DNA of 63,079 nucleotides, filler included, from Bigelowiella natans CCMP2755 (GCA_000320545.1; 8 parts of 8 records of this genome joined end to end with filler, not necessarily neighbours in it), one strand, 5' to 3'. Counted from the whole stretch's first letter, positions 1-63,079 are shown. Numbers and translations are program-made. The notes: generated from the letters alone by a model not told the origin.

Positions 1-3471
<3,471 letters not shown>

Positions 3472-3639
3472 GATGAGGAATATGATTATGATGCCATCAG
3501 TCGAAAAGGAGTCGCACCAGAATGAATCATCCCGCACAAAAAAAGTGGGGGGGGGGAATGCATCTCAATGAGAAATGGTAATCTTGCTGGCTAATACAGG
3601 TCGAGTCAAGCTACTGTACGTCATATTTATATACTGTAG

Positions 3640-4580
3640 CTAGGCAAATAGATCGATCGGCCTGCCTGCTATTTTTGATGCGCCGCCACAATGGTTAAGC
3701 ACTACTGACGAGATTTAGACGCCCGGATGCAGTGAATTGTGCACTCTGAACAAAGCTACTTTTGCATTGTTCGTTCATACCACGCTGTCCGCATTCAAAG
3801 ATTGCATCTAGACAGGCACACACGTACACACGCTAGCACGTCTGGACGTACGTACACACACACGTACACACACACACACACCTGACACACACACACACAC
3901 CTAGACACATCTAGACACATCTAGACACGCTAGCACGCTCTAGACGCTGTGTAGACGCCTAGGCGCGTCAGATTGCATGCTAGCATGTGTGCCAACGTTG
4001 ACATCATGTTGTGCGCGTCTAGATGTGCGGCGCAAGAACATTCAAGCAAGGTCGTTGTCATGGCCTCACCTATCTAGCTATCTAGCCATGCTAGCTGATC
4101 GATCTAGCTAGCTAGCTAGCTACATGCAAGCTAGCAACACAAACTTCTAGCATCATGTTGAACAAACATTTCATTTTGATGTAAGCGCATGCCATGGCGC
4201 TGTGGCATGGCATGTTGTTTGAGTGTCAGATGTTTCTCGCACTTGCTAGATCGATGCATGCTAGCATGCTAGCATGAGCATGTGTGTGTCTAGATGTAAC
4301 AGCACACGCACAAGCAGAGCTAGAGAGATGTTCATTGAGAATGCAAGTGATTATTTGTGATCACAGGTGCGCGTCGCCTCTAGCTAGCTAGTGTTAGCAT
4401 AGGCCCCGCGAAGAAAACGAAAAGGGAAAATCATTGGTTTTACTTTTTTATTTCGATGTCCAGATGTGTAAACTGTGCATAGCTAGATAGTCGTACGACG
4501 ACACAGTCTAGTAGAAATGCAATGCACTGGCTGCTACACAACACAGGTAACCAGCTGTATGGATAATGTAGTCGTCTCTA
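3640..4580. repeat. CTAG/TG/CA-rich intergenic island (island 1)
   Basis: Dense GCTAGC and CATCTAGACA motifs, including tandem ctagacacat units at about 3901-3930. Over much of the tract TpA occurs mostly inside CTA/TAG. Confidence 0.75.
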
Positions 4581-4614
4581 GCCGCATCATGACATTCTGT
4601 CACAAGTTGCGATG

Positions 4615-6064
4615 CTATTCCACCAAATTAGGCCGCGCAAATGTCCTCATGCGTTTAAGCAACTCAGCTTTTCTCTTCAATTCTTCAGTTCGCTCCTTAC
4701 GTCTAAGACGAACGGCTTCTCTAACAAAACCGTTGTTGCGTTTCTGGATCCTTCCTCTCAGGCTTTCATTTCTCTGCTCCATCCATTGGTTATATTCAAA
4801 ATAGCCACGATCCCCTGTGGAATCCCTCATTCCTCGTACTGTAATTTGGGTACAATTTTTGTTCACCATTCATAACAATCTCAAATAATTTCTCTTCCGA
4901 TTATTGTTAGAATATGTTTACCAGAAGGCATAAATAAATACAGTAAGACTAATTATGAAATAAAATTGAATGATTTAATTCAATATCGATGATTAGAAAT
5001 AAAAAGAACTTACAAAAAAAATCCATAAATTGTGAAAGAATTGTTTTGTATCTTCACATTATAATACACTATTTATTAATAACTTTTATAACCAAATAAA
5101 TTGTAAATTAATTGATATAGTGATAGCGCACCTGTCTCTAACTTCATTTCCTCGTGATTTCGACTTACTTGGACCGGTCTTCGCTGATTGACTTCATCGA
5201 CTCTCTCCATGCACCTCTTCTTAAGAGCTGCTGTGAGATCCCAACGGCGTTGTCTTGAAACCCTCTTCATCAAAGCATGGTTCCTCTTTCTTGTCCATTC
5301 TTCATGCTCGTTTATGCCCCAGACATCGTTCGTATCCTTCTTTCCGTGTTCTGAAGAAATTGCGCCAATGGATCTCTCGTTGAGGGGTGTTTTTTTCCAC
5401 GTTAGATGATGGATAGCCACATCAAGCTATGTGTACAGCTACCTTCCCTGAACGGGCGGTGATTCAAAATGTGATCATGCTACCTTCCTCGAACATCAAT
5501 TCGTCATAAGTAAATCCAAAAGACGTGCACTTCTGCTCGTTGCATACTTCGGTGCTTTCGTTGCCACGTCTTCCATTCGCCTTCGACTTTCACAAGATTG
5601 GGGAATTTAAACCTCTTGGTAAGAAAGAAACGAGGCAACGAAACACGAAAGGAAATATATCCGATGGATGACCTCTTGTTCCCTTCTTTGGACCTCTTGT
5701 CCCCTTCTTTGGAAAGTATCGGCAAGCTCCATCGCTTTCCAGCGAAGCTCAGGCGCAGAATTTAACTTAAATTGAGACATTTTACCCTTACTGTTGTCTA
5801 TTGCGTCCCCCTTTGCTTGAGCTCAAGGGAAGGGGCTTCTCTACGTTTTGGCCCTTTTGTTTTCTTTCCGAGGAGGAGGAGGAGGCACGGTTTGCTCTGC
5901 TGCGCCAGCCCCTTTTCTTCAAATTTCGCCACAAATCGGAAAAATATCACTAAAATGGCCAAGAATTCAGTACATTTCACAAGGGGACTGTCGGAAATTC
6001 GAGGCATGTTTTGTAACAAGTCCTTCCAATTTCTGCGAGTGTGTGTGAGCATCCGACAATTCAT
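4615..6064 (-). CDS. Hypothetical multi-exon basic/charged protein
   Basis: Several same-strand ORFs (4615-4869, 5076-5420, 5798-6064) are separated by AT-rich intron-like stretches with GT-AG ends. No recognisable motif. Confidence 0.3.
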
Positions 6065-6402
6065 GAAGAAACGAAGGGCCTTCTTGTTGACTTAACACCG
6101 CTACGAGATGAAAAGTGGAGAAATTGCGACGACAATGTGGCCTGATTTGTGTTGTTCTTTTTGTAAGTACCGGGTAATGACATGCGAAGCTACTTGCACT
6201 TGCTAGCTTGGATGCATGAAAGCACACATGCCAGAATGGATTCCTTCGATCCCCATTGAGTTGATGAACATCTCATCCACTCTCCAAACCACTCTTTTTT
6301 GACTGTCCGCATTTGTCCAATCGGGTAGTTTTTCTCTAGGACATGGAATCTCAATGTTGACCTGAACCTCAACACGACAAAACAGCAGATTCCAACCTGA
6401 CG

Positions 6403-6651
6403 ATGCAAGTGTTTGCGTGAAGATCGATGCTTGTTTGTGTTGGGCGCACCGGCACTCTCGATGTGAATGCGAGCGACAGCGTTGTCACAGTGAAGCAGAA
6501 AATGCAGGATGAAGAGGGCATGGCCCCTGATCAACAAAGACTTGTGTTTGCTGGGAAGGAAGTGCAGGGCGGCAGGACCCTTGCTGGCTTGACAGCTGGA
6601 CAATGAACAATGAACAATGATGATGAACTGCACTTCCAAAGTGTTGCAAGA
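6403..6651 (+). pseudogene. Degenerate ubiquitin-like sequence with in-frame stops
   Basis: Reads [61 protein letters not shown], which aligns with ubiquitin [54 protein letters not shown]. TGA stops at 6418 and 6604. Missed by the ORF track. Confidence 0.8.
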
Positions 6652-6949
6652 CCTTTGCAGTGTTCGAAATGCAGTGCCTCGAACTGGCTTCAGTGAGGAC
6701 TGTGACCAGCAAATCAACTGGCTGGTTTTTCAAGTTGGCGTGATTTGGTCATTGTGTTGCAATGACACTGGCGGCAAAACACTGACGGCGCAAGACCTCC
6801 ACTCTGAGCAAAAACTTCCTGAAGGTCATGTCCACATGACGATCTACGTTTGGATCATCCGAGGGGGCCCCCAGCAAAACTTTGGTTTTGGCAGAGTCAG
6901 GAGCATCAAAGAACGAAGAGCAAAAGGAAGAACCTGGGCCCAGCTAGCC

Positions 6950-7280
6950 AGAGCCAATCTCATGCGCGAGAGAAGTTTGTTTCTCTCTGCATTCAAGTGA
7001 GTGCAATGATGGATGAGGTGGTTGACAGTTTGAACAACCTCAGCATTGCAAAGAGGACAAACTGAGGAAGAGGGGGGCAAATTGTGAACTTTGGCCCTGC
7101 GTTCTTCAGTTTCGCAAGTCCCGCAGCGCGGAGCTGGAGTTTGAGCAACACTCCTGAATTGTCATGCCAATCATCGAGGCAACTCTCAAACAATCTGGAA
7201 GCTGGCCTTCCAATGTGGCTCTTCGCCCAGGCTCTGAGTTTGCAGATTGGGGTGTCGGGTTTGACAGGCGACCACAACAT
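6950..7280 (-). mobile_element. Relic of a non-LTR retrotransposon 3' end (C-terminal CCHC zinc knuckle, zf-RVT-like)
   Basis: CPLCNAEVVQTVNHLIHHCTHLNAERNKL matches the C-x2-C-x8-H-x4-C...R pattern found after LINE reverse transcriptases. It is preceded, with a frameshift, by GVLLKLQLRAAGL. Confidence 0.55.
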
Positions 7281-8196
7281 CGAGCACGCAGCAACCTAGC
7301 AATCCATGACAGACATTGCAACATTGTGCACACGTCACACACACCACCTAGTCATGCTGTGTTGCTTTGTTTGCAATGCCAGAATGTCCTGCTGGCCAGC
7401 TCCAGACGAGCTGGACTAGCAATTTGTTGAAGGTGCAATGTGCAGCAATGGCTTCCTGCCAAAGCAGACTAGCAGAGAGCAGCCAGCTGTGCCCAGCAGC
7501 AAGCCAGTGTGGCACAAAATTTTCGCCTTGATCATCGACACGCTGCACCACTCGAGCTCACATTCTGGCATCACGTGTGGGTGAGCACATGCATTCGATT
7601 CATTGTGAACAAACTTGTGGTGCCATGCCACAAAAGAGCACAGCATGTAGCTTCTGATTGGCATCGTCAACAGATGCATGCTAGCATGGTCATCGAGCCA
7701 TGATGACAACATGTGCACTTTTCAATTCATGCTGCACAGCACATTGGATCATCACTGTTCAATGATAGACACAGTGATAGCACACATAGTACACACATGA
7801 TATTACATGTCTACAATGAGTATCCCCTTCTTCTTCGACAAATGTTCACATTGTCTATGTGATATTACATGTCTACAATTTTAAAATGATACTTAATGGC
7901 TGACAAATGGAAAAAACGACGCATGATGATGATGATCGTTAACCTCCCACTAATCCTTCGAGATTCCAAAGTATATCGATATACCGATAAGTGCGCCTAG
8001 TAGAAAAGCCAGAGCAAATCAGACGGGTTTCAATGTGTGATTGTGGTTAGTCACGGTGCACAGATATGCACTTTCTGTTCGTCAGGTGTTTCAGAACAAT
8101 CAGAGGATCGTTTGTCCTTTATAGTCTCATCTCCCCAAGCACCCCCCCCCCCCCTCCCTATCACGCAACGTGTGCCATTAATAAGTCTTCGAATTA

Positions 8197-8519
8197 CCTC
8201 CTAATCCGACCATGAGAGACATCTCTTTGGCGACCTGAAAGGAAAAAGAACGGGAAAAAGAAATGAGGAAAGGAAAGGGAAATCTTGATGACGAAGGGCA
8301 AAAGCACACAGTGTTGATGAGTCACGATGATATCACCCCTTTGCCATTCGTGAGTAAGAATACCTGCCAAAGCGTTTTCCTCTCTGGCTCGGGCTTGGTC
8401 TGCATCGCCTGTTGTTAGGTTACATGAAGGGGGGGGAGGAGTACACATGGCGTTGATACATAAATCATCACGTACGAATTAGAGGAACAACAAAATGAAG
8501 AGAAAGAGAGAGCGAATGT

Positions 8520-8557
<38 letters not shown>

Positions 8558-9096
8558 TTACATCTGGGGTTTCCAATAATGGGTAAACATAAAGACACGC
8601 ATCACACACACACACACTCTAATTTATGCTACGACTACTACTTGAACATATATTCTTAGGTGGACGTACCGAGTCAAAATGGTCAGGAACAGGGCCTTCG
8701 AACCTTCGAAACCTACTCGTGACAATAATGACGACGACGACGGCAGCGTAAGCAAACTTCTTCCTAAAGTCTCTCCCTCTTTTTTTCTTTTGTTCTCCGT
8801 TGGGCTTTTTGCTCAATCAATCAAAGAACAGATAGAGCTGAAAGAACCGATGAGAGCGAGTCTAGTCGTAGTACATGGATGCTACGATAATACGGCAATT
8901 GGCAGCAATGCCGTCGTCATCGTCGTGGTCGTGGTCATTGTCGTAGGAAATGGAGAAAATACGCACGAGATACTACTAATCTATTTGATCAAATGTCCAC
9001 CCTGTGTTGTGAAGGTGCTCGTTCTCGAGTCGGAAGCAACCCCACCTACCATGATTACAGGTATGCATGGATGGACCATGATGACGTACAATTAAC

Positions 9097-9142
<46 letters not shown>

Positions 9143-9434
9143 TAATCCCGTACCAACGCCAAAACTGTGAAAGAACACAAATACCGAATAGATTAACATG
9201 GTAGTTCAATCGCCACCACCACCATCACCATCACCATTATTAATATCATCGTCATCATCGTCATCATCATCGTCATCATCGTCATCATCATCGTCGTCGT
9301 TGTTGTTGTTATTGTTTGCACTACATGGCACGTCTGCAGAGCTCAATCGCAGCGAGGAAGGGAGTCACCAAATCCTAGGAAGAATGAATAAACACACACA
9401 CACACACACACACACATATAAATAAAACAAATAG

Positions 9435-9471
<37 letters not shown>

Positions 9472-9978
9472 CACAGCACACATTTTAGCTGCATAAAGAA
9501 ATCATTTCTAGTACCTACATATCCACCGACATGCCCACGCATATCACGTACATAATAATACACAATCTTACTACAACTACTAATACGCCTACCGGAAATA
9601 GCGGGATGGGGTTATCATTCCGAGGCATCAAGGTAATCACCCACATGAAGCGCCCAATCTTTCAATAACAACAACAACAACAACAACAACAACATCAAGA
9701 GGGCAACAACGCACGGTGATACAGTATCATAAGCTACAATAATAACAATAACAATAATAATAATAATAATAATAATAATAGAAGAAGAAATCGGATGGAT
9801 ATCTAGTATAAATAGTAGTGGTTCATCTCTTGTTGAAAACATGATCTACACCGTCTAGTTTATCCCAGCCACAACAGGCGACACCGCCGACGACATGCAT
9901 CTTTATTTTTTTTTAAAAAGAATCTCCCAATCAAGAGATAAGAGTACGCAGTAGCTGTTGTTGTCGTCGTTGTTGTCG

Positions 9979-10012
<34 letters not shown>

Positions 10013-10074
10013 GATCACGGACCAGGTCCACTAGAATGACTGTGTAGTATATCCACCGATTACCGAACATCAAC

Positions 10075-10111
<37 letters not shown>

Positions 10112-10611
10112 GTGATGACAAAATACAGAGAGGCAGGATCATAGTGGAGGGCTGACGTCACGCACAATATGTCGTCTCTTTCCTCACACTACTACTACTA
10201 CTAGTAGTAGTACTATAAACCGAGTTGTTTCAACGAGCACAGGAATTCTACAAACAAACAACAAACGAACGGAGTGGCTCCGACCTCTCCCGCAGTCCTC
10301 CGTGGGCTGGAATTGACGACGATGATGACGATTGGCGACGACGATGATGATGTTAGACCCCCCCGGAATGGCGAGTGAGATGAACAGAGAAGATCGTTAG
10401 AGGAGGGGGGGAGAGGAGAAAATGGTGTGAATGAATACTTGAGCAATGAAAATGGTGAGAATACTTAAGCAATGAGAGATACCAATTACGGGCTATTCTG
10501 TGATGAGAAAGGAAAAAGGCGCCGGCAACGCTACTGTCTTCGAGCTGTTGTGAGCGGTTTACGATGATTGATCGATCAACAGCACTACAGAGCAGTAGCA
10601 TTGTTGCACAT

Positions 10612-10648
<37 letters not shown>

Positions 10649-11672
10649 CTGCCAAACATCGAGGAGCCTCGCTCGCTCGTCGGGAGACACAAAGCTCATC
10701 GATGTTTCACTGCGGATCTCCCCTCAAACTCTTCTAATAAATTCTCGTCGTCGTATATTGGATGGTTGGGTTGATCACATTTTCGAGCTAGACCCCAGTC
10801 CATCGTGATGTCCCAGACGTACCTGCGAGGCGGGGAAAGCAAAATGAGCAAAAGGGGGGGGGAGGTGTACTACTAGCATGTCCCTCGTCGTTATTTTGCC
10901 GTGTTGTCTGTTGTTGCCAAACAACTTACGAGTATATTGTCGCGATGCAGGTGAAGAGGATGTAGAAGGCCGTGTAAGGTGCTGGATCTTTTCGCACCTT
11001 GTTAGCAGGGAAAGGACAGTGGGGAGAGTTGGCTACAAACGACGGAGAGAGATAGACATGCTAATAGTACCACCGATAATGACGATCATTGCTGTCAGTG
11101 TATCATACGCCGCCCTCTGCAGCACTCTCCCTTCTCTCTTTGTTGTAGATAGAATGTTTGCTTCTCTCTCTCTCTCTCTCTCCCTCTCTCCCTCTCTCTC
11201 CTTGAGACCAAAGTGATCATTGCACAAATACCTCAGAAGCAGCATGGAGAGTCGAGAAAAGCGAGACGGCCATAGAGACCACGTACCTATACGATGACAG
11301 CGCACAAAACGTTACTGGCGGTCATAATGATTGATGACGATAAGGTTATAATTGCGACACTATCAGCTGTATGTACTCGGTTAGGCGCTCTGTTGTGGTG
11401 ATAGACTTGTGTGAATAGCAAGTGATATCAAAACGAGGACCGAGAAGATGAGAAGAAACATTTGCAAGTGGGGGCATAAGGTCATGTAGTAGTGGTGGTA
11501 GTAGCAGTAGTAGCAGTTGTAGTAGAAGCAGAAGTAGTAGGAAGGGAGAACGACCACCACGGATGTGACCACAGAAAAAAAACAACCAACGCAACACTCT
11601 CCTCCTCGAGGTGAGCACTCCCACTACTACTTCATCGCATTTGCAAGAAACGGGAAGGGCCGGACAGTCCTC
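8197..11672 (-). CDS. EXS-domain membrane protein (PHO1/SYG1/XPR1/ERD1 family), multi-exon, 5' end probably in the gap
   Basis: Exons give YVVSMAVSLFSTLH / FYILFTCIATIYS|YVWDITMDWGL / LMFGNRWIYYTVILVDL|IGRFMW / FLAAIELCRRAM|WGCFRLENEHLHNT / FRRFEGPVPDHF. WDxxMDWGL and RLENEHL are EXS hallmarks. Confidence 0.85.
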
Positions 11673-11701
11673 CTGCAAAATCAAGTGTAAATAAATAGAA
11701 T

Positions 11702-11801
11702 NNNNNNNNNNNNNNNNNNNNNNNNNNNNNNNNNNNNNNNNNNNNTTAATTAATTAANNNNNNNNNNNNNNNNNNNNNNNNNNNNNNNNNNNNNNNNNNN
11801 N
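11702..11801. other. Assembly gap with artificial six-frame-stop spacer (also 16279-16378, 21417-21516, 48420-48519, 50855-50954, 52261-52360, 56722-56821)
   Basis: Identical N44-TTAATTAATTAA-N44 structure occurs seven times. Confidence 0.97.
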
Positions 11802-11859
11802 ACCCGAAGAGACCTCTTGCATGAAAGAGGCCTCTGTCTTGTTGATTCTTTCGACTTAC

Positions 11860-12008
11860 CGCCTCTTTACGGAAGCATGTGCTTGTCCCGGCGTAAAACA
11901 TGGGATTGCCTTTGAGCTCCTGTGGTTGTAGTGGTACAGTGGTAAGGTAGTATGCTCAGCCGCGCGCGCGCTTAAATCCGCGCAGCAGGCTCAAGTAGCT
12001 ATTTCTGT

Positions 12009-12044
<36 letters not shown>

Positions 12045-12423
12045 GTAATAGTAATAATACTGCTGATGATAGTTGATGGCGCGCCGCACCTTGTCATTGA
12101 GCCATTCATCAGCGTGGTAGAGGCAAATAGGCTGCTCGGATGTCGCTATCAAATACCTGCATTGTCATCGTCGCCATCATCATCCTCATCGTTCATCATA
12201 AGTGTTATTGTTGTTACATGGAGGAGGAGGAGGAAGAGGAGGAGGAGGAGGAGGAGGGTGGAGGGGGGAGGGGTAAGGGGGGGTGGGGGGTTATCTATTA
12301 CTTGCTATCAGTCGCATTCCCCGTCTCGACGTGGTAGAGCGTTTCGTTGTAATCTTCCAGCTCTGCTACAAGCCCCATCTTCTGCTTGTCCATGAAGTAC
12401 GGCGTCTGCAGTAACGTGTACCT

Positions 12424-12471
<48 letters not shown>

Positions 12472-12812
12472 TGTGTGTGCGCGCGTGTGTGTAATTTGCA
12501 GTCGTTCCGACGAAAACGTACCCCTTCTCTGCAAGGAAACTCTGTGCATATGTCTGGAGAGCGAAGTTCAGGGCTACACCCTACAAATGGTGATCATGAT
12601 GATGATGGGAATGATGATGACGACGCTGACTATAATGCGGTGCTACGATGTAGGTATGAGTCATCACAATCGAGAATAGTAACAGCTTCTTCTCCACGCC
12701 GTCGTCATCGTCGTTGTTGTTGTTGGTATTGAATGCTGTGGTTATTACCGGGCCTTTGAGGAAATACGCACGATGTCCAGCAACGCGCGCTCCCTGTACA
12801 TATATTTAAATA

Positions 12813-12854
<42 letters not shown>

Positions 12855-13013
12855 AATATTACTTTGCGTATTGTGTGTAACTAATTACCCTCTCAGGATC
12901 GTAGCCATCGATGCGAGAAAGCAGCTCATGATGGTGAAGGAGGCCTCCTTCTTTGCCTCCCCTGCAATGTGCCGTCGTCACACACCCATATGCACAGCAT
13001 TATATGCATAATG

Positions 13014-13052
<39 letters not shown>

Positions 13053-13983
13053 TACAAGTCCTCCTACCCGGGAGCTGCCTTCGTGTCGTTACTTCCATAT
13101 CCCCTTTTCCCTTCGAGCCCCCATGTCCTTTCAATCTATCGATTGATGGCCAAGCAGCAGCACGATTACAATGGGTTGACGAGTGAGCCGTAACTCACGG
13201 ATGGATGCAGATATGCAGATGGATGCAAAGATGATATTCGAGGGGGGAGGGAGGAGGGGGGAGGGGGGGGGGGGTTAGGTTGGCTAGGTGAAGCATGATG
13301 ATCATCATCACCTTGTTAAATTTGTCCTCATCGTCGCCAACAGGTACAGTATCGTGGACATAGTTACCGACCTTATGAAGCTAACAAATGCACGCATCAG
13401 CAGCAGCAGCAGCACATCCCAGAGCGCGTGTGTGCATGTGTGTGTGTGTGAGTGAGTGAGTGAGTGTGTGTGTGTGTGTGAAGTGTTTAAATAAATACTA
13501 TATCATGTTATAATATCATGATTTCCATCATGCAAGACGCCAACCAATCAATTAAAGATGTGCGTGTGTGCAGGGGGAGGGAGGGGGAGGAGAAGGGTAA
13601 GGGGTTGTCGGAAAAAGGTGCTTGTATGCAATGACTATTAGACAGCACCAGCTCATCCCTCTCCTTTGCCGCATTCGTCTGTGTCTGCTTCATCGCGGCA
13701 ATCTTAAGCAGAAAGAGGAGGAGTAGGAGGAGACACAAAAGGTTTCCGCGAAAGTGAGTAAAGATGCGGGGTGAAATATGAAGTAGTGCGCATGTTGCGG
13801 AATGGACACCGAACATGTGTTTGTTTGCAGCTTTGGACACTACCTCGGCATTCTTCGCCTGCATCTTAGCAGCGATTTCATCTTTTAGCTAACAAACATC
13901 AAGGAGCAGTTGCATTAAGGTTGCCCATACAATGAGGTACCGATCAACATTTCATCTCCAGGCTTAATGGCGAGAGGGAGAGT

Positions 13984-14016
<33 letters not shown>

Positions 14017-14679
14017 CACGGGGGGGCGGGGCACGCCACAATGGAATGAGAAACCAATAAACCATTTTCACCGTTAATCACCCTACACTAACCTTTTTGG
14101 CCTCTTCCTTTTTGCCTTCCTTCATGAGCTTGCCGATCTAAATCGAAAGCCGCAAGCATCAGCATATATTCAATAACTCGAGCAGCCATACATGTGTTCA
14201 ACGAGCGTCGTCATTTCGTAGTTATGGCATGTTTCATCTCCATTTCTGATACGCTTAGATACACCATCCCACACCCCAAAATAGTTTACTTTATCCGATT
14301 CGACGATCTTGTGGTGGGTGCGGATATCTGCGTGTTGATGGGTGTGCGCACGCACGTGCTACCTGTTTTCCGCTCTTGGAGAGGGTGTTTCTCTCGCGAT
14401 TTAACAGGTCTATCTTGCCGGTAAGACCTCGCCACGTTTCATCGAGCTCAATAATCTTTTCGACGAGCTTCGGATCGTTTCCACGCCGCTTTTCAGATTC
14501 AATGATCTAAAGGCAGCGAAGAATTAGCGATTTGTTTGGTGCGCAAGTGGTTGTTGTTGGGGGTGAGAATGGAAGAGGCGGCGCGGGGTAGGAGCGCGCA
14601 AATCATTAGAAGTTTCAATCCGCACCTTATCAGGGTCTCCGCCCTTAAACTTGCGAAAATCGTCGAGATCGAGGACCAT
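11860..14679 (-). CDS. SARS: Cytosolic-type seryl-tRNA synthetase, about 12 visible exons, 3' part missing at the gap
   Basis: MVLDLDDFRKFKGGDPDK|IIESEKRRGNDPKLVEKIIELDETWR, then LHKVGNYVHDTVPV, GARVAGHRAYFLKGP, YTLLQTPYFM, YLIATSEQPI and YAGTSTCFRKEA (class II motif 2). Confidence 0.93.
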
Positions 14680-16558
14680 CTTTGACTTGTGGGAAGCTTC
14701 TTAGAGGGGGGGCTGGGTTCTCTCCGCGTCCGTCTGTCGGAGAATTGCTTCGCGCATGGCGCCGTAGCCATGTCGCAGATTAAATATCTCATGTATTTAT
14801 AACTTCATAGAAGTACCTGAATTTTGTTACTGCGACAATGATTGATGTGACAGAGCGGGGAAATTTCCGGAATTTTCTTTCGGCAATGGTGTGGAATGCC
14901 AAGACGAAGATGTTTCACGAAGAGTTTAAAAACAATATTATAGGATTCAAATTTTTTATTCCGACATAAGATAGGAATGGAATGTTGATTATTTTAGGGT
15001 ATTATGGCCTCCACAATTCCGTGGTGTGCTCTGATCTTTCCAAAGAGAAAGCGAGACATAAAAGCGTCGGGGAAATTACCATTATGCTACCAGGTATAAT
15101 AACATTAAAAATGAACCATATTTTAGTACTACGACATATTAATCAAACTTGTCTTTCTATTCAAATCAAAGCTTGCATTCTGAATTCTTCGTGGCTGCTC
15201 CGCCCCCTCAACCTTCCTCCCTATCCCCCTTTCCCCCCTCTATTTAAAATATCTCGGAGGAATTGCGAACACATGGAAGGAACAAGCGCTGAGAAACCAA
15301 CGCAAGAGGGGAATGCCGGTCTGAGCTTGGCTGGACTTCCGCCCAAACGATGCTGTGAAACCACCATCGCTGTGATCCACACTCTCAAGGCAGAGCTCGG
15401 GAAGGTCGTAGCGGAAGATGGGAGGGGGGGGTGCAGAAAAGTAAGAGCGGTTAGGCATTTGGGATTTCGTTCGAAATAGTCGGAGAGGACGAAGAAGAAA
15501 CGGAAGCTTTGTGGCATGGGGCCGCAAGCATCACCGAACGACATCATTCGTTAACCCCCTCTCCTCTGTGTGTGTGCTCGCCGGATAAATAAGGAATTGA
15601 AGGCGTTCGGGAGCCAAGCGGGCCTTGCAGAATTACTCAAGAGGTTTGACTAGAAGTAGACGCAGGGAGGGGGTTTGGAGGGGTTTGGAGGGATTTTAAG
15701 GCTTGCGTGTGCGGTATCCGTCATTCCCTCGCTTTGAATGCCATACACAGTGCGGTGTTAGACCAATCGCTGTTTGCCATCAACCATGCAATGTGTCATT
15801 TGCGCAACGTGATCTATTACCTGAGAAAAATTATCTCTGCGGCTAGGATAAAGCACACCTTGGTTAAAGTTTCGGTCTATCTGCTCAAGTCGAAGGACGG
15901 TTTCGAGTAAGGGACATTAGAACCGACTGCTCGCTGTGCATTTTATGATGCAAAGCTAACTATCATCATATGACGAAAGCATCGGCGTCCTTCTTTCTCG
16001 TTTCTTTCCTCTCCTTAATACAGCCCGAAACAACAAAACTTCCATGATGTGTCATCTGAGCCCCCAGCAGACGATATGTTTTTTTCTCGTGATTCTAGCC
16101 CTCCTCCAATCCCCACGTCCATGATTTTCTTCTCTACGTGGTATAACAATTTGTCTATTCTTTCTTCTTCTTCTTCTTCTTCTTCTTCTTCTTCTTCTTC
16201 TTCTTCTTCTTCTCTTCTTCTTCTTCCAGAGACCTGGGCATTCTATGCGATGAGGTCGTTTCAGTCGCTCACGCATTTNNNNNNNNNNNNNNNNNNNNNN
16301 NNNNNNNNNNNNNNNNNNNNNNTTAATTAATTAANNNNNNNNNNNNNNNNNNNNNNNNNNNNNNNNNNNNNNNNNNNNCGAAAGATGATGATATCGGATA
16401 AGCACGGAGTAGACTCTTTCAACCTCCTCTATACTCCTCTCTATCTATCTCCTTTTCCTTAAGAATGGGAATGATTGTGATGTGCGGCGACGATGTCCTG
16501 TTCCATCTCCCCCTCAATCTCCCCCCTCCCTTGGCCCCCCCCCCTGGCTGTGTATCAG

Positions 16559-18925
16559 GACGTCACAAATGTGCTGCAAAATGCCAACACCCCAAAGGGT
16601 GTACCTGCCCGCCTTCGCGCTCGGCGACGACTCCGCCCCATCGACCTTTCGGCTTTCCAACATTGTAAGCATTGGAGACGATGCTGTAGCAGGCAGGCTT
16701 GACTATACCTTGAGCGTTCTGCCTTCACGGGTGCGTGCGTGCGTGGGTATGTGTGTGTGTGTGTGTGTATGTGCGTGTGTGTGTGCGAGCGAGATCCTCC
16801 GTCGTCGCCGCTTGTTCCTTTTTATGAAGCACCATTCGCGTTTGGTCGGAGAAGTTGATATTATTGCTTGTACTTGTGCGCGCGCGCGCGCACTATTCCA
16901 CCCTACCACTTCTACAAATGATCATGCCCAGAACCGAGCGTCGTCGTCGTCGTCGTGGCCGTCAAAAACTAGGGCGCTTCCAACGACCATTAATATCTCT
17001 CTCTCTCTCTCTCTCTCCCTCCCTCCCTCTCTCCCCAAGGTGGTTCCATGCATCAACGGAGGACGCGTGGCCTATAGCCTACCCGCATCCCCATCATCCT
17101 CACCCCCCCCCCCACCAAGACTTCTGGAGTTCAGCTCCAACTGCTCCTCTGATGTTGGCGGGGAGGGAGGCAACGACGCCGGTCCTCTGGCCCTCCGCCA
17201 GTGGAGTTTGTCCCGCAGAGATGGCCTGCCGCTCACACCGGAACAGGGGGGGGGGGCACGGCCGCCGCTGACAGTGGTTGACCCACCTCTCGGTCTTCGT
17301 GCTACCGTTGATGCGTCGCTCCTGCGACAAGGAGAGCACACGCTCACGCTATCGACGACTGGTAGTTAGCTGTTACTTTTTCCAGGATTTTCCGACACTT
17401 TAGAAGCACCATATAGTATCGTTAGATGCCCCCCTCCCCTTCTCACCCCCCGTCGCAAGTTACCGAATCGTGCAAGGCGGCGGTGTTGCTGTCGCGTCGC
17501 CGCATGTCCGAAGAGCTTTCAATGTCGATTCCTCCCACCCCCCCCCCACACCGCCCCCCGCCGACCCCTTCTGCTAGGCCTATCGGTATCGCAATCCATC
17601 ATCATCACGCCAGAGGTCGGAGGAATAGATCCCCAAATAATCAGGTGTGTGCGATGCCCTGCGTCGCGTCGCGTCGCCTCCCCCCCCCTTTTTGCCCTCC
17701 TCAAATGAAGTGATCATTCGATCAAACTATTTGACAGAATTTCCAGCAGCGTTGGGGCGGAACTTGCATTTAACGGCTCGGGCGATTCCAGCGACCGCCT
17801 GCGTTTCAGTGTGGAGATGCCATGGCTCGGAGACACAATCGATGGCACGTATCAATGGTGAGTCAATGGGAGGAAAGCAGCGAGTTGGCGATGATGAGGA
17901 TGAGGGGGGGTAGGGGGGGGGGGGAGGGAAGGAGGCTACTCATCAGTAAAATAATCCGCATTCTCACTTCGCAGCAGCATCAGCACGTCCCGGCAATAGC
18001 AGCCGTCCTGTCCTCATCGATCGTCGAACTTACAATTTCAAAAAAAATGGATGCATGTCTTCAGGACGCTCACAGATCTGGATCAGAGTGCCGTCGTGCC
18101 CCTGCAGCCCCTCATCCGCGTCCCCACGCCAACGCTGCCGTTCCTGGCCCTCCGACCCTCCGCCCTCCGCGAGGCTACTCGGTATCTCCTCGAAGTGGAG
18201 GCGGTTGGGGCGTCGCCGCCCTTCCGCAGCAGCTTGGAAATCGTGCCAAACACCCCCCCCTTCGGCGGAGACTGCGCCATCGCCCCCCCCCCGACGATGG
18301 AGGGGCTTCTCGTGGGGGACTTCGTCCAGTACGACGTCGCGTGCACGGGATGGAGAGGGTCACTTGCCGCTGCGCTCGAAGGCCCACTCACATACCAATT
18401 TAACAGGGGGATGATGCTTGGGTCGTCCCCGTCAGCGTCCTCGGCGCTGCGGTCGTCGTTCTTCCAGCGAGCCGCCGCCCCTCAGCTGCTGCTCGTGCCG
18501 CTCTCGGGGAGACAACTCTCGCCGAACATCAGCGCCCAGATCCCCATCGTCGCCGAGACGATGACCACGCGTTTCGTGGTTTACATCTCCGACTCCCTGG
18601 GTGATGAGACGATGCTCCAGGTCGATCAGACGCTGGACATAACCAGCGCGACGGCGGCGGCGGCGGCTGCCCCCCCCCTATCCGTAGCCAGTCGTTTGGA
18701 TGGCGCATGCCAACTGATGGAGGAGGGCGGCGACCCGTTCCGCGTATTGACTCTCTTCGCTGCTATCGTGGAGCAGGTGAACCAGCCGCTCAGCCCGGAG
18801 AATCGTGCGGATATTGTCGGGAAGATTCGGGACTTCGTTGGGGGGGGGGGGGGGGGGCTCCTCGGAGGAGGAGCTACAGGGTGCGACCTCCGTCCTTGCT
18901 GCTGTGACATACTGCGAAGGTCAGC

Positions 18926-18965
<40 letters not shown>

Positions 18966-20284
18966 GTGGTGGTGGTGGTGTTTGCTGAGTAGATCTTCCC
19001 AAAGGTGGTGGGGGGGGGGGTCTCTATACCTCTTTTAGTAGCCAATAATAACCATTCAGGGGACATTCTAAACCGCACTCGCTTCAACTCTTTATCTGCC
19101 GTCGACGCCGTGCTACGATCAAACGTTTACGAGCACGAGGAGGGGGGGGGCGGGACAGCAGGGACGACGACGACGTCACAAAACCTGCTCGCTGTGCTGG
19201 CCAACATTCAGCAGGCAAACAATGCGATGATAATGATGATGATAATGATGATAATGGTGATGCTTGCTCGTTGAATGATTGCGCATGGAGGTCCGGCGTC
19301 GAATGTTGGGTATATATTCATCCGTAACAACAAACAATTGATTTTCTATCTACCTCCCTCCTCCCTCCCCCCTCCTCGTCTCCCATCACATGTTCAGACG
19401 GCGACCTTGACCGGCGACTTGGAGCAGCGCGTTGCCATATCCTCTCTCGTGGAGGCCGCCAGCCTCACCCTCGCCCTGTCGCTCCTGCGAGGGGGGGCGG
19501 CAGAATCACTGCCGTTTGAAACGACCGAGGAGATCGCCTCCTTCGCTGTGCCCCCGCGCCAGTGCGAGGAGGCTGGGGCAGAGGAAGAGCAGCTCCTGGT
19601 AGCCTCCGCGCGAAGAATCGTCCCGCTCCAAACGCCGGACCGCACGCTGGTTACGATCAGCACGACGCTGCGGCTGAACGAGCTCAGCAGCTTGGAATCG
19701 GGCGCGGAGATCGTCGTGAGCGCCATCGTGGCCGTCCCGGAGGGGGAGGGCGTCGATGTCATCGCGGCGTTTTCAAACCGGGGGACTTTCCCAGGACTCG
19801 TAGACACAGGCGTGCTCTCGGTGGAGCTGCGGCTCGCGTCGAGCGGAGAGCGCCTCAGCGACGACGCGCTGGTGGCTACTGGGAGCACAGCACTGCTCTT
19901 CGAGCAGCAATGCACCCCCGGCGGTGACGGGGGCAGTGGGGATGATGATGCTAGCAGCAGCAGCGGCGGCTATGAGGAGTGCGCCCCCCTCGCCTCCCTG
20001 CCCTCCACGTTTCTATACCTGCTCACGATCCCAGACCCTTCGGGGGCAGCCAACACCTGCCAGTTCTGGAACGCGACGACGTTGGCGTGGGAGACGACCG
20101 GCACGTTCTTCGTTGGGAGGACGACTGTTTTCTCGACGGGGGAGGATGAGAATGCCAACAGCAGTGCGATCGTGTGCATTAGCACGCACCTGACGGCGTT
20201 CAGTGGGGTGAGACTTGAGGTCAACGAGCCAGGGCAGGTCGAGGAGGACTCCTTCACGTACAGAAACCCGGTGAGAAAGTGGAA

Positions 20285-20326
<42 letters not shown>

Positions 20327-20658
20327 CGCTCTGTGCGTGTGCGTGTATTGAGTGAGGCTGTGCTGCTGCTGCGTTGTTCGCAGGTAGCAGCTTGTCCTCA
20401 CTATCATTCACTATCATTCACTATCATCATCATCATCAGCATCATCATGATGGCGTTTTAACCGCCTTCTGGACGTTATATATAGTACTACCTTCCACTC
20501 CTCCGCCCTGTCCCCATTCCCCCTCCACCTGCATACTAGGTGATGATCCTCTGCTGCGTGCTCCTGGTCGTGTACTTCGTCGGCGTTTGCTTTGCCTACG
20601 GGAGGGACGCACGCGCCGTCTTGAGACTGCGACGAGTTGATAAGAATGAGGGCGCAGG
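16559..20658 (+). CDS. Polycystin-1-like membrane protein (REJ domain, GAIN/GPS, first TM helix), ends uncertain
   Basis: REJ-like motifs NTPPFGGDCAIAP, CTGW...PLTYQF and VYISDSLG. GPS CQFWNATTLAWETTG...VCISTHLTAF at 20058-20201. Splices to TM segment NP|VMILCCVLLVVYFVGVCFAYGRD. Confidence 0.75.
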
Positions 20659-20674
20659 GTCAGTCCATTCTTCG

Positions 20675-20706
<32 letters not shown>

Positions 20707-20729
20707 TACATCATGTTTATATGTATATG

Positions 20730-20778
<49 letters not shown>

Positions 20779-21586
20779 CGTGCAAGACACTCTCATTTCT
20801 TACGCATGCTGATCTAGTCGCAATGGGAGATAATGAACGTCCAAATGAGTTCTTTCCCCTCCTTCCCAATCTTCAATTATTTCATTTCTTACAAACAGGT
20901 GCTTTCATATGCTGGCAAAGCTTTTCCACTTCTCCATCAAGTTATTAACCTTGTGGATAACTTTATGGGAGAAAAGATACAGGTCAAGCCTGGGACTTAT
21001 CTCATTTATCATGATGCTCAGACTAAGCTGACAGCCCCGTTGTCAAATTGTCAGCCACGAGCAATTGAAGCAGCAGCATCAGCGGCAGCAATTTCACTAA
21101 GAGATATGAACCGTCTCTTGAACTCTAATGCTACGCAAACCTCGAGAGGAATAGGGTAGGTTAGGGTCCGATATGCACTGTAGTATATCTTTATTCTAAA
21201 TCTGATTTTTTTACTATATAGTAGTAGCTTGTCTCATGGGAACGGTACGCCAAAGCATTTTGGAAGGATTATACGAACAAAAGGTTAAGTTTACTCTAAT
21301 CTGTTTTATTTTCTAGCAAGTACGTATTCGCAATGTGACACATTCTACAATGAATCGATTATTATCTCTTGGGCTCTCTATACAGCATTATCTAAAGTGC
21401 GATCCAAACTTGCCTTNNNNNNNNNNNNNNNNNNNNNNNNNNNNNNNNNNNNNNNNNNNNTTAATTAATTAANNNNNNNNNNNNNNNNNNNNNNNNNNNN
21501 NNNNNNNNNNNNNNNNCTCTCTCTCTCTCTCTCTCCCTCTCTCTCTCCATCCCCCTCCCCACATTTGTAATGTGTATAATTTTCAG

Positions 21587-22018
21587 CGATGGGGATTGAT
21601 CTGGGGAATCTGGACGACGAAGAAGAAGACAACGACGACGAGAACGATCCATCTAAGGCATCGCAAGCTAATACGCCACACGCAGCCGACACTTCAAATA
21701 CTCTAAAGAAGACGACTACGAGTATCGTCACCACGAAGGAAGTTGATGGAGATGTTAAGACTACCAAGGAGGTATTTGTCGCATATTTATCCCTCTAGTT
21801 ATGTGAAATGGCAATGTTGTTTCATTTGGGCATCATCAGTCGAGATTCATTGTATAATTCTTCTCGATCGGTGTTTGAAAGGATGGACCTTCCAAAAAAG
21901 ACGCTGCTGCTGAGACAGCAGCTCCAAAGACAACGGCAGCAACACCGCTATCAGGAGACGTAGGCAATATGGTCGGCCATGACAATTACAAAACCATACT
22001 GTGATACTCATAGTTTCG

Positions 22019-22055
<37 letters not shown>

Positions 22056-23852
22056 GATCACTGCCATAATGATAATCATCAATTAGAGCCGTGAGCAGTT
22101 ACTTGAAAAGATGAAAGCCCTCCAAGAGCAGCACAATCAGCTTAAGAAAACGCTATCGGAGGTGGTTATAGAAGTAGAAGTAGCACCTGTGAGTTAGTGG
22201 ATGGCTTGCTGAAGAAGCTGAGAACTACTATGTCATTGTTATGTCTACTCTTGAGCCTTGTCTTTGCGTGAGTGTGTGTGTGTGTGTGTGTGTACGTGTG
22301 TGTACGTGGAATACAACAAAGCGATAAGGATTAGATGTGACTTGCTTGCCGCTGCTAATAAGATGAAACTATTCAATTCAGAATCAGATCGAAACAAACG
22401 AATCGGCCTCGAACCCTCGCTTCAGTGCTCCGGCAAGGACAACAGCAGCAGCAGCAGTAGGAAAAACAGACACAAAACAGCCGGAAAAGATGCCGTCTGT
22501 AGTCAAACGCCGGGGAAGGTCAAAAAAATTTCATAATCGAAAATCAATTTTATGTCGAAATTCATTAATGAAAACATAAATTTCCTGCAGGTGCTGTTGT
22601 AACTCTGTTGTATCGTTTTCCATGGAAACATGAATTAAATACTAGCACAAGCAAAACACACACTCTCTCTCACACACACACACACTACAGGAAGCGTGCC
22701 GTAAAGGTGATCGTAGTAGGAAACTCTAAGTGCGGCAAAACCTCCATCATCAATCGGTCGGTTTAAGAGAGTATGAGGAGGAGGAGGGAGGGAGGCATCT
22801 GAGATGACGGCATGACAAGTGCAACGCGGAGAGCTAGAGGACTGTTTCAGCCTGATTGACTCCTTTTCTTCTTCTTCTCGCCCCTCGTTTTACCCCTTCT
22901 TCTACTCATTGCAATCCGTACCTTCATGACACTAATTATCCAACTTGTAATACTATTGAAGGTATGTCAAGAATGTGTTCTCGAATGAGTATAAGTACAC
23001 AATCGGATGTGACTACTCGATGAAGCAGGTGCTGCTACTAGTAACTGCATCGTTGCTGCTGTTGTTGCTGCTGCATGGCTTCCGCATGCATCTGAACGAA
23101 TTGTGTCATCATCATCGTCATCACCATCATATCGCTGCTACGATGGCCAACCAACAGCTCGAGATGTAGTAATTACTCCATGGTGTTCATATCATTATCA
23201 TCATTATTTTTATTATCAAAGTTGCCATCATAATCATCCTTCATCGTTGCTTAGGTGCAAGTTACTCCTGACATCACGGTCCGCCTGCAGCTTTGGGATA
23301 TAGCTGGGCAAGATCGATTCATTCACCTCTCCCGTGCATTCTTCAAAAACTCCGCCGGAGCAATGTATGATCCCCCTCCTCCTCCTCCCCCCCCCTCCTT
23401 CGATCTCTACTACGGTGATGAAAAACAGCTGTAAATAAGTGAGAGGGCAGGAATATATCAAGCTCAACATCCTGCTTTCACCAATGAGCTGTCTTCTTTC
23501 CTCTGAGTAGTAGTAGTAGTAGTAGTATGCATCAGTCAATCAACCTATCACCAACAGCCCGCACTCAGCAACTAACACAGTGTGGTTATGTATTATTGCA
23601 TGGCACTGCTGGTTCAAAACATACATCAGTCTCGTCTGCGATGTGACGCGACCAGCTACGATGGAGGCGCTGAGAAATTGGAAAGGCGAGTTGGACAAGG
23701 TTGATACTGTGTGAAAAGGAAGAGGGGGAGAGGGCTGTGTAAATGTTTTATGTTTCTTCAACGACATAATCGTGATCATTCACACTGGTGAAGTATCATC
23801 AATCGGTTCTACCCACCGCACTTATCACTGTGCTGTTGTTGCTGCTGATGCT

Positions 23853-23895
<43 letters not shown>

Positions 23896-23978
23896 CGCCT
23901 GCCTGCCTGCCTGCCTGCACATGTACGTCATCATTATGAGATGTGCATGGTGTAGTAGTAGTAGTAGTAGTAGTAGAA

Positions 23979-24010
<32 letters not shown>

Positions 24011-24451
24011 AATATTAAGGGGCTGATCGAGGAGGCGAAGGCTAAAGGTGTGTCCGTACCGGTGATCATGATCGCAAACAAGGTGGATCTGCTCCCTGAT
24101 GTGCAGGTAATCATCATCATAATACTAATACCTAAAATGGTAGGGGGGGGGGGGGGATGGCACAAAAAAAAAAAAGCTGGCATTCCTCTTCCAATCCATC
24201 TCACGGTTGCTGTTGCTGCTGCTGTTTTGATTGCTTACACGCACGCACGCACGCATGCACGCAGAAATCCATTGCTGTGGGTGCGGATGCGCAAAAGCTG
24301 TCGGAGGATATGAATCTCGATGGGTGGTTCATCGGATCGGCCAAAGCGGACGAAAAGATCACGGAAGCGATGATGTTCCTGCTCAAGAAGATTGTGGGAG
24401 TTGATTCGGTAGTGGTTAGATGTGGCAATATCATGTCGGAGTATACATATT

Positions 24452-24508
<57 letters not shown>

Positions 24509-24872
24509 TTTGCATCGGTATCATCCTTGTCAACATCGTCTTTGCCTGGATTGTAACCCTAATTTTTGGCAACAGGACAACGCAAAAACCGTCCCAAATC
24601 TGAAAGATGTCCCTGATAAAGATGCAGCACCAGGAGCCCATCAGACTCCAGCAGCTGCTCAGAAACAACCCGTTGCTGCTGCTGCTGCTGGAGGAGGAGG
24701 AGAAGGAGCACGGAAAACGCCAGGATCATCTTCGAAAAGGAAATTTAAGTTAAGACTACCAGGAAGTCGCCGCCAAACGCCGGAGAAGCAATCTGGATCG
24801 GCAACGACCATAGATCTCGCAAAGGGAAGGGATAGGAAAATGAAGAGAGAGAAAGAGTGCTGCATCGTATAA
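21587..24872 (+). CDS. Rab GTPase of the Rab32/38/29 group with long N- and C-terminal extensions
   Basis: VKVIVVGNSKCGKTSIINR|YVKNVFSNEYKYTIGCDY / LQLWDIAGQDRF / IANKVDL / GSAK. C-terminal CCIV prenylation signal. WDIAGQ is diagnostic of Rab32/38/29. Confidence 0.88.
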
Positions 24873-24985
24873 GTCACAGCTATCAGTAACATTATAATAC
24901 CACGCACATTCGCCCCTTTTCTCACTCAGCACGACCTCTCTCACAGTGTATTATTCACTGTCGTCAATGAGTTATGCAAAGACGA

Positions 24986-25021
<36 letters not shown>

Positions 25022-25339
25022 AAGTCGAGTACTCCTAACTAATCCCTGCCCTCACCCATCGATATTTTGAAAACTGCTTGCCCATTCCCATCTCCTCTAA
25101 GCTACCAGAGGAGACGATAGAGCTGCATGTCTGTTGCATGCACGTGACCATCGATATCATTCATTTGCTCTCGATCAGTCCTGTAGTTGTCTTGTACCCT
25201 CCCTAGGGTATCTATTTGACGAATGTATCATGTGAAATACCCATTTTCTCATCATGATTTACAAGAATTCATCCACGTTAACTTCACGTATAATGATAGA
25301 ACTGAAAGCATAAGATATCCTGCACCGCTATTCTAGTAT

Positions 25340-26990
25340 TGTGCGCTGCAGACCAGCTAGCCATCTCTAGAACTCTATATTACTGAAGCGCGCAGCGCGG
25401 GCATTGCTAGATTGTTACGCACACGTCCTAGACGTCACTCTATGAACAAACGTCTAGAACGTGCTTGCTGACAATTACATATTTGTACGTAGGAATAATT
25501 CGAATTACTATAAAGCATGATGATAGTCGACGACGAATTCGCATCGCAGCTCTAGAATCGAAGCTATAGAAGTGCTACTCAGAGTCCCCTCTAGCCCTGG
25601 TCTAGCAGCTAGCTAGCAGCTAGCTATTGACTATTGACATTAACGACAGGCACCGCTAGTACTAGCTAGCTAGAGTAGGTAGTAGACAGCTCGCTAGCTC
25701 GCTCCGTCCGTATATAGCGTGCTAGTGTGTACTAATCTAGTAATGCATGCAGTGCTAGAGTGCTAGAGTGTGCTAGCTAGCTAGTGTGGCTTGATGCCAT
25801 GGAATTCCCCATAGCAGCAGCTAGCTAGTTTGTTAGTCTGGCTAGCTAGCTAGCTAGCGCAGAGCTATCTATCTAGTCACATTAGTCTAGTAGTCTAGCT
25901 AGCTCTAGCTACTAGCTCTAGCTAGCTAGTACGTAGAGTGCGCTATGCGCGCGCGCTGCATCTAGCTAGTAGGCACATCCAGTGACAGTCGGCAGCTAGC
26001 TTGCTATAGCTTGCTACATGATTGTCTACTCTAGCTCTAGAGCTAGCTAGTGCTAGTCATGGTGATGCTAGAATGCAACAACGCTATGACGCTAGAACGT
26101 CTCGCTATCATTGCTAGCTACACTAGTACAAATCATTCATCTAGCAGTCTAGTCTAGTAGTACTTGAGTGTAGTTGTCTAGCTAGCTAGCCAAGCTAGTG
26201 AGTCCTAGCTAGCTAGCTAGCTAGTCATAGCAGACATCTCTAGATCTGCAATCATCCTAGCATCTAGCCATCATTCTAGTCTAGCTAGCTAGTAGTCATT
26301 GCATGCTAGAATGCGTCTTGCATCTAGCTCTGGCTAGCTGGAGCTCTAGCATGGCTAGATGGAGCCAACTAACAAAGTCTAAATCTATGGATCTAGCTAG
26401 CTAGAGATGTCCATGCTAGCTAGCTCTAGCTAGCTAGAATGTGCACATCTAGACATGCTAGCTAGCTAGCGTACATGCGCGTACATGCTAGCTAGCTAGA
26501 CAGCTAGCTAGCTAGACAGCTAGCTAGCTAGACAGGCTTGAGGCTGAGATAGCTGAGGCTAGCTGCTAGCTAGGAACAGCTCGTGAAAACATGAACCCTA
26601 GACAGCCTCTAGCTAGCTAGCTAGCTAGGCTCTAGTAGCTAGGGAGGCCTGGCGGACGTCTGCTATGCATCGCTAGATCGCACAGACGACGCATGACACT
26701 GCAGACACATCAGTCAGACATTCGACACATCTAGACATGCATGGTAGCACTTAGCATGTGCTAGTGCTCATAGCTAGCAGCAATGCTCTCGCTAAGATTT
26801 TCAATTAAATGCGACGACCGACAGGTGTGCTGCTGAAGCTAGAAAGTCTAGCTAATGTGATTCTTGAGACACATCTAGACATGTAAGCTGGAAAAAGCTA
26901 GACATTGGGACATGCTGCCCAGTTTAAAAGTTACATCTTTACATACACGCATCCAATGATGCGATCTAGACGATTTGACTAGATAAACAC
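25340..26990. repeat. Extremely CTAG-rich non-coding island (island 2)
   Basis: About 1.6 kb of interspersed (GCTA)n runs and ACATCTAGAC motifs. Almost no ORF of 60 aa or more because TAG occurs on both strands. Confidence 0.85.
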
Positions 26991-27016
26991 ACGAATATAT
27001 ATGCGTGTAATAAATA

Positions 27017-27075
<59 letters not shown>

Positions 27076-27184
27076 ACATTTCAACCATAAAAACTTTCCT
27101 GTGTGCTTCCAAATAGATGTAATCAGTCTACTCATTACAGCAGCTGATGCTATGTATTATTAAATGCGACGACGACGACGATGA

Positions 27185-27565
27185 TTATAATGTGAATTCT
27201 CCACTTCTATCCAGTTTGGAAGCCCTTCCGAAAATCTCTTCCAGATTTGACCTATTGGTTTAATGATGCCGCATCAAATACGATAATTTCAATGAGCATC
27301 ACGTCAAGAACAATAAAAGCTTGTCTTCAGCTGCGCTGAGTTCGCCCAATAACCGACAACATGCGACATTGTAGGCGCCCACATCGAACGATCAGGGTCA
27401 TTGCATTATATTTTGTGTATTCAATAGTCTATCCTTAATTACACCTACTTCCCCACACTAAAACCCCCTAACTATTTATTTAAACGTGTTATACGTGTAT
27501 TTTGGCACAGGCAGGTCTCCAAGATGTGACGAATAAGATACTTAGTGTAGTAACGATAGTTGTGC

Positions 27566-27598
<33 letters not shown>

Positions 27599-27921
27599 AA
27601 AGAAGTAGTCGTGGTAGTACTTCTCGCTGAGAGATTTTAGCTTTTCTTCATAGAATTCCACCGAAGAGGACGGAAATGGCACGCGCCTTGATTCGATCAC
27701 ATCAGAAGCCATCACCAACATAGAAGGCATGTTAAGGGAGAGTAGGGAGTACTACACATAATGACAGATATTAAGCTACTTCCTTTGTTTTGACTATCAT
27801 CACCATCAACACCACCATTTTCGTTTAATATAGTTATGAATATTCGTGTACTCGTCTTCATCATTTTTTGAACGCAATGATAGTAGCATAATTATTAGTT
27901 GTAGTAGTCGTAGTAAAGCTC

Positions 27922-27957
<36 letters not shown>

Positions 27958-28198
27958 ACTGATCATATCTATTCACCTTGCAGCAGCAGCAGCATCAGCA
28001 GCATCGGCAGCAGATATAGCAGCAGCAGCATCATGATCAGGCTGCCATCCTAGGAGAAAATATAGAAGCCAAAGTGATGATATTTAGGAATGAATGAATG
28101 AAGGGCCACTAAGGGACGAATCAACCATGGCTGAAAGGCGTGTAAGTGGAAGAGGAGGAGGTGGAGGAGGAGGAGGAAGCTGGAGAAGGAGAGAGGGA

Positions 28199-28238
<40 letters not shown>

Positions 28239-28750
28239 AATGGATCCATCGATCTTTATTGCATAATGAAAGTTGCAATGTCCGAGGTGAGCATCAATAT
28301 GCATCATCGTACATACCATTTGCTGCTGTCGCCCCCTCGTAATTATCATCAGCAGCTACTGTCGTGACTTTGGCAGCCGCAGCAGCTGTACGTCTTTCTA
28401 GAACCGCACTTCTTCGCAATGCCTTGGCCTTAAGCTAAGATTGTTGATAAGGAGGAGGGGGAGGAAAGGAACATGATAATTCGTTCCATCACCACCACCA
28501 CCACTATCATCATCATTATCACCACTGTCATCATCATCATCATCATCGTCGTCGTCGTCGTCGTCGTCGCTAGAAGTGAATCGGTAAATGCGCTTTTTTA
28601 CCACTATTACAACGAAAACAACAACAACTACTACTACTACTACTAGAATGAAGGAGAATTACCCGTCTTTCTCTCTCCTCTTGAATTCTCCTCTGAATAC
28701 ATATTTGTGCATCACCACCACACAGTACATTATTGTATGCTGCATTTGTG

Positions 28751-28789
<39 letters not shown>

Positions 28790-28882
28790 CGATTAGTGGC
28801 ACTACTACTTACTCGGTTCTCCTCCACTGCCCTCTCTTTCATCTGCATCTTTTTCATCTTCAATTTTTGTTCGGCCTTGTAT

Positions 28883-28920
<38 letters not shown>

Positions 28921-29348
28921 GCAAAGAGATATCATTGCCGTTAATCTACAAAAAGATCCAAAGTTGCTGAGCAAAGAAGGAAAGAGTAAGGCGAGGAAGG
29001 GGGGGGGGGGGAGCGATAGGCACCTGCAACTTCCTAAGATTCTCCTCGAATCGAGTGAGTTTCGGCGAGGGAGGGCGGAATGATGCCCTCTTAGCTTTCT
29101 TGTTATTGTTCTTCTTTTTAGTGGTGGTGGTGGTGGTAATGGTAGTCTTCTTCTTCTTCTTCTTTTTCTTCCCGCTGCTGTTGGTATTGTTGGTGGTGTA
29201 GGTATTAAGGCCTCCTTTCAAAGCAACCGTTGCAGCAGCAGCAGCAGCAGCAGCTCGTGTGTTGTAATAGCTACTTGTCGTGGCAATGGTTTGCCTCCTC
29301 TGCAAAGACGAAGAAAAAGAAGAAGAAGAAGAAATGACGATATATATA

Positions 29349-29414
<66 letters not shown>

Positions 29415-29998
29415 TATAGGTTGGGTATGAACCATCATCATGTAAACATCATCACCATCACCATCATCATCATCATCATCATCATCATCATTATCACTAT
29501 CATCATTATTATCATTTTCTTCGTGGTGGTTGTAGATACACTGCTGTAAGCGAGAGACCACATTCCACGACGGACAAATAACACTCACACTCACACTCAC
29601 ACCCACACTCACACTCATACACTGGAGCTTAAATTTTATACACCATCATCAATTCTTATTAACACCCTCGTCGTTGGGATTCGGTGGGAAGGCTTGTAGT
29701 TGTTCTTCTTCTTCTTCTTAATCGTTTGCTGCAGCTGCTGTTTCTTGTTCTTGCTCTCATCACTGGAAAAACGATGATAATTCTCCGTTTCCTTCTCCCT
29801 TCTTCTCTCCTCATCGTCTTCCTCCGTCGTCTCCTCCTCCTCTGCATCCCCGCCATGCCATGCCCTTTCCCCGCGGCGGTTAAGAATTGACGACATGCGG
29901 CGTTTCGCTCCATCTTTTAACGCCAAAAGTCGGCCAACGGAGGGTGGTAGGAGAATAACAGCAAACCAGAATATACAGGACGAATTTGTGTAAATATA

Positions 29999-30077
<79 letters not shown>

Positions 30078-33000
30078 TCATTCCGGATTGATCTCCCTCC
30101 TTCCCCCCTTCCCCTTCCTTCTTATCTCCCCCCACCTCTTTGGTTCCTCGTGTTTGATGCTGATGATGAAGGGGGATTCGAAGCTACGACAGGAGAGTGG
30201 AGTGAGGGCTTGGGCTTCAGAATGGCCGTTCTCATCAGTGAATGACCAGCAGACGTGTGTGGTGGAGAACAGGCCGTCGACTGCTGCCTCATTCCCGCGC
30301 CGCCCTTGATTTTGTAGCGGAAAAAAGAAGTTTATTGTAATGTTTGAAAGTAGCCATGATTATTGTATGGTGCTGAGTAGTAGTAGAAGTAGTTGTAGTA
30401 GTATCATATTCGCATTCTATTATACGTCCTACACTCCCATGATTGCATATGTTCCATGCTTAAAATAGTGTAAAGAGAAGCAAATTGGTGTAGGGTGTTG
30501 TTGTACAATCACTATTATTATTACTATCATTATTATGGTAATCATCATCGTCATCATCGTCATCATCGTCATCTTCGTCATCATCATCATCATCATACCC
30601 AATACCACCATGATCCTCACAACAAAATTCATTAGACTGCGACACCACCACCACCACCACTCACCTTCTCATTATGATGGTTCTTCTTCGCCGTTGTCGC
30701 GTGGGCTGTCCCCTCTCCACCCTTCTTCTCCTCCTCCTCCTCCCCGCTCTCTACGCCTTCCCCCTGCGCACCCATCCATGCAAACCGGCTGCCACGCCCC
30801 CCCCCCATGTTCTTTTTCTTCTTTGCGGTCGTCGTCGTCGTCGTCGTCTTGTTAGTGACCTCGACCTTGGGTGACGAGAGCAGTAGTAAATCTTCATCGC
30901 TTAATAATGCGTTGGAGAAAGCTGCGTGGAATGAAGACAGGCCAGCACCGTCGATATTTCCATTATCGTCGTTATCGTCGTCATCATCGCCAACACCGCG
31001 GTTGGCCCGAACCCTCCTCGTTGGTTGCTGCTGCCGCTTATTTTAGAAAGGGGAAGGAGGACAATACGAATGGCAATGCTTTGTATAAATGAAACGGAGG
31101 CAGGGATGGCAGTAGTAGGGTATGCGCTGCGAGAGAACGGAACTTGGAATTGTGAGTATTATGATTTTTATCATTATTAATATTATTACTATTACTATTA
31201 TGAATCCCTGTAGTGCTACTCAAACATGATATATTATAATATTTCCTTATCGATCTATAACTACGATAGTTGTAGCAGTTGTGTTTGTCAAAATCGTGAT
31301 CAAACCTGGTCCGCTAAGCCCATCATCCTCCTCCTCCCTCCTTGCACCTCCTTCGTCTTCCTTTCCCCGCTGCTGCCACCGTTAGCAGCTGCTGCTCCCT
31401 CAGTCTGCTGCTGCCCCTGCTCGTCCTCCGCGACGTCCATGCCCACATCACGAAGATCCACATGTTTCTTCATGGTTTCGGCAAGGGGGTCGGCAGAACG
31501 CTGAAAAGGGACATTGGGGGCACTGTCGGGAGTGATTTTCATCGTTTCTGCGAGAGAATTTACGATAACAGCAGGGCCGGGAGGAGGAGGAGAGGAAGAA
31601 GAAGATGCTGCCAAAATCGCAGCCTCTTCAGCTATGGATCCACCTGCCAAGGCAGGAGTTGTCGCTGTTGCGACTGCTGTACCTCCTCCTCCTCCTCCTC
31701 CTTCTCCTCCTCTTCTGCCACCAGGTGTCGGCGTTGTGGGCACATTTGCATCGGAATAGAAGAAGCGTCTCGCACTTGCATCCTCCTTTGTCGATGACCC
31801 GACCCCGTGCACCGCTCTCTCTGCCTGTGTGGGAAGAGGCGAAAAAGTCTTGCTCTCCTGGAGGTATGAGGGGGGACTGTCCTCCGGAAACTCGTTCTTT
31901 TAAAGAGAGATAACAACAATAATAGTATTATTAAAATAGTAGCAGTGGATGAAACATCATTATACAGAGAGGTCCTGTTGGCAGGAAGAGTTCTATTTTT
32001 TTATTGTAATGTTAATGTTCATCTTCTATGCATTGGTCATCATCACAGAGTGATAAACCATAATCATCAACATATTCCTCATTATCATGGTTAGGCTATG
32101 AAGAAACAGACAACAAGCACCGAGGTTTTACCCGCAGCTGCTCTAGAATATTTTGGTGCTCCTTCGTGAGGCGGGTCATGGAGAACGGGCTGCTGGAGCT
32201 GATGAATATGATTATTTCGAGGATGATAAGCACACGGAAAGGACGATCATAAACATGATCCAACCACAGCAGTAAATACCTCTGTGCGGTGGTCGATGTA
32301 TACGGGCCCCCACCCGCTCCAGCAACTCCTTGTTCGTATTTTTCTTTCTGTTCTCCTTCCTTCTGTTTCTTCGACAATGTTTCAGAGGGGGGGCTAGCAT
32401 CGGCTAAATGTAGATGGCGTACGGGGGAACAATCATTTCCAGCCCTTTGTCTTCTTCTTCTTTTCTCATCTGAATTCTTGGTGATAACAGGTGGCGGTTC
32501 TGAGGCTGTGCCCCTTCGTATCCGTTCTAAGTTATAAGCCTGCATATGTTTGAAACGAGAGGAAGGACAGTGAAAGATTTCAACAATTACGGCATCGCTG
32601 CTGGGTTCTATTCACGTGTCCTTGCCATCAAAAATGACAATGCAAGGTGATTAGAGGACCTCAGAAGGAAGCGGCGATCGGCTGTATATGTTTCTTCGCA
32701 CCGAGCTGTGTTGAGAGGAGTCCGCGTTGGCACTCGGTTGCTCTCTACAAGGTGGAATTTTGAGAGGGATGCCGCACGAAGAAGTAGAAGCAGTGGCAGG
32801 TAGTATCAGCATTTCATTCATATGAAAGGACATTTGTGGGTGCACATGTACTGTACCTTTTCCCAAAACGTTTGGAGTCGTTTTGGATGCTGCTTTTGCC
32901 ACTGTTCTTCGAGTTGAAACGACTTCTGCGAGAGGAAGCTGGTTGGGGAGTTATGGGTTGCCATTCACGTCTAGGGGGCCTGTAGCCCGCTATCCCTTCG

Positions 33001-33322
33001 CCTTGGCGATGAATCTCGGCAGACTTGTCTCCTTTCTCCTCTGCAATAGAAATGCCACTGCCACTATGCGATGGGGACGACTGAGGCGGGGGTTGGGTCG
33101 GAGCTGTCAAGAATCCCCAGTCCACTATTAATGTTTTTCTGGTGATCCTCTGAGGGAAATGTCAGTCGTGATGAGATAATTGATAGCCATTAATGGCTAT
33201 CGATCTAGACAAAACTATCTCACCTCAACAGCCTCCGCACAATTTTGGGCGTAGTTCGTGGCCAATCGGTGGCTCTCGGATGGGGTTGCTTGCAGTTTCG
33301 ATAACGTAAGCACAGCTGACAT
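27185..33322 (-). CDS. Hypothetical low-complexity multi-exon protein (may be more than one gene)
   Basis: Chain of minus-strand GT-AG-bounded coding-like segments, from MSAVLTLSKLQ... through AYNLERIRRG... and EFYEEKLKSLSEK to ...DRSGEFTL-stop. No family recognised. Confidence 0.4.
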
Positions 33323-33949
33323 CGCCTTTAGTTGCTGGGTTTGGGGAAAACAGAGGAGGGATAAAAATAAGTTACACAAAAGGGATAAGCTTGCAAAGAA
33401 ATGAGCAACGGTTATATAAGTGCGGTAGGTAATGAACAAAATCACAAACTTGCTGCTTGTTGTGTACACATGCAGCGTTCGTTTATTCGCTATCTTCTTA
33501 TTCTGGAAACACAACCCTTGAGTAGGTCAAGAGTATCTTTTCTTGAACAGAAGACGAAATGCCATTTGCTGTTGATCCCGGACTAAATAAGGCGTCTATC
33601 ATGCCTTTAACCCTTCGAACTAGTTCGGGGTGGCAGCCTTCTTCCATCCTTTCCATAGCGGTGGCGCTACTATTCGGTTATTTACACGAGGTTATGAAAG
33701 CCAAAAGAAGACAAACGCCCCAAAATTTTATCTTCTTTGATCATGAATCCTATGTCGTAAGACACAATTCAATGTATTCCGGCCACCCGAAAAGGACCTC
33801 CATGGTCTGACGATTTTGGGAGGGGAATTTAGGATGTTTGAAGGGTGAGTCGGATATTTGCGGGAAGAGGTTCCGTATCTAGTATTTGTCGGGAGCGAAC
33901 GCATTTTTCCAGGAATTTACGACATATACAGGGCATTTTATACGTATAA

Positions 33950-35476
33950 ATGTCGATATCGTCTTCGCGTATCGGCTCTTCGTTATGTCGACACCCACAA
34001 GACCTAAGACCGCAGACCAGCATATCCACGTTCACACCCCCATCGGAAAGCGAGCGGCGGCTTGCAATTGGCTTTTCAAAGTCCGGGGAGCTTAAACACC
34101 TTGATCAGTATAACCCAAAACTGACTAAAAATGAAATTCGGGAGCTCAAGAAAATTCTGTCGCCCGACGGGAAGCACTTCGACGTAATACTGAACGACGA
34201 AAGTAGTCGTGTGTGTATGTTTGTGTCTGTCTCTGTGTTCGTTGTTTGACGTCAATTCGTGGCTTGTTGCAGCCAATTCCTGAACCTGATGAAGACGATT
34301 GGCTGGGTTGGCGAAAGGCCAAGCATCAGAGCTTCCGATCATACGTGAAATCGAAGCCGAAGAAGTACAAACCGGGAAATCAAATATACCTTCTCCCCCT
34401 CTCGGCTGATGGGACGCTCGATGGTTTTCCGCCCATCTCAGTTCTATCTGAGGTTGTGGAAAATTTTTTTGGGATCAAAACTGCAATTTTAGACGCAGTG
34501 CCGATCAGAAAATTGGGTAAAATTAGAACACGCGAGAAGTATGATGAGGAGGATGATGAGGATGGTTGGATACAATACAATGCGATGGATATACTCGACG
34601 CAATGGGCTTCCGCAAGCCCCAGGATTCGCACACACTTTGCGCGGTCACTATGCTCGATATTTACAAAGGGGGATTTAACTACTTATTTGGTCTAGCACG
34701 TACAAGGGGTGGAGTAGGCGTGTTCAGCTTTTCCCGTCAGGATCCTGCTGTGCGCTCATGTGAGTTCTGGAACGGGAGCTCGAAGCGTGGTCCGGGGGAT
34801 AACGAAAAGCTCCTTAGGCGTGCCTCGGCAACCCTATGTCACGAAATTGGTCACACATTTGGGCTCAAGCATTGGTAGGTGCGCGACACAATGATCGCAG
34901 TGCATTAAGTAGCGGCGCAGAGATTGATTCTCTAAGTGATGACTTTATAATCTTGGAAATTTTATACTCGTTCCCCTCATTTGTTTTCCACCTTACCGCA
35001 GCACCTTCTTTCGATGCCTGATGCAAGGGTCTAACTCGCTCAGGGAGTCGGAAGACAGAGGCATGCAGTTGTGCCCTGTCTGCTTGCGGAAGCTTCATTG
35101 GAACACAAGATTTTCCTTAGCAAAGAGATATGCAAATATGGCACATATTTTCGAAAAGCATCATGAGGTTTTCTCCCAGGCTGGTGAACGGATTCGAAGC
35201 CGTCTGGATATTACCGGGATCCAGGTTGGCGATGAGGATGTGACATCAAGGATTGCACGATTAACTTTAAAGAGGGTAGCAAAACCTTTTACACCTCGGT
35301 CTAAATTTAAATCAAGGACGGCAAAATCACCAAAAGTAATAGCCGTTGCACCTCAGCAGGCTAAATCCAATTCACCAAAAACAAAATCACCTAAAGAAAA
35401 ATCACAGAGTGTTGGACGGACTTATAGTCGCTCCCGAGATCGTGTAAAGAGCGAGCTAAAGAGTCCAGAAACTTAG
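33950..35476 (+). CDS. Archaemetzincin (peptidase family M54), 3 exons
   Basis: CHEIGHTFGLKHC|TFFRCLMQGSNSLRESEDRGMQLCPVCLRKL gives HExxHxxGxxH plus the four-Cys archaemetzincin motif. Also FNYLFGLA...GVGVFSFSR. Confidence 0.92.
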
Positions 35477-35509
35477 GTCAAAGCGTCGTCGATGTGAGGG
35501 GTTAGAAAT

Positions 35510-36120
35510 CTATAGCTAAATTCCGAAATTGAACTGTTGAATTGTGCCCAACTATGTGAATCTCATTGCGATGGCGTCTAGCTAGCTCTAGCTTGGCGTG
35601 TTCTAGTGTTCGCATATTCGTTGATGTGTGTTTGTTCGCTACAGTTGTTTTACGATATAACGAATGTGCATACGTAGCTATATACATGCGCACATGTCTA
35701 GATGTGTGCGCATGTATGCAATGCCAGAATCGAATGTCTAGAATGCGAATGTACATCAGTACAGAGCTCTAGCGCTAGTCACATTTGTTTTTTGCTATTT
35801 GCTTGATGCTCCTGCTTATTGCGCTCACTATCGCTGCCGTCTTGCATGCTGCATGTAGCATCCACGCTCAAGTACTTGTTTGCATCTAGATGTGCGACAC
35901 ATGCCATGTCCATCTAATCTGCTAGTAGTAAATGTGTTATTTGTGGACTACAACAGCGCGTGTATGTAGATCTACGCTATGCGACACAAAACGATTATCC
36001 ATATTTATTTGCTTACATGAAGTGTGTATAACTGAGAATTCGGTAGGAACTACCGCTACTTTGAGCACATGCAAAAAAGTGCGATATGAACCACTGTTCC
36101 CAGCATACATGAAAAGCTAG
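35510..36120. repeat. CTAG/TG/CA-rich intergenic island (island 3)
   Basis: Repeated gtctagatgt and gctagc motifs between the convergent archaemetzincin and PsbY 3' ends. Confidence 0.6.
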
Positions 36121-36293
36121 TATCTCACCACCAATGATACTTACTTTTTTTTTTTAATGCAAAGCTACATCCTGCTATGTATGCAAAGTTACATTCTGAT
36201 TCACATAAGGCAGTTAACATATTCAATTACACAAATTGCTATTCGTGTGGGAACTTTGCGATCGCAATACACCTAGAGTGCTTTGCCGAATGT

Positions 36294-36994
36294 TTACTTT
36301 TGCTCCGCGGTGATCTCGTCAAGTGCTGCAAGGATCTCCGAAGCATCAGCACTCTGGAGAGCAGCAGCTCCTGCAGCGCCAGTAGCAAGAGATCCGATAA
36401 ACTGAAAGAAAAATGAAAATTATAGCATTCCGTTTACTAAAATATCTTAGCCAGGTGTTCTATAGATTTCAAAAATTTTCTATGTAAATTTCATGCCCCC
36501 TTAATGTGAAAAATGTAAGTATGTCATTGGTATATTACCCCACGGCGACGAGTAGTCTTCTTAGCCTTTCCTGCCTTTGCTTGAGCTTCAGCACTCATAT
36601 CAGTAAGCTGGTTTTGAGCAGGGCCAAGAATGTTGAACCCAACCCATGCAAGTACTGGAACGCCAAGGAAAGCAATCTTGGATAACCTGCCGTCAGTCTT
36701 CTTTAGCTCTGCAACCTGATTAATCTTCTGAGCACGGGAAACAAGGGCCATGTTACGGTTCATAGCTTGATGAACTTGAGCGTTGGAAATCCTTGGAAGG
36801 GTCATAGCGCGGGTGTTCGACATAACTGGAGCAGCAAGCTGAGGAGCAGCGAAAGCTCCCATGCATGCACAAGCAACCAGGCCGATACAAGCAACGGCAG
36901 AGACTGCAAGAACAGCCTTCTCGAGTTTGCTGTATGCCGACTTCTTGCCGGATTCAAGATCAGTGTAAGGGATGTTGAGATTCACGTACGACAT
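36294..36994 (-). CDS. psbY: Photosystem II PsbY precursor with bipartite plastid-targeting leader, 2 exons (36994-36539, 36401-36294)
   Basis: Mature region DGRLSKIAFLGVPVLAWVGFNILGPAQNQLTDM matches the PsbY pattern (DxR...P.laWv.fNIl.Pa.nQl..M). N-terminal hydrophobic signal AVLAVSAVACIGLVACACMGA is followed by a basic transit-like segment. Confidence 0.85.
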
Positions 36995-37992
36995 TTTCAA
37001 GGGGGGCGAGTACAGATGGCTTATGCCGATTACGAGACACGAAACACTGTATTTTCAGATTCAACCTGTCAGAGCCCGAGGATTTCGTATTCTTAATCTC
37101 AGGGAAATAATTTGAGAAGACTTGAAAAATACAAGTAACATTGCAATATAATTCGGCATCTTAGAAATGCCGTCGGCATTTCACTAGTAATATATTCTGA
37201 AACACCTCCCGGTCCAAAAGATGCGTAGAGGGCCGGGATTCTGTGATTGGTAATTAAATGCAACCGTATTTATATGTAAATATGTCCACTTTTGTTGTCG
37301 CTCTAAAAATTTGAAAAATTCTGTCTTGTTGTGACCACTCTTATCGACAAGCATGTTTTCCGTCGAAAAGATGCGATGTGATTTGGAGAATTGGACGAAA
37401 TGGCATGCGAAATTGGAATTCGCATCACTAAAGAGCCATTTTGATCTCAGCAAAATCTCCGCAACAAACAGCTTATTTGTCGCAAAACAGTAAGATATTT
37501 GAATTACGACAATAAAAACTCATTGACGAAAGAGAATAAAGCGTCTATCGACATTTGAGGAAAGAGGCCGCTTGCCGATTGTGAACCTTATGAGAGCACT
37601 CATGCGAATCTCCCGTTCGAAAGAGTGCTTTCGGAGATGCGAACATCGAAAAACGCAACACCAATACTCAGGTTTTCGCGCGTTTATTGGATGAAATGCT
37701 GGTTGTTTTTGGCAAACGCCTGGTTGCAGCTGGACATATTTGGATTTTCTTCCGACAACGCCAGCCCAGCAGCTCGACGGCTTCGGAAAAGGAAGCAAAA
37801 CGCCGTAGGGATTATTTGAAAGTAGACCAATGTGCACTTTTTTGGAGAAAAGTGCAGTAAATTTCACAAATTATACCTTTTTCGTATGTCATCATTATCT
37901 GAAAAATCAAACTGAACGACTTCGGATGGCGCCTGGCGTTCTCGGCCGTAGATCTCCGTTGATCCGATGACGGCGGACTGTCGGTGGATGGA

Positions 37993-40900
37993 ATGATTCC
38001 GCAGAGCCACCATACACTTCAAAGTCATCGATGCTATCGTCATATTCGAACTCGATATCAGGGCCTTTTCTGGGCTTTTTTCCTGGGCTGCAGCGGCATC
38101 TTGCTTGTGTTCGGTTCGAATGAGCATTTCGCCACTCGTGCCAACGAGCACCGTATCAGCGCATCTGCCCCATCCGTCTCCTCCATCATCGATCCAAATC
38201 AGAAAGACCAGTTGCTTCAGAAAATAACGCCGGTGAAAGATGCTGGAGGGGAGATCGAGGCCGATCATCATCGTCTGGCCTCGATGTACACCGGAAGGGC
38301 TTGGAATCCAAATGCAAACCAGTTACATCGCCTGTGCATCGCTACGGAATCTCTTGCCTTTCAGCTCGTGGTGTCAGCTGCGACGACGATGGTTACGGCA
38401 GCAACGACAACAACTCCAGTAGCCTCTCCCCCGCCTGCCACCTGCCGGCCGGTGCAAGAATACAGCAGCGAAAACGATGTGGGAGGAATACCTGGGTTTA
38501 TAACAGCGAAGAAACTCTATCTCCAGCAGAAAGCATTGCGAGGTGGTGGGGCAACTATAGTCCCGCATAGGACGCAAGGTAGTGACATAACACATCACAA
38601 TGTCTTTGATGAATCGTAAGAATACAAGCAATTACTTTTATATCAATGATCACAGTAGGGGAAGGATCGGCAGCTGCGACACAGTTTTCTCGACACTGTC
38701 ATCATGGCTACCACCAAAAACAGCAACAGCAACACCAGGATCAGCGTCAACACCATTGCTGGGGTGTGAGAATACAGATATTCCCAACGATCGGCAGAAG
38801 AACAGGCCGTGTCTTAACTGACGTCGTTGAATTGCAACCTCGCCGATCGCTTCAACAGCCAATGCCTCAATGCGAAAGGAAAGACATCAGCATTAGCGTG
38901 AACACTGACGACAAAACTAAGCATTCGCCTTCACAGTCGGCAATCGATAAGGGCGGTACCTGGACATTGGGCTCATATTACAGTCGCACAATGGCACTCG
39001 ATGTGGCGTGCATCGTACAGACGTTACTCGTTGGGCCGATCACGTCCTCTCGAAGCTCATCACTCCGCGAGGCGACGCTTCACCTCACCCGACAACTTTT
39101 AGAGGGAGGGGGGGCGGAGGAAGGAAGTATGAATAGCGATGGCGGAGCGAATCGTATTGATGGTGGTAGTGGTGGCACTTTTGTGCCCCGCACCGACCAC
39201 CCTTCCTCCCCCAGCTTTCTCTTCGATTCCGCATTTTACCAGCATTTGAAAACAGTGGAGCAGTTAGGGTACTATGTGCAACATGGCAAACGCCCACAAT
39301 GAAATAATGCAAACATTGCTGCCATGCCCTTGACCTTTGCGACAATTATCTCAGAATCTGGAAGACTTTTCCTGAAATACCGATAATTTTTTGTCCAAGC
39401 ACTTGATGATAGTCTCTCATCTCACCTCGATTTCTTCTTCCAAAGCATTCTAACGACAATTATTGACTAAATCCCTTCTCCTCCTCCTCCTGCTCCTCAG
39501 GTTCTCCAAACTAGCAGATATGTACTATGATGCACTAGCCGCCATCCGAGAGGGGCTTACTCATGCAACGAAGCGTATTCAGCAGCTCCTTGCACTTCAG
39601 AGAACGCTCAATTTAACGCGCATCCCTCGGACGATTGAGGCTTATGACATCAGCCACTGCCAGGGGTATGGAACTGTCGCCTCGAAAATTGTGCTCAAAG
39701 ACGGAATCCCCGCCACCCACCGCTATCGCTGCTTCAAGGTGCTTTCTGAAGGAGAGGGTCGGGGTACAGGACCTCCTTGCCCCCCCCTTCAGCCCGCAAT
39801 GCATTCCGACGACTGTAAGTCGATGCAGGAGGCAGTGTTCAAGCGCTTTTCTCGGCGGCGCTGGAAGGGGCGTCGTTTACACGATGATGAGGGGAGAAAC
39901 GAAGAAAGAGACGAGTTGGGAGGGGGTAGTGACTACTACAATAGCGACAGCCAGAAAGTAAAGGAAGGTGAGTGGGAGGATGACGAGCTGCCTGATCTTG
40001 TTCTCATTGATGGAGGAAAGCCACAGCTTGGCGCTGCGATTAAAGGGCTCAATGCTGCTCGCATTCGTGTAGGAATCGACGTTGATGTAGCTGCCTTGGC
40101 AAAGCGCGAGGAGCAGCTGTTTGTGCTTGGAACAAAGACTCCAGTTCCGACCAAGGGAAGGGAGAGCAGCGACATTCTTCTCTGTAATTACCTTTTTTTC
40201 TAATTTAAAAGTTGGGGAGAGCAAGATTGTGTGGTGGTACAGAAGGTGAAGGAGAAAGCGAGGGGAGGGAAAGGAGGAGAAGAAATAATGCTGATGATGA
40301 CAATAATAATAAGAATATAATGAAGAAAATAAGAAATCTGCAGCTCCTTTCTTTTCAGTTTCATATTGCCAGAATAGTACGTTTGTCTTTTCTTATACGT
40401 GTGACTCACATGTCACGATACTACTAGCAACACAAATGATCCGAACGATGCTCTTTTGGTGATATGCGGTGGTGATGGTGGTGGTGGTGGTGGTGGTAGC
40501 GTCAAATGTCGTCAACTCCCATGTAATTGCACCTCCATTACTTTGAATTCTTTGCTTATGCACGCAATGGTTTCTCCAATCAACCCCTCTATCCCCCCCC
40601 CCTCCTTTTTCTCCCCTCCCTCTTTCCCTTTGTCCGCATCCGTCCGTTTTCTCCTGGATCTTCTCTTCCATCAGGTCGGAAGGCTCGCGACGAGGCGCAT
40701 GCAATGGCGCTTCTCACCCACCGCACGCTGCGTCACCAGAATGCGATCTCGAGCCAAATCGACGCTATATGCCATGGAATCCTCCTCCCAGCAAGCAAAC
40801 ATCGGCAGGCGCTGGCCGAGATGTTTCCTACCCCTCGCTCCCTCGCTAAGACCACACCGATCAATCTCGCAACGAAGACAGGAATGCCCCTCGCCACAGC

Positions 40901-42290
40901 GCGCAGGATACTCGAGAGGGTGGCAGCAGAGGAGGGGGGGGGGGAGGGGGGTCCTACCAAGGAAAGAAAGGGGAACGAGGAGAAAAACGGTAAATCGGGT
41001 GGTTATAAAAACTTCTGGAGCTGGAGAAGAAACAGAGGCGAATCATCATCCGCTAACAGTACCAGCAGCAGCAATGGTGACAGCTATTCCTCGGAAAGAG
41101 GAAGGGATGTCTCGGGTGTTGTTGAGCGTGTTGCTAAGATGCCGTCAGCTGTCAGCGCCCTCGCTTCTGCCACCTATGGAGGTGAGCGCCGTCGTCCACC
41201 ACCACCACGACGACGACGACGATGACGATGATGATGATGATGATGATGATGATTCACATTTCATTGCCCAATCAATCTGTATTGTCATGTGCCGGATTCC
41301 ACTCATTGATGATATGCGGCATCTTTGGACACCAGGTCGCTTCGATCAACTAATGCGAGCTCTTGAGCAGAAGGAGGAGGGAAAGGACAGCGCTGCTGCA
41401 GCAGCAGCTTCTGGAGAAGGGGCCACACCTTTTGGAACTATGACTACCAGCGACAATAATATGTGGGATGGTACGTTCACGACACACTTGAGCTACTTCC
41501 TCCTCGGAAAATTCTTTCAAAAACACAGGCCATATGCACAGACGTAGGCTGGTACACAAACATGCAAACATACCTGCCCCTCTCCTCTCTTCCTCCTCTT
41601 CTGCATTTGAATACCACCTCTCCTCCTTGAATATTTTCAGAGCGACTGGCCAAAGTAGCACAATCAGCAGCAGCTCAAGAGACATCGGTGGCAGAAGTAG
41701 CAAAAGCAGCAGCCCCCTCGCCATCTCACTCACCAGCATCCCACTTGAAAATACACAAAAGCCAACTTCATCACAGTCACTTACCCCCTGGAGAAAGAAA
41801 GCCGAAGAGTCCGATTTCAAAGGTGGGAGAAATGGCGCTATCACCACCAAGGCCACAGCCATTGCGTGGGATGAAGGCCAAGGTCTGGTGGAGGGAACAT
41901 GGCATCCTGCAGCGGTACTACAATAGCAGTTTATATTGCATTTGCGTGGAAAACGACAATGGCATGAACAATCGCTTGGGAGATAAATATTAAATTTGTG
42001 TGCACGCGTGTGTGATTGTGTGTGTGTGTGCGTGTGTTCTTGCAATAATATAGACAATGTAATCTATATATGAGTATATTCTTGCATGTCCCCTCCAAAT
42101 AATTGACGTATTTATTGGTTAATTTTCGCTGATGCTATTTCTCCTTTTTTCCTGTAATCGTTAGCTCTGAGTTGGCCACAGAACCTCAGTCGTTAAGCGG
42201 CACCTTGGACCTACTTCAAACACTCCTCTCTCACCTTCGCCTTCTCGGGCCTACTACTACGACAACGATGACATGTAATTCGACCCAGAG

Positions 42291-42322
<32 letters not shown>

Positions 42323-43759
42323 CGCTCCCGCTATCAGCAGCGCCCTCGTCGTCATCAGCAACATCGTCGTCATCGTTGTCGTCATATCCTCGTTCATCTC
42401 TGCAAGAAGCCGCGACGGAAGGTGCTGCTCTCGTATCTGCTGGTCGCAATGGGGTCAAAGATGGTAGTAATGGGGACGGTGATGAGAATGTTAATGCAAA
42501 GGAGGGCAGAAGATCGTCCAGTCCTCCTCCTCCCTCGGTGCCTTTGTCAGAGCTGCTGCAACGCTTTTCTCGACTTCTTAACACAGAAAGCAGGCTCCTT
42601 CCCCACGGTAGTAATTACCGCTCTCCATCGCATAAATTAGCTTTTCCATGCCGTCGTCCACGTTCATGTTTTTCGCCATGTCACATTCTAATTGCCAAAA
42701 CCTCTTCCCCCCCACCTACCCGCTACCACAACCAGCACAACGAAAGCAGCAATCCAAGAAGGGGGGCCGAGGAAGGGAAGACGGATTGAAGAAGAGAAAA
42801 AGAAAGAAAAGGGGTGATGGGTACAACTATGATGGGGCCGACGATGATAAAGACGAAGATGATGGATTACACGACGACGACGACGACAAAAACCACGGCG
42901 GCCAACTAACAGGCAGAGGGGAGCTTCGGGTCAACGATACAGCTGATATTTTGCTGTCGCTTATCATGAAAAGCGGTCGTGATGATAAACCCAAATCCAA
43001 GGGGAAAGAAGGAGCTCGATCGGCCAGCAGTAGCAGCAGCGTCCGTGCGTATTCCCGCCCCTATCAGAGCCCTTTGAAAGCTGGCGAGGAGAGGGAGAGA
43101 GAGGAAGAGGAGGAGTTGCGACAGAGGATGAGTGTGATGCAGGGAGGAGGAGGAAGAGGAGGTGAAGCGTTGGCGGGGGATGGCTACCTGGAGATCATTA
43201 AGAAAAGGAATTTTCGGAGGAAGGCGGGCCGCATAAAGGATACAACGAGGCGTTTCTCTGTAACACAGATCACGTAGCAGTTATTGTTGTTAGTGTTGAT
43301 GATATGGACGCTGCAATGCGCTGAAGAGGGGGGGGTAGAAGAAGGAATAGAAGGAATGACTCTCTCTCTCTCTCTCTCTCTCTTTGTGTGTGTGTGTGAG
43401 GTTACGTACAAACAACAATCAACAGCATTAACTGTTTTTGTCGTTCATCATACCTTAGGTTGTTTCGCCCTTCCAGCCAACACAAGAACAGCAGAAAGCA
43501 ATAAACTTGCTCGATGGGTAGTGTAAGATGAGTAGTCACAACTGTTTTGCATCTGTTTTAAAGAGGAGACATTCAAACAATAATGCACTCACAATCAGGC
43601 TGCTGTCTAACGACACTCGTCGGTTCGCTGTGCTGAAAGGAGCAACTGGTGGCTGAATTGTTTACGACATAAAGCGACATCTCTTTTGTATCTAGCATAA
43701 ATCATATGTGTGTGTGTGTGTGTGTGAATGTGTGTGTATAAGAAGAATAGAAGGAATGA

Positions 43760-43804
<45 letters not shown>

Positions 43805-44422
43805 GTATGCGTGTGTGTGTGTGCATGTGCTCTTTGTCTCCTGCACTCTTTTGATTAGGCACTGGCAAAACTTTCATCATGGCAAATCTTGTGGAGAAAA
43901 TGCAGATGCCGACATTATTGCTTGCTCCGAATAAGGTGATGCATGATGGTGATGCAGCGTTGTTCTCTATGCCTGTAGTGTTTATGCGAGACGCTGTTCT
44001 TAACTCCCTCGCCCTCACCTACTTGTTATTTCGCGTGTGGAGCAACCCCAAATGGCTCCGTCACTGCAATTTCTAAAGCAGAATCTTCAGCGCTTTCGTC
44101 GCGCAGATGAACCATCCCGACATTACTACTACGCCCTCCATGAGAATAATACGATACATTGCGTTGATGACACATCTACCCAGGTCCTGGCGGCGCAGCT
44201 GTATAACGAATTTAAGACGCTGTTCCCAAAGAATAAGGTATGGATGAATGGTGAGGGTTTGCATGCACATAGTACGCGGTGCTTATTCTGCAAAGTAGGC
44301 GTGTGCTTTTCCAAGCTCTTATTCAATCTTACGGCCCTTCTCAAAGTGTTGCGTGTTTCTGTATCTATCCCTTCCTCTCATTACCCCCCTCTCCCCCCCT
44401 CCCTCCCTTCCTCCCTCCCTCC

Positions 44423-44462
<40 letters not shown>

Positions 44463-44630
44463 CTCAATTAAGGTCGAGTATTTCGTGTCATACTACGACT
44501 ACTACCGGCCTGAGTCATATCGAGCAGTAGGAGACGTCTATTCTGACAAGGTGCCGGTGATTGATTGATTGGGATGCTGCCACCTGTTAGTAGCACATAA
44601 GAAATATGCGCACATTTGCACACGTGTATG

Positions 44631-44674
<44 letters not shown>

Positions 44675-44852
44675 CGTGTGTGGGTGCGTGGGAGAATATA
44701 TGGGTGGTACGTGGCACTCATACATGAGTGCTCTTTTATTGTAGGAGAAAAGCCTTATTCCCCGTTGTCATCCCTTGCTATTAGGTCGCGAAGATAAACC
44801 AGCAAATCGATCGTATGCGCCACTCAGCAACTCGGTACGTGCGAGTGTTGAA

Positions 44853-44897
<45 letters not shown>

Positions 44898-45229
44898 CTT
44901 GCTGTTTGTCTATCAGTTTGTTCTCTCAAAAGCACATGCAGAGTATGATGATCAAACACACACACACACACGCACGCACACAATATATTGTTGCGGTACT
45001 ACCCGCAATGATCCTTGTTTTCGTTTGTTACGATGTTTAAAAGCTCGTTGTTTGAACGCTCCGACACACTGGTCGTCAGTTCCGTCTCATGCATTTACGG
45101 TGATGATACACATGCTGCATTCTCACCTGCTAACGAGGAGGGAGGGGAGAGGGAGAGAGAGATAGAGTAAAGGAGAAATTAAGGAGAGGAGAGGTCATTC
45201 TAGATGTAAGCGTGAACATGACTACTGTG

Positions 45230-45272
<43 letters not shown>

Positions 45273-45788
45273 ACCGTATTTGTTTCGCTGTATATGTACT
45301 CCTCTACTCCCCCCTCCCTGCTGTTTTGTATGGCACTAATCACCATCATCGGCCTGGCCTCTCCTCCTCCTCCTCCTCCTCCTCCTCCTCCTCCTCCTCC
45401 TAGGGTTGGGGATGCCTGCTGAATACCTCCAAAACGCCTTCCGCGTGCATATCGGCGCGCGTGTGAGCCCTGTCTCTCTCTGCGAGCAGCTCTCTTCGAT
45501 TCGGTAGTAAAAGCGTGTAGTTAGTTAGCGGTAGCATCAATGGGTTCGGACCGTATAATGACAAATTTGAGAGGTAGTGCTCGCAGACAGATCCTTCCCT
45601 CGATTGCTGTTGACCTTCGCTTGCCATGCGAAGGAACCCCCCTCCTCCCAACTGTTTTCTTAACATGTTTTTCTCTTGATGCGGCTAGATACGAGGACAC
45701 GCCGCCATTTGAACCAATTGAACGTGGAGGGTTTCGCTTTCTTCTCGGAGCTAATTCGAGGTCGTCGTGTGCTTTGGAAATCTTCTCC

Positions 45789-45833
<45 letters not shown>

Positions 45834-46799
45834 AATGTTTGTGTGTGTGTGTGTGTGTGGCGGGGGGGGAAGAGAGTAAGAGGGAGAATAGGTTGAAGGC
45901 GCATAGGCACTGATTTATCTTTTCACGCTTCACACAGTGGAATCCGCTACGTTGGCAGCGCACGCTCGTGGTTATCACACAACCAAAATTCATCCATTTT
46001 TTTGGAGATTTGGCCCGCATACGAGACCAGAATTCTGACGATGGAGCTTGCTCCGCTTACCCCCCTCCCCTGTAACGACGTTACGAGCAAGAACTCCAGT
46101 GGCTATAGAATGGAAGGCGGCGAGTCTATTCATGGAATGAAGGCGGTTGATAAGAGAACATTCTTTGGCAGCGATGAGAAGAAAGCAGAAGCAGTGGGGG
46201 AAGAAAGATTCCAAGATTTGGACGGAGCAGCCCAACGATTATCATCATCATCGTCAACAACAGCAGCAGAACCTTCACTGTCAACTCCTAATGAAACCAC
46301 GCTATTATCACCACCACCACCACCCCAACCAACGCACACAATCATATCGATGAAATTCTCCCCCCCACCCCTCAAAGGCGACTCTTCTTCTTCTTCTTCT
46401 TCGAGCTTTAACGCTACAGCTGTGACGAATCTTCCTACCCCTCCCCATGCGAACTCCACCCGCAGCGATGACAGAGCGAGGATGGCCGTCGAGACCAAGA
46501 GAAAGGGAGGGAAGGAAGAAGAAGAAGAAGAAGAAGAAGAGGTTGGCTGCCGCAATATTTGCTGATGTTGTTGGGTATATCACTTTCGCCTTGGAACAGA
46601 ACGTCGTGTGTTGATATATTCTAGTCATAGGAAGAATCAGGCGCAATGCCCCTTCATCTATGTAGATGTATATAATTGGTGTGTGCGTTTACGTGTGTGC
46701 GTACATTATTTATCAATATCCCAACAGCACCAGCCCGGACACACCCTCATTCTTAAAGATGGGGAGGTTGAGGAGGAGGGGGAAGAAGGCACCGACGAT

Positions 46800-46834
<35 letters not shown>

Positions 46835-46940
46835 ATTGAAGCACCGGCAGCAACAGCGGTCTCAGGCTGTAAGCAACTTCGTGATATACCCTGCCTCCCA
46901 CCACATCGTCACCAAGGAGGAGAAGGTCTGTACTACTATT

Positions 46941-46978
<38 letters not shown>

Positions 46979-47200
46979 GGAAGGCGCACTTCTCAGCCAT
47001 TGCTATCGAATTACCATCTCATTGCCATACGCGATCACCGTATGGAGCTCTGGAGACACACATATGGAAAGGGGGGTGGGGTGGGGGGGTATTACAACAT
47101 GATATGGTGATACAGGGTGGCGTAGCCTATACGCAAGTAGATACAGGAGAGTGGTGCTCTTTTGGAAGTTGTTCTTCCTGAATATTCAGCATGCAATATG

Positions 47201-47236
<36 letters not shown>

Positions 47237-47801
47237 ACTCCTCGTTCTCTCGCCCCCCCCCCCCCCCTCTCTTCCGCTCGCAATGCCTTGACACGAACCT
47301 ATGCTTCAGGAAAGAGTCTTTCGACATATCAGGGAAGAGCTCGATATACGGTGAGGAAGGGGTTGGGGGGGGGGGGACTCTCAGAGTTGTGTATACACCG
47401 TCATCTTATCTTTGCGTAATGAATGCCTATTAGGCTGGGAGAGCTCAGAGCATATGGAAAGGAGATGGAGGCGAAACGATTGGTAGTTTAAGAAGAATGA
47501 TAGTAATGACGATGACGATGACGATGATGATGGTGATGATGATGATGAGAGAGAGATGATAGAGAGAATACAAAATCTTTCTTTATCGAATGTGCGCGTC
47601 CAGGCCTTTCGCACAGAAGCAAATCTGGAAGCTTTGGAAACGCTCGGGTACTGTAAAGGGGTGGAGAACTATGCGCGTCATCTCGCAGGTATGTGGCGAC
47701 TGTGCTTTATACTCAACGATTTAACGCTACATAAGAGCTTGGAGTGTGTGAAAGGACTGCCTGTATAAAACACAAAGAACCATGCGAGAAATATGTATAT
47801 A

Positions 47802-47841
<40 letters not shown>

Positions 47842-48281
47842 TATATTATGTGTTGGAATCATTCATCAATGCCCTGCCATACACATTTCCAATATGATCA
47901 AATTTTTAAATCCATCCTTACACCCTTGTCCCCCCCTTCCCCCCCCCACCTTCCCTCCGCTCTCTTCTGGACGGAAAGGGAGGAACCCTGGAGAGCCTCC
48001 AGAAACTCTCTTGGATTACTTTCCCTACGATGGGCAGTGGATGGTATGCTAAGCGTGAAGTAGTAGTAGTAGTAGTAGTAGTAGTTGTTGTTGTTCTTGT
48101 TGTAGTAGAAGTAGGGGATGCTGTCATTATTATTAGTGTTCCTGCTGCTGCTGCTGATGATGATGAAATTGACGGGGATGATTTAATAAGAATGATGAAG
48201 ATGATGATTCAATTCATAATTTTGTGTTGTTGGCGTAGCTAATGGTGGATGAAAGCCATGTCTCTCTACCACAGATAAGAG
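37993..48281 (+). CDS. Putative spliced UvrC-UvrB fusion protein with N-terminal signal-like peptide, 3' part missing at the gap
   Basis: UvrC motifs: IEAYDISH, SDD..SM, PDLVLIDGGKPQL, LAKREE, RDEAH and an HhH-like tail. UvrB motifs: FSVVSPFQP, GATGTGKT, APNK|VLAAQLYNEFK, VEYFVSYYDYYRPE, DRMRHSATR, SVSCIYGLG, GVENYARH, TLLDYF and VDESH. All linker splice junctions are phase-compatible. Confidence 0.7.
39502..40930 (+). CDS. uvrC: UvrC RNase H-like endonuclease and HhH portion of the locus
   Basis: YDISH / DD / IDGG / RDEAH catalytic motifs across two exons (39502-40183, 40676 onward). Confidence 0.9.
43459..48281 (+). CDS. uvrB: UvrB helicase portion of the locus (N-terminal half visible)
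   Basis: Walker A GATGTGKT, beta-hairpin FVSYYDYYRPE and Walker B VDESH, spread over many short exons. Confidence 0.92.
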
Positions 48282-48312
<31 letters not shown>

Positions 48313-48576
48313 CCAGGAAAGAGAAGAACAAACATCTATGATTCTTGATTCTATGACACACAATATAAAATCATTATTTTGCATCCTCCGTTTACCCTTG
48401 TGGCATTGCTCCTCCCCCCNNNNNNNNNNNNNNNNNNNNNNNNNNNNNNNNNNNNNNNNNNNNTTAATTAATTAANNNNNNNNNNNNNNNNNNNNNNNNN
48501 NNNNNNNNNNNNNNNNNNNTCTCCCCCCCCCCCCCCCCCCCCCTCCCTTTCTTTTCCTCTTCTCTAATATAAACCT

Positions 48577-49677
48577 GTGTCCCGTCGACGTAGCAGACAG
48601 AGAGTCGGTACCGGTTGTTTCCCTTCTTCTTCACGTCCTTCACCATCCCCTTGTACCAGCCGATGTACATGCCTTTTCAGGGGGAGGAGGGAGGGGAGGA
48701 GGATAAGGGAGGTGGGTTATGTGATGATAATGATAATGATATTGACAGTGACGACGCTCTATCCTTCTCAATTGTGAGAGAGAGAGAGAGACAGAGAAGT
48801 AAATTAAGGATCAACAATAGCATTGCGAGGAAGCTGCACCCATAATCGTGTCAGTCAACGACTCGGATCTCTCTACTTCTTTCTTTTCTTCTTCTTCTTC
48901 TTCTTCTTCTTCTTCTCCTCCTCCTTCTCGATCTTCTTCCCCTTATTCACCACCACGAGAAATACAAAAATAGTCGCGACTTACCCACATCCGGGTCATC
49001 GACCGTGAACATGCCCTGCGAAGGAGGAGGAAAACGAGGGGGGGGGGAGGGGGGAAAGTGAGAAACAATGCGATTGAAAATGATGAAAAGAATGGCTTCT
49101 TCATAGCCTGGTACAGTGTAGGAGCGAGGAACATCGATGTTAGGTATATACTCACTGTTATATAGCTACTACATAGCACTCAGCTCTGGCGTTCCCCTCC
49201 CCCTCTTCCCTCCACAATAGTATCATAGTACAACATATCAATGGTAGGACTATCTAATTCGAAGCAATGATCATCTGCAAGGCTGTTGTTGTGTGTGATG
49301 ATGATGATGATGCGAAGGACCAGCGCGTGCATCTTTTCCCGAGGCTTCAAGCTCTTTCTCGCCTCCTCACCATTCACCAAGATCAAGTCCTCCATATTCT
49401 GAGAGAGAGAAAGGGGGGGGGTTAGAGGGGGAAAGAAACACGATAGCCAAAAGGAAAATGTGTAGGAACTTTCGTGCAGAGATAATGTTAAAAAAATAGA
49501 TAAGAGAAGAAGAAGAAAAAGAAGAAGAAGACGACGACGACAAGCAGAATCATGTGATTCTCCGACGTGCAGGTATCTCCACACGTTTCGGTTTAAAACC
49601 AATCATGGTGTGTCCCCAGCCAGCTAGCATCTACTATCTTGCTGCTGTGCCCCTCGAAACCACATTGAATCTTGCCG

Positions 49678-49712
<35 letters not shown>

Positions 49713-50200
49713 ATTGTTATTGTTGAATTGTTTCGCCTCGATACGTACCTTCGCTGGATATGTAAGCGTGGTAGACTTCAGCGCCTTCACGTCGTAAACG
49801 ACCCTTATCTGTGACGATGATGGTCACATCACAACGCGCACGGGTATGGTGGATGATTAGAAGGGGGAGAGAGAGAAGAATGGAGAATGGGGGCCTTCTT
49901 TACCGTGTATGTTTCAGCTGTTTTAACGCCTTTCCTAGCCTCACCGCCCTCCTCTTCCTTCTTCTCCACCTTGGCGATCTTGCCCTTGTTGTACCATCCG
50001 CGGTGCTTCACTGAAAATTAGGGATGTGGAAGGGGGAGGGGAGGGGGGATGGTCATCTGTGTGTGCGTGTGTGCGTGTGTGTGTGTGTGCGGGCTCGGTA
50101 TTTTTGCTTTTCTAGTCGGCAGTAAAAAGGCCACGAGAATGAATTGTGAGCTGTGGATCCTTGTCTGTTTACATTCCCCTTATAATTTTCCCATATCCGC

Positions 50201-50231
<31 letters not shown>

Positions 50232-51640
50232 CTTCTACCACTACTAATATTAATAGTAATAATAATACTTTTACTATTACCCATGGCCGTCATGTTCTCT
50301 TCTGGCACGATGACCTCTTCCCATGGCGCTGCTACTGCTGTGCTGCTGCTGCTGCTGCTGCTCGTGGCGCTGTTGTTGATGTTGTTGCTGCTGTTGTTGG
50401 CGCTGTCGGTTATCGTCGTCGCAGTTGTCACCGAAGTCGCTGTGCTATCGAGAGACGTATTCGAGCCCCGCCCACCGGCTGAAGGAGTGCTTGCCGCTGA
50501 AGCAGCAGCACAGCAACACAGCAGCAGCACACGGTCATTATGTGACTCAAAGCGCGAGAGGCTTTCAAAAGCATAAACGTCGATGTTAAGTGTGCGGGTT
50601 GCGACCCCCCCCCCCCCCCCACCTTGTGGGCTGGGGGTGAGCAAGCTGTTTGTGTGGTGGGTACTATCGTCGAATTCATCATTTGTTTCATGTTCTCTAT
50701 TGCGGGGTGACATTTTTGAAACTCTTTTCCCGTTCTAAGTGAATCCCCTCGGCCAGTCGCACGACGGAACGGTGAGAACAGCACCGAGTAGAGGAGGGGG
50801 GGGGGGGGGGGGGGGACCACCACCTCGTTTCTTAGGGGTCACAAACCCCCTTAGNNNNNNNNNNNNNNNNNNNNNNNNNNNNNNNNNNNNNNNNNNNNTT
50901 AATTAATTAANNNNNNNNNNNNNNNNNNNNNNNNNNNNNNNNNNNNNNNNNNNNATTGTTTAGTATTGTTACTGTTATTATCATTATCATTATCATTAAT
51001 CACTGCTGAAAGCATCTTCCATATACGTATTCGCAGATGGTGGAGCAATGGGTAGGCATGTGGCAAGAGGAGGTCGCGCTCCATGCGACTATATGAATCG
51101 TACGTCGGGTTTTCGAACCCCCCCCCCTCCCCCCCCTCCCCTCCTCTCCCCTCTCTCTTGCCCCCTCTACATGGTCTGTGAGGCTTATTTTTGAAGTGAT
51201 GGCTCTGCCACCGCTACTCATCATCACTCATCTTCCTACTTATGTTATATTATTATTGCTACTGCTACCTTGTCTACTGCTAGGGTCAATCCTTCGCGAT
51301 AGAGCAGCCCTGCACCCCGTGATACGTGCCGGCAATGGTGGTCAGCAATCACTTTGCGGCACTGAGTTATGGCCTCCTTTCCGTCCTCCTTCCATTCTAA
51401 TGCACTGAGAGGTGGAAACGACGGTGGTGGATAGAGAGCAGGTCTCCAGGTGATGATGTCCGTAGACGTGTAGCTGCTACTGCTATTTTGTTTCGAGGAG
51501 GAAGAGTCACGATTGAAGAGACCGTGATGATGGGTGTCTTTAATTTCGATCTGGCCGACGTCTCTACCATTTCTCTTGTTGATCTCGTTGCTGCTGCTAC
51601 TACAGCAACCACCGCCATCACTTCTGTACACTTCTTCTCC
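48577..51640 (-). CDS. Hypothetical multi-exon protein with possible Tudor/Agenet-like repeats
   Basis: Two segments, HRGWYNKGKIAKV...IRVVYD and YIGWYKGMVKDV...LSVCYVDG, resemble the WY.g.i......V.y.Dg Tudor-like pattern. Interrupted by gaps. Confidence 0.35.
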
Positions 51641-51682
51641 ACGATTATGTTGTTTAGCGATGATAAAGACCTCGTTCTGCGA

Positions 51683-51720
<38 letters not shown>

Positions 51721-52389
51721 CATACGGTTGTTGTTGTTAAGGAAAGATTAAGACATGCGAGAAATATATTCTATTATACTACAATTACAGCCCATTTCCC
51801 TGTCCTCCCTTTCTCTCACAAACACGCACATACACATACACATACACAATGTTCCTCGACATCCTCTTATATACCGGTAAAAAGTTTCTATCTGCGTCTA
51901 AATCTGTTCCTCCAGTGACCTGTGTGAATGGTGGGATGGATCAGTAAAAAGCTGATTTGACAACTACTTGATTGACGGCAAAAGACAATCACACGCTATT
52001 TCTAACCACAGGGAACGAAACAAGATACCAAAAATGCTTTCATCAGCAGCAGAACAACTGACCCAAAGCTGGCATCTGTCGCGCCTTAGTCTAATATAGT
52101 AGTCCCGCCATTTCTCTCTGATTTGTTATTTATGCGACGATGAAGATGACTGGCAGAGCTATTTTTTCGATGACACCCCCAGCAAAGGCTCTGGCGATTT
52201 GCTTGACTCTCTGAGGGAGGGAGGTAGGAAAGAGTTTCTACCGTGCTCTTTTGAAAGGCCNNNNNNNNNNNNNNNNNNNNNNNNNNNNNNNNNNNNNNNN
52301 NNNNTTAATTAATTAANNNNNNNNNNNNNNNNNNNNNNNNNNNNNNNNNNNNNNNNNNNNGAGATAATCAACAATCCACACTGCCTCAC

Positions 52390-54091
52390 CTCAGGTTGAG
52401 CATAGTACCAGCGTGGCAGGAGTTGGGATCGTTGCAATGAAGCTCAGAGCCTCTGCATATCATGTCTGCACGGCCTACGGGTTGGATTTCGGGCTCTACC
52501 CGAGATTTTCACCGTGATCTGATTGTAACATGATGCCATCTCACTTTCTTTTTCGGGCAGGATGGCCACCCTTACTTACGAGTACGGTGGGGACATTTTC
52601 GCTGCAATTGAAAGGGGCTAGTCTTTCATTCATAGCGGGCATTTGGGGGGGGGGGGGCTACCGAAGAGGATTTCATCGCGATAGGGATTGTAGCACGCTG
52701 ACTTGACGTTGTTTTCGAATTTATATTCTTTTAGCATACGGTCCTCCTCGTATTTCCACAGTATCGCCTGGCCGTCCGAGCTGCAGGAGATCAGCGTTCC
52801 AGAGTACGTGTTCAGGAAGTAGAGTGCGCTGATGCTGGCGGTGTGGGCGTCCAGGACGTTGATGCAGCTCCGAGAGACCGAGTCCCAAATGCGTATCGTG
52901 CAGTCATCGGAGCCTGAGATGATCACATGCTCGTCCACACAAACACTGGAGACGGCACCGGTGTGGCCCTCCAGAGTCCCATCGGCACTTTTCGTGCGAG
53001 GCGACCACAGCAGAACGGTTGGAAGGTTGCTGCCAATCACCAACGCATCCGTCGTATGGCTGTAACAGCAACAAAGTATCTCTTCTTCGGAGATCTTGCC
53101 GCTGAACTCGAAAGCAGGGTCGATGGAGGTACCCCTCTTCGGCGTCACGTCAAAAAGGCAGAGGGTCTTGTCGAAGGAGCACGAGGCTAGCATGTATCGG
53201 AGCGACTTCGGAGGCTTGAAGAAGCACAGCGCCGACACTGTGTTGGTGTGTTTTTTCATCGACGTGTGATTTCCGCTCGCAAAGTTCCACACCCGAATCG
53301 ACCCATCATCGTGCCCCGTCGCGAAGAAAGGTAGATTCGCCGCGCTGACGTGCGTGACACAACATATTTCCGATTTTCTCTCCTTGAGGGTCTGTATGCA
53401 GTTGTTATCGTAGGGGTCCCAGCACCTCAGCGTCATGTCCATTGACATGGTGTAGGTGCGGTACTGAGCTGGGGATTTATCATTTGAGGAAGACCGCTCC
53501 GTCAAGCTCCCACTGCTACTTCTACCTATGCTGCCTATATCGTCGTCGTCATCGTCGTCGTCGTCGCCTCCACCCTCGTTCTTTTCCTCCTCCCTCACAG
53601 GCCTGTCCCCGAGGCAGAATATGCCCAAGACGCCCTCAGAGTGGCCAACGATCTCCTTTTCGGCGGTTGCACGCTGGAGCTGGAAGGCCTCCATCTCCGG
53701 CGAGTCTTTGCGCGAGATGACGAAGGAGTCCTGCTCCGCGTCGAAGGTGATGCCGGTGATGGCTGCGTGGCAGACGTGCAAGTTGATAGCCTCCCCCCCC
53801 GACAGCGGCTTCCAGAGCTGCAAGAAGCCCTTCTGGTCAACGAGCACGAGCTCCTGCTGCAGGTCGTTCCAGGCGACACCCGTGTACCGACAATTGTTGG
53901 GATTTGCGCGGCTTCGAAACTTCTTGGAGGAGCGGAGGTCATAGCCTATCAACATCCCGTCGTGGGAGATAGTCCACAGGAGGCACTCCCTCACCGAGAT
54001 GGCCACGCCGCAAATCATCTGCTTGTGCAGCTTCGCGGTGCCGCGCGGCATGAAGGTACTCACCCCAGTTGACGAGGCGACCTGATTACGA

Positions 54092-54125
<34 letters not shown>

Positions 54126-54168
54126 CGTGTGTGCATTGGTATCACGAAAGTATATTTGCTTTTGTGTG

Positions 54169-54213
<45 letters not shown>

Positions 54214-54531
54214 AATTATTCATATTTAAATCATTCTAATGCTCGCTACATGACACAACAGCTATAAAACGCAAAAACTAACTTACTGGTGTAAAGAGAT
54301 GTACGAGTCCTTTCCCATCGCACAAGGAAACCTACGAAACACCAACAGAAGACGGTGCAGAAGTGTGTGACGCGTATATAATATAATATAAATCAGCTTT
54401 CCAGTGAAGAGACGCTTATATAGAAACTCTATTCAGCAACTAACCTTGGGTCCATCCACCTTCTCCATGCCAATATGAAACACCCAGTTCGAAGTCTAAT
54501 AACACACACACAGAGAGAGACAAATACACAG

Positions 54532-54565
<34 letters not shown>

Positions 54566-55788
54566 ACAGACACAAAACAATGATCAGAAGACAGAGTGGA
54601 ATCTATAAGAGTAGCAAAGCGTGGGCAATGAAAGAGGCTGTTTAGAGGAACAAACTGGCAAAGCACGACGCGCTTGATATATTGCAATGATTATGAAACA
54701 GGGGACGCACGTGGATGCACTGAAGCGTTTTCAGCTTAATCTTCGCCCCTCTTTCCTCCTCAACGAGCTTCGACACGATGACTTTCCGTGAGGTGGACGA
54801 GGACAGAACGTAGCTGTCTAATCTCGCGAGAGAAAGCACCGATCCTGAGTGCTGGTAAACAACCTCAGTGTCAGCAGCAGCAGTAGCAGCCATATCGTGT
54901 ACGTGGCAACCGCACTACTACTACAACTACTACTACTACTACCTGTTTCGTTGTGGCTAGGCTCTTGGTTGGTCTCTCGTTACTCCAGGGAGTCCAAACT
55001 TTGATCGTGTTGTCTGCAGACCCGGACAGCAAAATCCCAGTTTTCCCGCAGTCTAGCATGGGTAGCAGGCAGAACACAGGCCCTTTGTGCTCATTTAGGC
55101 TGAATGGCCGCGGTAAAGAGATAGCGAGCAGAGGGGAGGGGGGAGGAAAGGACCAGGAGGGAGGAAGGGGACGTGAAGGATGAGTAAGTTTATGGTATAA
55201 ATGAATAAAGACGATGCTGATTCAAGATTATGCACCCCAAACCATCACGCCTGGAGCAAACGGCAATGCATCGCGAATTATTTCGAAAACATGTGAACGG
55301 GCATGCATGTAGGTATAACCAAGCACCCATGTACTAATGCAGCTACTACTAACTGGAGGCATCGGCTCCCGGTCCAGACTAAGATGATATTTGTACTCGT
55401 TCCTGATGACACATATAATAGGCTCAAAACTCATTCTTCTGGGCACTAATTCTCCCTTTCATTTCGAAGGATTTCGTCTGTTTAGTCAGCATTTGCCTAC
55501 CGGCTATTATTGTCCGCTTTCTCTTTACATTCACATGGCATTTAATAGCCACCTAATCCCACACACAAACCAAACACACGTGTACACCAAGGCACAAGCA
55601 CACAAAACAGACACGCTCACAATGGGTCGGCGTTCTTTCGCACAAGCATAGAGATCACAATTGAGAGTATTGCGTGATATAGAATAATGTGACGCGACCC
55701 TTCACGACACTAGCACCTTTGGCGAGCGGTCATACGCGGAATGCCTTGGCAGTCCTGAGACCAGATCCCGTGTCTTTATAATCTCCAT
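52390..55788 (-). CDS. WD40-repeat protein, multi-exon with one exon of about 1.4 kb, ends uncertain
   Basis: Multiple GH...WD repeats: GHTGAVSSVCVDEHVIISGSDDCTIRIWD, TGHDDGSIRVWN, SMDMTLRCWD and EHKGPVFCL...SGSADNTIKVW. Confidence 0.85.
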
Positions 55789-56646
55789 TGTAGATTTCCT
55801 AGGTCTATCTCTTCGCAACAAGCTTCTCCTTGAGGTCAGGTGTAGGCATCAAATTGTGCTGTGTTGCTCCGTAGAGTCCCTGCGTTGAGATCGTCGCTTG
55901 GTGCCTGGTTCTCCTCCTCTAAATTCTCGGTTTCCAGGCGAGGAGGGGGAGTAACTGACGATGCCTCATTTCTTGGCATTCATCTTAGAGCAACACAAAA
56001 AGATGGTGATATTAATACCAAATATATCTAAAATCTCTTCAAAATCCATGATGTAGCGGAGAGTTTTTCTTTTCAGAACTTCCTCCCTTACTCCATCTCA
56101 GTTTCGGCTTGGTTATTTCCAGCTTTAATTCTGGTCCAGAATAGCCATCGGCCCCCAGGACGTCTGCGATGTCGCAGCCTATAACCCCTTGTCGTAGCCT
56201 CCGAATCCTATAGTTTCCCTTTATATTCTAACGATACTCTGATATCGTACGTAACCGAAGTCAAAGATCTTTGTATGTGGTTTTACATGCGCGACACCCA
56301 AAAATCATTGTCGCAATTCTCCAATACAGCAGTTTCCGGGACGTCCTCAGCGACATGCACAGTTGGTAAAGAATCTGCTGATACAACATATTATCATTAG
56401 ATCTATTGTAAGTGGGTGGGGGGAGTGAGCGGAGCTGTCAAGGAGTCACTCGATAGACCTCGAAGCAGAAGGTCACCTCTCAGTCCTCTCAAGAGGCTGC
56501 CAGTTGGAAAATGCTAGTCAAGTGTGCGGTTACGGGAAAGCTCGTTCATCTGGATGACTTGCATGCCCACCTGACGGTAATGAATGCATGTTATTCAACC
56601 AAGTGATGATAAAAGGGAAGAGGGAGGGGGGGGGGGAGAGAGAGAG

Positions 56647-56708
<62 letters not shown>

Positions 56709-56840
56709 GACGACGACGACGNNNNNNNNNNNNNNNNNNNNNNNNNNNNNNNNNNNNNNNNNNNNTTAATTAATTAANNNNNNNNNNNNNNNNNNNNNNN
56801 NNNNNNNNNNNNNNNNNNNNNCTCGCATGGGGGTGCATAC

Positions 56841-56902
<62 letters not shown>

Positions 56903-57688
56903 AGACAAAAAGAGAGAAAACGCTCTGAATGTGGCGTTGATAACTAGAAGCTATCCTCACCTCGGCCACTCGCCATGAATTTCCAACAGCAAAATTTTGT
57001 GGTATTAAATTGGCTAGGGCTCGCCTCTGCATGGATATCCGCAGACCTTTTGGCAAAGTCAGATTGTGACGAGAGACGTAGAGAGATAACGCTAGAAGAA
57101 AGAGGAAAGCGAAAGGGATTTACCACGTCGTCCGACAGTAGGTCTGGCATCCCCTCCCCCGATGTGATTGGCAAGAAGGAGAGTGAGGGGCAACAGTGAG
57201 GGAAGAGAAGGGGGTGGCATAACCACAACCCGTGTCCCTAAATGAGGGTAATCTTGACTGCTTTGCACCTACCTCCAAGGTACTCCCGTTGTGAAGGGGG
57301 GGGTCCACGTGTGGTGTGAGTGCTTTCAGCTCTTTTAATCGCCCAAAAGGGCTTGAAAAAAGGCTGAAATCCCCTAAGTATTATGTCTACGACAAGACAA
57401 AATTATTATCGCCATTAAAAACTATCCCAGTACCACCATTCTTTCGCCAAACTTCTTCTATTTGAGTATTTTTTGTGCGAAATATTTCGAAAACGCTCTC
57501 GTCCTCCATGCAAGGATTTCGTTTCGATTTGACAGGTTTGACGACCGCACGGCGACGAAAGCGAAAATCAGATAAATGGTGGGAAATATTCGCATATTTA
57601 CAAATATTTTGTTGTCGCAATAGAAAATGGGAGAAACTCTGAAATCCGAGTACGCCTCTCTCCTCTCTAAATCGAAGAATGCCCAACG

Positions 57689-59395
57689 ATGGAGGGAGAT
57701 GAGGATATAAATTTACATGCAAAATCTCGCAAGAGAAGGCTCCAGAGTGAGAAATATAGTGATTCTAGTTCGCTGGCAAAAAGGCATTTCCATCCCCATC
57801 GCTCCGTAGAGAGCAGTGGCAGCCATAGTAAAGAAAAGGCATTTGAGGCTATTGCCGAAAAGCTTGAAACCGAAAACGAGCGTCTCAAAGCGGAGATAAC
57901 TAGGTTACAGCAGAGACTCGGACCTGATTCAAAAGTGGAGAAGGCCCGTGATGACGGTTTCACGAGCGATGAGACAATGTTCTCGGTTTGGCTCTCTCAG
58001 CACATCCTCCCCGCGCTAACATGCGCGGTCCAACTGAAAACGTTCGAAGCGATCTCACGGGCAAAGGGGGGGGCTCTGTCAGCGACCGAGATTCAAAAAT
58101 CGTGCAAGATGAATCAGCGAGGTGAGAATCTCCAAAATTGGCGCGCGCGACTCCCTCCATTAGTAACCGTGTTTGTGTGCCATAACTAAGGTTCCATAGC
58201 ACTGCTGTCTGTGCTAGAATCGTTAGAGCTCCTCTATGGCACACATCGTCCAGCAGAAAATCACGGGCAGCAAAGCCAACATAAAGTCTGGTTACCCGGT
58301 GACATTCACTATGCGTTAACAGCTCTTTCTGATAGATTTTTGGTTGAAAGCTCCCCATTCCACTGGTTGGGTCCATTGCTCTCCACCATGACTAACACGT
58401 GCCACTCGCGACTTCTGGCTGCCCTGACCTGCGATGAGAAGCTATCTTACGACGGAGACGATACGTCTGTTACGGGTGGACTTCATGAATCTTGCCCCTC
58501 GGCTGCTGTTGCATGGGAGACGGGCAGTATGAGCCAACATCAGGCCTCAGCCATTACAAAAATGATGCATCGTCTTGGAACGGCTTCTGCAAGGGCTTTA
58601 GCCAAAAAGGTTCGGGGCAACAACACACTATCACGAGGAAAAAGTCGATACCAACGAAATCAGTTTGCCCCCCCCCCCCCCCCCCCCCTTTGCTAACACC
58701 GAAAAGGAGCTGTTCGTACTCCAGCTATCTAAGTAATAACTAGCTACCATTTTACAGGTCACAGCCTCCAAGCTGCTCGGCTTCATTCAGGATAAATTCA
58801 GCCCCAAAGGCCCCGTGCAGCTGCTTGATATAGGCGGTGGCAGTGGTGTGTACAGCACGCAGCTGCTCCAGGTAACTAACCCTAACCCTACCTGTTCTTG
58901 ATTGGCGATCAGAATAATGCTTTTTTATCGCCTTTAGGCCGCGCCCAACGTGTAGGCCACAATAGCCGATTTACCAGTCGTATGCTCTGCTTGTAAGAAA
59001 GGAAACTACTGTCCGCCGCAGGTTGTGCACTTCTATCGTTCTTGGAAGCAGCAGCAGCAGCAACAACACAGACCTGATGAGTTCTAATAATCTATTGGCC
59101 TTAGGTCAGATTCTTTGCGTTTGACATGTTCAAGGATCCCTGGCCGGTAATGCGAATACATATATAAATATAAATAAATAAATATATATATATATATATA
59201 TATATATGCATATTTTACCATCCCTTCCAGGAAGGCCACCAAGTGCATTTGCTTTCCAATGTGCTGCACGATTGGGGGGTAAGTCGAAGTTAAAGGAGAA
59301 TCGTCATCCGTCTGCAACCTCTGAAAATCTTTGGAGACGTCATTCATATAGGCTCTTGTCTTTTAATAGCTTGAAGTCATGACTTTCCTACACGC

Positions 59396-59437
<42 letters not shown>

Positions 59438-60303
59438 GTATTTTGCCCAACAATATTATACCCCCATACATACCAAATGTTATTTCTTTCTTTCAATTTG
59501 TACAAGCCTTTTTTTTTTTAATTAATTTTTTTGGTACTAACTCCTCAGCCAGAAAAGTCAGAGCACATATTGAGGAATTCGCACCGTACGCTTGAGTCTG
59601 GAGGTTGGCTAAAAACGACACACAACTTCATTTTCGTGGCTTCCACCGCCAAACACACGTTTTGCATCTGGCCATTCTTCTGCTCCTTGCTAGCGTCTAT
59701 GCTGAGTTCTGGGTGCACAATCTCGCGACAGGCTGTTTGGTTATTCACGAGATGCTGATATCCACAACGGATGGACGCAATCGAGGGGGCGGGAAGAGCG
59801 AGGGAGCATGCGCGAAGAGGTCAATGCCGGGTTTGGCTGAGCGGCGCAGCTTTCCGATAAATCCAGCATCAGCATTCAGCCCATCGTTGACAGCGTCTTG
59901 CTTCGGCCTGCATATGCTGCTCTACACTAGGTTTGGTCGCCAGGTAGCAAATCGCGCATCCAACCAAAACATTGCATCCCCCGCTATCGCGTTACTTTGC
60001 AGAAGGTGATGGCAGTTTAATTATGCTCAGTTCTATCTTGAAGAGCTCACATCGATCCTCCGCAAAGTCGGTTTTAAGGTGAGGAAGAAAGACCTGATTT
60101 TCTGTGTGTATGTGTGTGTGTGTGTGTGTTGGAGGTATGCGGTGCAGCAGCGCTGTGCGAAGGGTGTAAGCGAGCGGCAGAGGCCGATGAATGAACTTTC
60201 AAACAGTTGACGATGTTGCTCTGCTTCTACTCAGGAGCACAACATCTCGACCCATTGCATCCCTAAATCTTGCTTCAAAGTTGTAATCGCTCGGCTAGAT
60301 TAG
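57689..60303 (+). CDS. SAM-dependent O-methyltransferase (Methyltransf_2, ASMT/COMT-like), multi-exon
   Basis: LLDIGGGSG, ADLPVV, FDMFKDPWP, LSNVLHDW, L..GG.LVIHE and EL..IL.KVGF. Stop TAG at 60301-60303. Confidence 0.85.
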
Positions 60304-61334
60304 TGATAGCTCTTCCAGGAAGTGTAATACGAATTTGAGCCATTCAAAGTCCAAATTCGCTACTTGAACGAAAACGTCGGAAGACTACGTCTGTGAAGAG
60401 ATGTTAAGTTGCAATAAGCCACCACGCACACCAAAATGTCCACTCGCTCCCAAACTAATGTTCATGCTATGCTGCGGCCATGCTAGCATGCGTTTGTGCA
60501 AAATGCGGTTAGTTGGAGAATGCGCGACTGAATAGACTGAAATATACTGCTGCACGATACATTACAAAAGCTAGCAAGTAAGTAAATCGCAATATGCACG
60601 ACGCGCAGCAGCTGTCGAGCATCATTCCCAGATTTGTGGCCCTTTGTGACGTTGCTGTTGAATTAACACATGCATGAAATAATGGACCGCGTGCAAGAGT
60701 AAATCATCAAATGCGGTCATAAATGAAGAGTGCAATGACATGCTGTTCTGTAGGCTTTATAACATGTTGAATGAGCATTTTATTAGCGTGTGATTTTGGC
60801 ATTGTTGTCATCATCATGCATCATGCATCATGCAACATCGCGACGACACAACGGATATCGTAGGCATGTAGCGCACAATAACACACACAATTCTAGACAT
60901 TAACGACATGTGAATACTTCGATCTGATATCAAACGATTCATCACTTCGCTTTGCGGACAGCCTCTATAGCCGTATGCGTTGTAACAACACAGTCAGTAC
61001 TTGCAAGCTCGTCGATCATGATGAGCTATTGAGCAACGTGGCACTAATTAGACTACGTGCGACGCTATATACGATGGAAAGACACATGTATCCCTGTTTT
61101 GGCGCCGCGTGTTTCAGGAGATAAGTGGCGATCAGATGTGTAGAAGCGAATACTTACATGTCCTAATCACACGCACCCGTACTCACGACTGCTGCTATGT
61201 CTTGAGAATGGTGTTGGTACTTTATTAGAGGAGGAAGTTAGAAAAGTCACTAAATACTCGGTTGAATCAAGTTTGTACGTAACTGGAACCCCCCCCCTTC
61301 CCCCCTCCCCCCTCGTGATGAAGCTGTTGTTTCG

Positions 61335-61446
61335 TCAAGCTGCTAGTTGATCGGCAGACGATTCGTCCAGTCCAACCTGAGTGTGTCATCATTGAGTTAC
61401 ATGGGAACCAACAAAATAGTGATATGTATATGTTTGTGTGTCCGTC

Positions 61447-61486
<40 letters not shown>

Positions 61487-62048
61487 TGTGGTTAACGAGC
61501 GCATCAAAAGTAGATATAGCACACGTGCCTCCTGTCATCGATATTCTCTCATTCGGTAGCCATGACCTGATCTAGCACGATATCGTAAGACGGCGGCTGC
61601 GGCTGTGAGGAGGCTCCGTGCAAAGAAGGAGACTCGCCGACGAGGACCAGTAGCACGTAGATACAGAGCATCGCCGCGCTCCCGCAAGCAAGGATTATCA
61701 GCAGCTTTCCTACATCGTAGTGCTCGATGACAACCCCAGTTATCGCAGGAATCTGTCGTGAAAATGCGGAATATGTTAGAACTGCTGTGTTAATATACAC
61801 ATCTATGCTCATCAAATCACCAGAGCGCCATCGAATCATAAAGCCATCATAATCATGCTGAGCAGGTTATTAGCCGTCACCGTCATTTCTCCCAAGCTCG
61901 CACCAGCGACGAAGATAGAAGCTGCCCGTGCATCGACTCCTGCGTGTAGGTTGAATATCTCCTCCTTCCACCTCCTTCACGCTCTCTTTCTTCGGTTTGC
62001 TTTTCACATGGCGCGTATGTGCGCGTGTGCATGTTGGTGTGTGTGAGC

Positions 62049-62079
<31 letters not shown>

Positions 62080-62591
62080 TGTGAGGACAATAAGGCGACA
62101 TCGCGTTGATTCGGTGGTCAAAATTGGACGACCTATATACATCTCAGCGAGTGTAAATGCCGTGGGAAAGCAAGATGAGAGTGCGAGGCCATAGAGCGAG
62201 GCTCCTGCAGAGATAAAATGGTGGGAGCGTGTGAGAAGCAACAAACCAGAACACTTGTCAAATCAACAACCAATCGTCGTCACCGCGGAGCAAACATCGG
62301 CGAAAACAACAAATTCCATTCAATTTCCTCATCTAACCGTTCCATGTTGATTCTATTCTCGTACGCGTGTATGCGTGCGCGTCTCCGTGTGTGTATATAC
62401 TACCCGCCCAGAGAAGAGGCAGAGAGGAAGGGTTCCAAATAGGCAAGATAATACTCACCAACGCTAATCCTGTTGTAATGGTGATGATGATGATGGTGAT
62501 GATGATGATGATAATAATGGGAATGACGATGGTTGATGGCATGCATTCGAGAGAATGCAAGCTGTGTTTCGTCATCGTATCCGTTGATATA

Positions 62592-62630
<39 letters not shown>

Positions 62631-62900
62631 GTGTGTGTGTGTGTGTGTGTGTGTATATTATAATAAACATATGTGTATCAATATATAATTGACCCGTATG
62701 CCCTGCTAGCATGGTTCTTGGAGAGAATCGTTGTGAGATAAAGATGGCAAGTCCCCTGCAAACGACAGCGATCATCACCGTGTATGTATCTTCGAGACAA
62801 TCACGATCTAGCATTCCCATTGATGATAATTTAAAAGATTGCACGTGTTATCGCAACGAAAGCAACCACCTTCCGACCGCTAGCAGTAGCCAGAACATTG
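61335..62900 (-). CDS. MFS transporter (MFSD4/FucP-like), 5'-partial
   Basis: MFWLLLAVGR|GLAIFISQRFSPRTML / LYGLALSSCFPTAFTLAE / AASIFVAGASLGEM / IPAITGVVIE...VGLDESSADQLAA-stop. Confidence 0.75.
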
Positions 62901-63046
62901 CTGTGATAACGATAGAAACAACAACGCAAAGCCGACGATTGATGCATGTAAAAACATGAAGCAATGAGGGCGGGGGGCGAAAATCATTGATTTTGTTATT
63001 CAATTAGATATATGCACGTACACATTGTTATATATATTAATATATG

Positions 63047-63078
<32 letters not shown>

Positions 63079-63079
63079 A

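What the first reader, a model, noticed from the sequence alone, without database searches (positions are those of the whole stretch)
37993..48281. Apparent single-polypeptide UvrC-UvrB fusion in a eukaryote, probably organelle-targeted
Seen: every junction from the ATG at 37993 to UvrB is a canonical GT-AG intron with matching phase. The junctions are 38578 to 38656/38659 (phase 1), 39268 to 39502 (phase 2), 40183 to 40676 (phase 1, giving LLC|RKARDEAH), 41181 to 41336 (phase 1), 41470 to 41641 (phase 1), 41914 to 42166 (phase 2), 42607 to 42736 (phase 1) and 43259 to 43459 (phase 0, giving RRFS|VVSPFQP). Coordinates are approximate. No stop or separate UvrB start is needed, and the first conserved UvrB motif is itself split by the last junction. 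Established: UvrB and UvrC are separate proteins in bacterial nucleotide excision repair. Inference: a tethered helicase-nuclease joined by a long low-complexity linker, serving plastid DNA repair.
Basis: partly seen in the sequence, partly recalled or inferred. Interest (0 to 1): 0.85.

Follow-up and report, generated by a model that had tools for sequence, protein, structure and literature searches.

The report
Fused UvrC-UvrB repair gene, Bigelowiella
The alga Bigelowiella natans makes a spliced mRNA whose single open reading frame joins the back half of bacterial repair nuclease UvrC to helicase UvrB; similar fusions in the opposite order are common in other algae but appear undescribed.

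Summary
The frame joined at those junctions is open for 1255 codons, from the ATG at 37993 into UvrB. The UvrC-frame stop (TGA, 41223) and the only plausible separate UvrB start (ATG, 42648) both lie in introns that are spliced out.

The organism is Bigelowiella natans. The public gene model, Bigna1/141943 (633 aa), is truncated after exon 3.

The UvrC part is only the C-terminal half: the RNase H-like 5'-incision nuclease plus (HhH)2. No GIY-YIG or UVR domain is detectable in the gene, and no UvrC-type one in the genome. No UvrA was found either.

A divergent paralog on another contig has the same order. The green alga Cymbomonas has the same UvrC'-UvrB arrangement.

The idea is not unique to this alga. 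At least 101 long proteins, the named ones all algal (diatoms, Triparma, Chromera, a red alga), are fusions in the opposite order. They keep GIY-YIG and lack HhH.

The compartment and the mechanism are inferred, not shown. I rate this a real, expressed, rare variant of an undescribed class of algal fusions.

The parts
37993..38578 (+). Exon 1. First in-frame ATG. Hydrophobic stretch at residues 25-39 (LFWAFFLGCSGILLV), then a neutral to acidic region. No recognisable domain.
   Evidence: RNA contigs reach 78-114 nt upstream of 38000 and splice 38578>38656. Hydropathy and charge. No Pfam or NCBIfam hit.
38656..39268 (+). Exon 2. About 200 aa with no detectable similarity to the UvrC N-terminal half or to anything else.
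   Evidence: Junctions. Pfam, NCBIfam and Atlas all negative.
39501..40183 (+). Exon 3. UvrC RNase H/EndoV-like 5'-incision nuclease domain, with motifs IEAYDISH and LVLIDGGKPQL and a low-complexity insert of about 70 aa.
   Evidence: PF08459 E=8e-27. PRK00558 positions 395-557. PDB 2NRR/2NRT/8B0Q/3C65 UvrC C-terminal domains.
40675..41181 (+). Exon 4. The RDEAH motif, the (HhH)2 DNA-binding tail of UvrC, then the start of the linker.
   Evidence: PRK00558 positions 568-647, E=1.3e-5. My UvrC profile, positions 535-614, E=7e-10. Junction 40183>40675.
41182..41335 (+). Intron holding the stop codon of the UvrC frame (TGA, 41223-41225). It is removed in the mRNA.
   Evidence: Contig record 3 of X1 runs 40970-41179, then 136 nt, then 41640-41913. 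Depth in 41200-41399 is only what exon 5 accounts for. Sequence.
41336..43259 (+). Exons 5-8 (41336-41470, 41641-41914, 42165-42607, 42736-43259). Low-complexity linker rich in S, G, A, R, E and K, including a poly-Thr run. The ATG at 42648 is intronic.
   Evidence: Junctions. Open frame and composition. The (ACA)11 repeat at the contig break is.
43459..43938 (+). Exons 9-11 (43459-43517, 43599-43648, 43859 to about 43938). UvrB N-terminus, reading (F S|)VVSPFQPTQEQQKAI...LKGATG|TGKTF, which includes Walker A.
   Evidence: Junctions. The loose end after 43937 reads on into the next UvrB exon (LAAQLYNEFK). tblastn and profile hits.
44181..48419 (+). Further UvrB exons, with approximate profile-supported cores at 44181-44240, 44455-44550 (beta-hairpin EYFVSYYDYYRPESY), 44788-44841, 45042-45113, 47550-47690, 47975-48034 and 48239-48286 (VDESHV). 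The gene is cut by the contig end.
   Evidence: Profile and tblastn matches to UvrB positions 41-348. The continuation lies on G000:C1245 (positions 358-387) and C1244 (positions 404-550, motifs V and VI).

Best explanation
What it is: one nuclear gene of Bigelowiella natans, with at least 19 exons. Its 3' end lies on the neighbouring contigs C1245 and C1244. It is transcribed and spliced into an mRNA with a single open frame.

Domain order of the predicted protein:
- an N-terminal hydrophobic leader
- about 360 aa of unknown sequence
- the C-terminal half of UvrC: the RNase H/EndoV-like 5'-incision nuclease with its D...D...H motif residues, plus (HhH)2
- a 545-aa low-complexity linker
- a UvrB helicase with Walker A, the beta-hairpin, DESH, and motifs V and VI

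Family context: it belongs to a small green-lineage family of UvrC'-UvrB fusions. Known members are two divergent B. natans paralogs and Cymbomonas. This family is distinct from the widespread algal UvrB-UvrC fusions.

Inferred mechanism (not shown): the protein is imported into an endosymbiont-derived compartment. UvrB loads on DNA and verifies bulky damage without UvrA. The tethered nuclease then nicks the damaged strand 5' of the lesion. The covalent link replaces the UVR-UVR contact that recruits UvrC in bacteria. The second cut, or removal of the flap, is left to another enzyme.
For: - Splicing and frame. Ten GT-AG junctions in contigs from three studies, and an open frame of more than 1360 codons.
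- The stop at 41223 and the ATG at 42648 are intronic.
- Domain identity.
- The motif residues align with bacterial UvrC.
- Paralog G000:C2728: same order, and one uninterrupted 490-aa frame (90600-92069) holds the last HhH hairpin (LSSVPGISIELAQLIKSYLS, profile positions 594-613) together with the UvrB N-terminus and Walker A.
- Cymbomonas LGRX02005368: UvrC 388-608, then UvrB 18-577, colinear on one strand.
- UvrB tree: the two B. natans copies and Cymbomonas form one clan, SH-aLRT 96.
- Not found in the genome: UvrA, a UvrC N-terminal half, or a UVR motif at these loci.
- Depth along the gene is even in X1 (16.5, 14.7, 22, 24.9) and X2 (15, 14.9, 16.6, 21.1).
- A UvrBC complex can find lesions without UvrA in E. 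coli (PMC5814901).
Against: - No single contig or long read spans UvrC to UvrB. Two short breaks lie inside exons at repeats.
- Contigs cannot show transcript starts or ends. An additional UvrB-only isoform from an internal start is therefore not excluded, and in-frame Mets exist in exon 8.
- In run X13 the 3' contigs are 2-3 times deeper than the 5' ones (66 and 48 against 21 and 26).
- There is no protein-level evidence, so the product could be cleaved after translation.
- In E. coli the 5' cut normally follows the GIY-YIG 3' cut, so a nuclease half acting alone is unproven.
- Targeting rests on hydropathy and charge counts only.
- The absence of UvrA was judged on an intron-split, gapped assembly.
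Confidence: 0.85

Rival explanations
1. Two adjacent genes, a UvrC-like gene ending at the TGA at 41223 and a separate UvrB gene. The joined contigs would then be occasional read-through or conjoined transcripts, or assembly chimeras.
For: Bacterial uvrB and uvrC are separate genes. The public model Bigna1/141943 ends early. No contig spans everything.
Against: - All three studies splice out the intron that holds the stop, and none retains it.
- UvrB's first conserved exon is closed upstream by TAG and has no ATG of its own.
- The ATG at 42648 is intronic.
- The paralog has the end of UvrC and the start of UvrB in one exon.
- Cymbomonas shares the order.
- The public model simply reads through the donor at 40183.
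Confidence: 0.05
2. The fused mRNA is real, but an internal promoter in the linker region also produces a UvrB-only protein starting at a Met in exon 8. The cell would then have both tethered and free UvrB.
For: In X13 the contigs from 41408 onward are 2-3 times deeper than the 5' contigs. In-frame Mets exist in exon 8.
Against: Depth is even in X1 and X2. 3' bias in poly(A) libraries explains X13 equally well. The apparent alternative 5' piece at 41399 belongs to another locus, C1252, that shares a CAG repeat.
Confidence: 0.12
3. A decaying relic: transcribed, but no longer a working repair enzyme. Half of UvrC and all of UvrA are gone, and the sequence is full of low-complexity inserts.
For: GIY-YIG, UVR and UvrA are missing. 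There are long inserts and very long tree branches.
Against: - The frame is kept open over more than 1360 codons and 10 junctions.
- Catalytic and ATPase motifs are intact in both paralogs, although the paralogs are otherwise barely alignable, which implies purifying selection on the motifs.
- It is expressed in at least three studies: the contigs of the three runs laid are spliced. Twenty runs from seven studies hold 13-42% of the stretch's sampled words.
Confidence: 0.06

Closest known systems
Bacterial UvrB and UvrC of the UvrABC excinuclease (for example Thermotoga maritima UvrC C-terminal half, PDB 2NRR/2NRT)
   Same: The same two catalytic modules are present. One is the RNase H-like 5'-incision domain plus (HhH)2. 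The other is the UvrB helicase with Walker A, the beta-hairpin YYDYY, and DESH.
   Different: Here the two modules are covalently joined and encoded in a eukaryotic nucleus with introns. There is no GIY-YIG 3'-incision domain, no UVR domain on either part, no UvrA in the genome, a 545-aa linker, and an N-terminal leader.
Algal UvrB-UvrC fusion proteins, auto-named 'Excinuclease ABC subunit B' (for example Chromera velia A0A0G4F0M2, Nitzschia inconspicua, Cyclotella cryptica, Triparma, Rhodosorus marinus)
   Same: They are eukaryotic, nucleus-encoded, single-chain UvrB plus UvrC. They lack the UvrB C-terminal UVR tail, and UvrB domain 2 is strongly diverged.
   Different: The order is opposite (UvrB first). 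99 of 101 keep the GIY-YIG half and none has the HhH tail. They form a separate clan in the UvrB tree, SH-aLRT 100.
Cymbomonas tetramitiformis KAK3278592.1 plus the next gene model on LGRX02005368.1
   Same: The order is the same: UvrC positions 388-608, then UvrB. No UvrC N-terminal half was found upstream, within the 4.7 kb that the contig holds. It is the nearest relative in the UvrB tree.
   Different: The linker is much shorter (159 aa) and the UvrC part is a single exon. An HRDC domain follows UvrB; no HRDC was looked for in B. natans. Its public annotation is split into two genes.
Cho (the UvrC homologue with only the GIY-YIG nuclease)
   Same: It shows that the two UvrC nucleases can exist and act as separate modules. 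Families are listed in PMC1564403.
   Different: Cho is the mirror image: it keeps the 3'-incision half and lacks the EndoV-HhH half. It is not fused to UvrB.

Membership tests
UvrC (excinuclease ABC subunit C) | N-terminal GIY-YIG 3'-incision nuclease | tested here: not met
   Exons 1-2 give no Pfam or NCBIfam hit. My UvrC profile matches only positions 374-614. A genome-wide TIGR00194 search matches only positions 351 and above. The five GIY-YIG loci elsewhere are SLX1-like or unrelated.
UvrC (excinuclease ABC subunit C) | UVR (UvrB-binding) domain | tested here: not met
   No PF02151 hit in the exons. The only weak UVR hit in the genome is on an unrelated contig, C3427.
UvrC (excinuclease ABC subunit C) | RNase H/EndoV-like 5'-incision domain with conserved Asp, Asp and His motifs | tested here: met
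   PF08459 E=8e-27. PDB 2NRR E=8e-13. IEAYDISH, LIDGG and RDEAH align with the bacterial motifs. That these residues are catalytic is from my own knowledge of UvrC.
UvrC (excinuclease ABC subunit C) | C-terminal (HhH)2 | tested here: met
   PRK00558 positions 568-647, E=1.3e-5. My profile, positions 535-614, E=7e-10. The Pfam HhH models themselves gave no hit.
UvrB (excinuclease ABC subunit B) | SF2 helicase core: Walker A, DExH, and motifs V and VI | tested here: met
   GATGTGKTF and VDESHV are in the window. VGVNLLREGLDLPEV and LIQIIGRAARH are on C1244.
UvrB (excinuclease ABC subunit B) | Beta-hairpin with aromatic residues (YYDYY) | tested here: met
   EYFVSYYDYYRPESY at 44455-44550.
UvrB (excinuclease ABC subunit B) | Domain 2, the UvrA-binding domain (PF17757) | tested here: inconclusive
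   There is no PF17757 hit in the genome and no profile match to positions 150-262. Weak pieces such as FFGDLARI are visible. The region is split by introns.
UvrB (excinuclease ABC subunit B) | C-terminal UVR coiled coil | tested here: inconclusive
   The window copy's 3' end is not assembled. In the paralog the match stops at profile position 629 of 673, and there is no UVR hit.
Algal UvrB-UvrC (B>C) fusions | UvrB N-terminal to a UvrC that keeps GIY-YIG and lacks HhH | tested here: not met
   The order here is UvrC then UvrB, GIY-YIG is absent and HhH is present. It falls outside that clan in the UvrB tree.
Green-lineage UvrC'-UvrB (C>B) fusions (Cymbomonas type) | UvrC RNase H plus HhH, then UvrB, in one gene, and related UvrB sequences | tested here: met
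   Same order and same UvrC boundaries. One clan with SH-aLRT 96 in a quick tree; the window row is short and long-branched.

The most novel reading that the evidence does not exclude
Green-lineage algae and chlorarachniophytes may run a UvrA-independent, single-nick form of bacterial excision repair. A UvrB helicase permanently tethered to only the 5'-incision half of UvrC would mark bulky lesions with one nick, which is then processed by strand displacement or flap removal. The two very divergent B. natans paralogs, one with a basic transit-like leader and one with a neutral to acidic leader, may serve two different endosymbiont-derived genomes: plastid and nucleomorph, or plastid and mitochondrion.
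Probability: 0.25. Interest if true: 0.8.

Novelty: new variant of a known kind. Interest (0 to 1): 0.66.

Why it matters
To my knowledge organelles are generally said to lack nucleotide excision repair, and bacterial UvrABC is treated as a prokaryotic system. I did not check this against the literature.

This locus shows an expressed eukaryotic gene that hard-wires UvrB to one UvrC nuclease, in a genome with no detectable UvrA. The database survey shows that fused UvrB/UvrC proteins of two different designs are common in algae, yet nine full-text searches found no paper describing them.

The fusions are natural experiments for three open questions in UvrBC biology:
- Is UvrA needed for damage search?
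- What is the UVR-UVR contact for?
- Can the two incisions be uncoupled?

They also open organelle or nucleomorph DNA repair in complex algae to direct tests.

There is a practical point too. The public models are wrong in both B. natans (truncated) and Cymbomonas (split in two).

Tried and rejected
- The one raw-read RNA run, X21, gave no reads on the stretch. Only about 6% of it was read, so this is no test.
- The loose 63-nt end at 41399 could have been an alternative first exon. It maps to another contig, C1252, that shares a CAG-repeat stretch, so I rejected it as an artefact. The 41422>43143 'joint' (CC..AG, 20-nt side) is the same kind of artefact.
- I looked for a cryptic GIY-YIG in the N-terminal 400 aa. 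Pfam, NCBIfam, my own profile and the ESM Atlas (TM 0.25 or less, on a poor model) all found nothing.
- The tree of the UvrC part is unresolved and carries no information.
- Looking up the public locus of P0001 returned nothing.
- Searching with P0001 found no other chlorarachniophyte protein.
- The bacterial donor lineage is not resolved. The bacterial UvrBs came only from the best word-sharing hits, and the few that carry names include no cyanobacterium.
- The last UvrB exons of the window copy (profile positions above 550) were not found on C1243 or elsewhere.
- Nine paper searches found no description of algal UvrB/UvrC fusions.
- The joined spliced protein was never sent to any search tool. 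Exons were searched one by one by reference. Joining was done only inside scripts, to check the frame and to build tree rows.
Full report
**Organism and assembly.** The piece 21517-48419 is the whole contig G000:C1246 (26,903 b) of a 91.4-Mb assembly in 3,736 contigs. Exon 3 is 100% identical to residues 401-627 of EukProt/JGI protein Bigelowiella_natans Bigna1/141943, which is 633 aa long. The organism is therefore the chlorarachniophyte B. natans. That public model stops 6 aa after exon 3 because it reads through the donor at 40183. The fusion is therefore not in the public annotation.

**Checking the observation.** Only one read-laying run was allowed, so I used it on 38000-43999.
- Runs X1, X2 and X13 come from three different studies. 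They are labelled 'RNA?', but their contigs skip GT..AG introns and leave introns at zero depth, so they derive from spliced RNA.
- They show these joints: 38576>38654, 39270>39505, 40183>40675, 41469>41640, 41913>42164, 42606>42735, 43259>43459, 43516>43598 and 43647>43858.
- Record 3 of X1 runs 40970-41179, then 136 nt, then 41640-41913. This also shows 41181>41336.
- Placing the cuts on GT/AG gives exons 37993-38578, 38656-39268, 39501-40183, 40675-41181, 41336-41470, 41641-41914, 42165-42607, 42736-43259, 43459-43517, 43599-43648 and 43859 onward.
- Joined in a script, the frame is open from the ATG at 37993 through 1255 codons to RRFS|VVSPFQP, and continues to codon 1363.

**Why a two-gene reading fails.** Three facts argue against it.
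- The stop that would end a stand-alone UvrC (TGA, 41223-41225) lies in intron 41182-41335. No contig retains that intron.
- The ATG at 42648, which could have started a stand-alone UvrB, lies in intron 42608-42735.
- UvrB's first conserved exon is closed immediately upstream by TAG, so it needs an upstream exon.

**Limits of the RNA evidence.**
- No contig spans the whole gene.
- The two breaks lie inside exons. One is at a G-run (40932-40952). The other is at a perfect 33-nt (ACA)11 repeat (42291-42323), which exceeds the assembler's word length.
- Contigs cannot show transcript ends.
- A loose 63-nt end at 41399 looked like a possible alternative first exon. It comes from another contig, C1252, that shares a CAG-rich stretch, so it is an artefact.
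- Contig depths along the gene are even in X1 and X2. They are 2-3 times higher at the 3' end in X13. This could be 3' bias or an extra internal start.

**What the protein contains.**
- Exon 3 is a UvrC RNase H/EndoV-like nuclease domain: PF08459 E=8e-27, NCBIfam PRK00558 positions 395-557, and PDB 2NRR, 2NRT, 8B0Q and 3C65.
- Exon 4 matches PRK00558 positions 568-647, which cover the RDEAH motif and (HhH)2.
- The motifs IEAYDISH, LIDGG and RDEAH align with the bacterial ones. That they carry the catalytic Asp, Asp and His is from my own knowledge of UvrC.
- Exons 1-2 (about 400 aa) match neither the UvrC N-terminal half nor anything else.
- So the GIY-YIG 3'-incision nuclease and the UVR domain are not detectable.
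- After a 545-aa linker rich in S, G, A, R, E and K comes UvrB. It has an N-terminus colinear with bacterial FQVVSDFQPTGDQ, Walker A (GATGTGKTF), the beta-hairpin (EYFVSYYDYYRPESY) and VDESHV.
- The gene runs off the contig. The next exons are on C1245 (profile positions 358-387) and C1244 (positions 404-550, with motifs V and VI). The last exons were not found.

**The rest of the genome.**
- A second locus, C2728 at about 87.3-97.7 kb, has the same order.
- The two copies align only at conserved motifs, at 36-72% identity. Their N-terminal regions and linkers do not align. They are therefore old paralogs, not haplotypes.
- In the paralog, a single uninterrupted 490-aa frame (90600-92069) holds LSSVPGISIELAQLIKSYLS. 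This aligns with the last HhH hairpin, UvrC profile positions 594-613. The match is weak alone but colinear with the preceding exon.
- About 370 aa further on, the same frame holds the UvrB N-terminus and Walker A. In that copy the fusion needs no splicing argument.
- No UvrA-specific domain exists in the assembly. PF17755 and PF17760 find nothing, and TIGR00630 finds only generic ABC-signature hits of 32 bits or less.
- No UvrC N-terminal half exists anywhere in the assembly. The five GIY-YIG loci are SLX1-like or unrelated.

**Relatives elsewhere.**
- A profile-free search of 1.84 billion representatives with exon 3 found only the B. natans model as a close match.
- One more distant hit was Cymbomonas tetramitiformis KAK3278592.1 (950 aa), which has UvrC_RNaseH, then HhH, then the UvrB N-terminal part.
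- On its contig, UvrC positions 388-608 lie in one exon. UvrB positions 18-577 follow on the same strand. One UvrB exon straddles the border between two annotated genes, so that annotation is split. An HRDC domain follows.
- Another hit led to a 1,458-aa protein with the opposite order.
- A length-restricted search then returned many long proteins with both UvrB and UvrC domains. Named ones include Nitzschia, Cyclotella, Thalassiosira, Cylindrotheca, Seminavis, Pseudo-nitzschia, Triparma, Chromera velia A0A0G4F0M2 and the red alga Rhodosorus.
- With my own UvrB and UvrC profiles, 101 of them are strict fusions and all are UvrB-first. 99 keep the GIY-YIG part and none has the HhH tail.
- They also lack the UvrB UVR tail. 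UvrB domain 2 is kept in length but falls to 28% identity with the bacterial consensus, against 52-56% for the other domains.
- In a UvrB tree, the two B. natans copies and Cymbomonas form one clan (SH-aLRT 96). The B>C fusions form another (100), and the sampled bacteria a third (97).
- The tree has caveats. It was a quick search, the window row is short and long-branched, and the bacterial sample is biased. Whether the two designs share one origin, and who the donor was, therefore remain open.
- The UvrC tree is uninformative.

**Likely mechanism.**
- Shown: one spliced frame, intact nuclease and helicase motifs, and no detectable UvrA, UVR or GIY-YIG.
- Inferred: the covalent tether replaces UVR-mediated recruitment of UvrC to UvrB.
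- Inferred: damage search proceeds without UvrA. E. coli UvrBC complexes can do this (PMC5814901).
- Inferred: only the 5' nick is made, leaving removal of the lesion to other enzymes.
- Both paralogs begin with a hydrophobic stretch. In the C2728 copy it is followed by a basic, S/T/A-rich segment (K+R 12, D+E 1 in 70 aa). In the window copy the following segment is neutral to acidic (7 against 8).
- This fits import into endosymbiont-derived compartments, possibly different ones. It does not show which compartment.

**Novelty.** Nine full-text searches found no paper on algal UvrB/UvrC fusions. The B>C proteins are nevertheless numerous in public databases under automatic names. The B. natans gene is therefore a rare variant (C>B, without GIY-YIG, shared with Cymbomonas) of an undescribed but data-visible class. 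It is not a unique invention.

Noticed in passing
G000:C2728:87344-97650 (+) (loci L016, L017): A second, highly divergent UvrC'-UvrB gene. It has a signal-like start (MQFVSIFVSVVAHYQWQA) followed by a basic transit-like stretch. UvrB matches profile positions 4-629.
   Followed up: partly
window 37993-40200: The public JGI model Bigna1/141943 (633 aa) ends by reading through the donor at 40183 (...ILLCNYLFF*). It therefore hides the rest of the gene.
   Followed up: yes
L030 (Cymbomonas LGRX02005368.1) 3650-21390: Two annotated genes (950 aa and 428 aa) are one UvrC'-UvrB gene. A UvrB exon at 12721-12990 bridges the gap between the two models. The second model also carries an HRDC domain.
   Followed up: partly
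proteins P0164-P0283: At least 101 UvrB-first fusion proteins, the named ones all algal, keep GIY-YIG but lack the HhH tail and the UVR domains. Some unnamed clusters have hundreds of metagenome members, and their organisms were not determined.
   Followed up: partly
G000:C1245 (L026:364-453) and C1244 (L027:635-2289): The next UvrB exons of the window gene sit on the two preceding-numbered small contigs, on the + strand. The scaffold order therefore runs C1246 > C1245 > C1244.
   Followed up: yes
window 34213-34875 (+): An ORF with a weak Peptidase_M54 (archaemetzincin) match, E=2e-4, below the Pfam cut-off. It is probably an exon of the upstream neighbour gene.
   Followed up: no
window 43350-43400, 43690-43810, 44420-44460, 44850-44900, 45230-45270, 45790-45830, 47200-47240: The introns are packed with (CT)n and (GT)n microsatellites. 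The exons carry codon repeats for poly-Thr, Ser, Asp, Glu and Gln, for example (ACA)11 at 42291-42323.
   Followed up: no
window 36524-37000 (-): A 158-aa ORF with a hydrophobic segment lies on the opposite strand, just upstream of the gene. It has no family hit.
   Followed up: no
run X18: One run labelled as a different organism (B) holds 21% of the stretch's words. It may be a mislabelled or mixed culture, or a close relative.
   Followed up: no
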